A stretch of DNA of 64,000 bases from Thermoplasmatota archaeon (GCA_029939595.1 JAOZSQ010000001.1:347669-411668), one strand, 5' to 3'; numbered from the stretch's first letter, positions 1 through 64,000 are shown. Notes: a model not told the origin generated them from the letters alone. Translations and numbers: made by a program.

Positions 1-18
1 TATGTTGATATAGGAGCG

Positions 19-1014
19 ATGAACCCATCTTGGTGTCATCTTTACACTAATATGCCAGGATTTATTTTTAATAGGTGTATTTCAGTTGTCAGTAAAATAC
101 AAATTCATGGGACTGCTACAACTTATTTAACACAAACAGAAGGTAGAATAAACAATCAAATTATTGCTACCAGAGATTGGGCAGCAAATAAAGCGGGTAA
201 TTCCACACAAGATTTTTCAGTTAAAGATTTATTTGTTACTAATGTTGGCAAGATAAACAACCAAATCATTGCAACACAGAATTGGGCAGCAAGTAAAGCG
301 GGTAATATAAATCAAGAGTTTTCAGCTAAAAAGTTATTATTTAGAGATAATTATGAAACTATTGAATTAGAAAAATCTAATAATACTTTGCTAATTACTA
401 CTGGTAATGGAACTCTTAGTATAGGAGTACAGCAGATAAATGGAAAATGTCTTATGATGACTAGTGCCGACCAGTTTTATTTCAATAAAGGAATGTATGT
501 GGGTGGTGATATTCAAGTTGGTAATGCTGGAGATACATTGGCACCTAAAGAGTGGGTTAAAAGTAATTGTGCTGTTAAAGCCAATGGTAAAATATCATTG
601 GGGTCTGACACAATGGATGATGATTGGCAACAGGGTTTTTATTTTCATACAAGTCATCATCCTTCATATGGTATATTTAGAGAATCGGGTGTTTGGGCTG
701 AACCTGATTATCCCAATATGAGGATTGCTTTTGGTACTGGAATAAAGATAGGAGCCAGTAATACTTATCCTAATGGTGGAGTGAAATTTTATAACAATGG
801 TGATATGTCATCATCAGAAATCATGTCAATAGGTAAAGGTAATGATAATGTTTATATTAAGTTTGAATTGGAAGTAACTGGTAGTATTAAAACTTCAGGT
901 GGTTTAACTGTATCTGGTGATATTACTTCTCGTGGAAGAACTGTCCCAACAGTAACGGTGTCAGCAGCCGTTCCGACTGGTGGAAAACACGGCGATATTC
1001 ACTTTGTCGTATAA
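19..1014 (+). CDS. Putative tail-fibre or structural protein with two ~35-aa tandem repeats; the reading frame is open back to the window start, so the true 5' end may lie upstream
   Basis: 331-aa ORF with Gly/Asn/Thr-rich fibre-like composition. Internal repeat INNQIIAT(R/Q)(D/N)WAA(N/S)KAGN... occurs twice. Weak AGGAG at 12-16, only 2 nt before the ATG. Confidence 0.4.
   Translation: MNPSWCHLYTNMPGFIFNRCISVVSKIQIHGTATTYLTQTEGRINNQIIATRDWAANKAGNSTQDFSVKDLFVTNVGKINNQIIATQNWAASKAGNINQEFSAKKLLFRDNYETIELEKSNNTLLITTGNGTLSIGVQQINGKCLMMTSADQFYFNKGMYVGGDIQVGNAGDTLAPKEWVKSNCAVKANGKISLGSDTMDDDWQQGFYFHTSHHPSYGIFRESGVWAEPDYPNMRIAFGTGIKIGASNTYPNGGVKFYNNGDMSSSEIMSIGKGNDNVYIKFELEVTGSIKTSGGLTVSGDITSRGRTVPTVTVSAAVPTGGKHGDIHFVV
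148..357 (+). repeat. About 105-bp tandem direct repeat, two copies, inside the first ORF
   Basis: ataaacaatcaaattattgctaccagagattgggcagcaaataaagcgggtaat... recurs from about 253 with roughly 75% identity; boundaries approximate. Confidence 0.55.
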
Positions 1015-1026
1015 TAGGAATGAACT

Positions 1027-2493
1027 ATGGCAATACAAGTAAATGATAGTGGAGTTTGGAAGACTCCAAAAGAAGTTTGGGTGAATAATATCGGTACGTG
1101 GATAAAAAAAGATGTGTTTTCGTATTATAATGGAACCACTTGGGAAGAGGTATCTTTTGGTGTTCCTCCAGCGTTTATTTGGAAAAGTTCTTGGACAGCT
1201 ATTGAAAATGTATTAGCGAATGATGCTAGTCATTGGATTTGTAAATTTACAAATATAAAGCAAACTTGCACTATCAGAGCAAAGGTAAATAATGATTCAG
1301 GAGCAAGTTCTAATTGGGCAAATCATACTTTAAATCCAGGCGATTCTCAAAACATTTTTTTGTTGGTTGGTAATAGAAGTGCCAGTACCAGTGTAACTGT
1401 TGAATATCAAGGGATGTATTATACTTGCCCTTCTAAAGTATGGACTACTGGGGGAAGTTCTTTTGATATTGATTATGAATTTCATGTTGGATATAATTAT
1501 TTGCCTCCGATATTCATGGAAAATGCTGAAGTGGTTATGTATGAATCTACTTATAATACTTCAAGTAATGGATTGTGGAGAGCGGATAAATTGAAATATT
1601 GGGAACCTAATTTGGATCATTATCAAAGTAGTAGATATCCGGCTCAATCACAAAGAAAAGTTGAAGAACAAGATGGATACCCATGTTTGGGTGGAAATCA
1701 AGGAGGTTGGTTTTGTGGTCAATATCCATCTAGTAAGGCGTGGATTTATAGAACTAAAGTATTTTTTAAAGCAGGTTATACTTATCAGTTGAGATTTGAT
1801 GTGATGTGTACTGGTGGTTCTCCTCAAAGAACACAATGGATGTTGGGTGAATATACCGATACATTATCATATCGTTATACTTTAGGTAATAATGAATGGC
1901 ATTCTAGGACCTTAACAAAGGCAATTACAGCGGATAGAGAATGTTATCAATACTTTTTTATGTGTCCTTATCATTGGGGTCAATATAATTGGTGGAGAAA
2001 AATTGAATTGGTTCATTGGAAGAGTGATGATTCAAGTAAGAAGTTGATAGTTGTTCCGCCACCAAAGTTGGTTTTGAATTTTAGACTTAATCTTACTAAT
2101 GTTGTTGTAGAAGATACTGGTAAGTTGATAGCACATACCATGTATACTAACAGGGTAGATGTGAATATACAAGAATGTACAATGCGTACTGATGAAACTT
2201 TAAAGGTGGAATTTTTTCAAGATACATCTGTTTTTGCTAATTCAGCAGACAATTTTCTTAGAGGTTCGCCATTATCAGGAACCGTTACTATAAAAGCAGG
2301 TCAGGCTCCAGGTTGGGTGAAGGCTTTTGATTGTAATGTCAATTTTGGAAGATTATTTACTAATACAGCCTTGAGAGCTAGTATAGTAGGTAAAGAAAGT
2401 AAAGGTACTATAATAACTTCTATTATGTCGTCTGCATCAGCAGGGTTATATTCTCCTCCGATGATTAACACTACTATACCGGTGGGGTGGTGA
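1027..2493 (+). CDS. Hypothetical virion structural protein
   Basis: 488-aa ORF directly downstream of the fibre-like gene; Trp/Tyr/Asn-rich; no motif recognised. Confidence 0.35.
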   Translation: MAIQVNDSGVWKTPKEVWVNNIGTWIKKDVFSYYNGTTWEEVSFGVPPAFIWKSSWTAIENVLANDASHWICKFTNIKQTCTIRAKVNNDSGASSNWANHTLNPGDSQNIFLLVGNRSASTSVTVEYQGMYYTCPSKVWTTGGSSFDIDYEFHVGYNYLPPIFMENAEVVMYESTYNTSSNGLWRADKLKYWEPNLDHYQSSRYPAQSQRKVEEQDGYPCLGGNQGGWFCGQYPSSKAWIYRTKVFFKAGYTYQLRFDVMCTGGSPQRTQWMLGEYTDTLSYRYTLGNNEWHSRTLTKAITADRECYQYFFMCPYHWGQYNWWRKIELVHWKSDDSSKKLIVVPPPKLVLNFRLNLTNVVVEDTGKLIAHTMYTNRVDVNIQECTMRTDETLKVEFFQDTSVFANSADNFLRGSPLSGTVTIKAGQAPGWVKAFDCNVNFGRLFTNTALRASIVGKESKGTIITSIMSSASAGLYSPPMINTTIPVGW

Positions 2494-2494
2494 T

Positions 2495-2968
2495 ATGGAT
2501 GATTTATTTAATTTTAAATTAGAAGTTTCTACAGAAGAGAGGAAACAATATGTAATAGAAGTTGATAGAGCAACCAATATGTATATTTGTTATACCAGAT
2601 TACCAGTTCCCTGGAAAATGTATCAAATAACCTTTGGAGCGGGTACTAATAAATATGGAGCGGATTTTAAGAAATTTATTAATATAACCAATAGAGATGA
2701 TGTAAAACGACTATCAAAAACAATGAGAGCTATATTAGTACATTTTATTGATAATTTTTCTGTTGATGGTTTTTTGACTGCGGTTGCTTCTACGGATAAG
2801 AGATTGGGTTTTGTTAGAAACAATGAACGGGTTGTAGGTTTTACAAATGTGTTGGAAGAACGATCAAGTAAAGGAGCATTTATTAGACTGTCTTGTAGAA
2901 AGGATTTAGATATTGAAAAAGTGCGTCCTTCAATGAGTGTAATAAAGGAAGCAGTGGGATTATCATGA
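2495..2968 (+). CDS. Hypothetical protein
   Basis: 157-aa ORF whose start overlaps the upstream stop (TGATATGG). Confidence 0.3.
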   Translation: MDDLFNFKLEVSTEERKQYVIEVDRATNMYICYTRLPVPWKMYQITFGAGTNKYGADFKKFINITNRDDVKRLSKTMRAILVHFIDNFSVDGFLTAVASTDKRLGFVRNNERVVGFTNVLEERSSKGAFIRLSCRKDLDIEKVRPSMSVIKEAVGLS

Positions 2969-3450
2969 GGTATAGGGTAAAAAGTAATAACTATGTTCAA
3001 ATAGAAGATTATTACCCCAAGTTGAGGTGTCCTGAAAAGTATGTTGGAAAGAGACCATTAACAGTAAGATCAAGTTATGAGATAAAATATTTCAAGTGGT
3101 GTGATGCCAATAAATCGGTGTTGGAGTGGTCAAGTGAATCAATAATCATTCCATACCGATATTCGGTGGATAAGAGAATGCACAGGTATTATCCTGATGC
3201 ATGGATTAAGGTTGTTGATAAGAAAGGAGATATTAGAGAGTATCTAGTTGAGATAAAACCATATAAACAGACTTTCCCTCCTAAACCACAAAAGAGGCAA
3301 ACAAAGGCTTATATACAGCGATGTAGAACTTATATTAAAAATCGCAATAAGTGGGATGCTGCCGAGGAGTATTGTAGGAGAATGAGAGCGAAGGGTGAGG
3401 ATCTTACCTTTAAATTAGTTACTGAACGTGAATTAGGAATAAAAAATTAA
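2965..3450 (+). CDS. Hypothetical protein with a PD-(D/E)xK-like motif (possible head-completion or nuclease-fold protein)
   Basis: 161 aa; motif YYPDAWIKVV...REYLVEIKP resembles a D...(D/E)xK nuclease core; ATGA overlap with the upstream gene. Confidence 0.3.
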   Translation: MRYRVKSNNYVQIEDYYPKLRCPEKYVGKRPLTVRSSYEIKYFKWCDANKSVLEWSSESIIIPYRYSVDKRMHRYYPDAWIKVVDKKGDIREYLVEIKPYKQTFPPKPQKRQTKAYIQRCRTYIKNRNKWDAAEEYCRRMRAKGEDLTFKLVTERELGIKN

Positions 3451-3459
3451 GGAGGAGTT

Positions 3460-3894
3460 ATGAATTGGACCAAGATGGATATTACAACAGCCAAACCGAT
3501 GTTGTTAGAGTTTTTCAAAATATATTTTAAGAAGCCGAAGACAGCTAAAGAGGTTGTTGAGCAACATGTAAATGGTTGTAATTTTTATAAACGCCCGACT
3601 ACAAAGCCGGTGAAAAAGGATTGGAGATTTTTAAATAATGTTAAAGTGTTTGTTGCGGGTAAACCGAAGGTATTTAAATTTGCGAACTTTAAAAACAATT
3701 TTGATGGGTTGGTTAGTTTGGGTGAGAATTCAATTATTGGAAAAGTGTTTTCAGCTTTTCTTAATGGTACTTCATCTTCCCCAATTATTTTCGTAGCGAA
3801 TTCTCAAGAAAGTTTTTTGGTAACGGGCAAGCATGAACTAATAATGGCTTCGTATTTGGGATTTTTACCTAATGTAATTATTATACATGAGTGA
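3460..3894 (+). CDS. Hypothetical protein (virion module)
   Basis: 144 aa; preceded by AAGGAGGAG Shine-Dalgarno. Confidence 0.3.
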   Translation: MNWTKMDITTAKPMLLEFFKIYFKKPKTAKEVVEQHVNGCNFYKRPTTKPVKKDWRFLNNVKVFVAGKPKVFKFANFKNNFDGLVSLGENSIIGKVFSAFLNGTSSSPIIFVANSQESFLVTGKHELIMASYLGFLPNVIIIHE

Positions 3895-4333
3895 TATGGC
3901 AAGATATGGTGAGTTCAAAAATTTTGAAGATAACGTATATTATTTTAAATACGCCAATCCCAAGACAAAAGAGAGATTGCGAGTGTGGGACCGGCAACCA
4001 ATAATAGTGGTGGTGTATATGACTACAAAACATATTATTGGAATCAACTTACACTGGTTGCCATTCTTCCGACTTCCATTGTTTCTTTATATATTTAAGA
4101 GGTTACAGAAGGCGTTATCAACTACTATTAATGGTCACAGGAAGTTATTAAGATTGACATATGGGTTATTAAAGAATGATATTAGGTTTGAGCGAACCCA
4201 ATATAAAAAGGCAATCAGGAAGTATTTGATAAGAAGAATAACTAACGTAAAAGAAATTCCAATAAAAGATATAGGTGTTTTTGCAGCTACGTTTAGACAT
4301 AGGAAAGACATACGAAAGGGAGGCAGAAGATGA
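3887..4333 (+). CDS. Hypothetical basic protein
   Basis: 148 aa; start overlaps the upstream stop. Confidence 0.3.
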   Translation: MSDMARYGEFKNFEDNVYYFKYANPKTKERLRVWDRQPIIVVVYMTTKHIIGINLHWLPFFRLPLFLYIFKRLQKALSTTINGHRKLLRLTYGLLKNDIRFERTQYKKAIRKYLIRRITNVKEIPIKDIGVFAATFRHRKDIRKGGRR

Positions 4334-4479
4334 TATCAAAATTAGCTGAAAGTTCAAAGACTAAATACAAAGAGAAGACCAAAAAGAAGACCCGAAAGGA
4401 AAAATGTGAAGAGGCTGGTGGAACTTGGGAAGGTTTTAGTGGCTGTGTTAAGAAAGGAATTAGATTAGAAATAAAATAG
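4330..4479 (+). CDS. Small Lys-rich protein of the MIS(R/K) leader family (shorter than the ORF-track cutoff)
   Basis: Translation MISKLAESSKTKYKEKTKKKTRKEKCEEAGGTWEGFSGCVKKGIRLEIK. The GGTW.GF.GC motif is shared with the C-terminus of 10683..11159 (KCKGQGGTWRGFGGCV). ATGA overlap with the upstream gene. Confidence 0.4.
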   Translation: MISKLAESSKTKYKEKTKKKTRKEKCEEAGGTWEGFSGCVKKGIRLEIK

Positions 4480-4489
4480 AGGAATAATT

Positions 4490-6235
4490 ATGAACTTATT
4501 TGAAAGATTAAAAAAACCTTTTTATTTTGATAAAGAGTTAGCAATCAAGAAAAGTGTTAAGTCTAGCAGAACGAGTACCGAGATTGATATAGAAGATCCA
4601 GGTAGTTGTTTAACGGAGCAGTTTTTCTCATATTCTATGCGTGGGGATATTTTATATTCGTTGGAGTATAGAGATAATTTGATACAGCAATGGCGTGATA
4701 TGGCTTTGATGTGTTCGGAATGTGATGAAGCCATTAATGAGATAGTAACTGAGGCGGTTGTATACTCGGATAGTGAACCTTCTATAAAGATAAATTTGGA
4801 CAAGATAGAGATGCCAGCTAAAATCAAGAAAAAGATTCATAAGGCATTTGAGCGCATTTTAAACTTGTTAAATTGGGAATTACGTGGTGATGAGTTATTT
4901 AGACAATGGTATACTGATGGGATATTGAATATTGAATCGGTGTATAACAATACCCATTTGGATGAGGGAATATATGCTTTAGTGGTATTAACTCCGTTTG
5001 GATTTATGAAAATAAAGGAGGAAAGAACTGGCAAGGAGATGTATTTTTATCAAAACAGAGAAGGGTATGGTGGATCTAACACAGGTATTACTTCTTCTGC
5101 TATGGCGTTACAACAGGCATATGATACATCTGATGAAGTATTTGAACCAGAACAGATTTCACAAGTTTTTTCAGGTCTTTGGAGTCAAGATAAATTATTT
5201 TCTATGTCGCATCTTGCGAAAGCCAGCAAAATTGTAAATCAATTAAGGTTAATTGAAGATAGTTTGGTTATTCATAGGATAACAAGGGCACCGGAGAAGA
5301 AAGTATTTTATGTTGATACGGGAAACCTTCCAAAAGGAAAAGCTGAAGAATATGTTAAGGGTCTTATAACGAGGTATAGACAGAAAAGAACCTATAATGT
5401 TGATACTGGTGACATCGTAGAGAATCCAAAGGAAATAAATGTATTAGAAGATTTTTGGATGCCTCGTATGGGTGGTTCAAGAGGAACTGAAATTGATATG
5501 ATTCAGGGGTCCGATGCTAGTTTAGAGGAAATAGCCGATTTGGATTATTTTGCTAAGAAGTTGTATAGGGCTTTGAATGTTCCAAGGTTAAGACGTGATT
5601 ATATGGAATCCAGGGCAGTTTATTCTCCCAATTTGGATTTAGAGAGGGAAGAATTAAGGTTTCATAAATATATTATGAAGTTACGAAGGCAATTTAATCG
5701 TATATTTTTAGATTTGATGAAGAAGCAGTTATTAGCAACAAATGTTTTAAGTGTACAAGATTGGTTGTTATTGGAAGACAATATAATTTTTGATTGGTTA
5801 AACGATAATGAAATATCTCAGGTAAAGGCGTTACAAGTTTGGGAAGGTAGGATGAACATAGCGTCTACAGCTACCCAATTGTTTGATTACAAGCTTCTTT
5901 CCAGAGATTGGGTTCGCAAGAAGATTTTAATGTTTACTGATGCTGAGATTAGGGACATGGAAAAGGCGAACAAGGAAGAGCCGCCAGGAATGGATCAAAT
6001 GGGTGGTATGGGTATGGAAGAACCAGGAATGGAAGGAGGTGAAGAGCCATTGCCACCAGAACAAGGTGGTGAAGTTCCACCTGATCAAGTTAGATCTGGT
6101 ACGGTTCCTGAAGATCAAAAGACCGATGATGAAAAGATGGGTGATTTTGATGGTATGTTTCCAGGTGCAGAAGAGGAAGCAGGGGCAAAAGGTGGTTTGA
6201 CTTATACACAAAGAGGAGGTGAAAATTTTGGTTAA
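4490..6235 (+). CDS. Portal vertex protein (T4 gp20-like)
   Basis: 581 aa. Sits immediately upstream of the protease, scaffold and major capsid genes in T4 gene order. Acidic Gly/Pro/Glu-rich C-terminal tail. Confidence 0.7.
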   Translation: MNLFERLKKPFYFDKELAIKKSVKSSRTSTEIDIEDPGSCLTEQFFSYSMRGDILYSLEYRDNLIQQWRDMALMCSECDEAINEIVTEAVVYSDSEPSIKINLDKIEMPAKIKKKIHKAFERILNLLNWELRGDELFRQWYTDGILNIESVYNNTHLDEGIYALVVLTPFGFMKIKEERTGKEMYFYQNREGYGGSNTGITSSAMALQQAYDTSDEVFEPEQISQVFSGLWSQDKLFSMSHLAKASKIVNQLRLIEDSLVIHRITRAPEKKVFYVDTGNLPKGKAEEYVKGLITRYRQKRTYNVDTGDIVENPKEINVLEDFWMPRMGGSRGTEIDMIQGSDASLEEIADLDYFAKKLYRALNVPRLRRDYMESRAVYSPNLDLEREELRFHKYIMKLRRQFNRIFLDLMKKQLLATNVLSVQDWLLLEDNIIFDWLNDNEISQVKALQVWEGRMNIASTATQLFDYKLLSRDWVRKKILMFTDAEIRDMEKANKEEPPGMDQMGGMGMEEPGMEGGEEPLPPEQGGEVPPDQVRSGTVPEDQKTDDEKMGDFDGMFPGAEEEAGAKGGLTYTQRGGENFG

Positions 6236-6258
6236 TAGATAAAAAAAATGATAAATAA

Positions 6259-6266
6259 TATAAATA
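6259..6266 (+). promoter_or_regulatory. T4-type late promoter motif TATAAATA
   Basis: Exact TATAAATA in the AT-rich intergenic spacer upstream of the 6390 gene. Confidence 0.35.
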
Positions 6267-6389
6267 AAAGAAAGCATTATTACATTGCAAAATCTATTAT
6301 ACCAGAAGTTTGAAAACTATCCGACTAAAGGTAAATAATTAAGGAAATAAGTCAATTAATTTATATAACATTTTATTAAGGTAAAAGGT

Positions 6390-6905
6390 ATGAAAGAAAA
6401 GATTACAGAATTACTATTAGCAGCAAGCAAAAGGAAATACAGTGATTTTGCTAAAATAGCAAAAGGCATGTTAGGCAAGAAGGTGTCACTTATTAAGGAA
6501 TCATATTATCTCAAGGAAGATTGTCCTTGTACTCCTTATTTAACCAAATTAGGCAAATATCTTAAAAATGATACAGAGGTGTCAGATTTTAATTCTATTG
6601 TTGAAAGGGATACAGATTGGGATGAATTCGGTACTGATTTGAGAGAATTCTTTAAATCCAGATTGTCAGAAGATGAAATGGGAGATGCTGATACGATCAT
6701 AGAAGAAATGCTCAAAAAAATGAAAATAGAAGATCCTGTAGAAGATCCTGCAAAGGATAAAGGAAAAGGGGTTCAAACAGAAGATGAAGAAACTGAAGAT
6801 GATGAAGATGACAAAGATGCCAAGAAAGGCGAAGAGAAGGCATTTGATAAACTTTCCGAGTCATTAAAACAGAGAAAAGAAAATTGTAAACTAATCGTAT
6901 CATAA
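6390..6905 (+). CDS. Small acidic protein, possible prohead core protein (gp67/gp68 position)
   Basis: 171 aa, very acidic C-terminus (EDEETEDDEDDKD). Sits between the portal and protease genes, as gp67/gp68 do in T4. Confidence 0.35.
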   Translation: MKEKITELLLAASKRKYSDFAKIAKGMLGKKVSLIKESYYLKEDCPCTPYLTKLGKYLKNDTEVSDFNSIVERDTDWDEFGTDLREFFKSRLSEDEMGDADTIIEEMLKKMKIEDPVEDPAKDKGKGVQTEDEETEDDEDDKDAKKGEEKAFDKLSESLKQRKENCKLIVS

Positions 6906-6916
6906 GAGAGGTTATA

Positions 6917-7588
6917 ATGATAGTACCAACATTTCTTAAAGAGGATATGGATTTTCATGTAATGGAAAATCTAATTCTTGAAAAAGATGTAACGGGTGGA
7001 AAAATTAAGAATTATTTCATTAAAGGACCTTTTTTAGAAGCAAATATTAAGAACAAGAATGATAGGATCTATCCATTTCCAGTGTTAGAAAGAGAAGTTG
7101 ATGAATTCAATAAATCCAAAATAGCAACCAAAAGTGCTGTTGGTGAATTGGGTCATCCCGATTCTGTTCAAATAAATGAGGAGAGAATTTCACATTTAAT
7201 TACAGAGTTGTCTTTTGTTGACAAAAATATTTGTGTAGGAAAAGCATTAATAGGTAATACGCCTATGGGAAAGATAGCAAAGAGTTTGCTTGATATGGGT
7301 GTTAGAATGGGTGTTAGTTCCAGAGGATTAGGTACTTTGAAAGAAGGAGTAGTTCAAAATGATTATAAACTTAAAACTGTAGATTGTGTAGCAGAGCCAT
7401 CAGCACCCAATGCTTGGGTTGAAGGTATTATGGAATCTAAGAAGGATTGGGTTTATGAGAATGGTCTTTTGACAGAGAAAGAAATTGAAACTTTTGAAAA
7501 AAAGTTAGATACGTATACTGTTGAAGATAGGCAAACTGCTATTTTAAGAGTTTTTGACGAAGTTTTAAATACAGTTGCTAAAAAATAG
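6917..7588 (+). CDS. Prohead core protease (T4 gp21-like)
   Basis: 223 aa, located between the portal and scaffold genes. GELGHPDS segment. Size and position match T4 gp21. Confidence 0.6.
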   Translation: MIVPTFLKEDMDFHVMENLILEKDVTGGKIKNYFIKGPFLEANIKNKNDRIYPFPVLEREVDEFNKSKIATKSAVGELGHPDSVQINEERISHLITELSFVDKNICVGKALIGNTPMGKIAKSLLDMGVRMGVSSRGLGTLKEGVVQNDYKLKTVDCVAEPSAPNAWVEGIMESKKDWVYENGLLTEKEIETFEKKLDTYTVEDRQTAILRVFDEVLNTVAKK

Positions 7589-7713
7589 GGGTAAATTTAA
7601 CCTCTTAAAGATAACAGGAAAGTGTTATTAATCACTTAATAATACTGCAATTTTTAACAAAATAAATAAATACATATAATTAAATAAATTAATTTTTATA
7701 GGAGACAAATATT

Positions 7714-8472
7714 ATGGATGAATTAGTAAAGTTACTTCAAAAGATGCTGAAGCTTAATGAGGATGTTATTACTGAGGAGTTTAAAACAAAACTTTCAACA
7801 ATCCTTGAAGCGAAAATCAACGAAAAGGTTGAAGAAAAGAAAAAGGAGTTCCAAGAAGAGATTGAGAAGACAAAACAAGATGAACTTGAACTTTATAAAG
7901 AAGAGTTAGTTGATTCTTTAGATGAGTATTTAAGTTTAAGTGCTGAAGAGTATGCAAAAGACAATAAAAAGAATTTTGCAAACGCTAAGATGGTTAGAGA
8001 AGCTAAACAAATCAGAGAACAGTTTCAGGAGTTTGTCAAGAATTTCGGTTTCCAACTTTCTGAAGAAAAGCTTGAGCAAGATGACAAGTATAAAGAACTT
8101 GAAGAAAAATATAATAAAGCTGTGAATGAAAAGCTTGAATCAGAAAAGCTCATCAAAAAAATGCAAAAGTCTAAAAAAATTGAAGAAAAAGGAAGTGAAT
8201 TGAAAACTGAATCAGAAAAAGAGAAGTTTGCTAATTTGGCAGGATCTCTCCTTTTTGAAACGGAAGAAGAGTTTGATAAGAAGTTGACTAGTCTTGCCGA
8301 AGTTGTGAAAGGTGAAAAAGAAGACGAAAACAAAGATGGTAAAAAAGTTCCTTTGACTGAAAAAGAGAAGGTAGACGGTGTTCAGCCTCCTCAACCTGTA
8401 GTTAAGCACACAGACGCTATGCAAAACTATATGCATACTTTGAAAGATTTAGGCGAAACAAAAAGTATGTAA
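7714..8472 (+). CDS. Prohead scaffold/core protein (T4 gp22-like)
   Basis: 252 aa, strongly Glu/Lys-rich with predicted coiled coil; directly upstream of the major capsid gene. Confidence 0.55.
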   Translation: MDELVKLLQKMLKLNEDVITEEFKTKLSTILEAKINEKVEEKKKEFQEEIEKTKQDELELYKEELVDSLDEYLSLSAEEYAKDNKKNFANAKMVREAKQIREQFQEFVKNFGFQLSEEKLEQDDKYKELEEKYNKAVNEKLESEKLIKKMQKSKKIEEKGSELKTESEKEKFANLAGSLLFETEEEFDKKLTSLAEVVKGEKEDENKDGKKVPLTEKEKVDGVQPPQPVVKHTDAMQNYMHTLKDLGETKSM

Positions 8473-8531
8473 TAAACATACAAACTTTAAATTAACAATT
8501 TAATAACAAATTTTACTGGAGAAAATAAATT

Positions 8532-10151
8532 ATGGATGGAAAAGAATTACTTAAAAAATGGAGTGGATTAATAAATGATGATAATGCAAAACCCATCAAA
8601 CCAGCATCAAGAGAAGCTGCTGCTCTTATTTTAGAAAGTCAAGAAAAATATCATGTAGAATCACAAGGAACCACAACTACTGATATGATTAATTTTACAA
8701 AAATTATGGTTCCAGTTGCAAGAAGAATTTTCCCACAATTATTAGCTAATAATGTTGTAGGTATTCAGCCAACTAATAGATCAACCGGTCATGCTTATGC
8801 ATTGAGATATTCATATGCTGGTGTTCAACAACCAGGAATGCCTGGGGTTGACAGATCTGCTGCTAATGCAGATACCGCAGGTATGGGTGAGATCAACGCT
8901 ATTGAAGATCTTGAAAGAGTTCAAAGACAACCTTCTGGCGACAGAAAGAAAGGACCTTGGCCTCCAACCAATAAAGGTGAAGTTATCAATCCAGGTGGAT
9001 TTAAAATGCCAACAAATCAACCAGATTTTAGAGGTATTGCTATTATCTTGGATCAAGCCATTACTGGTGAAGATGAATTCAAAGTTGGTGCAGAACTTAA
9101 AACCAATGAAGCCACTCCTGTTACACTCGGTACAATTATGTATAGAGAAGAAAACAAGTGTTTGGTTAATTTGGCAGAAGGTAAGAAAATGTCTGATGTT
9201 GCAGGAAGTAAAGATGGTGTAGTAAACGCTGTTAAAGTTGGCGCATTTGCTGATGCTGTACCTGTTCAATATTTGACAAACAATGAAGCTGGTTATGACA
9301 TTATCTTTAAGTATTATTCAGGTAATCCTGATGCTGAAGGTGGATGGTATACAACTCAACAAGGTGAGATGCTAGGAACTCCTGGTTATCCGATGAAAGA
9401 AATGAAATTCAGCCTTGAGAGAAAAGCTTATGAAACCAAATCAAGAAAGTTAAAAGCTCGTTATACACAAGAACTTGCAACTGACTTGCAAAATGAATTC
9501 AATATTAACGCTGAAACTCAATTGATCAACATTTTGGAATACGAAATTGTTGCTGAGATTGATAGAGACTTGGTTGATTGTATCAACGGTTGTGCAACTA
9601 AGACAACTGGATGGTGGTATGATAAAACTAAAGTATCAGCAGGAACAGGTGTTGGTGCCGATGGTAGATGGGAAGCTGAGAAGATGAGAGTTATGTACAC
9701 AAAAATCATCAAGGAAGCCAACTTTATCCAGAAGACAACCCGAAGAGGTTCAGCTAACATTATTATCGCTTCAACAAATGTTGTAACCGCTCTTCAAAAC
9801 TTGAGAAACTTCATGCCTTGGAGTCTTGACTCTAACATGGATGCAAACTCAGGTGGTGTAACTCGTGTAGGAACACTTGATAACAGATTTGCAGTTTACA
9901 TGGATTCATGGACATTTGAAGATTATGTAACCTTGGCTTATAAAGGTGCAGATAATTTTGATACTGGTATTGTATATTGCCCATATGTAATGTTGACATT
10001 GCACAAAGCAGTTGATTCCGAATCATTTCAACCTGTTATTGGTTTCTCAACCAGAGCAGCTATTGTTGATAATATTTGGGGCGCACAGCAATATTACAGA
10101 ACCTTTGGAATTGATTTTTCAGGTTCATCATTAGAAGGTGTTTTATATTAA
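8532..10151 (+). CDS. Major capsid protein (T4 gp23 family)
   Basis: 539 aa. The N-terminal region matches the remembered T4 gp23 sequence (for example VGIQPTNRSTGHAYALRYSYAG against VGVQPMNSPTGQVFALRAVYG). A propeptide with LILE and HVE sites precedes the mature domain. Confidence 0.9.
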   Translation: MDGKELLKKWSGLINDDNAKPIKPASREAAALILESQEKYHVESQGTTTTDMINFTKIMVPVARRIFPQLLANNVVGIQPTNRSTGHAYALRYSYAGVQQPGMPGVDRSAANADTAGMGEINAIEDLERVQRQPSGDRKKGPWPPTNKGEVINPGGFKMPTNQPDFRGIAIILDQAITGEDEFKVGAELKTNEATPVTLGTIMYREENKCLVNLAEGKKMSDVAGSKDGVVNAVKVGAFADAVPVQYLTNNEAGYDIIFKYYSGNPDAEGGWYTTQQGEMLGTPGYPMKEMKFSLERKAYETKSRKLKARYTQELATDLQNEFNINAETQLINILEYEIVAEIDRDLVDCINGCATKTTGWWYDKTKVSAGTGVGADGRWEAEKMRVMYTKIIKEANFIQKTTRRGSANIIIASTNVVTALQNLRNFMPWSLDSNMDANSGGVTRVGTLDNRFAVYMDSWTFEDYVTLAYKGADNFDTGIVYCPYVMLTLHKAVDSESFQPVIGFSTRAAIVDNIWGAQQYYRTFGIDFSGSSLEGVLY

Positions 10152-10164
10152 TAGATGTTAAACT

Positions 10165-10184
10165 ATTGGGTGGTGACACCCAAT
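10165..10184 (+). terminator. Perfect hairpin directly after the major capsid gene
   Basis: attgggtg-gtga-cacccaat gives an 8-bp stem and 4-nt loop. It is the only GC-rich element in the spacer; no T-run follows. Confidence 0.3.
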
Positions 10185-10203
10185 AAACATTTTAATAGGA
10201 GAC

Positions 10204-10437
10204 TTGAAAATGAATTTAAACAGATTTTGTTATCCGACTGAGGCTGGTGCGTGGAGATGTTATCAAACGCACCGATCAAGATTAGAGCCTCGGATTAAGG
10301 ATAAAAATTTACTATCAAACAGAGGCAATGAACTCAATGTAAAAAGAGAGATTGCTGGAATGAAGGAAAGATTGACTCAGAGAATGGATGGCCAAGTAAG
10401 AGTTCGTTCTGCGAATGCTTATGGTGAGGATTTATGA
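10204..10437 (+). CDS. Hypothetical small protein
   Basis: 77 aa; preceded by TAGGAGA. Confidence 0.25.
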   Translation: MKMNLNRFCYPTEAGAWRCYQTHRSRLEPRIKDKNLLSNRGNELNVKREIAGMKERLTQRMDGQVRVRSANAYGEDL

Positions 10438-10673
10438 AAAAGACAATAAAACGGATGTTTGGTAATCTGCAACAAAGCCATTATTTGAGACAAATGGGAA
10501 AAAATAACTATAAGGGCTGTGTATCAGATGCCAAGTTTTATTTGGCTGATTGTAAACGTAAATGGAAAGGTGATCCTTCATTTGATTGTAAAGGTGATTA
10601 TAAAGAAGCAATGAAAGTTTGTAAGCAACGTAAAAAGCTACATCCAGATGAATTGGGTCGTACATATGGTTAA
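10434..10673 (+). CDS. Small Cys-rich basic protein (first gene of the internal-protein-like array)
   Basis: 79 aa with 5 Cys in CxxxC-like spacing; Lys-rich. Confidence 0.35.
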   Translation: MKKTIKRMFGNLQQSHYLRQMGKNNYKGCVSDAKFYLADCKRKWKGDPSFDCKGDYKEAMKVCKQRKKLHPDELGRTYG

Positions 10674-10682
10674 TGAGGATTT

Positions 10683-11159
10683 ATGATCAATAGGCGACTG
10701 TTTGAGAAGAAAAAAGAACCCTCTAAAAGTGCATTTGGGGTTTGTATAGAGAAGTGCGGCATTGAAATGAGTTCGCAGAAAGCTCTTGGTGTAGGCAAAA
10801 AGGCTTGGACCGAGATGGAAAAACCACCAGGAAATGATGCTGCAAGTGTCATTGGATCTATGGCTGCGAATGGAAAAGGTGCTGGTAATTTCAAAAATCC
10901 AATGTGTATACGAGGGTGCTTTAAATATAAGACAGCCGATGATGATAATAAGATAAAGGAAGCAAGAACACAGGCACAAAAAATTGTGGATACTGTCCAA
11001 GTAAGGAATGTACAAGGAAGCGACATAGGTAAAGGTCAACCTCCGGCTGCTGGTGCGGCTCCCGCTAAATCTGTCAAAGCACAGAAATGTAAAGGACAGG
11101 GAGGTACTTGGAGAGGATTTGGAGGATGTGTAAACGCTCAAGGTAAAAAAATGTTTTAG
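10683..11159 (+). CDS. Internal-protein-like small basic protein
   Basis: Leader MINRRLFE|KKK carries the (L/I)xE motif. C-terminal KCKGQGGTWRGFGGCV. Confidence 0.4.
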   Translation: MINRRLFEKKKEPSKSAFGVCIEKCGIEMSSQKALGVGKKAWTEMEKPPGNDAASVIGSMAANGKGAGNFKNPMCIRGCFKYKTADDDNKIKEARTQAQKIVDTVQVRNVQGSDIGKGQPPAAGAAPAKSVKAQKCKGQGGTWRGFGGCVNAQGKKMF

Positions 11160-11168
11160 GAGAACATT

Positions 11169-11354
11169 ATGATTACAAAAAACTCAAGATTACAAAATGA
11201 AGGTCTCAAAAGTGCTGTTAAAGGTATGGGAAGAGACATCGCAGCATTCAGTGAATGCAAAAAGGTTGATTGTAAAGACAAAAAAGGACACGCAAAACAG
11301 CTTTGTATAGCCGATTGTGTTCAAAAGAAAGCGGCTGGAAGTATTGATACATAG
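11169..11354 (+). CDS. Internal-protein-like small protein
   Basis: 61 aa; leader MITKNSRLQNEG; Cys pairs; upstream TAGGAGA RBS. Confidence 0.35.
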   Translation: MITKNSRLQNEGLKSAVKGMGRDIAAFSECKKVDCKDKKGHAKQLCIADCVQKKAAGSIDT

Positions 11355-11425
11355 AAGCCAAAATATTAAACTAATTTATAAAAGAAAAAAATATACCATT
11401 TAATCTATTCAAATGAGGATTAGAT

Positions 11426-11710
11426 ATGATTAGTAGAAAATCAATGTACATGACTGAAAAATACGGTGTTGGTGCTACAATAGGAATTGCAGCAGGTGGC
11501 ATGAAAAATAAAGCTAAAGAAGCTTTTGATAAACATAAAGGAAAACTTACAGGTAAAAAAGCAAAGATCGCAGGTGGTGCATTAGCAGGTGGTGCAGCAA
11601 TAGCAGGTGGTGCAGCAATAGCTAAAAAACTCAAAAAAAGAAAATGTTTGAAAAGATGCGATACAATGAAAGGCAAGAAAAAAAGCGGATGCGTAAGAAT
11701 GTGTAAATAA
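11426..11710 (+). CDS. Internal-protein-like Gly/Ala-rich basic protein
   Basis: MISRKSMYMTEKYG leader, (AGG)n hydrophobic segment. Its C-terminal 30 aa (KKLKKRKCLKRC.TMKGKKKSGCVRMCK) is identical to that of the next gene. Confidence 0.45.
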   Translation: MISRKSMYMTEKYGVGATIGIAAGGMKNKAKEAFDKHKGKLTGKKAKIAGGALAGGAAIAGGAAIAKKLKKRKCLKRCDTMKGKKKSGCVRMCK

Positions 11711-11741
11711 AAACTTATTTTTAAAATTATGGAGAATAACT

Positions 11742-12098
11742 ATGATTAGTATGCAAAGAGTTCAAAGAGTTCAAAGAGTTCAAAGAGTACCATTGGTTTT
11801 AAAAGAAGCCGGTATATTTGATCCTGCTCCTGGTGAAAAAACCGGTGGTGCATTAAAAAAATTAAGGAAGGCTGCTGATGCAGCAACAGGTTCAACTACA
11901 AGTAATCGTGTAAAAGAGGCTGGAAAAGGCAAGCATGGAACAAAATTGAAGGTTGCAGGAGCAGCAGTAGCAGGAGCAGCAGTAGTTGGTGCTGGAATGG
12001 CTATTAAAAAGAAATTGAAAAAGAGAAAGTGTCTGAAAAGATGTGCAACAATGAAAGGCAAGAAAAAAAGCGGTTGTGTAAGAATGTGTAAAAAATAA
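11742..12098 (+). CDS. Internal-protein-like Gly/Ala-rich basic protein (paralog of 11426)
   Basis: MISMQ(RVQ)4...LVLKE|AG leader; same Cys-rich tail as 11426. Confidence 0.45.
   Translation: MISMQRVQRVQRVQRVPLVLKEAGIFDPAPGEKTGGALKKLRKAADAATGSTTSNRVKEAGKGKHGTKLKVAGAAVAGAAVVGAGMAIKKKLKKRKCLKRCATMKGKKKSGCVRMCKK
11754..11789 (+). repeat. 9-bp tandem repeat, four copies (caaagagtt), encoding (QRV)4
   Basis: caaagagtt caaagagtt caaagagtt caaagagta read directly from the sequence; the unit preserves reading frame. Confidence 0.8.
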
Positions 12099-12110
12099 TC
12101 AAGGATTATT

Positions 12111-12368
12111 ATGATAGTTAGACAACATTTGAAAGAAGGTGTTGACATCTCACAATTGAGATCTTGTATTGAGGATTTTCCTCAAGGTAGAGGGGATCGT
12201 GGATTTGATGCTTGTATGAGAGGTGGACCGCCTGAGATTGATTATTCTAGGCATATGACACAAAGGCAAAAATCTATAAATGATTGCCAATCCGATGCAC
12301 GAGCGGCATGTGGAGGAAAGAAAACTTGTATAGTTGCTTATATCAATGATTGTATTACCAATAAGTGA
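12111..12368 (+). CDS. Internal-protein-like Cys-rich small protein
   Basis: MIVRQHLKE|GV leader; 6 Cys. Confidence 0.35.
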   Translation: MIVRQHLKEGVDISQLRSCIEDFPQGRGDRGFDACMRGGPPEIDYSRHMTQRQKSINDCQSDARAACGGKKTCIVAYINDCITNK

Positions 12369-12595
12369 CAATGAGAAGAGATTGTAGTTCCATAGATAAC
12401 CAAAATATGAAAGTTCGTTGTTGTGTTAATTATTGTGGTAAAAACAATCTCAGTAACACCCAACGGAGTACAGGTAAATCTTGTTTAGCTACATGTATGG
12501 ATAAAGGTCGTCCTTTAGATATAGACAGATCACGATCTGTGGGTTTTAGATCAGGAAATTATGCTGATGATATTGCCCATTTAATGAGAAGATAA
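12365..12595 (+). CDS. Small Cys-rich protein
   Basis: 76 aa, 8 Cys (CC.NYCG...C..C); ATGA overlap with the upstream gene. Confidence 0.3.
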   Translation: MTMRRDCSSIDNQNMKVRCCVNYCGKNNLSNTQRSTGKSCLATCMDKGRPLDIDRSRSVGFRSGNYADDIAHLMRR

Positions 12596-12610
12596 ATTTA
12601 GGAGAAAAAT

Positions 12611-12886
12611 ATGATTTCACGAAAAGGTTGTATTACAGAAAAACACTTTGCAAGAAAAGCTGTTGGTGCTCTTATTGGTGGTGCAGCCGGTGCCGCAGTA
12701 GGTAGTAAAGTTAAGAATGCCAAGGGTAAAGGTCATAAGAAAACTGGTGCTATTGCTGGAGCAGTTGCAGGATGGCAAGGAGCCGGTGCAGCTAGTAAAG
12801 CAGTAGATTGTGCAAAAAAACGTAAGAAAATGTGTGCTGGTAAAAAAGGACCTGCTTTGGAAAAATGTAAAGCTAGAGCTTGTTAA
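12611..12886 (+). CDS. Internal-protein-like Gly/Ala-rich basic protein
   Basis: MISRKGCITE|KH leader; GGAAGAAVG and AGAVAGWQGAGAAS segments; Cys-rich Lys tail. Confidence 0.45.
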   Translation: MISRKGCITEKHFARKAVGALIGGAAGAAVGSKVKNAKGKGHKKTGAIAGAVAGWQGAGAASKAVDCAKKRKKMCAGKKGPALEKCKARAC

Positions 12887-12895
12887 GGAGATATT

Positions 12896-13207
12896 ATGAT
12901 CTCAAGACTTACAGAAAAACATGAAGGTAAAAAACTTCTTGGTATGCTTGGTGGTGCTTATGCTGGTGCTAAAGCGGCTTCTGCTGCTACCAATAAATAT
13001 GGTAAACCACAAACCGGTATAGAAGGTATGTCAAGAGATATAAGAAATAGTTCTCTAGGTGCATTGGCTGGAGGTTTTGCTGGTTATCAAGGTGGTAAGA
13101 AAATTGGTAAAGTAATGGATGCAAAATGTAGGAAAAAAAGAAAGAAAGCATGTGGCAAGATATCCAAATCTAAAAGAAAAGATTGTTATAAATCGGTTAA
13201 ATGTTAG
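12896..13207 (+). CDS. Internal-protein-like Gly/Ala-rich basic protein
   Basis: MISRLTE|KH leader; stop codon embedded in TAGGAGG. Confidence 0.45.
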   Translation: MISRLTEKHEGKKLLGMLGGAYAGAKAASAATNKYGKPQTGIEGMSRDIRNSSLGALAGGFAGYQGGKKIGKVMDAKCRKKRKKACGKISKSKRKDCYKSVKC

Positions 13208-13214
13208 GAGGATT

Positions 13215-13508
13215 ATGATTTCAAGACAATATATTACAGAAAAACATTTTTTTAAAAAACTTGGTGGAGCCATTGTTGGTGGTGCTGCTGGCGGAACTGC
13301 TGGTAGAATAGCATCTGGTAATAAAAATGCGCCAAGTGCTGCTGGTGCTGTTGGAACCATAGCTGGTGCTGTAGCTGGTTGGAAAGGTGGAAAAGCAATA
13401 GGCAAGCATTTAGATTGTAAAAAGAAAAAAGATAAAGCTTGTAAAAAATTTAAAGGAACACCGAAGTATAAAACGTGTGCGGATAAAATTGCATGTCCAG
13501 GTAAATAG
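13215..13508 (+). CDS. Internal-protein-like Gly/Ala-rich basic protein (start corrected from the ORF-track 13119)
   Basis: MISRQYITE|KH leader with the RBS taggaggattATG; GGAAGGTAG...AGAVAGWKGGKAIGK; CKKKKDKACKKF...C tail. Confidence 0.45.
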   Translation: MISRQYITEKHFFKKLGGAIVGGAAGGTAGRIASGNKNAPSAAGAVGTIAGAVAGWKGGKAIGKHLDCKKKKDKACKKFKGTPKYKTCADKIACPGK

Positions 13509-13515
13509 GAGAGTT

Positions 13516-13809
13516 ATGATTTCAAGACAATATATTACGGAAAGACATACGGGTAAAAAAGTAGCTGGTGCCGTTGCTGGTTTTTTTGGTGGTGGAATAG
13601 CTGCTGATGCTGCTGCTAATGCTGCTGGATTAAAAGGTAATAAGTTTTCAGCAGCTAAACTTACTGGATATATCGGTGGTGCTGCTGCTGGTTGGAAAGG
13701 TGGCAAAAAACTTGGTAAAATGTCAGATTGTAGAAAAAAGAAGAAAAAAGAATGTGGCAAGCTATCAGGCGATGCAAAAGCCAAATGTCTTAAAAGTGTT
13801 AAATGTTAG
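13516..13809 (+). CDS. Internal-protein-like Gly/Ala-rich basic protein (close paralog of 13215; start corrected)
   Basis: MISRQYITE|RH leader; AAAGWKGGKKLGK; RBS taggagagttATG. Confidence 0.45.
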   Translation: MISRQYITERHTGKKVAGAVAGFFGGGIAADAAANAAGLKGNKFSAAKLTGYIGGAAAGWKGGKKLGKMSDCRKKKKKECGKLSGDAKAKCLKSVKC

Positions 13810-13818
13810 GAGGATATT

Positions 13819-14064
13819 ATGATAAGTAGAATGCCATCTCTTTTATCATTATTTGAAAAAACCAAAATCATTAAAAAGTGTGCTAACAAAGATAAAGTTA
13901 GACTCGGAGATACATGTGTTTCCAAAAAAGACAAAAGAGTTATTAAAAAGGCGAAAGCCAGTAAGAAATGGGCTAAAGAACATGGAGTAAGTGTTGCTAA
14001 GTCCAGAGCGAAAAGCAAGAAAAATAAAGGAAAAACTAAAACTAGAATTGTTAAAGTTAAATAG
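13819..14064 (+). CDS. Internal-protein-like Lys-rich protein
   Basis: MISRMPSLLSLFE|KTK leader; C...C pair; very basic. Confidence 0.4.
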   Translation: MISRMPSLLSLFEKTKIIKKCANKDKVRLGDTCVSKKDKRVIKKAKASKKWAKEHGVSVAKSRAKSKKNKGKTKTRIVKVK

Positions 14065-14074
14065 GAGAATACAA

Positions 14075-14377
14075 ATGATTAATAGATTACCAGTTCCAAT
14101 ACGAGCACAATCTATAACCAGACAATTAGTGGCAGAAACATCAATGTCAGAAACACTAATGGAAGGTAAAAAACTTATTGTACCTTGTAAGGGTAATAAA
14201 GTTAAAGTCGGTGGAAAATGTTTGAAAAAATCTGATCATAAAGTTGTGAAGATGAAAAAGAAAGCCAAAATAAGTAATAAAAAGAATAAAAGAGGAAGAG
14301 AATTATCTGTGAAGAAGTATAACAAAAGAAAAGCTCAAGGTAAAGTAAGAACCAAAAAAGGGAAAGCTATGAATTAG
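14075..14377 (+). CDS. Internal-protein-like Lys-rich protein (start corrected from 13991)
   Basis: MINRLPVP...TLME|GKK leader; RBS ataggagaatacaaATG; C..C pair. Confidence 0.4.
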   Translation: MINRLPVPIRAQSITRQLVAETSMSETLMEGKKLIVPCKGNKVKVGGKCLKKSDHKVVKMKKKAKISNKKNKRGRELSVKKYNKRKAQGKVRTKKGKAMN

Positions 14378-14386
14378 GAGACTGCT

Positions 14387-14623
14387 ATGATTTCAAGACA
14401 ATATTCAAGATCAATGTTAATTGAGAAGAAAGGAGTAGCTTGTAAGGATGTTTGTAAAGGCAATAAAGATCCTAAATGTATTACAAAGTGTAGAGCCAAA
14501 AAAGTATTAACAGGTAAAAATGTTGGTACTAAAGGTAAATTGGCTAGTCTTGCTGGTGGAATTGCTCTTGGTGGAGCAGCTATAGCAGCACGTAAGCATT
14601 TTAAAAATAAAAAACAGGCATAG
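14387..14623 (+). CDS. Internal-protein-like protein
   Basis: MISRQYSRSMLIE|KKG leader; Cys cluster followed by a GGIALGGAAIAA hydrophobic segment. Confidence 0.4.
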   Translation: MISRQYSRSMLIEKKGVACKDVCKGNKDPKCITKCRAKKVLTGKNVGTKGKLASLAGGIALGGAAIAARKHFKNKKQA

Positions 14624-14625
14624 CA

Positions 14626-14918
14626 ATGATATCAAGAATGCCAATTTTATTGGAAGCCAAACGGTTAACAACAGTATCAAAGAGTCAGTTTAACAAGAAT
14701 GTTAAACTGTCTCAAAAATCTTCTGTTAAAAGAAAGAAAGCAAAGGCTAATGTGTTATATGCAAAATAAAATAAAACAAAGCTTAAAGCAGCAAAAAGAA
14801 TAAAAGATAGGTGTACTGATGGCGTGGGTCCAAATAAAAAGTGTGTTGTGCAAGGTGGCAAAATGAAAAAGATTGCATCCAATGTAGTGGTTAGAAACGT
14901 AAATACCAAGAAAAAGTG
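14626..14918 (+). pseudogene. Internal-protein-like paralog interrupted by an in-frame TAA at 14767
   Basis: MISRMPILLE|AKR leader. The frame continues after the TAA into CTDGVGPNKKCVVQGG, which matches the C-x9-C motif of neighbouring paralogs. Confidence 0.35.
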
Positions 14919-15179
14919 ATGATTATAGAAAAACTTAGTCCGGCTCAACGTCTAATCCCAACAGGAAAAAGACGAAATATGCAAAGAACTAAGGCAACTA
15001 TGCAGGTTAAAACATCTGTTTATAATGATCAGTATTATAAAACTAAGAAGAAGAAAATATCCACAAAACGGGCAAGGAAGCGTTTGATTTGTCCAGCCAA
15101 CAAAAAAGCAATCACTAATCCAAAAACTGGTGTCATTACTTGTGTGAATTTACATAAAGTAGCTAGAAAGGTATATTAG
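14919..15179 (+). CDS. Internal-protein-like basic protein
   Basis: MIIE|KLSP leader; Lys/Arg-rich. Confidence 0.35.
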   Translation: MIIEKLSPAQRLIPTGKRRNMQRTKATMQVKTSVYNDQYYKTKKKKISTKRARKRLICPANKKAITNPKTGVITCVNLHKVARKVY

Positions 15180-15186
15180 GAGTGTT

Positions 15187-15627
15187 ATGATTCACAGAAA
15201 AAGAGTATTAAAGGAAGCCACTTTTGATTATGACGATTGGGAAAAGTCAAGTAGAACTGGTGGTATGGGATCTAATAGATCAGGTTATAATAGGAATTCA
15301 CCACCAGGAGATGACAAATTATCAAAGTTTTTAGATTTGTTTAAATATGGTGTTTCTAATCAGGATGCTCTTGCTAAATTGGGTGATAGAACATCAAAGA
15401 TGTTCAGAACCAAGAAACAAAAAGAAAGGGATGGTAGTCAAGAAACTGAAATGAAGTTGAAAGACTGTTTTCAGGCATCCCATAAGGATTGTATACAGTT
15501 TGCAGAACGCAATGGGAAAATAGAAGATTATCAAAAGTGCTACGATTTATCTACTGCTAATTGTATAGGCAGATTTGATAAGAAATTAAGTAAGCATTAT
15601 TTGAAAAAAGCGAAATCTTTAAGATAG
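15187..15627 (+). CDS. Internal-protein-like protein
   Basis: MIHRKRVLKE|AT leader; 146 aa; RBS ttaggagtgttATG. Confidence 0.4.
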   Translation: MIHRKRVLKEATFDYDDWEKSSRTGGMGSNRSGYNRNSPPGDDKLSKFLDLFKYGVSNQDALAKLGDRTSKMFRTKKQKERDGSQETEMKLKDCFQASHKDCIQFAERNGKIEDYQKCYDLSTANCIGRFDKKLSKHYLKKAKSLR

Positions 15628-15633
15628 GATACT

Positions 15634-15948
15634 ATGATACGGTTAAATGAGAAATACAAGAAATCCATTGCCGGACCGAAGGGTTCTGCAAAGGGTATGA
15701 AAGCTAACATTACTAAAGAATTTAATAGAGCGTATGTTGCACAGGCTGAAATAGAAAGAAAAAATTGTAAAACGACAGTTGATAAAAACTATAAATGTTG
15801 TAAAAAACTTGCTGGTGGTAAGGAAGATACTAAATTTTGTGATTATGCTTATAAAAGAGTAAAAATGTCTTGTGCAGGTGCAATTAAGAAGGGTGAAGGA
15901 GCAAAGATGGGTTTTAATCCAACTAATTTTTGTAGTAAAAAAAAATAA
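15634..15948 (+). CDS. Internal-protein-like Cys-rich basic protein
   Basis: MIRLNE|KYKK leader; 7 Cys. Confidence 0.4.
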   Translation: MIRLNEKYKKSIAGPKGSAKGMKANITKEFNRAYVAQAEIERKNCKTTVDKNYKCCKKLAGGKEDTKFCDYAYKRVKMSCAGAIKKGEGAKMGFNPTNFCSKKK

Positions 15949-16037
15949 AGATATTTTATCAATTCTTAACAGTAAGTAAGTATTTGGATAATACAATATT
16001 ATAAAGCAAAAGCAAAATCATTAAGATAGGAGATATT

Positions 16038-16520
16038 ATGATTATATTAAACGAGAGAGGAACTAAATTGGGGATGGCTCAAGCCAGGGGAGCTAAAGAG
16101 GTCCTGTCTATGAAAAGAGCAGGCAAACTTACCAAAAGTGGGCGTGGAGGACTTCGTATAAGGAAATCCGATGCCAATGAACTTAAACTGATGAAAAAAG
16201 CTATTAAGGCAGAAGAAAAGTATAAGGATTTTAGATCAAAAGGTAAACGTGGTATGACTCAGATTGGAAACAATCAGTGTTTTTGTCAGGATCGTGGTGA
16301 TGGTTCGGGAACCATTTGTTATGTAAGAACCAATAAAGGTAATGTTAAACCTTCTAATGGTAAAAAATGTACACCTAAATTAGCTGCTAAACATGCGTTG
16401 GCAAGAGAACGTGGTGGGCAAAAAGCAAAGAGTTCTGAACATAATAGACGACAGGCACTTGGTTCATTAGGTGGATTAGGAAAAGCAGCGAAGTCAATGT
16501 GGCCAAAAGGCATAAATTAG
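16038..16520 (+). CDS. Internal-protein-like basic protein
   Basis: MIILNE|RGTK leader; RBS taggagatattATG. Confidence 0.4.
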   Translation: MIILNERGTKLGMAQARGAKEVLSMKRAGKLTKSGRGGLRIRKSDANELKLMKKAIKAEEKYKDFRSKGKRGMTQIGNNQCFCQDRGDGSGTICYVRTNKGNVKPSNGKKCTPKLAAKHALARERGGQKAKSSEHNRRQALGSLGGLGKAAKSMWPKGIN

Positions 16521-16527
16521 AGGTGTT

Positions 16528-17220
16528 ATGATACACAGAAAACCACAGAGAAGATTAAATGAGGGAGTTTCTAAAGATGCTTTGGATACTGGCGCAAAAG
16601 GTGTTGCTGGTGCGTTTAAAGATCCTGAAGGATTTGAGAAATTCCAAAATAATGTTCGTAGATGGATGGGTAAGCAAGCCAGAAAAAATGTGGATATGGA
16701 TGAGTTAGTAAGATATACTAACAAATGCATGGCTTACAAAGACAATGTTTGTGTTGATAGATATATGGGTAAAGAAGGAAGTGCAATGAATTCTGCTCCA
16801 ACTTTTAGAGGAGATGGAAAAATGGCATCAGCAAAGCTTCCAAAATCACAGGCTGATTTAAAGGGATATTGGAAGTGCAAGAAAGAACTCACTAAAGGTT
16901 GTTTGGATACCGCAGATAAAAGTTTGGCACTTCAAGATAAAATAGATGCAAGAAGACCCAAAAGTTGTAAAGATAAGTGTAAAACTAAGTATAATACTTC
17001 TCAAGAGATAAAAAAATGTAAACGTGGATGTACAGCCAAGTCCATAGGAAAAGGCGTTGCAATTGGTGCTGGAATAGCGGCAACTGGAGCAGGTATTATG
17101 TATGGTAAACAAGGCATTTCTAGTGTGAAGAAGGCTGGTAGTAAGTATATGAAAGGAATTAAAAATGCACTTAGCGGAAAAGATAAGTCAACCAGTTCTA
17201 TTATATTAAGTAAAAGGTAA
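16528..17220 (+). CDS. Internal-protein-like protein with a C-terminal Gly/Ala hydrophobic segment
   Basis: MIHRKPQRRLNE|GVS leader; the ...CKDKCKTKYNTSQEIKKCKRGCTAKSIGKGVAIGAGIAATGAGI region is paralogous to the tail of 17227. Confidence 0.4.
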   Translation: MIHRKPQRRLNEGVSKDALDTGAKGVAGAFKDPEGFEKFQNNVRRWMGKQARKNVDMDELVRYTNKCMAYKDNVCVDRYMGKEGSAMNSAPTFRGDGKMASAKLPKSQADLKGYWKCKKELTKGCLDTADKSLALQDKIDARRPKSCKDKCKTKYNTSQEIKKCKRGCTAKSIGKGVAIGAGIAATGAGIMYGKQGISSVKKAGSKYMKGIKNALSGKDKSTSSIILSKR

Positions 17221-17226
17221 GATAAT

Positions 17227-18099
17227 ATGATACATCAATCACGAAAACCGATTAGACAAAATAGAGTGGGTTGTTCACCTGTTAGACGACAGCGTTTGTT
17301 TGAAGAAGATTTAATTGAAGTGAGGAATTGGAGAAAGTATTCAAAAATGGAAAATGAAGAAAAATCCTCTAAAAAATCAACTCAAACGGATGAACAAGGT
17401 AATAAACTCAGAAAAGATGGTAAACGATTTGAACCAAGAGGATCGTCAGTAGCAGCACAACGACAAGCGACCTCTGGTATTGCTGCTATCTTTAACAACC
17501 CAGGAAAGTTTGATAGGTTCATGGGTAATATCAGAAAGCAAGTTAGTAGAATAGCCAGAACCAATGCTGAATATGATGAGATAATTAACAGTTTAGAGGA
17601 TTGTCAAAATTATAAAGATTTGATGTGTGTTGATAGGCATATGGGTGGTAGAATTGGTGATATTTTGAATGATCCAGTATCCACAGGAGCAATGCTTAGA
17701 GGTACACCCGCTAAAGGTAAAAAGCGTGATAAGGAAGAAACTGATAAAACATATAGAGAACCTGATTTGGCGGGATATGAAAAGTGTAGAGAAGTTCAAG
17801 TCAAGGCTTGTACTGATAATATGTTGAAAAGTTTAAAAGCTAGAAAGAAAATAAGTAAATTGCGTCCAAAAAGCTGCAAAGATAAGTGTAAGAAAGAATA
17901 TAAATCACAACCCGATTTGATGAAAGTATGTAACCGCAGATGTACAACTAAAGCAATTGGTAAAAGTGCTGCGTTTGGTGCTGGTGCAGCTTTGGCTGGT
18001 GCGGGTATTTATTATGGTACAAAATTTGGAGCATCTGGTATAAAGTCCAGATTAGAAAAAGCGGCTAGTCGTATGGCTGGTAGATTTACCCAAAAATAG
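17227..18099 (+). CDS. Internal-protein-like protein (largest array member, paralog of 16528)
   Basis: MIHQSRKP...RLFE|EDLIE|V leader; shares the CKDKCKKEY...CNRRCTTKAIGKSAAFGAGAALAGAGI tail with 16528. Confidence 0.4.
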   Translation: MIHQSRKPIRQNRVGCSPVRRQRLFEEDLIEVRNWRKYSKMENEEKSSKKSTQTDEQGNKLRKDGKRFEPRGSSVAAQRQATSGIAAIFNNPGKFDRFMGNIRKQVSRIARTNAEYDEIINSLEDCQNYKDLMCVDRHMGGRIGDILNDPVSTGAMLRGTPAKGKKRDKEETDKTYREPDLAGYEKCREVQVKACTDNMLKSLKARKKISKLRPKSCKDKCKKEYKSQPDLMKVCNRRCTTKAIGKSAAFGAGAALAGAGIYYGTKFGASGIKSRLEKAASRMAGRFTQK

Positions 18100-18101
18100 T
18101 C

Positions 18102-18269
18102 ATGCTACAAGAAAAGCGTAGATATTTAGTAAGGAAAGTATTTAAAAAACATTATAATAAGAAAGTAGAATGTGATCCATCAGAAAGGTTTGAAAAAGAA
18201 CCTTTCTGTTTGGATATGGGTAAGGTTTTTGATGAAAAAACTTGTGAATGTAAGAAACCCAAAAAATAA
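18102..18269 (+). CDS. Small Cys-containing array member (shorter than the ORF-track cutoff)
   Basis: Translation MLQE|KRRYLVRKVFKKHYNKKVECDPSERFEKEPFCLDMGKVFDEKTCECKKPKK; last gene of the plus-strand run. Confidence 0.3.
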   Translation: MLQEKRRYLVRKVFKKHYNKKVECDPSERFEKEPFCLDMGKVFDEKTCECKKPKK

Positions 18270-18506
18270 TTATTGATTAAAAAACTCTTGTTGATCCTTT
18301 CCACTCGGTTCAGATACTACTTCTTTCGCCTTTTTCCATTCTTCAGCAAACTCCGCAACAGCAAAGTCAGCTATTTTGTCAGCAAATAAATGGCCATTAA
18401 TAGTTATCAAATCTTCTTCTTTATATAGTTCAGTATACATTAACGCTTGATAAACAGATTGATATATCTGTTTTTTAGCTGTTTTTATATTTGAAAATAT
18501 TTCCAT
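18270..18506 (-). CDS. Hypothetical small acidic protein
   Basis: 78 aa; first gene of the minus-strand block. Confidence 0.3.
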   Translation of the reverse strand: MEIFSNIKTAKKQIYQSVYQALMYTELYKEEDLITINGHLFADKIADFAVAEFAEEWKKAKEVVSEPSGKDQQEFFNQ

Positions 18507-18523
18507 GATTCCTCCTATTTCTT

Positions 18524-18982
18524 TTATTTAGCTTCTGAAACCTGTTTATTATTGTTATTATTATGATGTTGTTTTGGTTTTCTTGGTTTATAATATCTTT
18601 TTTGGTTTCTTTTTAATGGAGGAGTATTTTTCAAATTGTCCTTTTTTGGATCGCTAACCGGTGTTAGCATTCTTCTTTTTTCTTCTTTAGGAATATGAGG
18701 TTGTATTGTTTGAAACGTATCTTTGTCTATGATGCGTTTTACAATTTTCATAGATTTCCAAGTTTTCCTATTTATTTCAATTATTTCTCTGGTGATTATT
18801 TGATCAATCACATTTTCCGCTTCTGCTTGTGAAACACAATCAATAGGGTTATCTGTGGTTGTGTCTTTCATAAAGGTCCATGTAGGCCAAATCCAGAATT
18901 TCCAATGTTTGCGTTGAATACGAAACAATGAACCGTTGGTTACTACACGAAACTTAAATTTATATTTTTTTAAAAAATTCAT
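18524..18982 (-). CDS. Hypothetical basic protein
   Basis: 152 aa; Trp-rich N-terminus and Lys/Asn-rich tail; overlaps the rnlA stop. Confidence 0.3.
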   Translation of the reverse strand: MNFLKKYKFKFRVVTNGSLFRIQRKHWKFWIWPTWTFMKDTTTDNPIDCVSQAEAENVIDQIITREIIEINRKTWKSMKIVKRIIDKDTFQTIQPHIPKEEKRRMLTPVSDPKKDNLKNTPPLKRNQKRYYKPRKPKQHHNNNNNKQVSEAK

Positions 18983-20124
18983 ATTTCAAATCCTTGTCTT
19001 TTGAGAAATGCCCTTGCTTCCTGTAAATGATATGTTTGTCTTAAAATTCGCCTGATTATAGTTTTACAAATTCCATCGGATGTGGGGTCTTTTAAAGACT
19101 CCATGATAGTTGGGAATAATTGACTATTTTTAAATACATTTACAAAATCTTTGCGAGATTTGTATTTGTTGTAAGTACATACTATTTTTTCAACTTCTTT
19201 CATTGTTTTGTTTATGTAATCTGAAAGAAATTTTGATAGGCGTTGAGCATTTATTTTCCGTTCATCATCATTCGGAATTTTAAGTAGGGCATCGTCTATT
19301 TGATTGTTTAATATCAAGTTAATGAGGGTATTTTCTCGCATCAAATCTTGAGTTAGAAGGTGATGCCGTTCATGATACCATTTTGTTTTTAATTTTATCT
19401 GTTTGCCATTTTTAAATGTGACAACGTAACCCTCATATTTTTCATCCGTCTCACACTTATTTATTAAATTATCTAGGTTTGTTATAGGAAAATCTTCGGT
19501 TGCCTCAATTTTACAAAATTTGATGAAATTTTGAAGGGTTTCATCAACATTATAATCAATGTATTTTCCAGATCGGTTGCATCTTATCTGAATTAATTTT
19601 AAAGATTCTTCGGGGTAATTAATAACAATCTGATTTTTTTTGCTTACATATTCAAAAAAAGGAAAGAACCAAAGTTGTTGACAGATATTTAAAAATTTTT
19701 CTAGTCTAGGATTGTTTTCTAAAATTTCCTGAGACAGTTTTGCTTGGTCACTAAAAAACGATGATATCGTTTTGGCATGAAAATGGCTTTTAAATGGAAT
19801 GAATTGAATTAGCGACCCATCCATCTTGTTTTGAATTCTTTTGATTTCTACCCCCCTTAAAACGTCATATTGAGTATCAATATTCTCATTTAGGTTAAAA
19901 AACTTTTTAAGGGCTAAATATCGGTTCGGTTCTTTTTTGTCAAAAACGAATGTAATACCTCTTAATTCCTTTGCTTCGGGGTGTTTAACGAAAAAGTTAT
20001 ATTCTGGAGCCAGCATATATTTGAAAATGTGGATTTTGGTTTCATTTATGAATTCTTCTTTTAATATAAAAGATGGATTTTTTTTAGTTATATCCAGGCA
20101 TTCTTGATAGGTTGGTAATCCCAT
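18979..20124 (-). CDS. rnlA: RNA ligase 1 (T4 RnlA family)
   Basis: 381 aa. Nucleotidyltransferase motif I KMDGSL with Lys at position 100 (T4 Rnl1 has K99). KELRGITF and KKFFNLNEN match the remembered T4 Rnl1 ECRGIMFE and EKFFNLNEN. Confidence 0.8.
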   Translation of the reverse strand: MGLPTYQECLDITKKNPSFILKEEFINETKIHIFKYMLAPEYNFFVKHPEAKELRGITFVFDKKEPNRYLALKKFFNLNENIDTQYDVLRGVEIKRIQNKMDGSLIQFIPFKSHFHAKTISSFFSDQAKLSQEILENNPRLEKFLNICQQLWFFPFFEYVSKKNQIVINYPEESLKLIQIRCNRSGKYIDYNVDETLQNFIKFCKIEATEDFPITNLDNLINKCETDEKYEGYVVTFKNGKQIKLKTKWYHERHHLLTQDLMRENTLINLILNNQIDDALLKIPNDDERKINAQRLSKFLSDYINKTMKEVEKIVCTYNKYKSRKDFVNVFKNSQLFPTIMESLKDPTSDGICKTIIRRILRQTYHLQEARAFLKRQGFEI

Positions 20125-20161
20125 GTTATTTTTTTAAGATAAATATTTAAGTAACCCATTT

Positions 20162-21280
20162 TTGGAGATTGTTATGAGAAAGATACTATGTTACTTTACG
20201 TTTATGATTTTGTCTATATCCATTATTTATGCTGGTGAATTTGATCCTATGTTAAATGGTGGTAAAAAGTGGAGAATTGGCTATATTGAAGGCGGGGAAT
20301 GGCCATCCTATCAAGAAACTTTTAGATATATGATTAAGCATCTAATAAAATATAATTGAATTAGAGGAGAGTTACCAAAATTTAAAGAAAAATCCAATAT
20401 TAAACCGGTTTGGACGTGGTTATTTAATAGAAGTAAATATTTAGAATTTGTGCCAGAAGCATATTGGACCTCTAATTGGGATAAGAATGAGAGACGAAAA
20501 AATTCTGTATCGGCACTTCGCTATTTGAAAAGAAATAAATTGGATTTGATGTTTGCATTTGGGACGTGGGCTGGTCAGGATATGGCTTTTGGAGATCATT
20601 CAATTCCAACTCTAATCATGTCAGTACGAGATCCAATTAGAGCGGGGTTAGTTAATACCAATGCTGATACAACCTATGATCATATTCATACTCGTGTTGA
20701 TATTGGACGACAAACCAGACATGTTGAATTGTTTCATTCTATTTTAGAATTTAAAAAAATGGGAATGGCGTTTGAATATTCAGAAGATGGTAGATTATAT
20801 TCAGGTTATGAACCTGTTAAGAAATTGTCTGTATCACTTGGATTTGAATTGGTGACTTGTAATGCTATTGACAACAATTGTACTAAGCAAGAAGCATATA
20901 AAGCACTAAAGAAGTGTTATGGTGAGCTAATTGCAAAAAATATTGATGTTTTATATTTGACTATTCATCGTGGTAAGACTTTGGAGACTTTGCCAAAATT
21001 ATTGAAAAATATTAAAATACCCACATACACTCAACCAAACAAACAGGCGTTTAAAGAAGTAAAATTAGGTGTCTTGTTTTCTATGTCTCAACAGTCTGCT
21101 GAAAACATGGCTCTTTTTCATACAAAAGCCATGATTAAGGTATTGAATGGTTCTGTGCCTTCTAAATTAAGTATGACATTTGTTGATCCATTGAAAATTA
21201 TTGTCAATACAAATACTGCAAGAATGATAAAATATAAGATACCGGATGATATCTTAGATATGGCGGATATTGTCTATTAG
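20162..21280 (+). pseudogene. Secreted ABC-transporter substrate-binding protein (ABC_sub_bind-like) interrupted by an in-frame TGA at 20357-20359
   Basis: A signal-peptide ORF (20162..20359) and 20450..21280 lie in the same frame, separated by a single TGA. AFGTWAGQ...IPTLIMSVRDPIRAGLV matches the AIGTPAAQ...IPIVFSAVTDPVGAGLV pattern of that family. Confidence 0.5.
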
Positions 21281-21516
21281 CATCCACCGATAGAGATCAA
21301 ATTTTTTGTGAAGAAAATACGATTGCCTACCAGGATCGTATTTTCGTCAAAACTTGATAAGTCTCCTACGATTTTTTCCCCTTCTACTGTTTTAACATTA
21401 ATTCTTTTCCCTTTTATTTTTTGCATATAAGAATAATAATTTGATTTTTTTGTATAATGTTTTTCTGCTATAAGATTATGAACAGTTAGGGGAGTATAAT
21501 TGCTCTTATGATCCAT
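21277..21516 (-). CDS. hfq: Hfq/Sm-like RNA-binding protein
   Basis: 79 aa. Sm1-like VEGEKIVGDLSSFDENTILV and Sm2-like FFTKNLISI resemble Hfq [20 protein letters not shown] and YKHAIS. Confidence 0.5.
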   Translation of the reverse strand: MDHKSNYTPLTVHNLIAEKHYTKKSNYYSYMQKIKGKRINVKTVEGEKIVGDLSSFDENTILVGNRIFFTKNLISIGGC

Positions 21517-21523
21517 ATACTCC

Positions 21524-21940
21524 TTAATGATTAAAATTCCCTTTTATTGCTTGTTTTATATTTTTTGATGCTTCTATGAATTTACTAATATCATCAAATA
21601 CGGGATCGTGTTTATCAAATCCCATAAGATATTTTAAAGCTGCCATTCGTTTTTTGTCCATTCTATCACCCAATTTTCGTTGAACCTTTCTCCAGGTATT
21701 ACAACCTTCACTTTTCCATTTAAACGCTTGTATAACGATTCTATCAATTCTGGCTTGATATTTTAAGAATTGAATTCTGCGTTCAATGCTTTCAAAATCA
21801 TCTTTGTATTTCTTTCTGAGATAATACAAACGGTTATGGTTGACTGCTGCAAACCCATGTTTTTTGATTTTCTTGATGTCGTTGCGTTCTTTTAATTGGG
21901 TTTTTGTAAGAAGTTTCGGTGAATTAAATTTTATTGGCAT
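21524..21940 (-). CDS. Hypothetical basic protein
   Basis: 138 aa. Confidence 0.3.
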   Translation of the reverse strand: MPIKFNSPKLLTKTQLKERNDIKKIKKHGFAAVNHNRLYYLRKKYKDDFESIERRIQFLKYQARIDRIVIQAFKWKSEGCNTWRKVQRKLGDRMDKKRMAALKYLMGFDKHDPVFDDISKFIEASKNIKQAIKGNFNH

Positions 21941-21941
21941 A

Positions 21942-22256
21942 TTATCTTCTTATTCGGCGTGATAGAACTATTTCTGTTTCAATGTCAAGAGATGCTTGAA
22001 TACAGATATGACTGAGTTCTCGTGCAACGAATTTATCGGTGTTTCTTTTATAAATAGATCTTAATTGGCTGTATACTTGGTCGTATATAGCATTTCCTTC
22101 TGGAGTTAACATTCCATTGATGGTGTAAAGAGGTCTTTTTCGTTGGGTTTCCATCAATGCCATTTGTTTTTGAATTTTCTTTTTGGAAACCTTTTTTATG
22201 ATTGTTTGCGGTTGTCTTCTGTTAGAAACAGGAGTGTCTTCAAAATCTTCGCTCAT
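21942..22256 (-). CDS. Hypothetical protein
   Basis: 104 aa. Confidence 0.3.
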   Translation of the reverse strand: MSEDFEDTPVSNRRQPQTIIKKVSKKKIQKQMALMETQRKRPLYTINGMLTPEGNAIYDQVYSQLRSIYKRNTDKFVARELSHICIQASLDIETEIVLSRRIRR

Positions 22257-22266
22257 ATTACCTTGA

Positions 22267-22482
22267 TTATAACAATGTAGATGGGTTTATTTCCCAACCA
22301 TAGAATGGTGATGATGGAATTGTTTCTTTTAATGTTTTGAGACTGAAGATTGCCTCGTAACTTGTATTCATTGTTTTGCTGTTTATAAGAACAACTATTT
22401 CTTCGTTATCTTGTGAAACAACGTCTACCCATTTTGTTTTACCGTGCAATAAAGATCCATATCCCTTTAATTGTACTTTCAT
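22267..22482 (-). CDS. Hypothetical small protein
   Basis: 71 aa. Confidence 0.25.
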   Translation of the reverse strand: MKVQLKGYGSLLHGKTKWVDVVSQDNEEIVVLINSKTMNTSYEAIFSLKTLKETIPSSPFYGWEINPSTLL

Positions 22483-22528
22483 TGTTATTTATCATTATTA
22501 AGATTTATAATTGGTCATGTTTAATTTT

Positions 22529-22536
22529 TATTTATA
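22529..22536 (-). promoter_or_regulatory. T4-type late promoter motif TATAAATA on the minus strand
   Basis: The plus strand reads tatttata; on the minus strand this lies about 45 nt upstream of the 22482 start codon. Confidence 0.25.
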
Positions 22537-23701
22537 ACATTCCGATTAAATTTCTAATAATGAAAAAATGATCCTCAAATATTTGACGTGGTTCAAGTTC
22601 GCCTAACGGCATCCAAAACGCCCGTTTAGCGTCATCAGATCCTCTGACTTTTGGGAGAGATTCTTCGTCTTTTAGTTGTATTAAATATGCTTTTGTGATT
22701 GTTCTTCCTCTTACTGATCTATATGGATAATCATATGTCCTTTCTTCTTTTATACTGCCTTTTAACACAGGTATAGGTATTTTTAATCTGGTTTCTTCTC
22801 TGAGTTCCCGAATCATTGCATCTATAAGTTTTTCTTCTGGATTGAGAAATCCCCCAGGAAGTGCATATAAACTCTTTCCAGGATGTGATTTTCTTTCAAC
22901 CATCAATACATGACCCGATTGGATAACAACGGCATCTACTGTTTGAAAAATGGGTTTGAATTTATCTTTGAATTCGCCCTTGTAGTGTTGTACAAAATTG
23001 TATTCTTCTTTTATATTTCTATATTCATCGGTTTTTCTGAATTCCATCAAAAAATTGATTGACGAATTTGGAACCAACGAAGATACAAAATTTTTAAATG
23101 GTTCCGGTTCAGTATAAAAGTAAGGTCCTCTAATTGATGATCCGTTAATATTTTTGTGGCTGTTTAAAAGAATTAGTTCCCATTGTGGAAACGATTTGAG
23201 ATAAAATGAAGTTGGATCTTTATCATGCCCTATTATACCAATTTTAGCCATGTTGTACATTGTTTTGCCATGTTCTTTAATAATGTACTTAATCTTTTTT
23301 TGTACTTTCAGTATCCAAAGTACATTATTATAAATGTAATCATCTAAAGGGTTTATGATAATTGGTTTTCCATCAAATTCTTCAAATAACATTTGATGAA
23401 CTTCTTCGTATATGAAAGGGTTTCGTAGGAAGCTTCTAGCTAGATTGGATGATCCTATTAGAATAATTACTTGATTAGCCAATTTAAGGGCTTCTTTGAT
23501 GATATGAGCGTGTCCATTATGTAAAGGTTGGAAACGACCAATAAAAATTAAATAATCAAATTTTTTTTTCTTTTTTGGAAAGGTTTTTGATATAGATTCT
23601 ACATATGTTTTTGCGTCTTCATCTGTTAATGGCGCATCTGTTGGTGGTTCCATAAAAGCTATATCTTCATTTTGTGGTTGTTTTAATAATGCTGTTATCA
23701 T
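22532..23701 (-). CDS. nadM: Bifunctional NMN/NaMN adenylyltransferase (archaeal NadM type) fused to a Nudix hydrolase (NatV-like)
   Basis: HxGH motif in FIGRFQPLHNGHAHII. C-terminal Nudix box GGFLNPEEKLIDAMIRELREETRL. The ORF track begins at a TTG (23713); the ATG at 23701 is the likelier start. Confidence 0.75.
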   Translation of the reverse strand: MITALLKQPQNEDIAFMEPPTDAPLTDEDAKTYVESISKTFPKKKKKFDYLIFIGRFQPLHNGHAHIIKEALKLANQVIILIGSSNLARSFLRNPFIYEEVHQMLFEEFDGKPIIINPLDDYIYNNVLWILKVQKKIKYIIKEHGKTMYNMAKIGIIGHDKDPTSFYLKSFPQWELILLNSHKNINGSSIRGPYFYTEPEPFKNFVSSLVPNSSINFLMEFRKTDEYRNIKEEYNFVQHYKGEFKDKFKPIFQTVDAVVIQSGHVLMVERKSHPGKSLYALPGGFLNPEEKLIDAMIRELREETRLKIPIPVLKGSIKEERTYDYPYRSVRGRTITKAYLIQLKDEESLPKVRGSDDAKRAFWMPLGELEPRQIFEDHFFIIRNLIGML

Positions 23702-23719
23702 ATCTTCCTCCAAGATAAT

Positions 23720-23941
23720 TCAAGATAGGTCTTTTCCCTCTTTGAATTGTTGTTTGTATGATATACGAGCTTTTTCTTCAGCTTGTTCGTATATGTTCAT
23801 ATAATCGTTTTTAATATCATTATTGAAATTAGCTGTTTGTAATGCCTCTTTAAGAAATTCCTGGTAAGGTTTTGGCTGGATAAATTTTTTTAGTTGGGTG
23901 ATCATTTTAATCTCCATTAGTTGTTTTCCCATTATACACAT
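23720..23941 (-). CDS. Hypothetical small protein
   Basis: 73 aa. Confidence 0.25.
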   Translation of the reverse strand: MCIMGKQLMEIKMITQLKKFIQPKPYQEFLKEALQTANFNNDIKNDYMNIYEQAEEKARISYKQQFKEGKDLS

Positions 23942-23962
23942 AATTTAATGGGAAAGTCAACC

Positions 23963-24310
23963 TTAGACAAATTCCAACCCATTTATATTTTGAGCATATT
24001 CTTCAAAGGTTTCCCAAAAGTCATTAATAATATTTTCTCTGCTATTCATCCATGATATACCTTTTTTGAGGTAAAGAGTTAGTAATTGTGCGTTGCGTGA
24101 TGCACATTTGATATTATCAAATGGAATTATTACTCTTTCATCTTCAAAATAAAGTTTTTTAATACAAGGCAAAGAATTGACTATTAGTGATGGAATATCT
24201 TTAAAATCAACTTGGTGTTTGCCCTTTACAGGTACATTTTTTGTGATCAATATTATTTCATTATATGGAAATATATGATTGTCACTTATATGGTAAGTTG
24301 GATTTATCAT
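23963..24310 (-). CDS. Hypothetical protein
   Basis: 115 aa; overlaps the nadE stop. Confidence 0.3.
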   Translation of the reverse strand: MINPTYHISDNHIFPYNEIILITKNVPVKGKHQVDFKDIPSLIVNSLPCIKKLYFEDERVIIPFDNIKCASRNAQLLTLYLKKGISWMNSRENIINDFWETFEEYAQNINGLEFV

Positions 24311-25122
24311 AATTCTATAAATTTTTTGAAATGTTTAGGAATATTGCAGACCGGTATTGGTTGCATTTTGTGTTGATTGGCTTTTTGAAATTTTTCATAA
24401 ATTTTCAAAACTTCTACTTGTCTATTATCCATGTTCAAAAGATTGGGTTTGTTGACAGCCCAATTTATTGCCCATTCCAATTCTTTGTATGTGGCACCGA
24501 TTTGATTTTCATCGGACCGGTTATCTTCCCATAAACCATCAGTAGGAGTGGCTTCTATAATATCTCTGGCTATTCCCAAATACCGACCCAAACCCCACAC
24601 TTCTGATTTCATCAAATCCCCAATTGGGGATATATCAACTCCACCATCTCCATATTTGGTATAAAAACCAATTCCAAAGTCTTCTACTTTATTACCGGTT
24701 CCTACTACCAAGTTATTGTTAGAACCAGCTAATGCATATAGAGTCATCATTCTTAACCTGGATTGAGTATTTGCTAACGTCAAATTGTCCAATAAAGGCA
24801 TTTCATTTTTGAATGCTTGGAATGGTTCGGTTAGATTAATTTCAATGAATGTAACATGAGGATAATTATTTTGGAGCCATTTGATATGGTTTATGGCAGA
24901 GTTACGGGCTTGTTTTTGAGGTAGTTGCATATAATATTGTGTTGGCATCACAGCAAGGGTTGTTTCATAATCTGTTTTGGCGCATAATGTGGAAACAACA
25001 GCCGAGTCAATTCCACCGGATACACCAACTACAAATCCATTCATTTTGGAATTGTCACAATATGTTTTTAGCCAATCTACTATATGTTTGGTTATCAATT
25101 TATATTTCATTTTTCCTTTCAA
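24307..25122 (-). CDS. nadE: NH3-dependent NAD+ synthetase
   Basis: PP-loop GVSGGIDSAV; 271 aa, size typical of NadE. Confidence 0.8.
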   Translation of the reverse strand: MKGKMKYKLITKHIVDWLKTYCDNSKMNGFVVGVSGGIDSAVVSTLCAKTDYETTLAVMPTQYYMQLPQKQARNSAINHIKWLQNNYPHVTFIEINLTEPFQAFKNEMPLLDNLTLANTQSRLRMMTLYALAGSNNNLVVGTGNKVEDFGIGFYTKYGDGGVDISPIGDLMKSEVWGLGRYLGIARDIIEATPTDGLWEDNRSDENQIGATYKELEWAINWAVNKPNLLNMDNRQVEVLKIYEKFQKANQHKMQPIPVCNIPKHFKKFIEL

Positions 25123-25294
25123 AAAAATTGCATTTGTAATTTTTAGTGGAAAGAATTTGCATTAAAAATCCCTCATCTGAATGTCCACTAAAAAAAAGTC
25201 GTTTTTTACAGAGTCCTAATTTGATATATTCAACATCAACCGGTTTAATTTTTTTACAATGCCAATGTTTACAATTTTTACATGCTTTTTTCAT
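25100..25294 (-). CDS. Small Cys-rich (zinc-ribbon-like) protein
   Basis: CKNCKHWHC...C in 64 aa. Confidence 0.3.
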   Translation of the reverse strand: MKKACKNCKHWHCKKIKPVDVEYIKLGLCKKRLFFSGHSDEGFLMQILSTKNYKCNFFERKNEI

Positions 25295-25296
25295 GA

Positions 25297-26445
25297 TTAT
25301 TTTATATTGAAGGTTTCTTTTAGATAATTCAAAAAAGTCTCACTTTTGCACATTCCTTTTCCTGGAGAATCACTTACTTTGGCAACTGGATGATCATTAC
25401 ATTTTATCATTTTCATGACAATTTGTATGGGTTCCAATCCCACATCATTGGTAAGATTGGTTCCGATTCCAAAAGCAGTATTGGTGTATGCTTTGAAATC
25501 ATAGTACGTTTTAATGGCTGTTGGAATAGTTAAACCGTCACTGAATATCAGTGTTTTGGTTTTGGGATCAATGCCCATTTTTTCATAATGTAGCAATGCT
25601 TTGTTACCCCATTCCAAAGGATCACCAGAATCGTGTCGCATACCATCAAACAGTTTGGAAAAGTATAAATCAAAGTCTTTTAAAAATGCGTCAAACCCAA
25701 CTGTATCAGTTAATGCAATTCCAAGTCTACCTCTATATTCTTTTGCCCAAACATCTAATGCAGCTTTTTGGAAAACGTGTAATGGTACTAGTTGTTGGAA
25801 TGCTTGTAAATATTCATGAGCCATTGTACCGATAGGTGTTATCCCAAATCTCATAGCCAGATCAACATTACTGGTTCCGATTATGTTTTGTTTGTTTTCT
25901 TTTAGGAGATATTCTAAAACAGCTATTTGCCATTTTTTAGAATATCTCCTTCTGGTTCCAAATTCGGCTATTTTAATATCTTTGCCATGTTTTCTAAGAT
26001 ATTCGGACTTTTCTGCTAGATGGATGGCTCCACCGGTCAAGTTTTTGTTGTCAGAAAAATACACTTCATTGACAGTAGCCAGGATTGGGATTTCAAAAAG
26101 TGTGGTTTGGAGCCACGGACCTTTGACATTGATACAGAGATCGTTTTTATCACACCGAATATCAACATATTGTTCGGGTACAAAGCAAAAACCTCTTAAA
26201 AAGTCTACGTAGTCTTCGCTTAGAAATCCTAATTTCAAAAGGTAGTTGGCTTCCTCATAGGTTAAATTGAGGTTTTTGAGTTTATAAATTTCTTCGCTAA
26301 TCTTCTCCAAATATGGATTGAAGTCTATGTTGGGAGTTCGGCATTTGAATTCATATTCAACCTCTACACCAGCAAAATGATGAAGTACCACTTGTTGCAT
26401 GGTGAGTTTATAAAGGTCTGTATCAAGAAGACTTGTAATTATCAT
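25297..26445 (-). CDS. pncB: Nicotinate phosphoribosyltransferase
   Basis: N-terminus SLLDTDLYKLTMQQVVLHHF...EVEYEFKCR aligns with E. coli PncB [20 protein letters not shown]...AAEFRCR. 382 aa (PncB is about 400 aa; NadV is about 490 aa). Confidence 0.75.
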   Translation of the reverse strand: MIITSLLDTDLYKLTMQQVVLHHFAGVEVEYEFKCRTPNIDFNPYLEKISEEIYKLKNLNLTYEEANYLLKLGFLSEDYVDFLRGFCFVPEQYVDIRCDKNDLCINVKGPWLQTTLFEIPILATVNEVYFSDNKNLTGGAIHLAEKSEYLRKHGKDIKIAEFGTRRRYSKKWQIAVLEYLLKENKQNIIGTSNVDLAMRFGITPIGTMAHEYLQAFQQLVPLHVFQKAALDVWAKEYRGRLGIALTDTVGFDAFLKDFDLYFSKLFDGMRHDSGDPLEWGNKALLHYEKMGIDPKTKTLIFSDGLTIPTAIKTYYDFKAYTNTAFGIGTNLTNDVGLEPIQIVMKMIKCNDHPVAKVSDSPGKGMCKSETFLNYLKETFNIK

Positions 26446-26499
26446 AATTTAACCTTTGAGTTTGTCCCGACATTTATCCCGACAAAATGGCGGGAGATT

Positions 26500-27234
26500 T
26501 TAAAAATTGAACTGAGAAGGATCAATTTGTGTACTCGGTCCGCCACTTCCTAAACTGGAACTTTGACTAGAAATGCTCTTACTTACGAACCTCCCAAGTT
26601 TTGCCAGTTTCTCCGGTGTGGCATCTCCAATATCAACAAATTCATCAAATTGGACAGTGTTCTGGTAATCGTCCAAATCCTGTTTGTATTGGCCAGTATT
26701 GACACCAATCAGAATGTTGAGGATAGATTCCATGTTCTTGTCTTTTTTGGTAGACGTAATCGCTTGTTTCACATCATCCGGTTGCATGTCCCATACAGTT
26801 TCCCAACCATCTGTTATCACGAAGTTGATGGCATTAACATCAAAATCTTGATCCCGAAGGTCTTTGGCATAGGCGGCAACGGTTTTAACAGCGTCACAAG
26901 TTGCTCCAAACAGGTTGGTATACCCACCCGCTTTCATTCCATCATAATCGGTTAATTCAATATCACCAACCGGCATGAAACCATGTACTTCATTCAGTTC
27001 TTGGTTGAAATATCCAACCCTCAAAATGATATTTTCAGAGCGATCATCTTTTCTACAAGCAAGTACCACATTCTTAACTGCTTGGATCAATTGATCTTGA
27101 AAAGAACTTACACTGGAAGATTTATCGCACCAGAGATTCACAAGAGTTTGTTCGGCAGCACCCAAATCTTCGGGGCGCACGGCACTAAATGCGAAGTTAG
27201 AGCCTTTTACCATTTGTTTACTAAGTACAGGCAT
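26500..27234 (-). CDS. von Willebrand factor A (vWA) domain protein with intact MIDAS (TerY-like)
   Basis: DxSxS in LWCDKSSSV; GGYTNLFGA; FVITDGWET. Confidence 0.55.
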   Translation of the reverse strand: MPVLSKQMVKGSNFAFSAVRPEDLGAAEQTLVNLWCDKSSSVSSFQDQLIQAVKNVVLACRKDDRSENIILRVGYFNQELNEVHGFMPVGDIELTDYDGMKAGGYTNLFGATCDAVKTVAAYAKDLRDQDFDVNAINFVITDGWETVWDMQPDDVKQAITSTKKDKNMESILNILIGVNTGQYKQDLDDYQNTVQFDEFVDIGDATPEKLAKLGRFVSKSISSQSSSLGSGGPSTQIDPSQFNF

Positions 27235-27255
27235 AGTAGCCTCCTTTATATAAGT

Positions 27256-27702
27256 TTAAAAAAGTAGTTTTGGATGTAAACTGATGTAAATCATTGCCGG
27301 ACCGCTGGCTATGAATTCATCAGCATATCCAAATTCACTGATGGAACCGATTCGGTTATTGATAGCCATGATGGTATCCCATTCAAGAGTGAATGTTGAA
27401 TTTATTGTGAATACCATTACAACTTTTTTATAGTTGTTTAGAAAAACTCTCAGAGGGCGCAATTTCAAACCTTTGAGAATTTTTCTTATTTTTTTCTTCC
27501 GTCTATCAGATATATCCTTTTCACCAGCAGTAATGAATGATGCCATATATGATGAATATTCATCTTCCATTCCTGTTTGAACAGAAATCATTTGTTTTCT
27601 GAATTCTTTGGCGAATGTATTGCTATTATCCATCATTTTTTTAAGCATCTCTACAAGTTGCTTTTGTGGGAGATACGGAATTTCAAATTTGCGCTTTGAC
27701 AT
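27256..27702 (-). CDS. Hypothetical protein
   Basis: 148 aa; its stop lies in an AAGGAGG RBS for the downstream gene. Confidence 0.3.
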   Translation of the reverse strand: MSKRKFEIPYLPQKQLVEMLKKMMDNSNTFAKEFRKQMISVQTGMEDEYSSYMASFITAGEKDISDRRKKKIRKILKGLKLRPLRVFLNNYKKVVMVFTINSTFTLEWDTIMAINNRIGSISEFGYADEFIASGPAMIYISLHPKLLF

Positions 27703-27765
27703 TGTTACTCCATGTAAAGTCTACTGACTTTGGGTTTTTCTTATAAAGAAGTCAGTAGACTTGGG

Positions 27766-28611
27766 TTAAAATAAATAATCGGTTGTTCTGGCTACTTGCA
27801 TTCCACGATCCTTCATTTGCATTATAAAATCCGCTGCCATCGTTTCAAATCCAGGAACAGGAGAAGTTGCATCTTCCAATAACACAATTTTTTTCAATAC
27901 TTCATCACCAAATGCATCTACAATCTGTTCCAGAGTAGCCTTTAAACAATGACTGGAAGCCCAACCAGCCAATGGAACTAGATCGGCTTCTTCAATAGTT
28001 TCAATGGCTTCTTTGTTCATACCAGTTCCAGGGTCACTCGGAACAACAACTTCGGCTTGTAATCCACCATAATGTTCAGAAAGAAAGTTGCTTCCTTTTG
28101 TTAGGATATTCGTGACACCAAATCGGGTTGTTTCCCATTCGTCCAAAGCCTCCGCAATTGGAGTATATATACTAAATCCTGGTTGAGCGATTAAACAATG
28201 CTCCGGCCAGATGCAAAGCACATACTTGCTTTTTTGTTCAAGTTGCTCAGTATAGTAAAGTACCCATTCCAATAAAGATTTTGTTGATCCATCTGGCATT
28301 AATACAGGTACATTCGGATTGGTTGGCAACCATTCTTTTTTTCTTATGTCTTCATTGTATATCAGAGTGGGTTTGCCACCTTCAAATGGTATAGGATGTT
28401 TGCCACGTTTGTTCTTCCAAAAATGTGGATGGGCAATATGAATTCTATGGTGAGAATCCAATGTAACGTGAATATCATCTAACCGTTTGATATTATTTTT
28501 TATGTATTTTGCAAGGCGATTACCGTCTTCTTTTGCTCCTGCCACTGGCAGGTTTCCGTTTTCCAAAACAAAATCGTTTTGGGGGTCAATGATAACGAGT
28601 TGCATGTTCAT
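27766..28611 (-). CDS. pncA: Nicotinamidase (isochorismatase family, PncA-like)
   Basis: LVIIDPQNDF against E. coli PncA LLLVDLQNDF. IWPEHC against FWPDHC. Catalytic Cys context LAGWASSHCLKAT against GLATDYCVKFT. Confidence 0.75.
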   Translation of the reverse strand: MNMQLVIIDPQNDFVLENGNLPVAGAKEDGNRLAKYIKNNIKRLDDIHVTLDSHHRIHIAHPHFWKNKRGKHPIPFEGGKPTLIYNEDIRKKEWLPTNPNVPVLMPDGSTKSLLEWVLYYTEQLEQKSKYVLCIWPEHCLIAQPGFSIYTPIAEALDEWETTRFGVTNILTKGSNFLSEHYGGLQAEVVVPSDPGTGMNKEAIETIEEADLVPLAGWASSHCLKATLEQIVDAFGDEVLKKIVLLEDATSPVPGFETMAADFIMQMKDRGMQVARTTDYLF

Positions 28612-29447
28612 GTTGTCTCCTGGTCTAAATTAAGAAATGAAGCTCCAACAACTGTTAGATCGTCTAAATTGAGGATTCTCTCTTCAGCACAATCATTAAC
28701 AAATCGTTTGAATCTTCTTTGAATAAATTCTCCTTTGAAATTTTTAAAATTTAACATTTGTTTGAAAAATTCTGAATCATTCTTTTTATGATGATTCCCG
28801 CCCATTTGATGAAATGAATTAATTCCGTCACTTGCGAGAAGTAAAAATTCCAATTTATCTTCATCAAATTCTTGGGCAAAGGGTTCTTCTTTTGAAACAT
28901 TGTAAGTTATAGTATTAAGTTTAGGACCCAATGTTTGTATATGAACCTCTTTTGATAACCCATTTACTGCTCCCCATTTTTTTCTTTTTCCCTCATCTAC
29001 ATAGTATAAAGGATAGTATGGGTATTCACCACCAACCATTTTGATTGTAATTATACAAATTGTTGAACTTTCTTTCAATTTGAAAATAATGGAACCATCT
29101 CCAAAAATTATAATGTTTACTTTACCTTCATCGCTGTATGCTAGTAATAACGTGGCAAATAACGATTCGGAAGGAAGATCCATTAGTTTAGTAACTTCCA
29201 TTGATTTGTTCATTAATTCATCAATATATGTTTCATATCCTTCGTTTTTTATTAGATATGTTGAATATAAGCTGAAATGGGATAATATTCTTGCTCCCAT
29301 ATCGGAGTTTTTGGCACTGGAACAGCCATCACATAACGACATATAGAATTCTTCATAGTTATCTCCACCATAACAAAAATAGTCTTCGTTGTGTAGGTGT
29401 TGTTTGCCTTTATGAGTAAACCCATCAATGTGTATTTCTGGTTTCAT
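28608..29447 (-). CDS. PP2C-family Ser/Thr protein phosphatase
   Basis: LCDGCSSAKNSDMGARILSHFS and LLASDGINSF resemble PP2C metal-binding motifs. Confidence 0.5.
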   Translation of the reverse strand: MKPEIHIDGFTHKGKQHLHNEDYFCYGGDNYEEFYMSLCDGCSSAKNSDMGARILSHFSLYSTYLIKNEGYETYIDELMNKSMEVTKLMDLPSESLFATLLLAYSDEGKVNIIIFGDGSIIFKLKESSTICIITIKMVGGEYPYYPLYYVDEGKRKKWGAVNGLSKEVHIQTLGPKLNTITYNVSKEEPFAQEFDEDKLEFLLLASDGINSFHQMGGNHHKKNDSEFFKQMLNFKNFKGEFIQRRFKRFVNDCAEERILNLDDLTVVGASFLNLDQETT

Positions 29448-29607
29448 TTTGCCTGATAAGTTATTTGTTTTGGTTCAATAATTCTGGATTCTTTTGTTAT
29501 GTCTTTTGCTTCTTTGAGTCTTAATGACCAAAGAGGTTGTCTTAAATTATTAAGTACCCTTTTTTCTATTTTAGCTATTATTTTTATTTTGCGTTCTGGT
29601 TCAATTT

Positions 29608-29793
29608 TCATGTGGTCTCCTTATAACGATAATAAGCAAATGGAGTTCTTACTTGCCATTCTCCTGGATATTCTTTCATAACTTCAATGGCTAATTCAAC
29701 CGATTTATAATTACCATCTAAGCCACGTTTCAGTTCGGCTTCGGTTATTTGTTCTATCTCTTTTTCTCCAACAAATTGTCTTTCGTACATCAT
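29608..29793 (-). CDS. Hypothetical small protein
   Basis: 61 aa. Confidence 0.25.
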   Translation of the reverse strand: MMYERQFVGEKEIEQITEAELKRGLDGNYKSVELAIEVMKEYPGEWQVRTPFAYYRYKETT

Positions 29794-30002
29794 TTGCTCC
29801 AGAGTGGGAAGATTGAAAATATTAAACAGGATATTATAAATGTAATAATTACAATTTTTATTAGATAATTTTTAAAAGGTTTGTGAAATTTTTTATCAGG
29901 AAATATTTTGAAATTAAAGTTATATTCACTCACTGATAAAAAAATTGTAAAACCAGTAACTATTGTTATCATGATTATACTCATTATAATATAAAGAATC
30001 AT
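29790..30002 (-). CDS. Small membrane protein (2 predicted TM helices)
   Basis: Hydrophobic IIMSIIMITIVTGFTIFL and IVIITFIISCLIFSIF segments. Confidence 0.3.
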   Translation of the reverse strand: MILYIIMSIIMITIVTGFTIFLSVSEYNFNFKIFPDKKFHKPFKNYLIKIVIITFIISCLIFSIFPLWSK

Positions 30003-30004
30003 GA

Positions 30005-31726
30005 TTACCTCGTGGAAAATTGATATAAGATATTATCTTTGAAAACTAAAGCTTTTTCCTCATTACATGATAATGTTAAATCTCCATCTAATGTGTTATC
30101 AGTTACAACCCGTACTTTTTGATTTTCAGGTTGATTGGAAAACATTTCAACTTCATTGTTTTCATTGATTAATAAACCAATTCCTTGTCTAAGCACAGTG
30201 AAATTAATATCCATGAATCCAGGTATGGTTTTGTTTTGAATAGTGTAGCTTTCCATTCCTTTTGCGAACCGGATTATAAATCTTATATATTTTCTTCCTC
30301 TGTTGCCGATTAAAATGGCTACTTGATTCATATATTTTCCATAAAGAATTTTATAACCTTGTAATTCTTTTATTTGGAGGAACTGCCCTGCTAACCGTTT
30401 GCCAGTATTTTGAGGTATCAAAATATATGGTTTACCCAATATGTTTTGGTAAACCATTCCGTTCATTATTTGAGTCGCATAGGGCAGCACACCCCAACTT
30501 GTTCCATATGTTAAAATGGGTTTTCTTAACATTTTAATGTTGATTTCAACGATTCGGTCCTGCACTTTACCAATCAATGCGTTATCCGCAACATTTATTT
30601 GTTCAAATTTAGTAGTATAATCCACCTTTTCACCAGAACTTAATATTTTTGCAAAATTAGTATCAGCTTCTACTGGTTCAAGGGTTTTTGGGAGTATGAT
30701 TGTTTCCATTTGCCGATCAAATGCACTGAATGTACAATCGTCAATATAGATTACATAACCAGCTTTTACTACGTTTTTTCCCTGATGGGAAAAATGCCAT
30801 TTGATTGGATCTCGGTATTCTTTTATTTTTTCTAATTTAAAGAAGTTACTGGAAACCACTTTTTTGAAAATGGGAGCAACCACCTTTACAATACCAGCCA
30901 TATCGGGTGGTAATGTGCGTTTACCATGTTTAAAAATATCTTCTAACCATCCACGCATATTGGTGGGTATGTGATCCATCGTTCTCACACATGGAGGCAT
31001 TTTGACCCCTTTATCAAAGATAGATGCATTTTCCTTCATCCGTTTCAGATAAAGTTCTTGTTTGTCGTTATATTGTTTTGGATTATATTTGGGATGGGTT
31101 CCTTTAAATGGATGTTCTCCCAAGTACACTTTAGTTGCCAAGATTCCAAAAGAAAACCAATCACTTAGTTCGGTAAATTTTTTAGTTTGCATTACTTGTG
31201 GATCGGTCATCAATGGAGAATAGGCATCCGCAGGAAAATCTTTGGTTTGCCAAGAATCCACATCTAAAAAGTGAGGCAATGCCATATCAGCTAAACTAAT
31301 AAGGAAATTAACCTCATTCCAATCCACAATCAAACATTTTTTACTGTGGATGAATTCAAGAGTTATTGCGATTTCATCAACCAGTTTATTTGCTTGATCA
31401 ATTGTGAAATTATTGATTTTGCGAAAGGATTTGGTAAAGGTTTTACACAATGCTTCCATGTTGTCGGCATAGTGCATTGTGATACCTAATGGCGTTCCAC
31501 GTTTGTTAGTGAAAATATCAGTTGGGCGAGATATATTATCCCGTTTCAATTCCATTAATTGGTTGATTTTACCAATCGGAATCATTTTAGAAGGGTCAAT
31601 ATATATTTTGAAAACGGTTTTGTTTTTAACGCAGATATGGCCTTGACCGCCTGTGGTCTTGTAGTTAGCGTCATTCAGCTTGATGGGCTGTTTGTCAAGA
31701 TATACTGTGGTGGGTTTGAAATTCAT
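30005..31726 (-). CDS. Eukaryotic-like Ser/Thr protein kinase
   Basis: Gly-rich loop TTGGQGHICV. Catalytic-loop-like IHSKKCLIVDWNEVNF. Subdomain IX-like DWFSFGILATKVYLGEHPF. Confidence 0.5.
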   Translation of the reverse strand: MNFKPTTVYLDKQPIKLNDANYKTTGGQGHICVKNKTVFKIYIDPSKMIPIGKINQLMELKRDNISRPTDIFTNKRGTPLGITMHYADNMEALCKTFTKSFRKINNFTIDQANKLVDEIAITLEFIHSKKCLIVDWNEVNFLISLADMALPHFLDVDSWQTKDFPADAYSPLMTDPQVMQTKKFTELSDWFSFGILATKVYLGEHPFKGTHPKYNPKQYNDKQELYLKRMKENASIFDKGVKMPPCVRTMDHIPTNMRGWLEDIFKHGKRTLPPDMAGIVKVVAPIFKKVVSSNFFKLEKIKEYRDPIKWHFSHQGKNVVKAGYVIYIDDCTFSAFDRQMETIILPKTLEPVEADTNFAKILSSGEKVDYTTKFEQINVADNALIGKVQDRIVEINIKMLRKPILTYGTSWGVLPYATQIMNGMVYQNILGKPYILIPQNTGKRLAGQFLQIKELQGYKILYGKYMNQVAILIGNRGRKYIRFIIRFAKGMESYTIQNKTIPGFMDINFTVLRQGIGLLINENNEVEMFSNQPENQKVRVVTDNTLDGDLTLSCNEEKALVFKDNILYQFSTR

Positions 31727-31834
31727 ATCCGATATGCTCCATATCGTAATTTTGTTTTGGGTCTTTCCCCAAAAATTTTGTTGTCTCTTTTATTTATATT
31801 ATAATTTTCTAAAAAGGTTTCTGTCAAGAAAAAA

Positions 31835-32149
31835 TTATAAAACATAATTATGAATCAACCAACCAAGTCCTAATGATATAGCGGGAACCAAACCCCCATA
31901 TACAATTAATTTTAGAATAGTTACAGTTTTATCATCATCTTTTGGTTCTGAAATATGAGGGGCAAGTAATCCCATAATAATTACCATTCCTAATGCCGAA
32001 CCCATTGTGATTTGAGCAAAATTTAAAGGTGCCAGTGTTAAAAACCAACCCCAATGTTTTGTAATCACAAAGGCTTTCCAACACATTATAGTAATTCCTG
32101 CTACAATTAAAAAGCCGACCCATAATATTCCGCCTAAAAATTTATCCAT
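31835..32149 (-). CDS. Small integral membrane protein (3 TM helices)
   Basis: 104 aa, highly hydrophobic. Confidence 0.35.
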   Translation of the reverse strand: MDKFLGGILWVGFLIVAGITIMCWKAFVITKHWGWFLTLAPLNFAQITMGSALGMVIIMGLLAPHISEPKDDDKTVTILKLIVYGGLVPAISLGLGWLIHNYVL

Positions 32150-32272
32150 CTTTACTCCAAAACCAATTAAATAAGGTTAGACTATCTTTTTGTGGTGGGA
32201 AACTTTCTCTTTCTTTTGTTTTATATGAAACAACCCATTTTCCATCGCAATTTTCATTGGGTTCACAATTTG

Positions 32273-33718
32273 TTACCCAACATTCTGTTCCATTTTCTCG
32301 TGTATATTTTTCTCCTTTTCGGGGTAAGTTTTGCATTGTTCAATTTCCAGTGATTTGTTATATAATTTTGTTGCGTATTCGTTTAACAATTCTAATTTAA
32401 TTAATTTTGATGTCCATCGTTCAGGAATATTATCAATCCCATAATAAGCTCCGGCTAACATGCCATAAATAGCACCAACTGTATCAGCGTCATCACCCAA
32501 GTTTACAGCCAGAATACAACCTTCTTCAAAGGAATTGGAATTGTAAAATGCCCATAAAGCAGCTTCCATACTACTTGAAACTCTTCCCCAAGCACAAATA
32601 TCAGGAGGTCTTTTTTCTTTAAAAGATCCGTTGGCTATTTCCAATATTTTTGAATGGAGATTGGTATATCCTGTTTTCCAGTAATTATAGGGACCATATA
32701 ATGGAGAAAGAAGTTCTTCTTTTGGTATTTCATCAACGGCTCCCCATATTAAACCACCATAATATTCACATGCGCCAATACATTCGTGGGCTTGATGGGT
32801 GGTTTTTGAACTTAATCCTGAATTATGTATTGCTTTTTTGTGGTCAGTCCAATAGAAGAGCGGAACGGGTGCCAAACGCATTAAAGAACCATTACCTGCT
32901 TTTTCAGGATCGGCAGATCCACAATAAGCTTTTTTTTCTTTTTGAAATTTGAATTCATAGATAGCATCTCTTGTGGTCATGCCAACATCAAAACATTTTC
33001 CTATGCTACTTAGGAAGCCTTCAAAATGCTATCTGGAATAGTTTCTTATTTGGTCAAGAGGATCAAACTCGCCTTTATTTATAAGGCTTTCTGTGAGGCA
33101 TAACGCAAGCGAGGTATCGTCTGTCCATTGTCCAGGTGAAACATTGAATTCGCCTCCACTGGTCATATCAGAGATAAAAGGAAAGGTTCCTGGGCTTCTG
33201 AACTCAACAGGTGCGCCGAGTGCATCACCACATGCCAATCCGATTATACTGCCTTTGAATCTATCAATTGTTTTCATATTTTTAATATCATTTGTATTCC
33301 GGCTGCTATTAGTTTCATATATTTCCTTTAGTATTTGGGTTCTTTTAGAGGGAAGACCTTTTGTTTTTTGCATACATTGTCTTTTTCCTTTGGAATAGTC
33401 AATATTTTCATAGTCATCAAATTGTTCTGCGGTTAGGTCAACAATTTCATCATCTGGCCATTTTGCAAACCAATGGTTTGCATCATAACCAGGAATTTTC
33501 AAACAAAAAGGTTTTGAACCGGCTGGTGCAATGTGTTCAATTAGAAATTCAGTAACCACATAACAATAATTTTTAGTTGGATTTTTATCGGACCAATCTT
33601 TTCTTAATTTGGGTTTTAAATTTCTTCTGCCCAATCTTCTGAGAGCATGATATAACACATCTTTTTTGATACCCGCTTTTTCAAACATTTTGTTTGATTC
33701 TTCAGGAGATATTTTCAT
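32273..33718 (-). pseudogene. ADP-ribosylglycohydrolase (ARH/DraG family) interrupted by an in-frame TAG at 33029-33031
   Basis: N-terminal half carries [20 protein letters not shown]...[18 protein letters not shown]-terminal half carries GNGSLMR and GDDADTVGAIYGMLAGAYYG. Both halves are in the same frame with 16 sense codons between the TAG and the next Met. The TAG sits where ARH proteins have a Trp (RYxxW). Confidence 0.65.
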
Positions 33719-36357
33719 GCCGGTTCATATTGTTTGATATCATCTTGGAATTGCTTTAGTAAATCTTCGGCTTCTTCTTTATTTTTTAAAGATTTAATAA
33801 ATTCCGATTTTTTACCTCCATCAACCAGAGATTTTTCAAATATTGCAGATGCGAATATACAGTACACCATTTCTGAACCGTTTCCTGTTCCATAAGTTTC
33901 ATCATCATCCATTTCTAGTTTAGTGGGATTTCTTGAATCCGCATTAATTGCAAAACAACCATCGCTTTGAACAAGATTGGTGGAGAGTTTTACATCTTTG
34001 ACTATTCTTCCTAATGCACTATTTGCTTTTTCGTTATCTCTTTCAAAATTATCGTGCATTATCTTTTGGACTCCATGATGGGCACTGTTATATATTTGAA
34101 CAGGTCCTCTCATTTCACAAATGGATAACTTACGCAAATCGGGACGATCAGTATACAATCCCAATTTAGGATGCACTTTTTCAAAAGTTATTTCTTCTTC
34201 TGGTTTATATTTTATTTTTGTTTTTGGTGCAAATTCTATATTTAAACGTGGGAGTCGTATTCTTTTTTTGGTTCCTTTTACGTTTATATATAAAAAAGTA
34301 TCGGGTATTCTGTGAGCAGCCTTCAGTAATCTCCATTTATTCAAATTGACAGGATTGAAAATGGGTTTGGCACCGTGTTGTGTATCTTTTGGATTGATTA
34401 ATTCCTGTGGAGGATTAATTATCATTTTCCAAATATCAACATTTTTATATTTTGGAATATCTTCTTTTATATCCAGTGTTGTAGAGTCACCCTTTTCAAT
34501 AATCAAGGATTGTTCACGTTTAACTGCTGCCATTCCTTTGATGCTGTTGGTGTCGGTTACTTCTGGAATTAGATATTCTTCGGTGTTGCGTTTTCTTAGA
34601 ATAAAATATATAACCTTTTTCATGTCGGTTGAATATTTGGTGTCGGAGTATGTGATCTTACCATCTTTAATTTCTATACCTTCATTTATAATTTCATTTC
34701 CATTTTCATCTTTAAATGTTAAGGTATCACATTTATCGGTAAGTAATGATTCAATCCAACCCTTTTTGGTTCGTATAAAAGCTATAATATCTGCTTTCAT
34801 AGTGTTGTCTGTTTCTACGTTGAATTCTTTTCCTTTGAATTTGCTTTTCCTTGTTACCATTACATTTTTTGCATATTCATATAATTTAGATTTATCAGAT
34901 TTGTTCAACGCAGCAAAACAGCGGGTTATAAAAGCATTTGCTGTGAGTCTATGTTCATTTTTTAAACTGAACATAGAATTGGTATCCAAGAATGGGGGAT
35001 GAGCGTCATTTTTTTCGTTTTTATATTTAACATCAATGATTGTTAATTTAAGAAAAAATTTTGCTCGTCTGTGGTCAATTTCAAGGTCATCACCGATTTC
35101 TTTTTCCAAACCATATAACAGAGTTGAAAATTCTGATAGGTTTTCTGCAAAGGTGTTAATTGGCTCTTTTTCATATCGGTATGCACCTTTGCTGATGGTT
35201 TTAGCCAAATATGGAGAATATATTGCTCCTCCTTGATAATTTTTGACATAGTAATCAGTATCTTCTTTGTCATCATCTTTTTTTACTCTATCTGACTTAT
35301 AAACTTTTACCCCCCTATCATTTTCTGTTTTGGATAATTTTCCTTTTTTTTCAAGATATGAATACATATTTTCATAGTTTTTATGTTTTTCTAATATCTT
35401 TTTTAGAAGTTCGTGGGTTTTGGCAGCTTCTATCTCTTTTTGATATGAAGCAAATTCGGTATAGCTTGGATCAATCATATAACCACCAATCAATGTTTTG
35501 ACCACGAATTCATCTTTTGTTTTTTCGTTAGTCATATCTATGTCTGCTAGTACATCAAATACTTGAATAGTTCTTTGACTCATAGTTTTGTAGTTTTCAT
35601 TTTCATCTAATTTCCCTATATTATGCTTCCGGCGCAATCCGCAATTTATTTCCATAATTTCTTTGATTACATCATGGCATTGAATTATGTCAATTCCAAG
35701 TAATTGCCTGTTTGTGGGTTCTGAATGACCGCATATTGAAAAGTAATGGGATGCGGGATTGTAGAAACAATCTTGTGTCATAAGATATTCCATATATTCG
35801 TTAATTATTCTTATTTCATTGGCATAATAGTTTGTTTCTTCCAATGTTTTTGTTTTTAGTTCCTCTTGTAATGAAGCTATTATTTTACGCATTTCTTCGG
35901 GTGTTGGGGCTTTGAATTTATCGGGTCGTTCACTTCCATTAAAGGGAGGAAAAAAGTCACAAATTTCTTGATATATTCCACTGTTGGATTGAGATAACGC
36001 ATAACCGGCATCTTTTGCTCCTTGACCAAAACAAGATATTTTTCCAAACGAACTTTTATATGGTTTCAACATGGAAATTGCTTCAAGTGTGTTGGGTTTG
36101 CCGCCAGTGTGATATATTCCGAGCCAGTATGAATTGTCTCGTAAGTGGTATAATGAAATTTGTATTTTGAGTTTTGAGTTTTTGTTTTTGTAATCTACAT
36201 TATTGTGATAAATTTCACGAATGTACGTTCTGATTGCTCTTTCTTGAACTTCTCCAGTTTTTTCAGTAATAGGTGAACTGTGTTGTTCTGAAGTCAATTC
36301 CCTTAATGAATTATGATCTTCTTCGGGAAAATGAGTTAATGTAATTTCTTCAATCAT
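33715..36357 (-). CDS. Large hypothetical protein with an N-terminal GHKL-type ATPase-like region
   Basis: 880 aa. N-box-like [10 protein letters not shown]1-like [11 protein letters not shown]2-like [16 protein letters not shown]. The rest is unrecognised. Confidence 0.3.
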
Positions 36358-36405
36358 TTTTATTTTTTAGTTAGTTTGTTTGCTTCATTTTGGAGTTAAA
36401 ATTTA

Positions 36406-36435
36406 ATAGTAAATCATTTTTGAGAATTCTGTCAA
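36406..36435 (-). promoter_or_regulatory. Near-consensus sigma70-type promoter for the leftward accessory operon
   Basis: The minus strand reads TTGACA-N18-TACTAT, about 50 nt upstream of the 36357 start. A GC-rich inverted repeat gtacgc..gcgtac (36444-36467) lies just upstream, after the pspA stop. Confidence 0.4.
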
Positions 36436-36474
36436 GTTTTATTTTCAAGTACGCCGGAGTACGCCAGCGTACAT

Positions 36475-37206
36475 TTATGCTGCTTCTTCAACAGTTTCAG
36501 TATCCATGCCGATCTGTTTCTTCAACTTCTCCAGTTCGGATTCTACTTCGCTATCACCAATTTGAAGAACATTATCAATTTCATCTTCCAGAGTCTTGGC
36601 TTGTGTTTGTTGACCCATTTCTTCATACGCCAAAGCAAGCACTTCTTCACTTTCCACACGCCGTTTCATTTCTTCCATCATTGATATCGTATCATTGAAA
36701 TCAATTTGTGCGATTTGTTTATTAACTTCTTTTGATACTGCTGCTGCTTTTTGACGAGCGGTTAATTCAGCTAATTCCCTTTCGTATTTCTTGATTTCTT
36801 CTTTTAATGTTGCAATGGTTTGTTCAACCTTTTTAACACTATCTATCCGGCTCCCAACGAGGGTTTCAGATAATTGAAGGTTCTTTTTGTAATCATTTTG
36901 TTTTTGGAGGGCTGCTGTTGCTAACCGAGTGGCTTCTTTTTCATCAATTTTGCCATCTTTTGCCGATTGAAGTAACCCAATCGCCTTGTTGCCCCAAACA
37001 CCAACTAATTCTTTATTAGCCTTTACATCTCTGTTAGCCTTTATTTGGAGGGCTTTGGTTTCTGCATAGGCGTTTAAAGCCAGTTCAAGTTTCTTTTTTA
37101 GTTCACGAATTCCCTCGGCTATCAATTTGATAGGATCTTCAATTTTGCTTATGAGTTCGTGGCTTTGCGATTTAAAAATGCGCCCGATAGATTTAAAAAA
37201 TCCCAT
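36475..37206 (-). CDS. pspA: PspA/IM30/Vipp1-family membrane-stress protein
   Basis: MGFFKSIGRIFKSQSHELISKIEDPIKLIAEGIRELKKKL aligns with E. coli PspA [40 protein letters not shown]. Coiled-coil throughout. Confidence 0.8.
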   Translation of the reverse strand: MGFFKSIGRIFKSQSHELISKIEDPIKLIAEGIRELKKKLELALNAYAETKALQIKANRDVKANKELVGVWGNKAIGLLQSAKDGKIDEKEATRLATAALQKQNDYKKNLQLSETLVGSRIDSVKKVEQTIATLKEEIKKYERELAELTARQKAAAVSKEVNKQIAQIDFNDTISMMEEMKRRVESEEVLALAYEEMGQQTQAKTLEDEIDNVLQIGDSEVESELEKLKKQIGMDTETVEEAA

Positions 37207-37310
37207 TTTATTCTCCTATTTAAAGATGTCAGCCAAATTAGTAGTCGGTTTTTCCAGGGTGATCTTGTTGATTATGAAATCTTTCCATATTTCATTTTGT
37301 TCTTCGTTTG

Positions 37311-37766
37311 TCATAATGAATCCAATATCGCTTTTTTTATTCGGTCACGAGACCAATCGTTTTTCCAATCAGCTAATCTTCCTAATCTATCAGCACTTTT
37401 TAGCTTTGTCAAATCTTTTTTTAAACTTTCTTTTGCTTCTGGAATTTCCTTGTCCATGTGATGTTTAATCAACCAAAATGTTTCATCTGATATAATATAA
37501 GAGAAAGGTAATAATAATTTAACTGATGCATCAGAATGGCCTTTGGTTTGAATTGTTTTACCTAAGTCATGTAAGAGGGTAGCTAAAATTAGATCGCAAT
37601 TCTGAGGCCATTTTGATACTGCTATGGCAAATGATTGAATAGAATGTGAATAGGCGCATATTTCTGGATGAAGATTGGGGTCCTGTTTTACCCATTTCAA
37701 TTCCTCAATCATATTTAAAAATATGTCCAGATAAGGTTCCACTATTTTGGGGTCTTTAATTTTCAT
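37311..37766 (-). CDS. HD-domain phosphohydrolase
   Basis: H...HD motif: HSIQSFAIAV ... LLHDLGK. Confidence 0.55.
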   Translation of the reverse strand: MKIKDPKIVEPYLDIFLNMIEELKWVKQDPNLHPEICAYSHSIQSFAIAVSKWPQNCDLILATLLHDLGKTIQTKGHSDASVKLLLPFSYIISDETFWLIKHHMDKEIPEAKESLKKDLTKLKSADRLGRLADWKNDWSRDRIKKAILDSL

Positions 37767-37820
37767 GTTGCCACTAAATACTAAGAAAGACTTAATTTTT
37801 CGTTTTAAAAAGGCAAAATT

Positions 37821-38162
37821 ATGGATGATGAAACTTTTTTGATACGTCTTCGTGATAATATTAAAAAGAAATACCCAAATGCTTGTAAATTTTTTGAATT
37901 AAGGGAAAAAGATCCTGTCGTGGAGAAATATTTAAAAGCATGGGAAGATAATCAGTTAAAATCTTTGCAAGATAATACACAGGCTAAACTCACTTTTGAA
38001 ATTGTACTTATTGAATGTTCTGTTATTTTGTCCAGACGAGTGCAATGTATTCTTGAACAACAAAAAAAGATAAAACAACAAAAGGCAGCACAAGAACAAA
38101 CAAAAAAATCAAATCCAACACCCAAATCAAATCCGTTTGGTGCGGAAGTTCTTAGGAGATAG
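37821..38162 (+). CDS. Hypothetical protein
   Basis: 113 aa; lone plus-strand gene. Confidence 0.3.
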   Translation: MDDETFLIRLRDNIKKKYPNACKFFELREKDPVVEKYLKAWEDNQLKSLQDNTQAKLTFEIVLIECSVILSRRVQCILEQQKKIKQQKAAQEQTKKSNPTPKSNPFGAEVLRR

Positions 38163-39636
38163 AGTTAAGAGCATTGTGTATGGTTTTTGATATTTCTTCC
38201 ATTGATGCTGGTTTTGAAAGATAACAACTATTCAATTTTTGCATTGTTTCTCCATTTACAGTTGATCCACTCATTAATATTATGGGGAAATTCTTGTCAA
38301 GTTCTCGTATTCTTTTAATGAGTTCTAAACCTGACATATCCGGCATACCTTGATCGGTGATTAGTAAATCATAATCATCAATAGTATCCTCTAATTTTTC
38401 TAGGGCTTTTGGGCTGGATTGTTCTGCTATTACCTCATAACCGAGTTGAGTTAACATGCCTTCTAGTGCATCTAAAAGGGATTTTTCATCGTCAACGAGT
38501 AGTATTGTTTCTTTATCACCTTTTATAATAACTGTATCTTCTTCAATTTTATCTTCAGTTTTGAAATATGGTAAATGTATTATGAATTTTGTTCCTTTTT
38601 TTAGTTGGCTTTCTACATCAATACTTCCATTATAGTTATTAACAATTCCATGAATCACTGATAATCCCAATCCTGAACCATTTCCAACTTTTTTGGTGGT
38701 GAAAAATGGATCAAATATTTTTTTTATGTTTTCTTTTGGAATTCCACAACCATTATCTTCAATACTAATTTGGATATAACCATTTTCTTTTTCTACATTT
38801 ATTTGTATTTTTCCACTATTATAACCCATAGCATGTTCGGCGTTTTTACATATATTAATTAAAATTTGGTGTACTTGGGTTTCGTTGCATTCAACTATGG
38901 CACTATCAGTGCTGATTTTATAATCTAAATCAATATTGGTTGGAATTGACGTTCTCAATATTTTTAGACTATTTTTAATAACGGGGATTATGTTTGTTTT
39001 TTTGGTGGTTGTTTTATCTTGTCTGGTAAAGGCTAAAATCTGGTGGATAATATCGGTTGCTCTCTTACCAGCATCTTTTATATTGTTACAGTATTGTTTA
39101 CCTTCTTCATTTATGAATCTTTCTAATAAGTTGAGATTGCCTAGCATAATGAATAATAAATTGTTGAATTCATGAGCAGTTCCACCTGCGAGTGTTCCCA
39201 ACGCTTCTATTTTTTTTGAATGATAAAGTTCATCTTCTAATTTATTTTTTTCTGTTATGTAAGATTTCCATTCTTTGATATATTTTATGGCTTTATCTAA
39301 TGTAATTTTTACATCTTCTATAACGAGAGGTTTTAATAGAAAATCAAAAGCTTCTTTGTTCATCGCAGTTCGGATGTTCGCCATGTCAGTGTCAGAAGAT
39401 ATAATTATATTTGCCATGATCCGGTCCAATTCGTTTATTTCATCCAACAAGCTCAATCCATCCATTCCAGGCATATGAATGTCTATGATGGTTACAATAA
39501 TATCGGGTTCATTGTTGAGTATTTCCAAAGCTTCTGTGGCGTTTGAAGCAAATAGAAGTGAATAATCATCTTCCAGAACACCATCAAACCAGTGATGGAT
39601 AGAAATTTCGTCATCAACTATCAGTATATTTTCCAT
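38152..39636 (-). CDS. Hybrid histidine kinase (REC-HisKA-HATPase-REC)
   Basis: N-terminal receiver (IVDDE...DIHMPGMDG...LLKP). H-box GGTAHEFNNLL. HATPase N/G boxes NAEHAM, EDNGCGIP, GSGLGLSV. C-terminal receiver (LLVDDE...TDQGMPDMSG). Confidence 0.8.
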   Translation of the reverse strand: MENILIVDDEISIHHWFDGVLEDDYSLLFASNATEALEILNNEPDIIVTIIDIHMPGMDGLSLLDEINELDRIMANIIISSDTDMANIRTAMNKEAFDFLLKPLVIEDVKITLDKAIKYIKEWKSYITEKNKLEDELYHSKKIEALGTLAGGTAHEFNNLLFIMLGNLNLLERFINEEGKQYCNNIKDAGKRATDIIHQILAFTRQDKTTTKKTNIIPVIKNSLKILRTSIPTNIDLDYKISTDSAIVECNETQVHQILINICKNAEHAMGYNSGKIQINVEKENGYIQISIEDNGCGIPKENIKKIFDPFFTTKKVGNGSGLGLSVIHGIVNNYNGSIDVESQLKKGTKFIIHLPYFKTEDKIEEDTVIIKGDKETILLVDDEKSLLDALEGMLTQLGYEVIAEQSSPKALEKLEDTIDDYDLLITDQGMPDMSGLELIKRIRELDKNFPIILMSGSTVNGETMQKLNSCYLSKPASMEEISKTIHNALNSIS

Positions 39637-39642
39637 TTTCCC

Positions 39643-41754
39643 TCATTTCAGATGTTTGTTTAAGATAGGAATTAGTTTTGCTAATTCCAGGGGTTTAGTT
39701 AAATAACCATTCATTCCAGACAATATACCTTTTTCTTTTTGTTCGTCAAAAGCATCAGCCGACAATCCGAATATAGGAATGAATTTACAATCGTCATAAG
39801 TTCTAATTTTTTTTGTTGCTTCAATTCCATTCATTCCAGGCATGTGAACGTCCATTAAAACCAAATCGGGTTTAAATCGTCTTGTTAAAGTAACAGCTTC
39901 GTAACCATCATGAGCAATTTTTATTGTCAATCCCATGTCTTTTAAAAGGATTTCAACTATTTGTTGGTTCATGGGTTCATCTTCAACAACTAATAATGTA
40001 TTAGATGAACTAAAGGAGGCAATTTCAATTTTTGGTTTTATATCAGCACGATTTTTTATTATTTTTATTGGGATGGTTACTGTAAAGGTACTACCCACAT
40101 CCAACGAGCTTTCTACTTCAATTTTTCCATCTAGTAAATTGATTAGGTTTTTTGTAATAGATAATCCCAAACCTGTTCCTTGGTAGTGTCTGGTGTTTGA
40201 ATTGTCTACTTGGGTGAATGGTTTAAAAATATCGGTTAGTTTGTCTTCGGGAATTCCAATTCCTTCATCTGATATTTCAAATACGAGGTTTTCACCGGTT
40301 GATGTTGAATTGAAATTTATATATTTATTTGTAGGTGTGAATTTTATGGCGTTACTAATAAGATTGATTAAAATTCTTTGGAGTTTGTTTCTGTCAGTGA
40401 ATATAATTTGGGGTAGGTTACTAAAATTATAAACGAATTTTATTCCTTTTTTGAAAGCGGTTGATTTGAGACCATGAAAAACTGTTTTTATGAGTATTTC
40501 AATGTCTATTTCTTCATTTTTTATTTCGTCTTTTCCTGCCTCAATTTTAGATAAATCAAGAACATTATTGATTAGTTCTGTCAAATTTCCACCAGCTATT
40601 TTTATCATATTTAAATAACCAAGTTCTTTTTCTCCAAATTGGATTTTATCTTGTCGGTTAATAAGTATCTGAGCAAACCCATATATAGAATTCAATGGGG
40701 TCCGAATTTCATGACTTATGTTTGCGAGAAACCTGCTTTTTGCTATATTGGCTGTTTCAGCTTGTTCTTTTGCTTTTATTAATTCCATTGCTATTTTCTT
40801 TTTGTCAGTTATGGGTATAGCGTAATGTAAAAGAAGATCATCACCAAGGGGACACCAGTAAGTATCATACCATTCACCACCTGATAAAACCTCTGCATAT
40901 TGTATTTTATTATCGTTTAAGCATTTATCCGCCATACAAAAACTACAATGTGGATGCGTTGGTGGTACTTTGCCCGTTCTCTCAAAATATTCCTTATCTT
41001 CACTATTAATAAACTGACATCTGCCAAAGGAACTCCAACAGTATTCCCCTGTTTTTATACCTAAATTAGAAGCAGTTTGGTTGACAGCAATTATCTTTCT
41101 TTTTTTGGTTGTAAGAAGTGTTACAAAAGGAAGTCCATTTAAGATTAGTCGTAATCGCTTTTCATTTTCTTTTAACGCTTCTTCTGCTCTCTTTAATTCT
41201 GTAATATCTGTAATTATAGAAACAAATCCTATGAGTTTTCCCTGTTCATTTCGCTTATATTCCCAATCAACAGCAACATCAATTATATCTCCATTTGGTT
41301 TTTTATTTTGTCCAGTATAAGGAGTGGGTTCTGGTTGTTCTTTTTTGAGATATTCAAAATATTCTTTCAGGCTTTTAGTTTCAGATTCAGTTAGAGCGTT
41401 ATCCCAAATTTTCTTTTTTCCTATAATCTCATCTATTGGATAACCTATTATTTTAACATAGGGTTCATTGCAATAGACAACAGTTCCATCTAAATCATTT
41501 TCTTGTACTTCATAAGGAATAGTATCAGCTAAAGTTCGGTATTTTTCTTCACTTTCCTTTAGATTTTTTGCGTATATTTCTCTAAAATATCCAAAAATAA
41601 AACCTATTAGGATACCAGTTATGGTTGATACTCCAACTATTTCAAAATGATATCCTAATGTTGGATGTTCAATAGTGTGGTGAATATATGAAAGAAAATG
41701 AAATAGTGCAAATCCTATAAGGATAAAACATAAAATGTTTATATATTTTTTCAT
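39643..41754 (-). CDS. Membrane-anchored PAS-domain hybrid sensor histidine kinase with a C-terminal receiver
   Basis: N-terminal TM segments; PAS-like regions; H-box ISHEIRTPLNSIYGF. HATPase LISNAIKFT, SDEGIGIPEDK, GTGLGLSI. Receiver LLVVEDEP...MDVHMPGMNG. Confidence 0.8.
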   Translation of the reverse strand: MKKYINILCFILIGFALFHFLSYIHHTIEHPTLGYHFEIVGVSTITGILIGFIFGYFREIYAKNLKESEEKYRTLADTIPYEVQENDLDGTVVYCNEPYVKIIGYPIDEIIGKKKIWDNALTESETKSLKEYFEYLKKEQPEPTPYTGQNKKPNGDIIDVAVDWEYKRNEQGKLIGFVSIITDITELKRAEEALKENEKRLRLILNGLPFVTLLTTKKRKIIAVNQTASNLGIKTGEYCWSSFGRCQFINSEDKEYFERTGKVPPTHPHCSFCMADKCLNDNKIQYAEVLSGGEWYDTYWCPLGDDLLLHYAIPITDKKKIAMELIKAKEQAETANIAKSRFLANISHEIRTPLNSIYGFAQILINRQDKIQFGEKELGYLNMIKIAGGNLTELINNVLDLSKIEAGKDEIKNEEIDIEILIKTVFHGLKSTAFKKGIKFVYNFSNLPQIIFTDRNKLQRILINLISNAIKFTPTNKYINFNSTSTGENLVFEISDEGIGIPEDKLTDIFKPFTQVDNSNTRHYQGTGLGLSITKNLINLLDGKIEVESSLDVGSTFTVTIPIKIIKNRADIKPKIEIASFSSSNTLLVVEDEPMNQQIVEILLKDMGLTIKIAHDGYEAVTLTRRFKPDLVLMDVHMPGMNGIEATKKIRTYDDCKFIPIFGLSADAFDEQKEKGILSGMNGYLTKPLELAKLIPILNKHLK

Positions 41755-41758
41755 TGGT

Positions 41759-42118
41759 TTATATTAATTGTTTATAAATTATCTCCTCGTCATACAGGAT
41801 TTCTAAAAAGCTTTCTATATCTTCTTCTTCCGAGTGGAATGCAACCATTACTTTTTGTTGGGTTACGTCAATACTATAATTATCAATATTGGAATCGTCC
41901 AATATTTGTAATAGATCCATTCCAAGAAGTTCTCTTTCATGAAAAGTAAAGACATATTTATCGTCCAATATTTTTTTTGCAAAATCTTCTGATACGTCTT
42001 TTACTTTGTCTGTGGCATATGCCACTACTTTTTCTTTTACCTCTTTTATTTCATCTTCAAACCAATCTTGAACCACAGAGATTACAAGAGAAATTAAAAA
42101 ACTGGTTTCAAAAATCAT
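41759..42118 (-). CDS. Small acidic protein translationally coupled to the nuclease gene
   Basis: 119 aa, Asp/Glu-rich; start overlaps the nuclease stop (ATGA). Confidence 0.3.
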   Translation of the reverse strand: MIFETSFLISLVISVVQDWFEDEIKEVKEKVVAYATDKVKDVSEDFAKKILDDKYVFTFHERELLGMDLLQILDDSNIDNYSIDVTQQKVMVAFHSEEEDIESFLEILYDEEIIYKQLI

Positions 42119-43443
42119 TTAGTCTCCTTATCACATAATCTTTTTGTATAATGATTATAATTTCCTTGTATGGCATATATTAACTCGTTTCTTTTACATT
42201 CATTATCCGTTACAGGATATTCTTCATTCCATCTCATTGCCAATGCTAGTTCAATATTATTAAAAATACTATATCCCAAAGCTTCTGAATAAGCTTCTTG
42301 CATATATAGTTGGGTCCGAGCAATGTAACCTCTTGCTACATCTGCTGGTGGTTCTGCTTTTTTGACATCATCGGTGTCATAACCAACTTCAAAATCACAT
42401 TCACCATATAATCTTGGTTCCCCTTCTAAGTTTTCTGTAAATGGATGATTACTTCTATCACCGTTCACTTCCCCTAATGCTGGCCACAAATTGTGAATGT
42501 CGTTATGTGCTCTGTTTCCAGTTATATGATAATGTTCAGCACAACTTCTGCCATATCGGTAGCTTCCCCCTCTTTCAATACAACCAGGATTTGAGTTGTT
42601 TTTATCAATCCATTCTGGTAATCTTCCTAACATCTTATTGGCAGGAACCACATGTTCGGCTTCAATACGATTTTGTCTGGTTTCGTTCAATCTGTATTTC
42701 GTTTTACATCCAGCCAGATCAATAGTATGTAGATCTGTATAATTACAATGACAATATATAGTGGTTTTCCAAAATTCATGTACCAAATATAATCGGCTTT
42801 TGGCAATATTAAAACTGGTAATTGTTTTGTTTCCTATGCCGGTGTAAGGCGTATCATATCCGCTATCGGATGTCCCTTCTTTTTCAACTAACAATACCGA
42901 ATTTTCAGCATTGGGAGTTCCAAATCCACCATCATAAGGGGTGGTTGCGTTTGCCCATGATATGTCATTGTCACCAGGAAGGTTAGAAGATGTTCTTTCC
43001 ATTGTGGCTTTTTTGGTGTTGTTTCCCGCATACCATTTACTGATGGTATCCATTATAACGCCGGATGAATTAACCAACATTAAAATTTCACCAGAATTGG
43101 CTAATGTGCCTTTGGTGGTTTGATTGGGGGTTACAACGGGAATTACGTTTTTAGTGATTAGAAAGAATCCGTGTGGATTAATCTTGCCATCTAGGATGAT
43201 GTCTATGCCACCATCTTGGGTTTTTAATATCCATCCTGTCAAGTCAATAGTTGCATCAGAATTGTTTTTGAGTTCTATCCATTCGTGATTGTAGGATGTT
43301 GTCATTCCCATCCAAGCAATTTCATTAAATGTAACGGGTGGAGGTTCGGCAGCATCCAGCATTACAGCACTGAGCAAAATTACAGTTAAAATTGCAATTA
43401 TTGCTAGTATTGATGCACCGGTATAAAGTAAATATTTTTTCAT
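42115..43443 (-). CDS. Secreted lamin-tail-domain plus endonuclease I (Vvn/EndA family) nuclease
   Basis: Signal peptide. LTD-like FNEIAWMG...HEWIELKN...IDLTGWIL. Endonuclease I motifs EHVVPAN and NDIHNLWPALGEVNGDRSNHPF. Many Cys. Confidence 0.65.
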   Translation of the reverse strand: MKKYLLYTGASILAIIAILTVILLSAVMLDAAEPPPVTFNEIAWMGMTTSYNHEWIELKNNSDATIDLTGWILKTQDGGIDIILDGKINPHGFFLITKNVIPVVTPNQTTKGTLANSGEILMLVNSSGVIMDTISKWYAGNNTKKATMERTSSNLPGDNDISWANATTPYDGGFGTPNAENSVLLVEKEGTSDSGYDTPYTGIGNKTITSFNIAKSRLYLVHEFWKTTIYCHCNYTDLHTIDLAGCKTKYRLNETRQNRIEAEHVVPANKMLGRLPEWIDKNNSNPGCIERGGSYRYGRSCAEHYHITGNRAHNDIHNLWPALGEVNGDRSNHPFTENLEGEPRLYGECDFEVGYDTDDVKKAEPPADVARGYIARTQLYMQEAYSEALGYSIFNNIELALAMRWNEEYPVTDNECKRNELIYAIQGNYNHYTKRLCDKETK

Positions 43444-43643
43444 AAATCTCCTTAAAAAATAGCCTAATTATCATATCCTACTGATCATTTTCTATTTTGT
43501 CAAGTTCTTTTTTAAACGCAGGATTTTTATGTTTATTTATATTTTTATCTTGGGTTACTCCTTCTTCACTGAGAGTAAATTTGGTATCAATTTTCTTGAC
43601 AATTATCTTAAAGGCGGATTTATATTTGATTGGATTGATCAGG

Positions 43644-44069
43644 TCATAGAATTTCATTCAATTTTGTTTTATCTATTTTAATGTTTCTGGATTTTTCAAA
43701 GTACCGAATGATGGCTTCTGTAACTTCTTCCCAAAAATCCTCAAATTTATGAACTATTTCTTTTTCTACCCTTTGGTATTTTACCCAATTTGTATTGGAA
43801 AACAGTAGCATTCGGCTGTAGTCATATTTAGTCATGAATACGATGTATGTGTTGTTCCATAAGTGAACAGACCTATTTATAAAGTTACCCAAGATTAATT
43901 CTGCAAGCCAATCTTGGGTTGTTTTAGGTTTGAGAGTTTTTAAAAAATCAAAAAAGTTACAAATCTCATTCATTAATTTATTTGGAATATTAAATTTCCA
44001 AATAAAAGGTATTACCGCAGATCCACAATCTTGTAATTTTTTGACGATTCTGAATTTTGCATAATGCAT
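43644..44069 (-). CDS. Hypothetical protein
   Basis: 141 aa. Confidence 0.3.
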   Translation of the reverse strand: MHYAKFRIVKKLQDCGSAVIPFIWKFNIPNKLMNEICNFFDFLKTLKPKTTQDWLAELILGNFINRSVHLWNNTYIVFMTKYDYSRMLLFSNTNWVKYQRVEKEIVHKFEDFWEEVTEAIIRYFEKSRNIKIDKTKLNEIL

Positions 44070-44082
44070 GGTTATTTATTGG

Positions 44083-45840
44083 TTAGAGAAAGTCAGTTAT
44101 TCCATTTTCTTTTTCTGGACGTTTATATATTCCAGAACCCAACATTCCTGATTCTGAAACTCTAAATAAGAATTCTTTTAACATTCTGAAGATTTCAGCT
44201 TCAACCATTACAAAGAATATCTTTCCGTTGTCTTGTTCTATATAGTCCAATAAATTTTTAATTTTTGTTCGTATTTTCTCAATTAATGTTTTGAGGTCAT
44301 CTTTCAAGAGTTTTGTAATTGATTCGCCGGATGCTTTTTTCAAATTAACCATTTCCTGGAGCATTACTACCAATTGATCGTTGAGTAGAGATTCAATTAT
44401 TTTTGTTTTCTTTTTTATTTCATTGTGTTGTTTGATGCTTTCTTTATTTTCACGAATGGACCCCATTAATCTAAAGCTCATAACTGTTAAATGTAAGCTT
44501 ACAATAAGTTCTAAATCTTCTTTTCTAGTGAATTTAATTTTGACACTATTTAAAATTTCTCTGGAAACAATTTTTATGTCATTTTTTAAATTTGTAATGC
44601 TCATTTCTATTTGATTTTTTGATTCAGTAAATCCATTTTCTATTCCTCTATCAAAATTGGAAATTTTATTAGATTCTTCCAATAACTGTGTTTTAATATC
44701 CGATGCCAGTTTGTTTCCGTCTTCAAAATGTTTGGCTGATTTAGATAAGAAATCTCTTGCATTTTGTTCATTTGTTTTTTGTAGACGATCAACTTCTTCT
44801 AATATATTTTCAATGTCTTTATTTTGTTTTGAATGGATCAATTCTACTTTATGTTGCATACCAACGAGTGTTTCTTTTATTTCCTGAATAACGCCGGATG
44901 TTTTCTGCATGAACGTATCTATTTGATTCATAGCGGATACAGCTTTTAACATCTCTGGTGGTAATGCTTGAGGTTTTGTTTCAGCAGTTGTCTCTTTTTT
45001 GTCATCTTTACCAGGAATTATATTACTAACAGTTTTTTGAGTTCCTACAATTATTCTCATTATAAGTCTATATGCTAAAAATAACAAAACTAACGCTAGA
45101 ACACCACCAATAGCCAAACCAGTGATACCTTTATCTGTAAATAACTTAACAAGATCTAAACCAGTAGACATATATTGTTTAGCCGCATCTTTTCCACGAT
45201 TACTTGAACCGGTCGTTGGAGTTTTCTCTTTGTTTGTTTTGATCGGTTCGGTTAGTTTTTTAATTATTTTAGATTTTATAGAAGGGTGGCTTTTCCATTT
45301 ATTTTTAAGTTTATTACTTCTGGCTTCGCTTAAAGGAAATGGGTATATATCACTATCTTTAATTAATCTGCTTAGTTTGAAAGAAAATTTTTCAATATTT
45401 TTAATGGCTTCTTCAGATGAAATTCTTGTTTTATAAACAACGAAAGAAATACCCACCAAACTTGTCAAATCTTTATCAAATAGAGCAGTAACATACCCAT
45501 ATTTCATTCCTTCTTCCGCCCATGTATGCATAAAATCTTCATTAGCAGTTTCTAAATCTAAAACAATGGGTTTACCTAATGATGAATATGATTTTCGTAT
45601 TGGAGCAAATAATCGGTTGTATATTATTTTTTGATGAGTTGAATCTTTGCTAATATGTAATTTATCACCAGCAATAACGGTTAATATTCTGTTTTGATTC
45701 GGTTTTTTTATAACTAAAACAATACATTTTTTTGCACCAAAGGTTTGTTTGAATTCGGAGCATCTATTTATCAATTCGTCATTTGCTAACAAAATTGAGT
45801 TTAATAGCAATATAAAAAGTAAAATCAGTAACTTTTTCAT
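44083..45840 (-). CDS. Membrane protein: signal peptide, periplasmic domain, one TM, cytoplasmic coiled-coil
   Basis: 585 aa; TM segment ITGLAIGGVLALVLLFLAYRLIM; long heptad-rich C-terminal half. Confidence 0.4.
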   Translation of the reverse strand: MKKLLILLFILLLNSILLANDELINRCSEFKQTFGAKKCIVLVIKKPNQNRILTVIAGDKLHISKDSTHQKIIYNRLFAPIRKSYSSLGKPIVLDLETANEDFMHTWAEEGMKYGYVTALFDKDLTSLVGISFVVYKTRISSEEAIKNIEKFSFKLSRLIKDSDIYPFPLSEARSNKLKNKWKSHPSIKSKIIKKLTEPIKTNKEKTPTTGSSNRGKDAAKQYMSTGLDLVKLFTDKGITGLAIGGVLALVLLFLAYRLIMRIIVGTQKTVSNIIPGKDDKKETTAETKPQALPPEMLKAVSAMNQIDTFMQKTSGVIQEIKETLVGMQHKVELIHSKQNKDIENILEEVDRLQKTNEQNARDFLSKSAKHFEDGNKLASDIKTQLLEESNKISNFDRGIENGFTESKNQIEMSITNLKNDIKIVSREILNSVKIKFTRKEDLELIVSLHLTVMSFRLMGSIRENKESIKQHNEIKKKTKIIESLLNDQLVVMLQEMVNLKKASGESITKLLKDDLKTLIEKIRTKIKNLLDYIEQDNGKIFFVMVEAEIFRMLKEFLFRVSESGMLGSGIYKRPEKENGITDFL

Positions 45841-45841
45841 A

Positions 45842-46546
45842 TTAAGTAGTATCCTTATTTGGTTTGGTTGCTACGTATACAACAGCTATTATCACCATTG
45901 CTCCAAGTATTGATAAGAATATGAATATAGCCATTAAAGTATATACTCTATCATATGCTATCATTCTATCTTCTGATAGTTTTAATTTTAAGTCTTCCAA
46001 ACTTGAACTTGTAACTATAATTAAGCCTAGTGGTTCAAATAATTTACAATAATTTACAATTAGTTTTTTATCATCATAATGGTATATATAACCTTCTCCT
46101 GTATCACCATTTGCAGTGTTTATTATTTCCCGAACGTAGTAGTGGTTTTTACTATCTTTAACACCATAAAGATTTTTGCCGTTGAGATTAAATTTAATAG
46201 GATGAAAAAACATGTTGTGATCCATGTCTACGACCCAAAAGTGATGTCGGATTTTATTTTCTGGAGTAAATGTTACATTTTTTAATACATCTTTCAAAAA
46301 TATATTAAAATCCATTTGTATTTTTAATTTCATGTAATTTTTATGTACTATCGTTATTGAACCATGTAACACTTCTATTGCAACTTTTGTTTTTCTTTTT
46401 CTTTCTCTTATATAATGGTCTTGTAATGCTTCAACAATACCTGAACCCGCAGTATGCAAAGTTACAAAAGTGATGGTGTTGGCAATTATAAATATACCAA
46501 TTATAAAAGTTACCCAATGCGTAAATGAGAGTTTGATTTTTTTCAT
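45842..46546 (-). CDS. Two-TM membrane protein with a periplasmic sensor-like domain (no output domain)
   Basis: N-terminal and C-terminal TM helices flank a domain of about 170 aa; adjacent to the receiver and histidine-kinase genes. Confidence 0.35.
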   Translation of the reverse strand: MKKIKLSFTHWVTFIIGIFIIANTITFVTLHTAGSGIVEALQDHYIRERKRKTKVAIEVLHGSITIVHKNYMKLKIQMDFNIFLKDVLKNVTFTPENKIRHHFWVVDMDHNMFFHPIKFNLNGKNLYGVKDSKNHYYVREIINTANGDTGEGYIYHYDDKKLIVNYCKLFEPLGLIIVTSSSLEDLKLKLSEDRMIAYDRVYTLMAIFIFLSILGAMVIIAVVYVATKPNKDTT

Positions 46547-46639
46547 TTCTATCCCTAAATTTTTTTGCCATATAAATATACTACTATGACTACTATTAAT
46601 AAATATATTATTTCTATAATTGATAATGTCAAAAACATT

Positions 46640-47050
46640 TTATCCTTCAGTTATCAGATTAATCTCTACCAGAATTTCATAAACCTTTTTTTTATCAACT
46701 GGTTTAGTTAGATAATAATCACATCCTTCGGTGAAGGCATTTAGAATGTTATCTGTGTCATTAAGTGCTGTGACCATTATGATTGGAGTATATTTTCTTC
46801 TTTTATTCGGTGGGAAATAGGTTTCTTCAACAGTTCTTATTTTTTCCATTGCTTCATGTCCATCCATTACCGGCATCATGATATCCAGAAAAATAGCTGA
46901 ATATGGTTTATTTTCTTCTTTAGATTCCATAAAAAGTTCTACAGCAATTAATCCATTTTCAGCGTGTTCGCAGACAGCACCATGTTTGACGAGAATTGTT
47001 TCTAACATTTTTCTGTTGATATTGCTATCATCTACAATTAACATTTTCAT
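46640..47050 (-). CDS. CheY-like single-domain response regulator receiver
   Basis: LIVDDS...FLDIMMPVMDG...IIMVTAL...YYLTKP. Confidence 0.75.
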   Translation of the reverse strand: MKMLIVDDSNINRKMLETILVKHGAVCEHAENGLIAVELFMESKEENKPYSAIFLDIMMPVMDGHEAMEKIRTVEETYFPPNKRRKYTPIIMVTALNDTDNILNAFTEGCDYYLTKPVDKKKVYEILVEINLITEG

Positions 47051-47075
47051 TTTGTCCTCTATTGATGAGGTTTAT

Positions 47076-47333
47076 TTATGTCATATCTAAGAAATCTTGT
47101 TTGAGACATTCAAGATATCCGATTGTTTTAAATGGATCATTTTCAACCGACCCCCACCATCCAATTCCTGGTTTGTTGTTTTTGTCTATTGTAATAATGG
47201 CTAATCCTTGGAGTTCTCCACAACATGTCCGATCCATTAGATTTTTTATGGCATTGAGAATTTCCCAATTTGGTTCGGTTTTTTGATTTTCACTGGTATA
47301 TAAAGTCAAAATTTTTTTTGGTTCGGTTTTCAT
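47076..47333 (-). CDS. Hypothetical protein
   Basis: 85 aa. Confidence 0.3.
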   Translation of the reverse strand: MKTEPKKILTLYTSENQKTEPNWEILNAIKNLMDRTCCGELQGLAIITIDKNNKPGIGWWGSVENDPFKTIGYLECLKQDFLDMT

Positions 47334-47380
47334 TTTTCCTCTTTACTTGTATTTATTTATGAAATAATAAATAATATTGT

Positions 47381-47923
47381 TTGAATTTAATTATATTTAT
47401 CATTAGGAAGGTTATGCTATTTAAGGAATTTATGAGAAAGAACGAAACTCCAAGAGAGATTGTATTGTTATGCGGTCCTCAGTGTTCAGGTAAAAGTACA
47501 TGGCTCAAGAAAAATAAGAAAGCTTATTACAAGGTTTTGTCTAGGGATGGGATCATTATGAAAAAAGCTGCTAGAATGGGTGTTACCAACTACGAAAAGG
47601 CTTTTGACTCGGTTCCAGCAAAAGAAGTTGATTCGGAATTATACAACAGGTTGAAACAACTGACTGATGCTGGAAGAGGAGTGTATATAGATATGATGTC
47701 GTTGACTTCCAAATCACGAGCCAAGATACTTGATAAAGTGCCGGACGATTATAAAAAAGTAGCTGTGGTATTTGATACTCCGCTTCAAACGCTGTTGAAA
47801 CGGAATGAAGCCCGATCTAAAGAGGAAGATAAGTATCTCCCCCCAGGAGTCATAGTCAACTCATTTAAACGATTAGAGTACCCAAGCAAGACCGAAGGCT
47901 TTACAACCATCTCAAAAGCATAA
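47381..47923 (+). CDS. pnk: Polynucleotide 5'-kinase, kinase domain only (T4 Pnk N-terminal-domain-like)
   Basis: P-loop LLCGPQCSGKSTW against T4 Pnk TIGCPGSGKSTWA. TLLKRNEARSK against T4 ELVKRNSKRGT. No phosphatase domain. Confidence 0.6.
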   Translation: MNLIIFIIRKVMLFKEFMRKNETPREIVLLCGPQCSGKSTWLKKNKKAYYKVLSRDGIIMKKAARMGVTNYEKAFDSVPAKEVDSELYNRLKQLTDAGRGVYIDMMSLTSKSRAKILDKVPDDYKKVAVVFDTPLQTLLKRNEARSKEEDKYLPPGVIVNSFKRLEYPSKTEGFTTISKA

Positions 47924-48178
47924 ATCACGTTCTTTGAAACTATCCGTTTTTCCCCATCCGCCATGAGGTAGTTTTTCGTTATTGGTTTCATAATATTTTC
48001 TCGTATCATCATTATAGAGTTGTCTTCTCTCGTTCCTACTGTTAACTTTGTATATTTGTAGGTTACTTGATATTTTATGCCTATTGTCTATACTAGGTAA
48101 GTTATCCATGATATACCCAATTCCATTATTGAAGGCACAAAAGCGTCCTTGTTGATTTAATGCTTTTCCAAAATTCAT
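47912..48178 (-). CDS. Hypothetical protein
   Basis: 88 aa. Confidence 0.25.
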   Translation of the reverse strand: MNFGKALNQQGRFCAFNNGIGYIMDNLPSIDNRHKISSNLQIYKVNSRNERRQLYNDDTRKYYETNNEKLPHGGWGKTDSFKERDLCF

Positions 48179-48254
48179 AATCTCTCCTAAAAATTCATAA
48201 TAATTTGTATTTTACTTTCGCATAAGTCACAACATCCATTTGATATCGCATTTT

Positions 48255-48638
48255 TTAGTTTTTTGGATAAACGATGCTGCCCTTTTTCCAACAGCCTTTT
48301 ATGCATTGGATTGAGTATTTAAAAGTTCCAAAGTCAATTTTATGCCGAGCAAGTCCATCACATCCAATCATCTTCGCTATCTCTTTCCAATATGAACCAT
48401 GTCCGTGTCCTGGACCACATAAAGCGTGAGCGATTTCATGAAGTAAAGTATTGACAAGTTGGGAAGTTGAGGCTACTAAAATATAGTCTTCAGCAATGAA
48501 AATTGTTTTCTTAATGAAATTACACAATCCAGCTACTCTTGATTTGTATGTAGTGAATCTCCAGCCTTTCCTATATAGTTTATAAAATTTAAGAAGCCTA
48601 TTACCCTCTTCTATAACGGTTCTAAACATCTTCTTCAA
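48255..48638 (-). CDS. SprT-like zinc metallopeptidase
   Basis: HExxH followed by GHG: LLHEIAHALCGPGHGHGSYW. Confidence 0.55.
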   Translation of the reverse strand: MKKMFRTVIEEGNRLLKFYKLYRKGWRFTTYKSRVAGLCNFIKKTIFIAEDYILVASTSQLVNTLLHEIAHALCGPGHGHGSYWKEIAKMIGCDGLARHKIDFGTFKYSIQCIKGCWKKGSIVYPKN

Positions 48639-48849
48639 AAATAAAATATGGAATGTTTATTTCTTTGTACATGCAGATTGGGCAAAATGCGATTAGTTCG
48701 GTTGTTTCATTGTATGGATTTTCAATAATCCAAGGAAGAAGTTGAATATCACAGTCAGGACAACAAACTCCTTTTCTTCCTTTTTGGAATTCAATGAATT
48801 TTCTCTTTTTTTCATCCATTACATATCTCTTTATAATTATCCTTTCCAC
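48622..48849 (-). CDS. Small zinc-ribbon protein
   Basis: CCPDCD...CPICMYK. Confidence 0.35.
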   Translation of the reverse strand: MERIIIKRYVMDEKKRKFIEFQKGRKGVCCPDCDIQLLPWIIENPYNETTELIAFCPICMYKEINIPYFIFEEDV

Positions 48850-48864
48850 ATTATTGTTTAGAAT

Positions 48865-48872
48865 TATTTATA
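48865..48872 (-). promoter_or_regulatory. T4-type late promoter motif TATAAATA on the minus strand
   Basis: The plus strand reads tatttata, 16 nt upstream of the minus-strand start at 48849. Confidence 0.25.
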
Positions 48873-49080
48873 TTTAATAAATATTAATAAACCATTTTTA
48901 TATGAAGGGAGTTATGGAAGAAGAAAAGTCACCGATTGAAAAAAATGATCGTGTTAAAGATTATGAAATAAAAGAAAGAATGGATAAATCATATAAAGAA
49001 AGAGAAAATATATTAGAGAAGGCAAGAAAGAAAGCGGATACACATGTAACAAAATGGATTAGTAGGTATTAGGAGAAAGT

Positions 49081-52000
49081 ATGAAGATTTATAGTAATCA
49101 ATTTGAAGTAATAACAGAAGTTGACGATACCAAAGAAGGACTAGAAAATGTAAATTTTTCTGATATTACAAAAAGATTTATATCATTGGAAACACAAGTA
49201 TCAAATATGTTTATCAAATCCAATAATGATATCAGTTTTAAAGGTAATATGGTTCCTGATGCTGATGATACATGGAGCATCGGTTCGTCAACTAAAAAAT
49301 TAGCAGAATTACATATATCAGCAAATACCATTTATTTAGGAGATGGTACACAATTTAAAGGTCATTCAGTTACTATTACAGGTGAACCAAATCCAACGTC
49401 AATGACAGAACAACCCATTTTAACAGCCAGCAGATTGATTGCCAAACCTTGGAAATATAATCCTGGTAGTGGAGAAGTTAAAGTTCGTCCATCTATTGAA
49501 TTTGAAGGAACTGATGGTAATAGATATCCGATTTCTTTCAATACAGATGATAATTCTTTTTCTTTTGATGCAAAAGGAAATTATGGTGAGGGTTGGATTG
49601 TAGCTAGAAAACTTACTTTAGAAGATAGTGGTCAAACTGCTTTGTCTGTGAGAGGACATGCTGAATTTGAAGATAATGTGAAAATTAGGGAAACTCTTAA
49701 AGTATATGGCAATACCACTTTAGGTGATGATAGTAGTAATACAATCACTGTTAGAGGAATTTTGGATATAACAACTCCTATATTATTCAAAACAGGAGCC
49801 ACATTAGGAGACGGAAATGACACTATTGCAGTGAATGCGGGAACTCAAAATAATTTTACAGTATTAGCAAAGAATTTTGAATTAGATGGTGAGGGTATTG
49901 CCAAGGTATCAAATATTGAAATAGCTGGAAAATCCATATATGAAATAGCTGGAAAAGCTTCTGTTATTTCTGATACTGATGGAGATACTCAAATAACAAC
50001 TCAGAGTTGTTTTTCAGAAACTTGGCAACCTAATTATCCATACGAATTGAAAAATATAGTGAAACCTACAGTTTCCAATGGGCATTATTATAAACCTATA
50101 GCAATAACTGGTGATGGAAGGTCTGGTTCTACTGAACCTGTATGGCCGACAGAGGTGGGTTCAAAAGTTATTGATAACCAAGTAGAGTTTCAAGAATATG
50201 ACGAAGATATTACAAGATTTTTGGCGAGTGGAAAAGAAGTTGCCAGAATACATCCTAATGGTTCCTTTGATTTTGATACTATAATGGTGCATGGTTTATC
50301 TTATTGTAATTCTTCTGTGATATGTACTCCTGGTGCTAAAGGAGGTGGATTTTATCAGGTAGATAGAAAACATTTAGGTGCTGAGAAAACTGCTCCTGTA
50401 AGTACGGGAAATTTTGATGTAACAGGTGGTTTATATGATAAGTTATTTACTTCTACCACTAATATGTTCAGTTCAACAGATGTAGGTAATGTAATTTTCA
50501 TAATTGATGGATTTTTGAAAGGTGCTGCTGCTCAGATTATGCGAGTTATTGATGAAAAAAATGTTATTATTTATAATCCTTTATGGACTGAGGATATGTT
50601 AAATGTTGCATTTTCAGTGGTTCCTGCTCCATCTTTTGCTGTGCAAGATGGAGGGGCTGTTACTTCAGTATTAGGTAAGGATGGTAGATTTTTTATTCAA
50701 GATTTACAACAAGAATGGAGGAAAGCTTTTCATATCCATAATAGGGCTGCTAATGGAAATATAACGGCTGCATATATTGAAACTGAGGTTGAATCATTTG
50801 ATAGAGTTTCATCACTTAACGTAGATTATAGAATAGGACAAGGAACAAATCCAAGATTTTTAAGTGTCATAAAAACACATATTGACGATGCTGATAATAA
50901 TACTAATCAGGTAAATGTTATGGAAGTATCAGCTAATAAATCGCAATCAAATAAAACCGTTTTGCATATAGAACCAGGATTTGATAATGTTGTAAAAGTT
51001 AGGGGAGAAATAGCAGAGACTCCTGAAAAAGCATATCAACACGATTCTAATTATTATAAATTTGCCCCTTCTTTAGAAAGTCAATATAATGTTGCTGATT
51101 GGCAAAAAGTGTCAATGAAAGATAGCATTCTCAAATTGACAGGATTTAATTTTGCAGACATAAAAGGTTACTGGAAATTTAATAATAATTTAATAGATTC
51201 GTCAGGTAATAATCATAATGGTTCAGGTAGCCCTAGTTATGTTACGGGTAAATTGAATCAGGCTATAGATATGTCTGATACTATTAGTTTGGGAAATCAT
51301 TCAGATTTAGACCTTAGTAATACATCATTTACTATTACATTATGGTTCTATCCTAATAAAATGGCTAATAAGATGATGTTCCATAAGGCATTAACATCAA
51401 GTCCTTGGAATGGTTTCGTTGTAAGAGGTTCATATTGGGAAGGAGATATTGAATTTATTTGTTATTGGGATGGTGGTGATGAAACAATTTCAATATCAGA
51501 TGCACCTTCAAATAATAATTGGCATCAATTAGTTATAACTTATAATGGTTCTACTGTTAAAATGTATTTGGATAGTTCATTAAAAACTTCTGAAAATGTA
51601 ACACTAGGAAATTTTTCTAATACTAGAAATTTCACATTAGGTGGTGAGTTAGACGGTTGGAATGGAAATCAATTTGATGGTTATATGGATGAAATGTCTA
51701 TCTGGAAAAGAGAGTTAAGTCATTCTGAAATAATTTATCTTTATAATAATGGTTCTGGTTATGAAATTGAACCAAATCAAACAGAATCTCAAACTGTTAC
51801 TAACAAAACAGGAATTGATTTAGCTGATTGGACCGGCATTAACGAAGTAAAAACACTAACAACAAATCCTAGCGGAACATCTATAAAGTTTTTATTTAGT
51901 GTGGATGGAGGAACCGTTTGGAATAAATGGAGTGGTTCTGCTTGGAATAGTGCAGCGATTGGAGATATTGAGACACAAGGGAATACATCAACTGAAATAA

Positions 52001-52638
52001 CACAACTCACCTCTGCTAATTGGTTAAGTTTGACAACAGGGAAATCGTCTTTGCATTGGGCTACTAATTTAAAAACTACTGTGCCAATGGTAACTCCTAT
52101 ATTACAAGAAATTAGTTTTCATAGTATATTAAAAACGATGAATTTTTCAAATACTGTTTTATTTTCAAGTATACACAATTATATATTGATAGGAAGAAGT
52201 AAACCTTTTGGTATATTAGAACTTATGTTAACAACGAAAGCATCAAATTCTGTAGGCATTCAATTGGAATACTCAACAGGAAATAATACTTGGAAACCTC
52301 TGACATTTAGCGACCAAACAAGCGAGTTAAAAACATCTGGAAAACTATCTTTTTCACCTCCTTCTGATTGGGTTGCTATTACTGAAATTGATGGACAAAC
52401 AATACCTAGCCATTATTATATCAAAATGAATAGAACTTTAGATATTTCAATATATCCTGTAACTGAGGATATGAAGATATATGAAACTTCCACAAGAGGT
52501 GAGATGTTAATTCGTGGAGATGGAACCATTAAACCAGCACAATTGGAAAATAGCGAGGCAGTTAATAACTCAATTTATTACAATGGAACTAATCTGGTTT
52601 TTAAAGATCCCACAGGAGTCATTAAAACAATAGTATAG
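49081..52638 (+). CDS. Large tail/baseplate structural protein with a LamG (concanavalin-A-like lectin) domain
   Basis: 1185 aa. The Laminin_G_3-like block NNHNGSGSPSYVTGKLNQAIDM...FTITLWFYP...WHQLVITYNGSTVKMYLD...DEMSIW is recognisable. Confidence 0.5.
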   Translation: MKIYSNQFEVITEVDDTKEGLENVNFSDITKRFISLETQVSNMFIKSNNDISFKGNMVPDADDTWSIGSSTKKLAELHISANTIYLGDGTQFKGHSVTITGEPNPTSMTEQPILTASRLIAKPWKYNPGSGEVKVRPSIEFEGTDGNRYPISFNTDDNSFSFDAKGNYGEGWIVARKLTLEDSGQTALSVRGHAEFEDNVKIRETLKVYGNTTLGDDSSNTITVRGILDITTPILFKTGATLGDGNDTIAVNAGTQNNFTVLAKNFELDGEGIAKVSNIEIAGKSIYEIAGKASVISDTDGDTQITTQSCFSETWQPNYPYELKNIVKPTVSNGHYYKPIAITGDGRSGSTEPVWPTEVGSKVIDNQVEFQEYDEDITRFLASGKEVARIHPNGSFDFDTIMVHGLSYCNSSVICTPGAKGGGFYQVDRKHLGAEKTAPVSTGNFDVTGGLYDKLFTSTTNMFSSTDVGNVIFIIDGFLKGAAAQIMRVIDEKNVIIYNPLWTEDMLNVAFSVVPAPSFAVQDGGAVTSVLGKDGRFFIQDLQQEWRKAFHIHNRAANGNITAAYIETEVESFDRVSSLNVDYRIGQGTNPRFLSVIKTHIDDADNNTNQVNVMEVSANKSQSNKTVLHIEPGFDNVVKVRGEIAETPEKAYQHDSNYYKFAPSLESQYNVADWQKVSMKDSILKLTGFNFADIKGYWKFNNNLIDSSGNNHNGSGSPSYVTGKLNQAIDMSDTISLGNHSDLDLSNTSFTITLWFYPNKMANKMMFHKALTSSPWNGFVVRGSYWEGDIEFICYWDGGDETISISDAPSNNNWHQLVITYNGSTVKMYLDSSLKTSENVTLGNFSNTRNFTLGGELDGWNGNQFDGYMDEMSIWKRELSHSEIIYLYNNGSGYEIEPNQTESQTVTNKTGIDLADWTGINEVKTLTTNPSGTSIKFLFSVDGGTVWNKWSGSAWNSAAIGDIETQGNTSTEITQLTSANWLSLTTGKSSLHWATNLKTTVPMVTPILQEISFHSILKTMNFSNTVLFSSIHNYILIGRSKPFGILELMLTTKASNSVGIQLEYSTGNNTWKPLTFSDQTSELKTSGKLSFSPPSDWVAITEIDGQTIPSHYYIKMNRTLDISIYPVTEDMKIYETSTRGEMLIRGDGTIKPAQLENSEAVNNSIYYNGTNLVFKDPTGVIKTIV

Positions 52639-52645
52639 GAGAATT

Positions 52646-53179
52646 ATGTTAGAATTTAAAAAAGATGGAATTTCATCAGATAAACCATTTGAGAATTTGC
52701 CGGTTGGTACTATTCTTATGTTTGATGGTGAGAATTGGGAAGATAATATTACATTGCCAGGATGGTTTCTATGTAATGGAAATAATGGTACACCAAATTT
52801 GATTGATAAATTTGTAAGAGTGGGCAATACCAGTGGTAATGAAGGTGGAAAAAAGATTGTTACATTAGCAGAAGCGAATATGCCTAGTCATTATCACAAC
52901 GTAAGTAAAGTAACTATGAATACAGGCAATCAAAATGCTAATCACACTCATGGATATAATCTTTATCATGGTGTTCATTATACTTCTACTTCATGGAAAA
53001 CAGGTTGTACGGCTACTGGTGCGGGTTCGGCTGGTACAACAGTTACAGGTAATCAACAGGCGAATCATGGTCACTCTGTTACCTTTCCATCAAAAGATAC
53101 TAATTCCAAAGGTTCTGGAACGGGATTTGATATAACACCTGAATATTACAGTTTAATTTTTATTAAAAAAACACAGTGA
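52646..53179 (+). CDS. Tail-fibre collar-domain protein (T4 gp12 collar / MdpB-like), copy 1
   Basis: PVGTILMFDG..W....LPGWFLCNG matches the phage tail collar motif. His-rich HYH/NHTHG/NHGHS motifs. 80% identical to 53894..54424. Confidence 0.55.
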   Translation: MLEFKKDGISSDKPFENLPVGTILMFDGENWEDNITLPGWFLCNGNNGTPNLIDKFVRVGNTSGNEGGKKIVTLAEANMPSHYHNVSKVTMNTGNQNANHTHGYNLYHGVHYTSTSWKTGCTATGAGSAGTTVTGNQQANHGHSVTFPSKDTNSKGSGTGFDITPEYYSLIFIKKTQ

Positions 53180-53187
53180 GAATACTT

Positions 53188-53892
53188 ATGAAATATTTAC
53201 TTTTTTTATTTTTGTTAATACCCACATTTCTTTATGCCCAATTTCTGACAGTGGTTACAGAAAATTGGAAACCATATAATTATGAAGAAAATGGGGTAGC
53301 AAAAGGAATATCAACAGTTGTGGTTGAAAAGATTTTAAAACACGCAAAAATCAAATATAAACTTCGTGTGTTGCCTTGGGCAAGGGCATATATGATGGCA
53401 CAATCAAAAAAGGATTGTTTGATATATACTATTATACGCATATCTCCTAGAGAAACCCTGTTTAAATGGGTCCGCCCATTGGGTAAAGGTGGAGTTACAT
53501 CGTTATATAGACTTAAAAAGAATACTTCAATAAGTTTTAATACATTAGAAAAAGCTAAAATATATTCTATTGTGGCTAATATGTCTTCTATGGATCATCT
53601 ATGGCTTGAATTTAACAACTTTCCAAATATACATATGTCTGTTAAACCAAGGCATTCTATTAGGATGTTGTTTGCTAAAAGAGTGGATTTACTTCCATTC
53701 AATGATGCCGTTATAAAAGACGAATTTGAAAGTGCGGGATACGATTTAAATAAGGTGACTAAAATAATGCCTCTTTTTCGTACACCACCTTATTTTGCTT
53801 TATCTTTATTCACTTCTGATTATATTTTGCTCAAATTAAGAGATTCATATGATGAGTTGATCAAATCAAAACAAATTTCACTGGTAGATTAA
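53188..53892 (+). CDS. Secreted solute-binding protein (SBP_bac_3 / amino-acid ABC-type periplasmic binding fold) acquired from outside the phage (a moron)
   Basis: Signal peptide MKYLLFLFLLIPTFLYAQ; ENWKPYNY...LPWARAY...TIIRISPRE pattern. The ORF track starts at a GTG (53176); the ATG at 53188 is the likelier start. Confidence 0.45.
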   Translation: MKYLLFLFLLIPTFLYAQFLTVVTENWKPYNYEENGVAKGISTVVVEKILKHAKIKYKLRVLPWARAYMMAQSKKDCLIYTIIRISPRETLFKWVRPLGKGGVTSLYRLKKNTSISFNTLEKAKIYSIVANMSSMDHLWLEFNNFPNIHMSVKPRHSIRMLFAKRVDLLPFNDAVIKDEFESAGYDLNKVTKIMPLFRTPPYFALSLFTSDYILLKLRDSYDELIKSKQISLVD

Positions 53893-53893
53893 A

Positions 53894-54424
53894 ATGTTAG
53901 AATTTAAAAAAGATGGGATTATATCAAACAAACCGTTTGAGAATCTACCGATTGGCACTATCCTGATGTATGATGGTGAAAGTTGGGAAAATGATGTTAC
54001 ATTGCCAGGATGGTTTATGTGTGATGGTTCAAACCAAACACCGGATCTTAGAAAGAGATTCGTTACAATGGATGAAGAAGAAAAAACTGGTGGGAAAAAG
54101 ATTATTACATTGGCGGAAGCGAATATGCCTAGTCATTATCATAACGTAAGTAAAGTAACTATGAATACGGGTAATCAAAATGCAAATCACGCTCATGCAG
54201 TTAATCTTTATCATGGTGTTCATTATCTTTCTTCTTCATGGAAAACAGGTTGCACCCAGACTGTTGCGGGTTCGGCTGGTACAGCAGTTACAAGTAATCA
54301 ACAGACGAATCATGGTCACTCTGTTACCTTTCCATCAAAAAATACTAACTCAAAAGGTTCTGGAACGGGATTTGATATAACACCTGAATATTACAGTTTG
54401 ATTTTCATTAAAAAGATAATTTAG
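53894..54424 (+). CDS. Tail-fibre collar-domain protein, copy 2
   Basis: Paralog of 52646..53179 with long identical nucleotide stretches. Confidence 0.55.
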   Translation: MLEFKKDGIISNKPFENLPIGTILMYDGESWENDVTLPGWFMCDGSNQTPDLRKRFVTMDEEEKTGGKKIITLAEANMPSHYHNVSKVTMNTGNQNANHAHAVNLYHGVHYLSSSWKTGCTQTVAGSAGTAVTSNQQTNHGHSVTFPSKNTNSKGSGTGFDITPEYYSLIFIKKII

Positions 54425-54432
54425 AGGAAATT

Positions 54433-54884
54433 ATGGAAAAACATGATGTTATACGTACAACAGACAAATCAGGAGGTGGCGGAGGAGGCACAATCGGAGA
54501 GATTGTTGTTTGGCCACTTCCTACTATACCAATAAACTTTTTAAAATGGGATGGCTAAACCGAGCGGAGTATGGTTCCGATGATACCTGTCAATATTTAA
54601 AGGATAGTTCGGGGGTGGTTCATATTAAGGGAATGGTCAAACATCCATTTACAGCGGCGAATCCTATATTCACGTTGCCAGCGGGGTATTACAGACCTGG
54701 AAAGCAAGTTAATAAACCGATACAAACGAGTTCTGGTCATGGTTTGCTTTATATACAACAGAATGGGAATGTAGTAGTAGGCGTTGGGGGTTGTGCGTAT
54801 GTTGCTTTGGATGTCAATTTTTATGTGGGATTTAAAAAAAAAAGGATGATTTATGGAAGAAACATTAGTTACCTTATCAGTTAG
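54433..54884 (+). CDS. Third collar-domain-like protein that requires a -1 frameshift at TTTAAAA (54540-54546)
   Basis: An RBS-led ORF MEKHDVIRTTDKSGGGGGGTIGEIVVWPLPTIPINFLK stops at 54558. The -1 frame continues as MGWLNRAEYG... to 54884, completing the collar motif (G.I..WP...IP..FL.MGWL). The slippery heptamer T_TTA_AAA is read directly from the sequence. Confidence 0.45.
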
Positions 54885-55107
54885 AGATGCCATAGATTGT
54901 GGTATTTGGGAAAATGTTTGTAAACTCAAAAATTGGGAAATAGATCAGTATTCATTAGATCATGTCATAACGATGACTGAACGGGATTGCATGGAGTATG
55001 AATGGCTTTTGGTTATGGAAGTGGAAGAGGGCATGGAAGAAGAAGATGAACCAGAATATATATACTTGGAGGATGATGAAGATGATGACTTATTCCCAAA
55101 AGATTAG
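54853..55107 (+). CDS. Small acidic hypothetical protein
   Basis: 84 aa, Glu/Asp-rich tail. Confidence 0.25.
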   Translation: MEETLVTLSVRDAIDCGIWENVCKLKNWEIDQYSLDHVITMTERDCMEYEWLLVMEVEEGMEEEDEPEYIYLEDDEDDDLFPKD

Positions 55108-55219
55108 AGAAGAATTAAGAAAAGAATTAGAAAAATCAGATTCAAGAGCACTACTGATTTGGTTTATTTCTACTCTTATATTAATCTTTTTGTATTATAT
55201 CTTACAGTGAAAGAAAATG

Positions 55220-55227
55220 TATAAATA
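55220..55227 (+). promoter_or_regulatory. T4-type late promoter TATAAATA
   Basis: Exact motif 26 nt upstream of the 55254 start codon of the long fibre gene. Confidence 0.45.
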
Positions 55228-55253
55228 ATACAAACCATACTAACGGGATTATT

Positions 55254-58200
55254 ATGATAAACCAACACAAGATTATTAAATCAAATGATATATCAGATTT
55301 AGGAGAAATTGTTGCAACCACTGAAGAGGTGGCTGATTTAACTGGAAAGGTAACAACTCTTGAAAATGATGTTAATACTATTAAAACAGAGGGAGCCGGT
55401 GGTTCAGAATTAGCCGCTCTTGCAGAGAAAGTAACAAATTTGGAAACCGGTGGAGCAATCGCTGGCAAATCAATTTCATATAAATATATTATCGGATCAG
55501 CCGAGGAAAAGGCAACAGGGAAAGCGGATTGTTTAATTAACAACTTAAAACCAACACCAACTGCGGTTCCAAAAGCTCTTACTTTAAAACAGGTCCCCTA
55601 TATTGGTGACTATTCATCGGTTGCTTTTTTTAAAGGGACATATTTCATTACAACAGGAAGTTTAACCATTCCAGGAAAGGTTATTCTTACTAATTCAGTA
55701 TATGCAACAAATACCAAGGAATATGTCTTAGGAAACGGATACGTCACGCTTGATGAAATTAATGGAAAGTTATTTGCGAGTCTCCTGACTACTACGAGTT
55801 TTTCTTTATATCTTTATAAAGAAGATACTGACGAATTTGTAAAGGTCTTTGATAAAACAGGTTTTACAATAGGTCAAGAGCAAATGCAAATATTTTTGTT
55901 TTCTAAAATTGTCTATCATCTTGGAAAATATATTTACCTTTGGCCGATTATTACAGATAAAAATATAATTACTTCTGCTGATGGAGAAACGTGGACAGAA
56001 AATACGTTTATTTTGGATGCCGCTAATCCAGAACGATGGAGCATACTAGCTTATGATACATTGGGCGATTATCTTGTTTATTCTGGTGTATTTGGGGCAA
56101 TGGTAAGTAAAGATCTGGTTAATTGGCAGGTTATTGATGACGCTAGTTATTATCTCAGCGTTTGTGAATTTGAAGGAACTATTTACATTTTTGCAGGGTT
56201 TGCAGATTCATACAAATCAACCAATGGAGTAGATTGGGTTAAATTTAAAAGAGAAGATGTTACTCCTGGTTATCCACGAAAATATGGAAGTGCTTATATT
56301 GTGCCCCTTCTTGATTTTCAAAATGGCAAAATAGAATTTGCATTCGGAACTACACCATTTAATGCACAATTATGCAACATAACGCCAACCTTTGAAGAAT
56401 CATTGGGTGGAGACGCAAATAGTCATGTAATGATTTCTTCTGTTGTTAGACCACTAGATAATAAATTCTATTTTCCAACAATGGGTAAAGGTTTCTTCCT
56501 TTTATCAAATGAAAATTTGGTGAACGAGCTTGGTGTTGGTGATCTTGAATTTAAGGAAAAAGATACTGCGTTGATAAAAGATGGTACTCATGTTCTTTCT
56601 GGTTCCTTTATTATTCCAGATGGAACAGTTGTAAGATCACACTCACCATCGGCTGTTATAGATAACAGTATGTTTTCAATAGGAATTACAGGAGGGCATT
56701 CCGATGTTGATATTTATTGTACCAATATAGATAACATTGGGGCTGATTTTGAAAATCAAATTAGTTCAAGAATTTTTATTAATGGTGCAGAACGCTATTC
56801 TGTTGGTAGAACCCAAAAGGATTCATATAAAACAGAAAGAGAATTGCATGAATCCGAAGAGATGACTCCATTTGTTATAAAAACCAAAACCGAATATGAA
56901 AGATGGACTAACATTGGAAATCCATTAAGTCAAAATATTACCAGTTCTTTTATTAACAGAAGTCAGGATATGATGTATGTATTCAGTCATATATCAGGAG
57001 AATACGCATATTGTGGCAAAGATTGTAATTTTACAAAAGTTACATTTCCACATGCATTAACTGGAACTCGGAATATGGTTGGTTTAGAAATTGGTTCTAG
57101 TAAAAATATTAATGTGTTTTTTAATGTAGATAAAGATATATATAGGTCAGAGAATGGTGGTGCATGGGCAAAGGTTGGAACAACAACAAATTCTATCGCT
57201 AAGTTGGGTGCAATAGATTCGGTTACAGGTGGAAGATTTTTAGCATACTGTGAAATCAATGATAAACTTTTAGATGATAACGGGTTAGAATTTGATTTTC
57301 CTGTAGATGTAAACACAAAATCAGGTGAAAAGTATAATTTTGTTGGTGTTGGTGATTGGTGGTTTTTTTATTTTGATTGTAAACTTTGGAGATCTCACTA
57401 TGCAAACACATGGGAAGAAGTTCAAGTAACAGATGAAAATGGTAAAAATCCAATAATGTTTGATGTTTTTTTAAAAAACAATTTAAATTTCTATGATTGG
57501 GAAGATATTGATAATGTATTAGCGGTTCCCAATACATCTTATTTAATTGCTCAAACCAATTCTGGTAAAAACGTAGTGCTTCGGAATGAAGAAGGACATG
57601 TTGTTTTCATTCAATATTACCGAGGAAATTTAGTTGGTTTGAGCTATTGTGCAGAATTATATCAGATTTCACGAAATAGTATTTGGTATACTAACCCTAG
57701 TGTTATGTTTTCTGATGGAAGAATATTAAAATTGGATATTAATGTTGACGGAAGTTGGTTCACATCTTGGCCACTCTTAACAGGAATGCCAATAACTTTA
57801 ACTGGTGATGATTATAATGGCGGTTTATATCATTTGGCAAGAGGTATATTTATGCGAGTATGCTCATCTGGTATACATAAATATGATTGGTCTTCAGAAG
57901 TGGAATTTACCAATGAGGATCTTGAACGAAAAAGGTTAGTGAGTAATTTGGTGGATATGCCAGCTATTCCTGAGACAACATTATACTTCAAAGGAAGGGC
58001 TGATAATAATCCAACATATTTCTTTTGTTCAGAAAATGTTCATTATATTTTCAATATGGAATCATCCAATAATATATTCATTTATATTCATGGAAAAAAT
58101 AATAGATTAACTTTAAATAAGGAACATACCAATGATGTAGCTGAAAATCCATGTGAATATGTTATAAATGAAACCAGAGATGGCAACTATCAATCCAATA

Positions 58201-59303
58201 CTGTTTATACTCAAGGAAATAAATTACTACATTATAATCCATTGAATTGTTCTTACTCGTATTTGTTGGATGAGAATAACGTGAAAAAGAATGAATTGGC
58301 TCTAGGATTAGAAACAAGAGCACCAGTTGTTCATACTCATCCATATTTAACCCCTGAACCCTTCATTGATCGTCCAGAATTAAAAGAAGATTTATACAAA
58401 AATTGGGAAATAATAAACGAATCCATGACACATTATATATGGGAATTCGCAAATCTAGGTGCCGGTGTTATATTAGCTGGAACTGACAATGGGTGTCTCC
58501 GAAGTGTTGATTATGGTTTAACCTGGAGCTACATCCAAAATTCAAGTGAAACTACCGCATTAGCGAATTGTGGTAACGGAATCGTGTTGGGTTGTTTAGC
58601 AAATCAAATTAAGAGAAGTACAGACTATGGTGCTACATGGTCATCGCTTACACCGAATATATATAGTAATTTTCGTGCGATAGAATATTGTGGAAATGGC
58701 GTGTTGGTTGCGGGTAAATCGTCTAATAGTGCTAATTCATGTTTTATAAGAAGTACCGATTTTGGAAAGACGTGGGCACAGGTTTCAGGACCATCTGGAT
58801 CAACAGGTAGATCAATATGGGCTATTAATTATATAGGTAATAATATTATTGTTGCCGAATTGAATGATGCTATATGGAAAAGTGTAGATAAAGGAGTTAA
58901 TTGGGTGAACCAAGTTTCTACATATGGATTTGGAGTATTACATTCACTATATTTAGGTAACGGAATAATACTTCAAGGTGGTAGAATTGGTGATAGAGCA
59001 ACAATAAAAAAATCAATCAATAAGGGTGATGCATGGGATCAGGCTTTTATTGCCCCTGCGGGTAGTGGTTTTGTAATGGTTCGTGGAATGGTGTTTGATA
59101 GACAACATGGAATAGTTCTTTGTTCACCACAAACAGGTGGAGGTGATGAAGAATTAAGTTTGTTGAAAAGTGATGATTTGGGTCAAGCATGGAGTGATGT
59201 GTTTTTTGCTCCGGCTGGAACAAAATTTTCTGAATTAGTTTATTTAAGCGAAGGAAAAATACTATTAGGAAGTGATAAAGGACTTTATTCTAGTATAATA
59301 TAA
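55254..59303 (+). CDS. Long tail-fibre protein with an N-terminal coiled-coil and a C-terminal BNR/Asp-box beta-propeller
   Basis: 1349 aa. At least six S.D.G.(T/N/A)W repeats in the last ~300 aa (RSVDYGLTW, RSTDYGATW, RSTDFGKTW, KSVDKGVNW, KSINKGDAW, KSDDLGQAW). Confidence 0.55.
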   Translation: MINQHKIIKSNDISDLGEIVATTEEVADLTGKVTTLENDVNTIKTEGAGGSELAALAEKVTNLETGGAIAGKSISYKYIIGSAEEKATGKADCLINNLKPTPTAVPKALTLKQVPYIGDYSSVAFFKGTYFITTGSLTIPGKVILTNSVYATNTKEYVLGNGYVTLDEINGKLFASLLTTTSFSLYLYKEDTDEFVKVFDKTGFTIGQEQMQIFLFSKIVYHLGKYIYLWPIITDKNIITSADGETWTENTFILDAANPERWSILAYDTLGDYLVYSGVFGAMVSKDLVNWQVIDDASYYLSVCEFEGTIYIFAGFADSYKSTNGVDWVKFKREDVTPGYPRKYGSAYIVPLLDFQNGKIEFAFGTTPFNAQLCNITPTFEESLGGDANSHVMISSVVRPLDNKFYFPTMGKGFFLLSNENLVNELGVGDLEFKEKDTALIKDGTHVLSGSFIIPDGTVVRSHSPSAVIDNSMFSIGITGGHSDVDIYCTNIDNIGADFENQISSRIFINGAERYSVGRTQKDSYKTERELHESEEMTPFVIKTKTEYERWTNIGNPLSQNITSSFINRSQDMMYVFSHISGEYAYCGKDCNFTKVTFPHALTGTRNMVGLEIGSSKNINVFFNVDKDIYRSENGGAWAKVGTTTNSIAKLGAIDSVTGGRFLAYCEINDKLLDDNGLEFDFPVDVNTKSGEKYNFVGVGDWWFFYFDCKLWRSHYANTWEEVQVTDENGKNPIMFDVFLKNNLNFYDWEDIDNVLAVPNTSYLIAQTNSGKNVVLRNEEGHVVFIQYYRGNLVGLSYCAELYQISRNSIWYTNPSVMFSDGRILKLDINVDGSWFTSWPLLTGMPITLTGDDYNGGLYHLARGIFMRVCSSGIHKYDWSSEVEFTNEDLERKRLVSNLVDMPAIPETTLYFKGRADNNPTYFFCSENVHYIFNMESSNNIFIYIHGKNNRLTLNKEHTNDVAENPCEYVINETRDGNYQSNTVYTQGNKLLHYNPLNCSYSYLLDENNVKKNELALGLETRAPVVHTHPYLTPEPFIDRPELKEDLYKNWEIINESMTHYIWEFANLGAGVILAGTDNGCLRSVDYGLTWSYIQNSSETTALANCGNGIVLGCLANQIKRSTDYGATWSSLTPNIYSNFRAIEYCGNGVLVAGKSSNSANSCFIRSTDFGKTWAQVSGPSGSTGRSIWAINYIGNNIIVAELNDAIWKSVDKGVNWVNQVSTYGFGVLHSLYLGNGIILQGGRIGDRATIKKSINKGDAWDQAFIAPAGSGFVMVRGMVFDRQHGIVLCSPQTGGGDEELSLLKSDDLGQAWSDVFFAPAGTKFSELVYLSEGKILLGSDKGLYSSII

Positions 59304-59329
59304 ATGTCAATTTAATTTAAGAGGATATT

Positions 59330-60781
59330 ATGGCAGATAAATACAATGTTATCAAAGCATCTGACATGGGTGCAGGAGGGGGCGGTGGTTCTCCAATAAA
59401 AACCATTGCTTTAAATTCAAGCATGATAGAACAGGCTGAATTAACAATAAATGAATTAAAAGTATTAAGAATTAAAACCGGTGATGGCATCACATATGAT
59501 AAAGATGAATCTAGTGATACTCTTACATTGGGTCTTGGAAGTGGATTCAAAACCATTAATACCTCACACGGCGATACATTAGTAGCCATCGCAGAAGATG
59601 AGTATACTTTAGAAGGTGGAACCGGTATTAGAGTAACTGGATATCCAACAGGGTCCGATACACTTCCAGGCAAGAAATCAATCAGAATTGAAGCGATTTC
59701 TGGAACCACAGAAGAAACTAAATCCACAACTGATGTACCAGCAGGATTGATTCTTCTATCTCCAACTACCTTAACCAGTGCGGATGAAGGAACAAAAGTG
59801 TTTGGTTCAGCTAAATTTTCAACTGAAACCAGTTTTGCCAATGTGTTTGGTTCAGAAGGTATGTGGCAATTGAAAAAACCAACCAATCCCGATCTGAACG
59901 GATGGGTTGCATTGAAGATGGATAGCATTTCAACTATTCATAGATACGCTTTTACAGCCAGTATGGATGGAGCCAATGGCCGACCTTCTAGTTGGGTTAT
60001 GGAAGTTTCAATGGATTCGTCAAATGGATCTGATGGTATTTGGGAAATGATAGACCAAGTAACAGAAGATGTGACAATTGGCGCAGGAAGAAGTGTCAAT
60101 GTAGAAATCAAAAATATGAAGGCTTGCCTTTGGGTAAGATTTAGAATCACCGGTATTGATGATCCAGGTAGTATGGATGATGTGGCAATTCAGATGTTGT
60201 CTATTTGGGGTAAAGAAGAGGCTAAACAAGTTCAATTGATATCTCCAACCAACGCACAGTTATCTGATGGTGGTGTAAGTATTTTTGCTTCAGCACAAGA
60301 ATCTGAAAGTAATTCTTATATTAATCCTTTTAGCTCTCAAGGAAGTGGTCAATGGTTGATAGGAGAGAATATATCATCAGGTTGGGTTGCTCTAAAATTA
60401 AGTCAAGTAGTCAAGCTTCATAGATACGAAATTGCATCTGCTGCTACTCCATATGGTTCTCCGACAGCTTGGGTTGTTGAAGTTTCCAGTGATACAAACG
60501 ATGGAACTGATGGAACTTGGAAATTATTGGATAGTGTGTCTGATGCTGATATTCAAGGAAAATCATTAACAAGATATATTCCGAACACAAGTCTTGAATC
60601 AGGGACATGGTTGAGATTGAGAATAACATCAGGTAATTTGATTGCTGGTTATGTAACTGTTTCTAATCTTTCATATTATGGAATTGATGAGGGCGCACCA
60701 TTTACTGATAGTCCTGCTTCAGTTGAACAAGAAATTGCCAAACTAAAATTAGATATCCTTCAACTTAAAAGTAAACACTAA
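59330..60781 (+). CDS. Fibre-associated protein with two discoidin (F5/8 type C)-like carbohydrate-binding domains
   Basis: 483 aa. Poly-Gly N-terminus. Two repeats of the W(V)ALK....LHRY.......P..WV.EVS.D...G.DG.W pattern, each preceded by an LLSPT-type linker. Confidence 0.5.
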   Translation: MADKYNVIKASDMGAGGGGGSPIKTIALNSSMIEQAELTINELKVLRIKTGDGITYDKDESSDTLTLGLGSGFKTINTSHGDTLVAIAEDEYTLEGGTGIRVTGYPTGSDTLPGKKSIRIEAISGTTEETKSTTDVPAGLILLSPTTLTSADEGTKVFGSAKFSTETSFANVFGSEGMWQLKKPTNPDLNGWVALKMDSISTIHRYAFTASMDGANGRPSSWVMEVSMDSSNGSDGIWEMIDQVTEDVTIGAGRSVNVEIKNMKACLWVRFRITGIDDPGSMDDVAIQMLSIWGKEEAKQVQLISPTNAQLSDGGVSIFASAQESESNSYINPFSSQGSGQWLIGENISSGWVALKLSQVVKLHRYEIASAATPYGSPTAWVVEVSSDTNDGTDGTWKLLDSVSDADIQGKSLTRYIPNTSLESGTWLRLRITSGNLIAGYVTVSNLSYYGIDEGAPFTDSPASVEQEIAKLKLDILQLKSKH

Positions 60782-60790
60782 GGATAATTT

Positions 60791-61438
60791 ATGGATTTAA
60801 CACAAGAAAATATAAAGACCCAAGCCGGTTTGTTATTGGATAAAATATCTGCTAATATAGGTACGAATGAAAGCGAGAAGCTATATTATCAAACTCTCGC
60901 TCTTAAAGAATTGAATTTACTACAGAGTGGACAGGCGGGATTGCCAGGAGAAGGGTTGTTGAAACTTCTCAGTCCTGTACACGGAACAGCAAAATCAACC
61001 GATTCAACTATAAAAGGAAGTCAGTATACAACTCATCATCCTTCTTTGTTATGGAATGATAGCAATGAACACGGCTGGTATTGTAATGGGGTGGTTCCTA
61101 GATGGTGTGTATTGAAATTACAAAAGGTTTCAACACTTCACAGATATACTATCATCAACGGTCCTCACAATTCTGTAGGAAGACCTTCAGCATGGGAGAT
61201 ACAGGTATCACTGGATGAAAGTTATAGTGAATCAGGTATGAGTTGGCAATTATTAGATGAACAAACTGTTACTAATCCGGCTATACAAACTACTTATTCG
61301 TTTGATATCAAACCTGAAAAACTGAATCATACTTGTTGGTGGATAAAAATAATAATAAAAGCTTGGTATGATCCTAGTGGTGGAGGTAATGATGCTGCTT
61401 TGAGAAGTATTGAATATTGGGGTAAGGAGGTAGCATAA
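60791..61438 (+). CDS. Adhesin-array paralog 1 (conserved N-terminal module plus discoidin-like domain)
   Basis: MDLTQENIKTQAGLLLDKISANIGTNESEKLYYQTLALKEL ... LLSPVHG ... WCVLKLQKVSTLHRYTI. Confidence 0.5.
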   Translation: MDLTQENIKTQAGLLLDKISANIGTNESEKLYYQTLALKELNLLQSGQAGLPGEGLLKLLSPVHGTAKSTDSTIKGSQYTTHHPSLLWNDSNEHGWYCNGVVPRWCVLKLQKVSTLHRYTIINGPHNSVGRPSAWEIQVSLDESYSESGMSWQLLDEQTVTNPAIQTTYSFDIKPEKLNHTCWWIKIIIKAWYDPSGGGNDAALRSIEYWGKEVA

Positions 61439-62103
61439 TGGATTTAACAACAACAAATTTGAAAGCTGAATCGGGTAAACTGTTAGATAAAATAGATGCC
61501 AGTATTACAGCGAGTGAAAGTGAAAAATTATATTACCAAGTTTTGGCATTGAAAGAACTTGATATTATAAAGAGAAATCAAATGCAACTTCTAGCGGGAG
61601 GAAATTTAACATTACTCAGTCCCACTAACGCAACACCAGGAGATCCACGAATATTTCAAAACCAACAATATAATAATGATAATCAGTATCATGTAGCTAA
61701 TGCGTTTGGTTGGACAGGTGGAAGTCGTGTTCATCATAATAGTTCACATGGCGCAGACCCTTCTAATGCGAAATTGGGGGTACATTGGGGATATGGTAAA
61801 GGTGATAATGATTATTGTATGTTGAAAAAATATATTATTGGAACTTGGATAAGTGATCCACCTGGAAGTTGGTTTATTGATGTTTCTATGGATTCCACAA
61901 CAGGATTGGATGGAACTTGGATATTGGTTGATACTGCTAATGGCGTGAATCCAGGTAATTCGCAGATGGTTGAACGAGTTATAACTGAACCAGTTGCTTG
62001 TAAATGGATACGATTTAATTGTACTGGTACATCCACAGGAGGTTCAAGTTTGAGTATAGGTACATTTGCATTTCATGGTACTGAACATTTAGAGATAACA
62101 TAG
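61438..62103 (+). CDS. Adhesin-array paralog 2
   Basis: MDLTTTNLKAESGKLLDKIDASITASESEKLYYQVLALKEL ... LLSPTNA; ATGA overlap with paralog 1. Confidence 0.5.
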   Translation: MDLTTTNLKAESGKLLDKIDASITASESEKLYYQVLALKELDIIKRNQMQLLAGGNLTLLSPTNATPGDPRIFQNQQYNNDNQYHVANAFGWTGGSRVHHNSSHGADPSNAKLGVHWGYGKGDNDYCMLKKYIIGTWISDPPGSWFIDVSMDSTTGLDGTWILVDTANGVNPGNSQMVERVITEPVACKWIRFNCTGTSTGGSSLSIGTFAFHGTEHLEIT

Positions 62104-62110
62104 GAGTAAG

Positions 62111-62728
62111 ATGGATTTAACAACTGAAATCACACAAATTCGGACCGCTTTGACAAATTGTACGAAAGCAGAAGAATATTATTATTGGATGTTAGCTTTA
62201 AACGAAGCTAGAAAAGCTCATACAGAAGCAGTAGAGGGTGAACCTTATGAATTACTTTCACCAGTTAATGCTACTAATGCTACTACAGGTATAATAGGGT
62301 CTTCTACTAAAGATAATTGGAATAGTGATGGTGCTTGGATATTATTTTCTTCCAATGCTAATACTAGAGCAGTTATGAATAATGGTGGTTGGTGGGCACT
62401 AGATTTCCAAACTACAATGGGTTATAAAGCAATGATATATCGTTATACGATAACAACGAACTACAGTTATAGAGAACCTGATGATTGGGTTTTAGAAGTA
62501 TCAGACGATTTTGTGAATACCGAAACAGGAGAAGGTAATTGGTATGCTGTTGACCAAAGAGTAAATTCTCATATAGGTGCAGATTATAGTTCAAGATCGT
62601 TTGATGTTGTCACACCCAAAGCAGGAAGATGGGTTAGAATGAGAATACCAGGAGCAATCGTAAGGGAGTCAAGTAATGAAGCATGGACAGGTTTAAAAAG
62701 ATTAGCGTTTTATGGTAAGAGGATATAA
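62111..62728 (+). CDS. Adhesin-array paralog 3 (more divergent)
   Basis: MDLTTEITQIRTAL...EEYYYWMLALNEA ... LLSPVNA ... WWALDFQ...IYRYTI. Confidence 0.45.
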   Translation: MDLTTEITQIRTALTNCTKAEEYYYWMLALNEARKAHTEAVEGEPYELLSPVNATNATTGIIGSSTKDNWNSDGAWILFSSNANTRAVMNNGGWWALDFQTTMGYKAMIYRYTITTNYSYREPDDWVLEVSDDFVNTETGEGNWYAVDQRVNSHIGADYSSRSFDVVTPKAGRWVRMRIPGAIVRESSNEAWTGLKRLAFYGKRI

Positions 62729-62729
62729 A

Positions 62730-62879
62730 ATGGATTGGGAATTTAAAATAGAAGAAATAAAAAATCAAAAGGATTCTTGGTTTATGATTACAGCAAAAAA
62801 ACCAGGAATCGTTTTAATCAGATTCGTTAAAACGAAAGAAGAAATAGAAGAAGTTAAAAAGTCAATTGAATCGGAGTAA
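62730..62879 (+). CDS. Small hypothetical protein (shorter than the ORF-track cutoff)
   Basis: Translation MDWEFKIEEIKNQKDSWFMITAKKPGIVLIRFVKTKEEIEEVKKSIESE; RBS aagaggatataaaATG. Confidence 0.25.
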   Translation: MDWEFKIEEIKNQKDSWFMITAKKPGIVLIRFVKTKEEIEEVKKSIESE

Positions 62880-62882
62880 ATT

Positions 62883-63098
62883 ATGTATCAAACAAAAATA
62901 GAAGAGACGGTTGATCATGCCATCAATTTGATTATTCATAAAATAGAAGAAGATTATGGTATTGAGATAGAAGACACAGATAAGGAATTGTATTGCAGTG
63001 TTGGAAAGGGTGCAATAGAAAATTGGTATAGAGAACAAACTCAAGACGAGAGAGATGGCGACAGAAGCAAATTTAAAGAGAAATGGGATATAGATTAG
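62883..63098 (+). CDS. Small acidic hypothetical protein
   Basis: 71 aa. Confidence 0.25.
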   Translation: MYQTKIEETVDHAINLIIHKIEEDYGIEIEDTDKELYCSVGKGAIENWYREQTQDERDGDRSKFKEKWDID

Positions 63099-63105
63099 GA
63101 GCAAT

Positions 63106-63762
63106 ATGGATTTAACAATAGATAATTTAAAAGCACAATCAGGACTTTTACTTGATAAAATAAATGCTAATATAGGAACAAATGAGTCTGAAAAATTATA
63201 TTACCAGACTCTCGCTTTAGAAAAACTTCAACAAATACAAAGAAAAACACCAGCAATTCCTGGTGATGGAATTCTTAAATTATTGTCACCTACAGATGCA
63301 CAACCAAACGATATAAGAATATTTGGTAATCGTTTTGCTGATAATAATAATACTTATAAATATACGAATTGTTTTGGCTCTTATGGTGATGGAAGATGGT
63401 ATTTGAGAGTTTATACTGCTTGGGTTGCCCTTAGATTAGATAAACTCGCCACTCTTCATAAGTATTCTTTGGGAACACACGCAGTTAGTGAAGAAGGAAG
63501 ACCTAATGGGTGGTCCATTTTAATCTCACCTGATGGAGAGAATTGTTCAACGGATGGAGAAGATGGTGAATGGTTTACAATTGATACCGCACAATATCCT
63601 ACTGTTGATGCTGGTGTTACTATAGAAAGGGACATAGCACCAGAAAAATTAAATCATGTTACTCAATGGATAAAATTTAATATAACTTCTACATACGACC
63701 CAAGTTCATCTAACAGGAATTGTTCGGTATCATCATTGCAATATTTTGGAGTTGAAGTATGA
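63106..63762 (+). CDS. Adhesin-array paralog 4
   Basis: MDLTIDNLKAQSGLLLDKINANIGTNESEKLYYQTLALEKL ... LLSPTDA ... WVALRLDKLATLHKYSL. Confidence 0.5.
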   Translation: MDLTIDNLKAQSGLLLDKINANIGTNESEKLYYQTLALEKLQQIQRKTPAIPGDGILKLLSPTDAQPNDIRIFGNRFADNNNTYKYTNCFGSYGDGRWYLRVYTAWVALRLDKLATLHKYSLGTHAVSEEGRPNGWSILISPDGENCSTDGEDGEWFTIDTAQYPTVDAGVTIERDIAPEKLNHVTQWIKFNITSTYDPSSSNRNCSVSSLQYFGVEV

Positions 63763-63798
63763 ATGTACAATATTTAAGAACAGCAATTAAGGTATAAT

Positions 63799-64000
63799 AT
63801 GGATTTAAAAACACAAATAGAAAAGGTAATGGCAGAAATAGATGGTAATGTTTCTTTAGCGAATGGAGAAAAGTTATATTATCTGTCATTGACATTGAAT
63901 GAGTTAAGAAAAGCTCATTTACCTACATTGCCATCAGATGATAATTTACAATTACTAACACCTTCCAATGCTACTTCTGCAACTAATGGAATATGGCAAG
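63799..64000 (+). CDS. Adhesin-array paralog 5 (3' end beyond the window)
   Basis: MDLKTQIEKVMAEIDGNVSLANGEKLYYLSLTLNEL...LLTPSNA. Confidence 0.4.
   Translation, partial: MDLKTQIEKVMAEIDGNVSLANGEKLYYLSLTLNELRKAHLPTLPSDDNLQLLTPSNATSATNGIWQ

Follow-up and report, generated by a model that had tools for sequence, protein, structure and literature searches.

The end of the 64,000-nt stretch of DNA analysed here (the window) harbours an array of small paralogous genes which, judged by their sequences, belong to a lineage-specific multigene family of at least 15 small members and a single protein with two domains. The small proteins of about 200-220 aa combine an N-terminal module of about 50 aa, a short linker ending in LLSP and a discoidin/F5-8-type-C/CBM32 β-sandwich of about 150 aa. 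They are probably virion adhesins. A lineage-specific lectin family anchored on the virion via the N-terminal module is the best explanation, and for this combination as a whole we see about an even chance.

Gene array and phage context

The source DNA is a very divergent 427-kb T4-like myovirus, a jumbo phage, as identified by the genes for portal, prohead protease, scaffold, gp23-type capsid protein and DNA end protector present in the window. The MCP shares only about 30% identity with any GenBank phage. In the GenBank phage collection, a megablast search with 55254-64000 gave no DNA match and a tblastn search with the product of gene 63106 (genes are named by their first nucleotide) gave no match either. 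No relative was found in IMG/VR with a single protein, a sub-family alignment or the 1349-aa neighbour as query, nor in the JGI metagenomes, and a 50-mer taken from the end of the window had no exact match in IMG/VR or in GTDB genomes. These sequence searches mark both the family and its phage as orphans in the 15 billion-protein collections and the phage and metagenome DNA collections searched, and the system is therefore unexplored.

The head gene block is located at 4.5-10 kb and the adhesin-like array about 50 kb away, where it completes, on the 3' side, a block of fibre- and lectin-like genes sharing one orientation (upstream part 49081-59303, + strand). This upstream block comprises a 1185-aa protein with a Laminin_G_3 lectin domain (49081-52638), which also showed a weak 'head decoration' Ig-like match in PHROGs, two tail-collar-fibre-like paralogs (52646-53179 and 53894-54424), a 124-aa minor-tail-like ORF (54510-54884) and a 1349-aa protein with C-terminal BNR/Asp-box repeats (55254-59303), all on the + strand. 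The array itself, also on the + strand, starts with the ORF of a 483-aa two-domain protein (59330-60781), followed by the small paralogs 60791 (60791-61438, 215 aa), 61438 (61438-62103, 221 aa; its start overlaps the preceding stop by 1 nt), 62111 (62111-62728, 205 aa) and 63106 (63106-63762, 218 aa). The preliminary description had listed six consecutive tandem paralogs. Domain homology bears this out for the four small genes and the 483-aa protein, but the genes are not consecutive: two unrelated ORFs which do not belong to the family lie between 62111 and 63106, one of 55 aa (62712-62879; possibly 49 aa from an ATG at 62730, the 55-aa form being the one on record) and a small acidic one of 71 aa (62883-63098). 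The sixth gene, 63799 (63799-64000), ends early. Inside the window it encodes the N-terminal module, LLTP and 12 more aa, thus only 16 aa of the domain, before the window end cuts off the rest. Its product on the full contig (P0098) has 100 aa with a stop about 35 aa into the domain, so the claim that it ends in a discoidin domain is not supported; it is truncated or frameshifted within the domain. The count of at least six genes was a large underestimate, as at least 15 small paralogs are present on the one 426,929-bp contig.

The array genes are tightly packed (gaps of -1 to 36 nt), and an AGGAG-like ribosome-binding site precedes each of them. No + strand terminator was found inside the array; sigma-70-like promoters and intrinsic terminators occurred at chance level, and the T4 late-promoter motif TATAAATA was not enriched (14 found, 10.4 expected). 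A decayed paralog between 62728 and 63106 was considered and rejected, since the six-frame HMM scan revealed no trace of it.

Architecture of the paralogs

All four complete small genes encode homologous C-terminal regions of about 150 aa, to which two segments within the 483-aa protein are also homologous. In BLASTP, 62111 as the most divergent member matched 63106 and each of the two 483-aa domains at E = 2e-9, and with phmmer 63106 matched 60791 at E = 2e-41 in a 5.8-billion-sequence database. The profile of five small paralogs, built without the 483-aa protein, matched the latter at 3e-51. In a six-frame HMM scan, the only matches to the N-terminal module in the 64 kb were those in the five small genes; the C-terminal domain matched in the four of them that are complete, twice in the 483-aa protein and nowhere else. 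As the preliminary description had noted, the LLSP motif precedes every domain.

Sequence comparison and structure models classify the C-terminal domains as discoidin/CBM32-type β-sandwich lectin modules. The predictions returned the discoidin fold that had been proposed, a distorted jelly-roll β-sandwich, and not a C-terminal domain of another kind. In the comparison with PF00754 (cut-off 28.2 bits), the 483-aa protein scored 29.8 bits and the small paralogs 23.5 (60791), 14.9, none and none; most small copies thus fall below the Pfam gathering cut-off, and the 62111 product alone had no Pfam match. The family profile retrieved 541 proteins at E <= 1e-3, and all seven distant matches examined (P0014, P0016, P0018-P0022) contained PF00754 at 1e-30 to 1e-85. 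A PDB profile search matched the CBM32 region of 7NSN at 8.7e-15, and a viral fold search returned discoidin proteins only. By sequence, the nearest matches are CBM32/F5-8-C modules found outside the cell, in secreted glycosidases and surface proteins. A terminal disulfide is a feature of eukaryotic FA58C domains and, to our knowledge, is missing from bacterial CBM32 modules. The alignment of 16 sequences contained no invariant or near-invariant cysteine and hence no terminal FA58C disulfide, and in this respect the domains resemble the bacterial type.

The two domains described for the 483-aa protein were recovered at aa 142-296 (nt 59753-60217) and aa 303-454 (nt 60236-60691), each with L(L/I)SP in front and with C-domain HMM matches of 1e-35 and 6.8e-25. 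Its AF2 model contains two sandwiches with pLDDT values of 70-88. The N-terminal 140-190 aa are β-rich, repeat-like and fibre-like, and their model is of low confidence (residues 1-189 below 50); the N-terminal module is absent from this protein. An amphipathic helix is predicted at its C-terminus (aa 462-482, nt 60713-60775). The protein matched the 'tail protein' phrog_17517 at 4.4e-10, and the weak PHROG matches of the family point to the same group. A shared N-terminal motif in the 1349-aa and the 483-aa proteins was rejected (E 0.15).

The N-terminal module, with the core motif E-(K/E)-(L/Y)-Y-Y-x-x-L-(A/T)-L, is acidic (pI 4.3-5.1 for most) and predicted to form two amphipathic helices. 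In the model of 63106, the helices span residues 3-21 and 27-47, followed by a disordered linker (45-54) and the β-sandwich (about 59 to 218); the pLDDT of the helical hairpin was only 56-71 in AF2. The module exists in several variant forms. A long form, 'MDLT..LLLDKI.ANIGTNESEKLYYQTLAL', occupies aa 1-58 of 60791 ahead of LLSP and the discoidin domain and recurs in 61438, while a short form of 47 aa, 'TNCTKAEEYYYWMLALNE', is common to 62111, P0011 and P0015. These variants speak against a single common docking site; several lock-and-key classes fit better. No homologue of the module was detected in Pfam, PHROGs or the PDB, where the best profile hit had a meaningless E of 0.16, and it was found neither on other proteins of the window nor among database proteins of similar length. 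A profile search of the 5.8-billion-protein set returned only P0098 and missed known family members too, so that it says little on fusions to other domains. A singleton relative on an unrelated contig of 45% GC (P0009/L001) has kept the two-module architecture, which argues for the N-terminal module as a conserved functional unit. By sequence reading, the paralogs have neither a signal peptide nor a transmembrane segment.

Divergence of the two modules

The N-termini had been called near-identical, which overstates their similarity. Over the 58 aa before LLSP, 60791, 61438 and 63106 share 55-67% identity, whereas the modules of 62111 and 63799 share only 33-39% with those three and with each other, close to the level of the C-terminal domains (32-38%). 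The accompanying statement that the C-terminal domains are the more divergent part was confirmed: among 15 family members the mean pairwise identity was 38% for the N-terminal module and 25.5% for the C-terminal domain, with the former exceeding the latter in 87 of the 105 pairs. The nearest relative of 61438, P0005, is encoded elsewhere on the same contig (C-domain identity 58%).

Of the dN/dS comparison envisaged in the preliminary description, only the difference in dN between the modules proved usable; the ratios are uninterpretable because NG86 dS was saturated at 1.0-2.4 in every pair. Among the three closest genes, dN was 0.30-0.40 in the N-terminal module and 0.77-0.98 in the C-terminal domain, with dS above 1 in both; at non-synonymous sites the N-terminal module has changed 2-3 times more slowly than the lectin domain. 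Slow non-synonymous change together with saturated synonymous sites indicates that the module is under stronger purifying selection than the C-terminal domain. Gene conversion as the source of the N-terminal similarity was rejected. The nucleotide identity was 62-64%, and the codons differ at about half of the conserved residues (the same codon in 16/36 to 19/42 of conserved degenerate residues); the longest exact match shared among N-modules was 18 nt, and only the first 12 nt or so (ATGGATTTAACA) are common. The same codon and nucleotide divergence led to the rejection of a template/variable-repeat arrangement of a diversity-generating retroelement.

The sequence pattern of the C-terminal domains looks like old divergence of the whole domain and not like loop-focused hypervariability. 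Indels are confined to loops, but strands and loops have diverged about equally (identity 0.28 vs 0.25), and with dS saturated diversifying selection on these domains is not demonstrated. The pairwise identities of the two modules were uncorrelated (Spearman 0.07; 509 of 2000 permutations in a Mantel test); as C-domain identities are near the noise floor, this provides only weak evidence for module shuffling.

Proposed role and relation to known systems

Docking of interchangeable adhesins through the N-terminal module, by analogy with gp38 of T2/T6, is a reasonable reading of these data. The paralogs would be made late and carried on the virion surface, with the N-terminal module anchoring them to a repeated virion partner. 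This partner would most likely be one of the neighbouring fibre proteins, and one candidate is the amphipathic helix at the C-terminus of the 483-aa protein, whose gene lies immediately upstream. The divergent lectin domains may bind different surface glycans, and such differences in specificity could result in multivalent or broadened adsorption. Because the N-terminal module occurs in several variant forms, a few lock-and-key classes would be expected rather than one universal socket. A bolder version, which we consider doubtful, is a plug-in system in which at least 15 lectin cartridges with a new helical docking module, falling into a few lock-and-key classes, compete for limited fibre sockets, the C-terminal helix of the 483-aa protein being one candidate socket. 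Glycan specificity would then vary between individual virions released in the same burst, a population-level bet-hedging of host range independent of recombination or a diversity-generating retroelement.

The lectins could instead decorate the capsid or the tail sheath in the manner of T4 Hoc, with the N-terminal module bound to the lattice and the discoidin domains coating the particle for weak, reversible adherence to glycans of the host envelope, mucus or particles and not at fibre tips. The paralogs are small, non-enzymatic and of an exposed lectin fold, the very large capsid implied by 427 kb of DNA would offer many sites, the neighbouring 1185-aa protein carries the weak 'head decoration' match mentioned above, and lectin domains on both heads and tails have been described for jumbo phages (PMC7824862). 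We nevertheless regard decoration as unlikely: the head block is some 50 kb distant and the genes come directly after fibre-like ones, fifteen strongly diverged copies exceed what quasi-equivalence of a lattice would need, and the paralogs lack similarity to known decoration proteins.

Two further explanations dispense with attachment to the virion. The two predicted amphipathic helices might be a coiled-coil oligomerisation element which raises the avidity of soluble or self-associating lectins; conservation of the module could equally reflect self-association, and the searches of the window, the databases and the PDB found no partner for it. Such lectins might mask receptors against superinfection or adsorption to debris, or bind host polysaccharides, inside the cell or after lysis. 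The apparent lack of a signal peptide, the position among structural fibre genes and the 483-aa relative, with a fibre-like N-terminal region and no such module, make this quite unlikely. Since discoidin-like folds also act as protein-protein domains, as in APC10/DOC, IFT25 and the N-terminal domain of XRCC1, the paralogs could also be intracellular modules for host takeover or counter-defence, each targeting a different host protein. This is improbable given that the nearest matches are extracellular CBM32/F5-8-C modules, that the weak PHROG matches are to the 'tail protein' phrog_17517 and that the genomic context is structural.

If the N-terminal module of the putative adhesins is a docking tag, it would represent a compact new adaptor (about 50 aa) by which any chosen binding domain could be attached to the fibre of a myovirus, useful for host-range engineering, and the array a natural example of a jumbo phage spending extra genome on a lectin library. 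If the family is just one more expansion of lectin-bearing structural paralogs, it would be ordinary for jumbo phages.

T4 Hoc, the product of a single gene, strings together Ig-like domains and binds the capsid through a domain at its C-terminus. The paralogs resemble it as non-essential-looking surface modules with a possible weak glycan adherence; Pfam and PHROGs revealed no Ig-like or Hoc match in them. In known CBM32/F5-8 type C proteins, such as the Neobacillus novalis GH92 (PDB 7NSN) and Clostridium perfringens glycosidases, the domain is an enzyme appendage, whereas here it stands alone behind a helical module of about 50 aa in a phage, lacks the conserved disulfide pair and is a putative carbohydrate binder. 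The survey by Iyer et al. (2021, PMC7824862) reports discoidin and LamG lectin domains as adhesion domains of jumbo phage virions, which agrees with the discoidin and LamG3 domains in fibre-associated genes of this jumbo phage; it reports the presence of such domains and is not known to describe a small two-module protein expanded 15-fold.

Branched systems with several receptor-binding proteins (CBA120 TSP1-4, G7C, K1-5/SP6 and the Klebsiella phiK64-1/RaK2-like jumbo phages; see also the abstract of PMC13579863) likewise encode many such proteins per genome, each conserved in its N-terminal anchor and divergent in its distal domain, which confer multivalency or an expanded host range. These are large trimeric tailspikes or depolymerases with β-helix enzymes and gp10-like or adaptor domains. 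The paralogs, in contrast, have about 200 aa, are non-enzymatic and would be anchored by a novel helical hairpin; Pfam and PHROGs detected no enzyme or gp10-like domain in them, AF2 predicted a helical hairpin plus sandwich, and no scaffold protein to carry them was recognised.

In gp38 of T2/T6-type phages, specificity resides in a variable C-terminal domain, and the conserved N-terminal attachment domain exists in a few variant forms (PMC3157838). Like gp38 of T2, T6 and S16, the paralogs are small proteins of a T4-like phage encoded beside fibre genes (PMC3157838), with a better conserved N-terminal module in variant forms and a more variable C-terminal domain. They share no sequence similarity with gp38 and had no match to gp38 families in PHROGs or Pfam. 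While gp38 docks on the distal fibre tip in a lock-and-key fit with the C-terminus of gp37, a corresponding arrangement is suggested here by analogy. The gp38 gene directly follows that of the distal long tail fibre; the genes ahead of the array, on its own strand, are large and fibre- or lectin-like, and none of them is recognisably gp37. The specificity domain of gp38 is built of glycine-rich motifs and hypervariable segments, whereas a discoidin sandwich is predicted here, and gp38 phages possess a single copy compared to at least 15 in this phage.

Gene array and fold of the encoded domains

The small paralogs (named by their start positions 60791, 61438, 62111, 63106 and 63799) belong to a large, old and lineage-specific family in which a constrained acidic helical module is joined to a CBM32-type lectin domain, and they are encoded with fibre- and lectin-like genes. 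The conserved N-terminal piece of about 50 residues (N-module) precedes an LLSP motif, and a domain of about 150 residues (C-domain) follows it. The co-oriented ORFs were found where the preliminary description had placed them. ORFs of the array are spaced by -1 to 36 nt, an AGGAG-like ribosome-binding site accompanies each, and no intrinsic terminator was found on the + strand within the array. The genes are not consecutive as had been stated, since unrelated ORFs at 62712-62879 and 62883-63098 break the array. The discoidin-like end ascribed to 63799 is present only in part: the gene runs off the window, and the product on record for it (P0098) has only 100 aa and stops about 35 residues into the domain.

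The first small paralog is in frame with the preceding gene (59330-60781) for a 483-aa protein with two C-domains, and only TAA GGA TAA TTT lies between them (60779-60793). A read-through fusion of the two looks unlikely because two stops intervene. The initial 10-14 nt (ATGGATTTAAC...) are identical among the five paralogs while the remaining N-module DNA is just ~63% identical, which may reflect a constraint on translation initiation.

The last ~150 residues are homologous among the four complete small genes, and two stretches within the 483-aa protein are homologous to them as well. With phmmer, 63106 matched 60791 at 2e-41 (database of 5.8 billion sequences), and 62111 is the most divergent member, with 2e-9 against 63106 and against each domain of the 483-aa protein (pairwise BLASTP). 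A profile built without the 483-aa protein matched it at 3e-51. When the whole window was scanned in six frames with HMMs, the C-domain was confined to these five genes and the N-module to the five small ones. The Pfam family F5_F8_type_C was matched by the 483-aa protein with 29.8 bits (gathering score 28.2); most small copies taken singly failed the cut-off, being below threshold or without a match. When 1.84 billion representatives were searched exhaustively with a five-member profile (HMMER), 541 matches were obtained; the distant ones examined were large secreted or surface proteins in which PF00754 occurs several times, namely RTX metalloproteases, one GH92, dockerin-bearing and Ig-rich proteins. 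In PHROGs, a collection of phage protein profile families, the discoidin domains weakly matched phrog_17517, annotated as 'tail protein'.

The AlphaFold2 model of the 63106 protein, based on seven aligned domains, had a mean pLDDT of 72.6 and a pTM of 0.65. It comprises helices at residues 3-21 and 27-47 (pLDDT 56-71), followed by a linker modelled as disordered and then by a beta-sandwich with core pLDDT of 80-90. Its Foldseek neighbours in the PDB were neuropilin b1, the factor V/VIII C2 domains, the DDR2 discoidin domain and CBM32 modules (E ~1e-7 to 1e-5). By sequence, the family profile matched 7NSN at 8.7e-15, an enzyme whose non-catalytic modules are CBM32s (PMC10167667). Both domains of the 483-aa protein were likewise modelled as sandwiches (pLDDT 70-88), the initial ~190 residues as beta-rich with low confidence and the final 21 residues as a helix. 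AlphaFold2, Foldseek and the profile matches thus predict a fold as beta-sandwich lectin modules, on which the adhesin reading of the preliminary description depended. Profile homology and predicted fold support the assignment of the C-domains to the F5/8-type-C/CBM32 superfamily, with ligand binding being putative.

Divergence and extent of the family

The N-termini had been called near-identical, which overstates their likeness: 60791, 61438 and 63106 share 55-67% identity over the 58 residues before LLSP, and 62111 and 63799 share 33-39% with this trio and with each other. The claim that the N-module is better conserved than the C-domain was confirmed. Across 15 members, mean pairwise identity was 38% for the N-module versus 25.5% for the C-domain, with the former higher in 87 of 105 pairs, and the ten columns of the core E-(K/E)-(L/Y)-Y-Y-x-x-L-(A/T)-L averaged 65%. 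In the trio, dN was 0.30-0.40 in the N-module versus 0.77-0.98 in the C-domain; NG86 dS (1.0-2.4) was saturated, which leaves the dN figures of the proposed dN/dS comparison. Recent gene conversion as the source of the N-terminal likeness was rejected, as the three closest N-modules are just 62-64% identical in DNA and use different codons at about half of the conserved residues. The longest exact nucleotide match between any two genes was 18 nt. Low DNA identity, differing codons, saturated dS and the lower N-module dN show instead that the N-terminal conservation stems from purifying selection on old duplicates. Strands and loops of the C-domain have diverged almost equally (identity 0.28 vs 0.25), with indels in loops only.

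The N-modules sort into a few recognisable forms, a long one ('LLLDKI.ANIGTNESEKLYYQTLAL'), a short one ('TKAEEYYYW.LAL') and a third ('IDLLQ.KIK.NIE.NEAEKLYYQTLAL'), and several singletons. N- and C-module similarities were uncorrelated (Spearman 0.07), which may indicate shuffling or mere noise at such low C-domain identity.

The preliminary count of at least six paralogs holds but falls far short of the family. Full-length small representatives from the exhaustive search numbered 13. The 426,929-bp source contig carries 12-13 representatives (P0001-P0005, P0007, P0008, P0010-P0013, P0015 and P0017) as well as P0151, which is the product of 61438, and the truncated P0098. The resulting number, at least 15 small paralogs and the two-domain protein on one contig, is a lower bound, since clustering at 50% identity could hide more. 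The sole member found elsewhere, the singleton P0009 (215 aa, 27% identical), is encoded at 734-1381 of a 1.7-kb ENA contig with 45% G+C (L001, ERZ27296442, k141_1755971), next to unrelated ORFs with no PHROG or Pfam match. Both modules are retained in it, which makes the two-module architecture older than the expansion in this phage.

Genomic context and source phage

The array ends a + strand block that starts at 49081 with an 1185-aa protein (49081-52638), which bears a concanavalin-like lectin domain (Laminin_G_3) and has a weak Ig-like PHROG match ('head decoration'). Two almost identical proteins of 176-177 aa (52646-53179 and 53894-54424) match tail-fibre and tail-collar PHROGs, and a 124-aa ORF is minor-tail-like. 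The 1349-aa protein (55254-59303) has a coiled-coil-like N-terminus and sub-threshold C-terminal BNR/Asp-box (sialidase-propeller-like) repeats; the 483-aa two-lectin protein is the last of the block before the array. No relatives of the 1185-aa and 1349-aa fibre-like proteins were found in the protein collection. Between the two tail-collar-fibre-like paralogs lies a 238-aa ORF (53176-53892, +) with a signal-peptide-like N-terminus and a match to bacterial solute-binding protein family 3 (PF00497; 28.6 bits, cut-off 26.4). The protein collection has no exact copy of its GTG-start product, hence translation may begin at another position. T4-type late promoter motifs were not enriched in the window, so that expression timing is inferred from position alone.

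Judged by its sequence, the window (~33-35% G+C) derives from a very divergent T4-like myovirus. PHROG profiles identified a gp20-type portal (4490-6235, E 5e-126), a prohead protease (6917-7588), a scaffold (7714-8472), a gp23-type major capsid protein (8532-10151), a head-closure protein and a DNA end protector. No GenBank phage has a major capsid protein more than ~30% identical to this one, and the top matches are Campylobacter phages. Among 15 billion proteins, those of this region are on record from the 426,929-bp contig (NCBI and Logan) only, and no relative was found by megablast and tblastn against the phage collection or in scans of IMG/VR, JGI metagenomes and GTDB genomes. The phage and its small-paralog family are orphans.

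A second, unrelated tandem paralog array (10683-15627, +) directly follows the major capsid gene. Its twelve Lys- and Cys-rich ORFs of 47-158 aa each have an AGGAG ribosome-binding site, and almost all begin with MI(S/N/H/V)R, followed in several by '(Q/K)..(I/L/M)(T/I)E(K/R)H', then a stretch rich in Gly and Ala, and a Cys/Lys motif at the C-terminus. With its (I/L)xE motif, the short conserved N-terminus resembles the sequence that targets T4 internal proteins to the capsid and is cleaved by the prohead protease. The array probably encodes internal head proteins. Strand and GC skew switch in a ~30-kb minus-strand block (18500-48700) that separates head and fibre modules and presumably holds replication and metabolism genes; for a + strand ORF inside it (47381-47923), the match is to a polynucleotide-kinase/RNA-ligase-like family. 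A tRNA gene was found nowhere in the 64 kb.

Proposed role and comparison with known adhesins

The small paralogs may be virion-surface adhesins which the N-module would anchor to a repeated structural partner; through their diverged lectin domains, glycans would be recognised more broadly or more strongly. We judge virion-anchored adhesins to be about as likely as not. A candidate socket would be the amphipathic helix at the C-terminus of the 483-aa protein, whose gene lies directly upstream. That the paralogs serve as interchangeable tips on one shared fibre socket seems rather doubtful. The closest functional analogy among T4-like phages is gp38 of T2/T6, whose N-terminal attachment domain occurs as a small set of conserved variants that are matched with the gp37 tip, specificity being set by the C-terminal domain (PMC3157838). 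Together with the several N-module forms, this analogy suggests that there is not one common site but several lock-and-key classes.

When tested for the defining sequence and fold features of the gp38 family, and for the defining features of branched tailspike systems and Hoc-like decoration proteins, the small paralogs did not display them and are not members of these groups. Phages that carry multiple adhesins are well known, and lectin domains of the discoidin and LamG types have already been described on the virions of jumbo phages (PMC7824862). What is new compared with these systems is the format, a cartridge of ~200 aa whose helical N-module had not been described before and which has undergone an at least 15-fold expansion in a single orphan T4-like phage of 427 kb.
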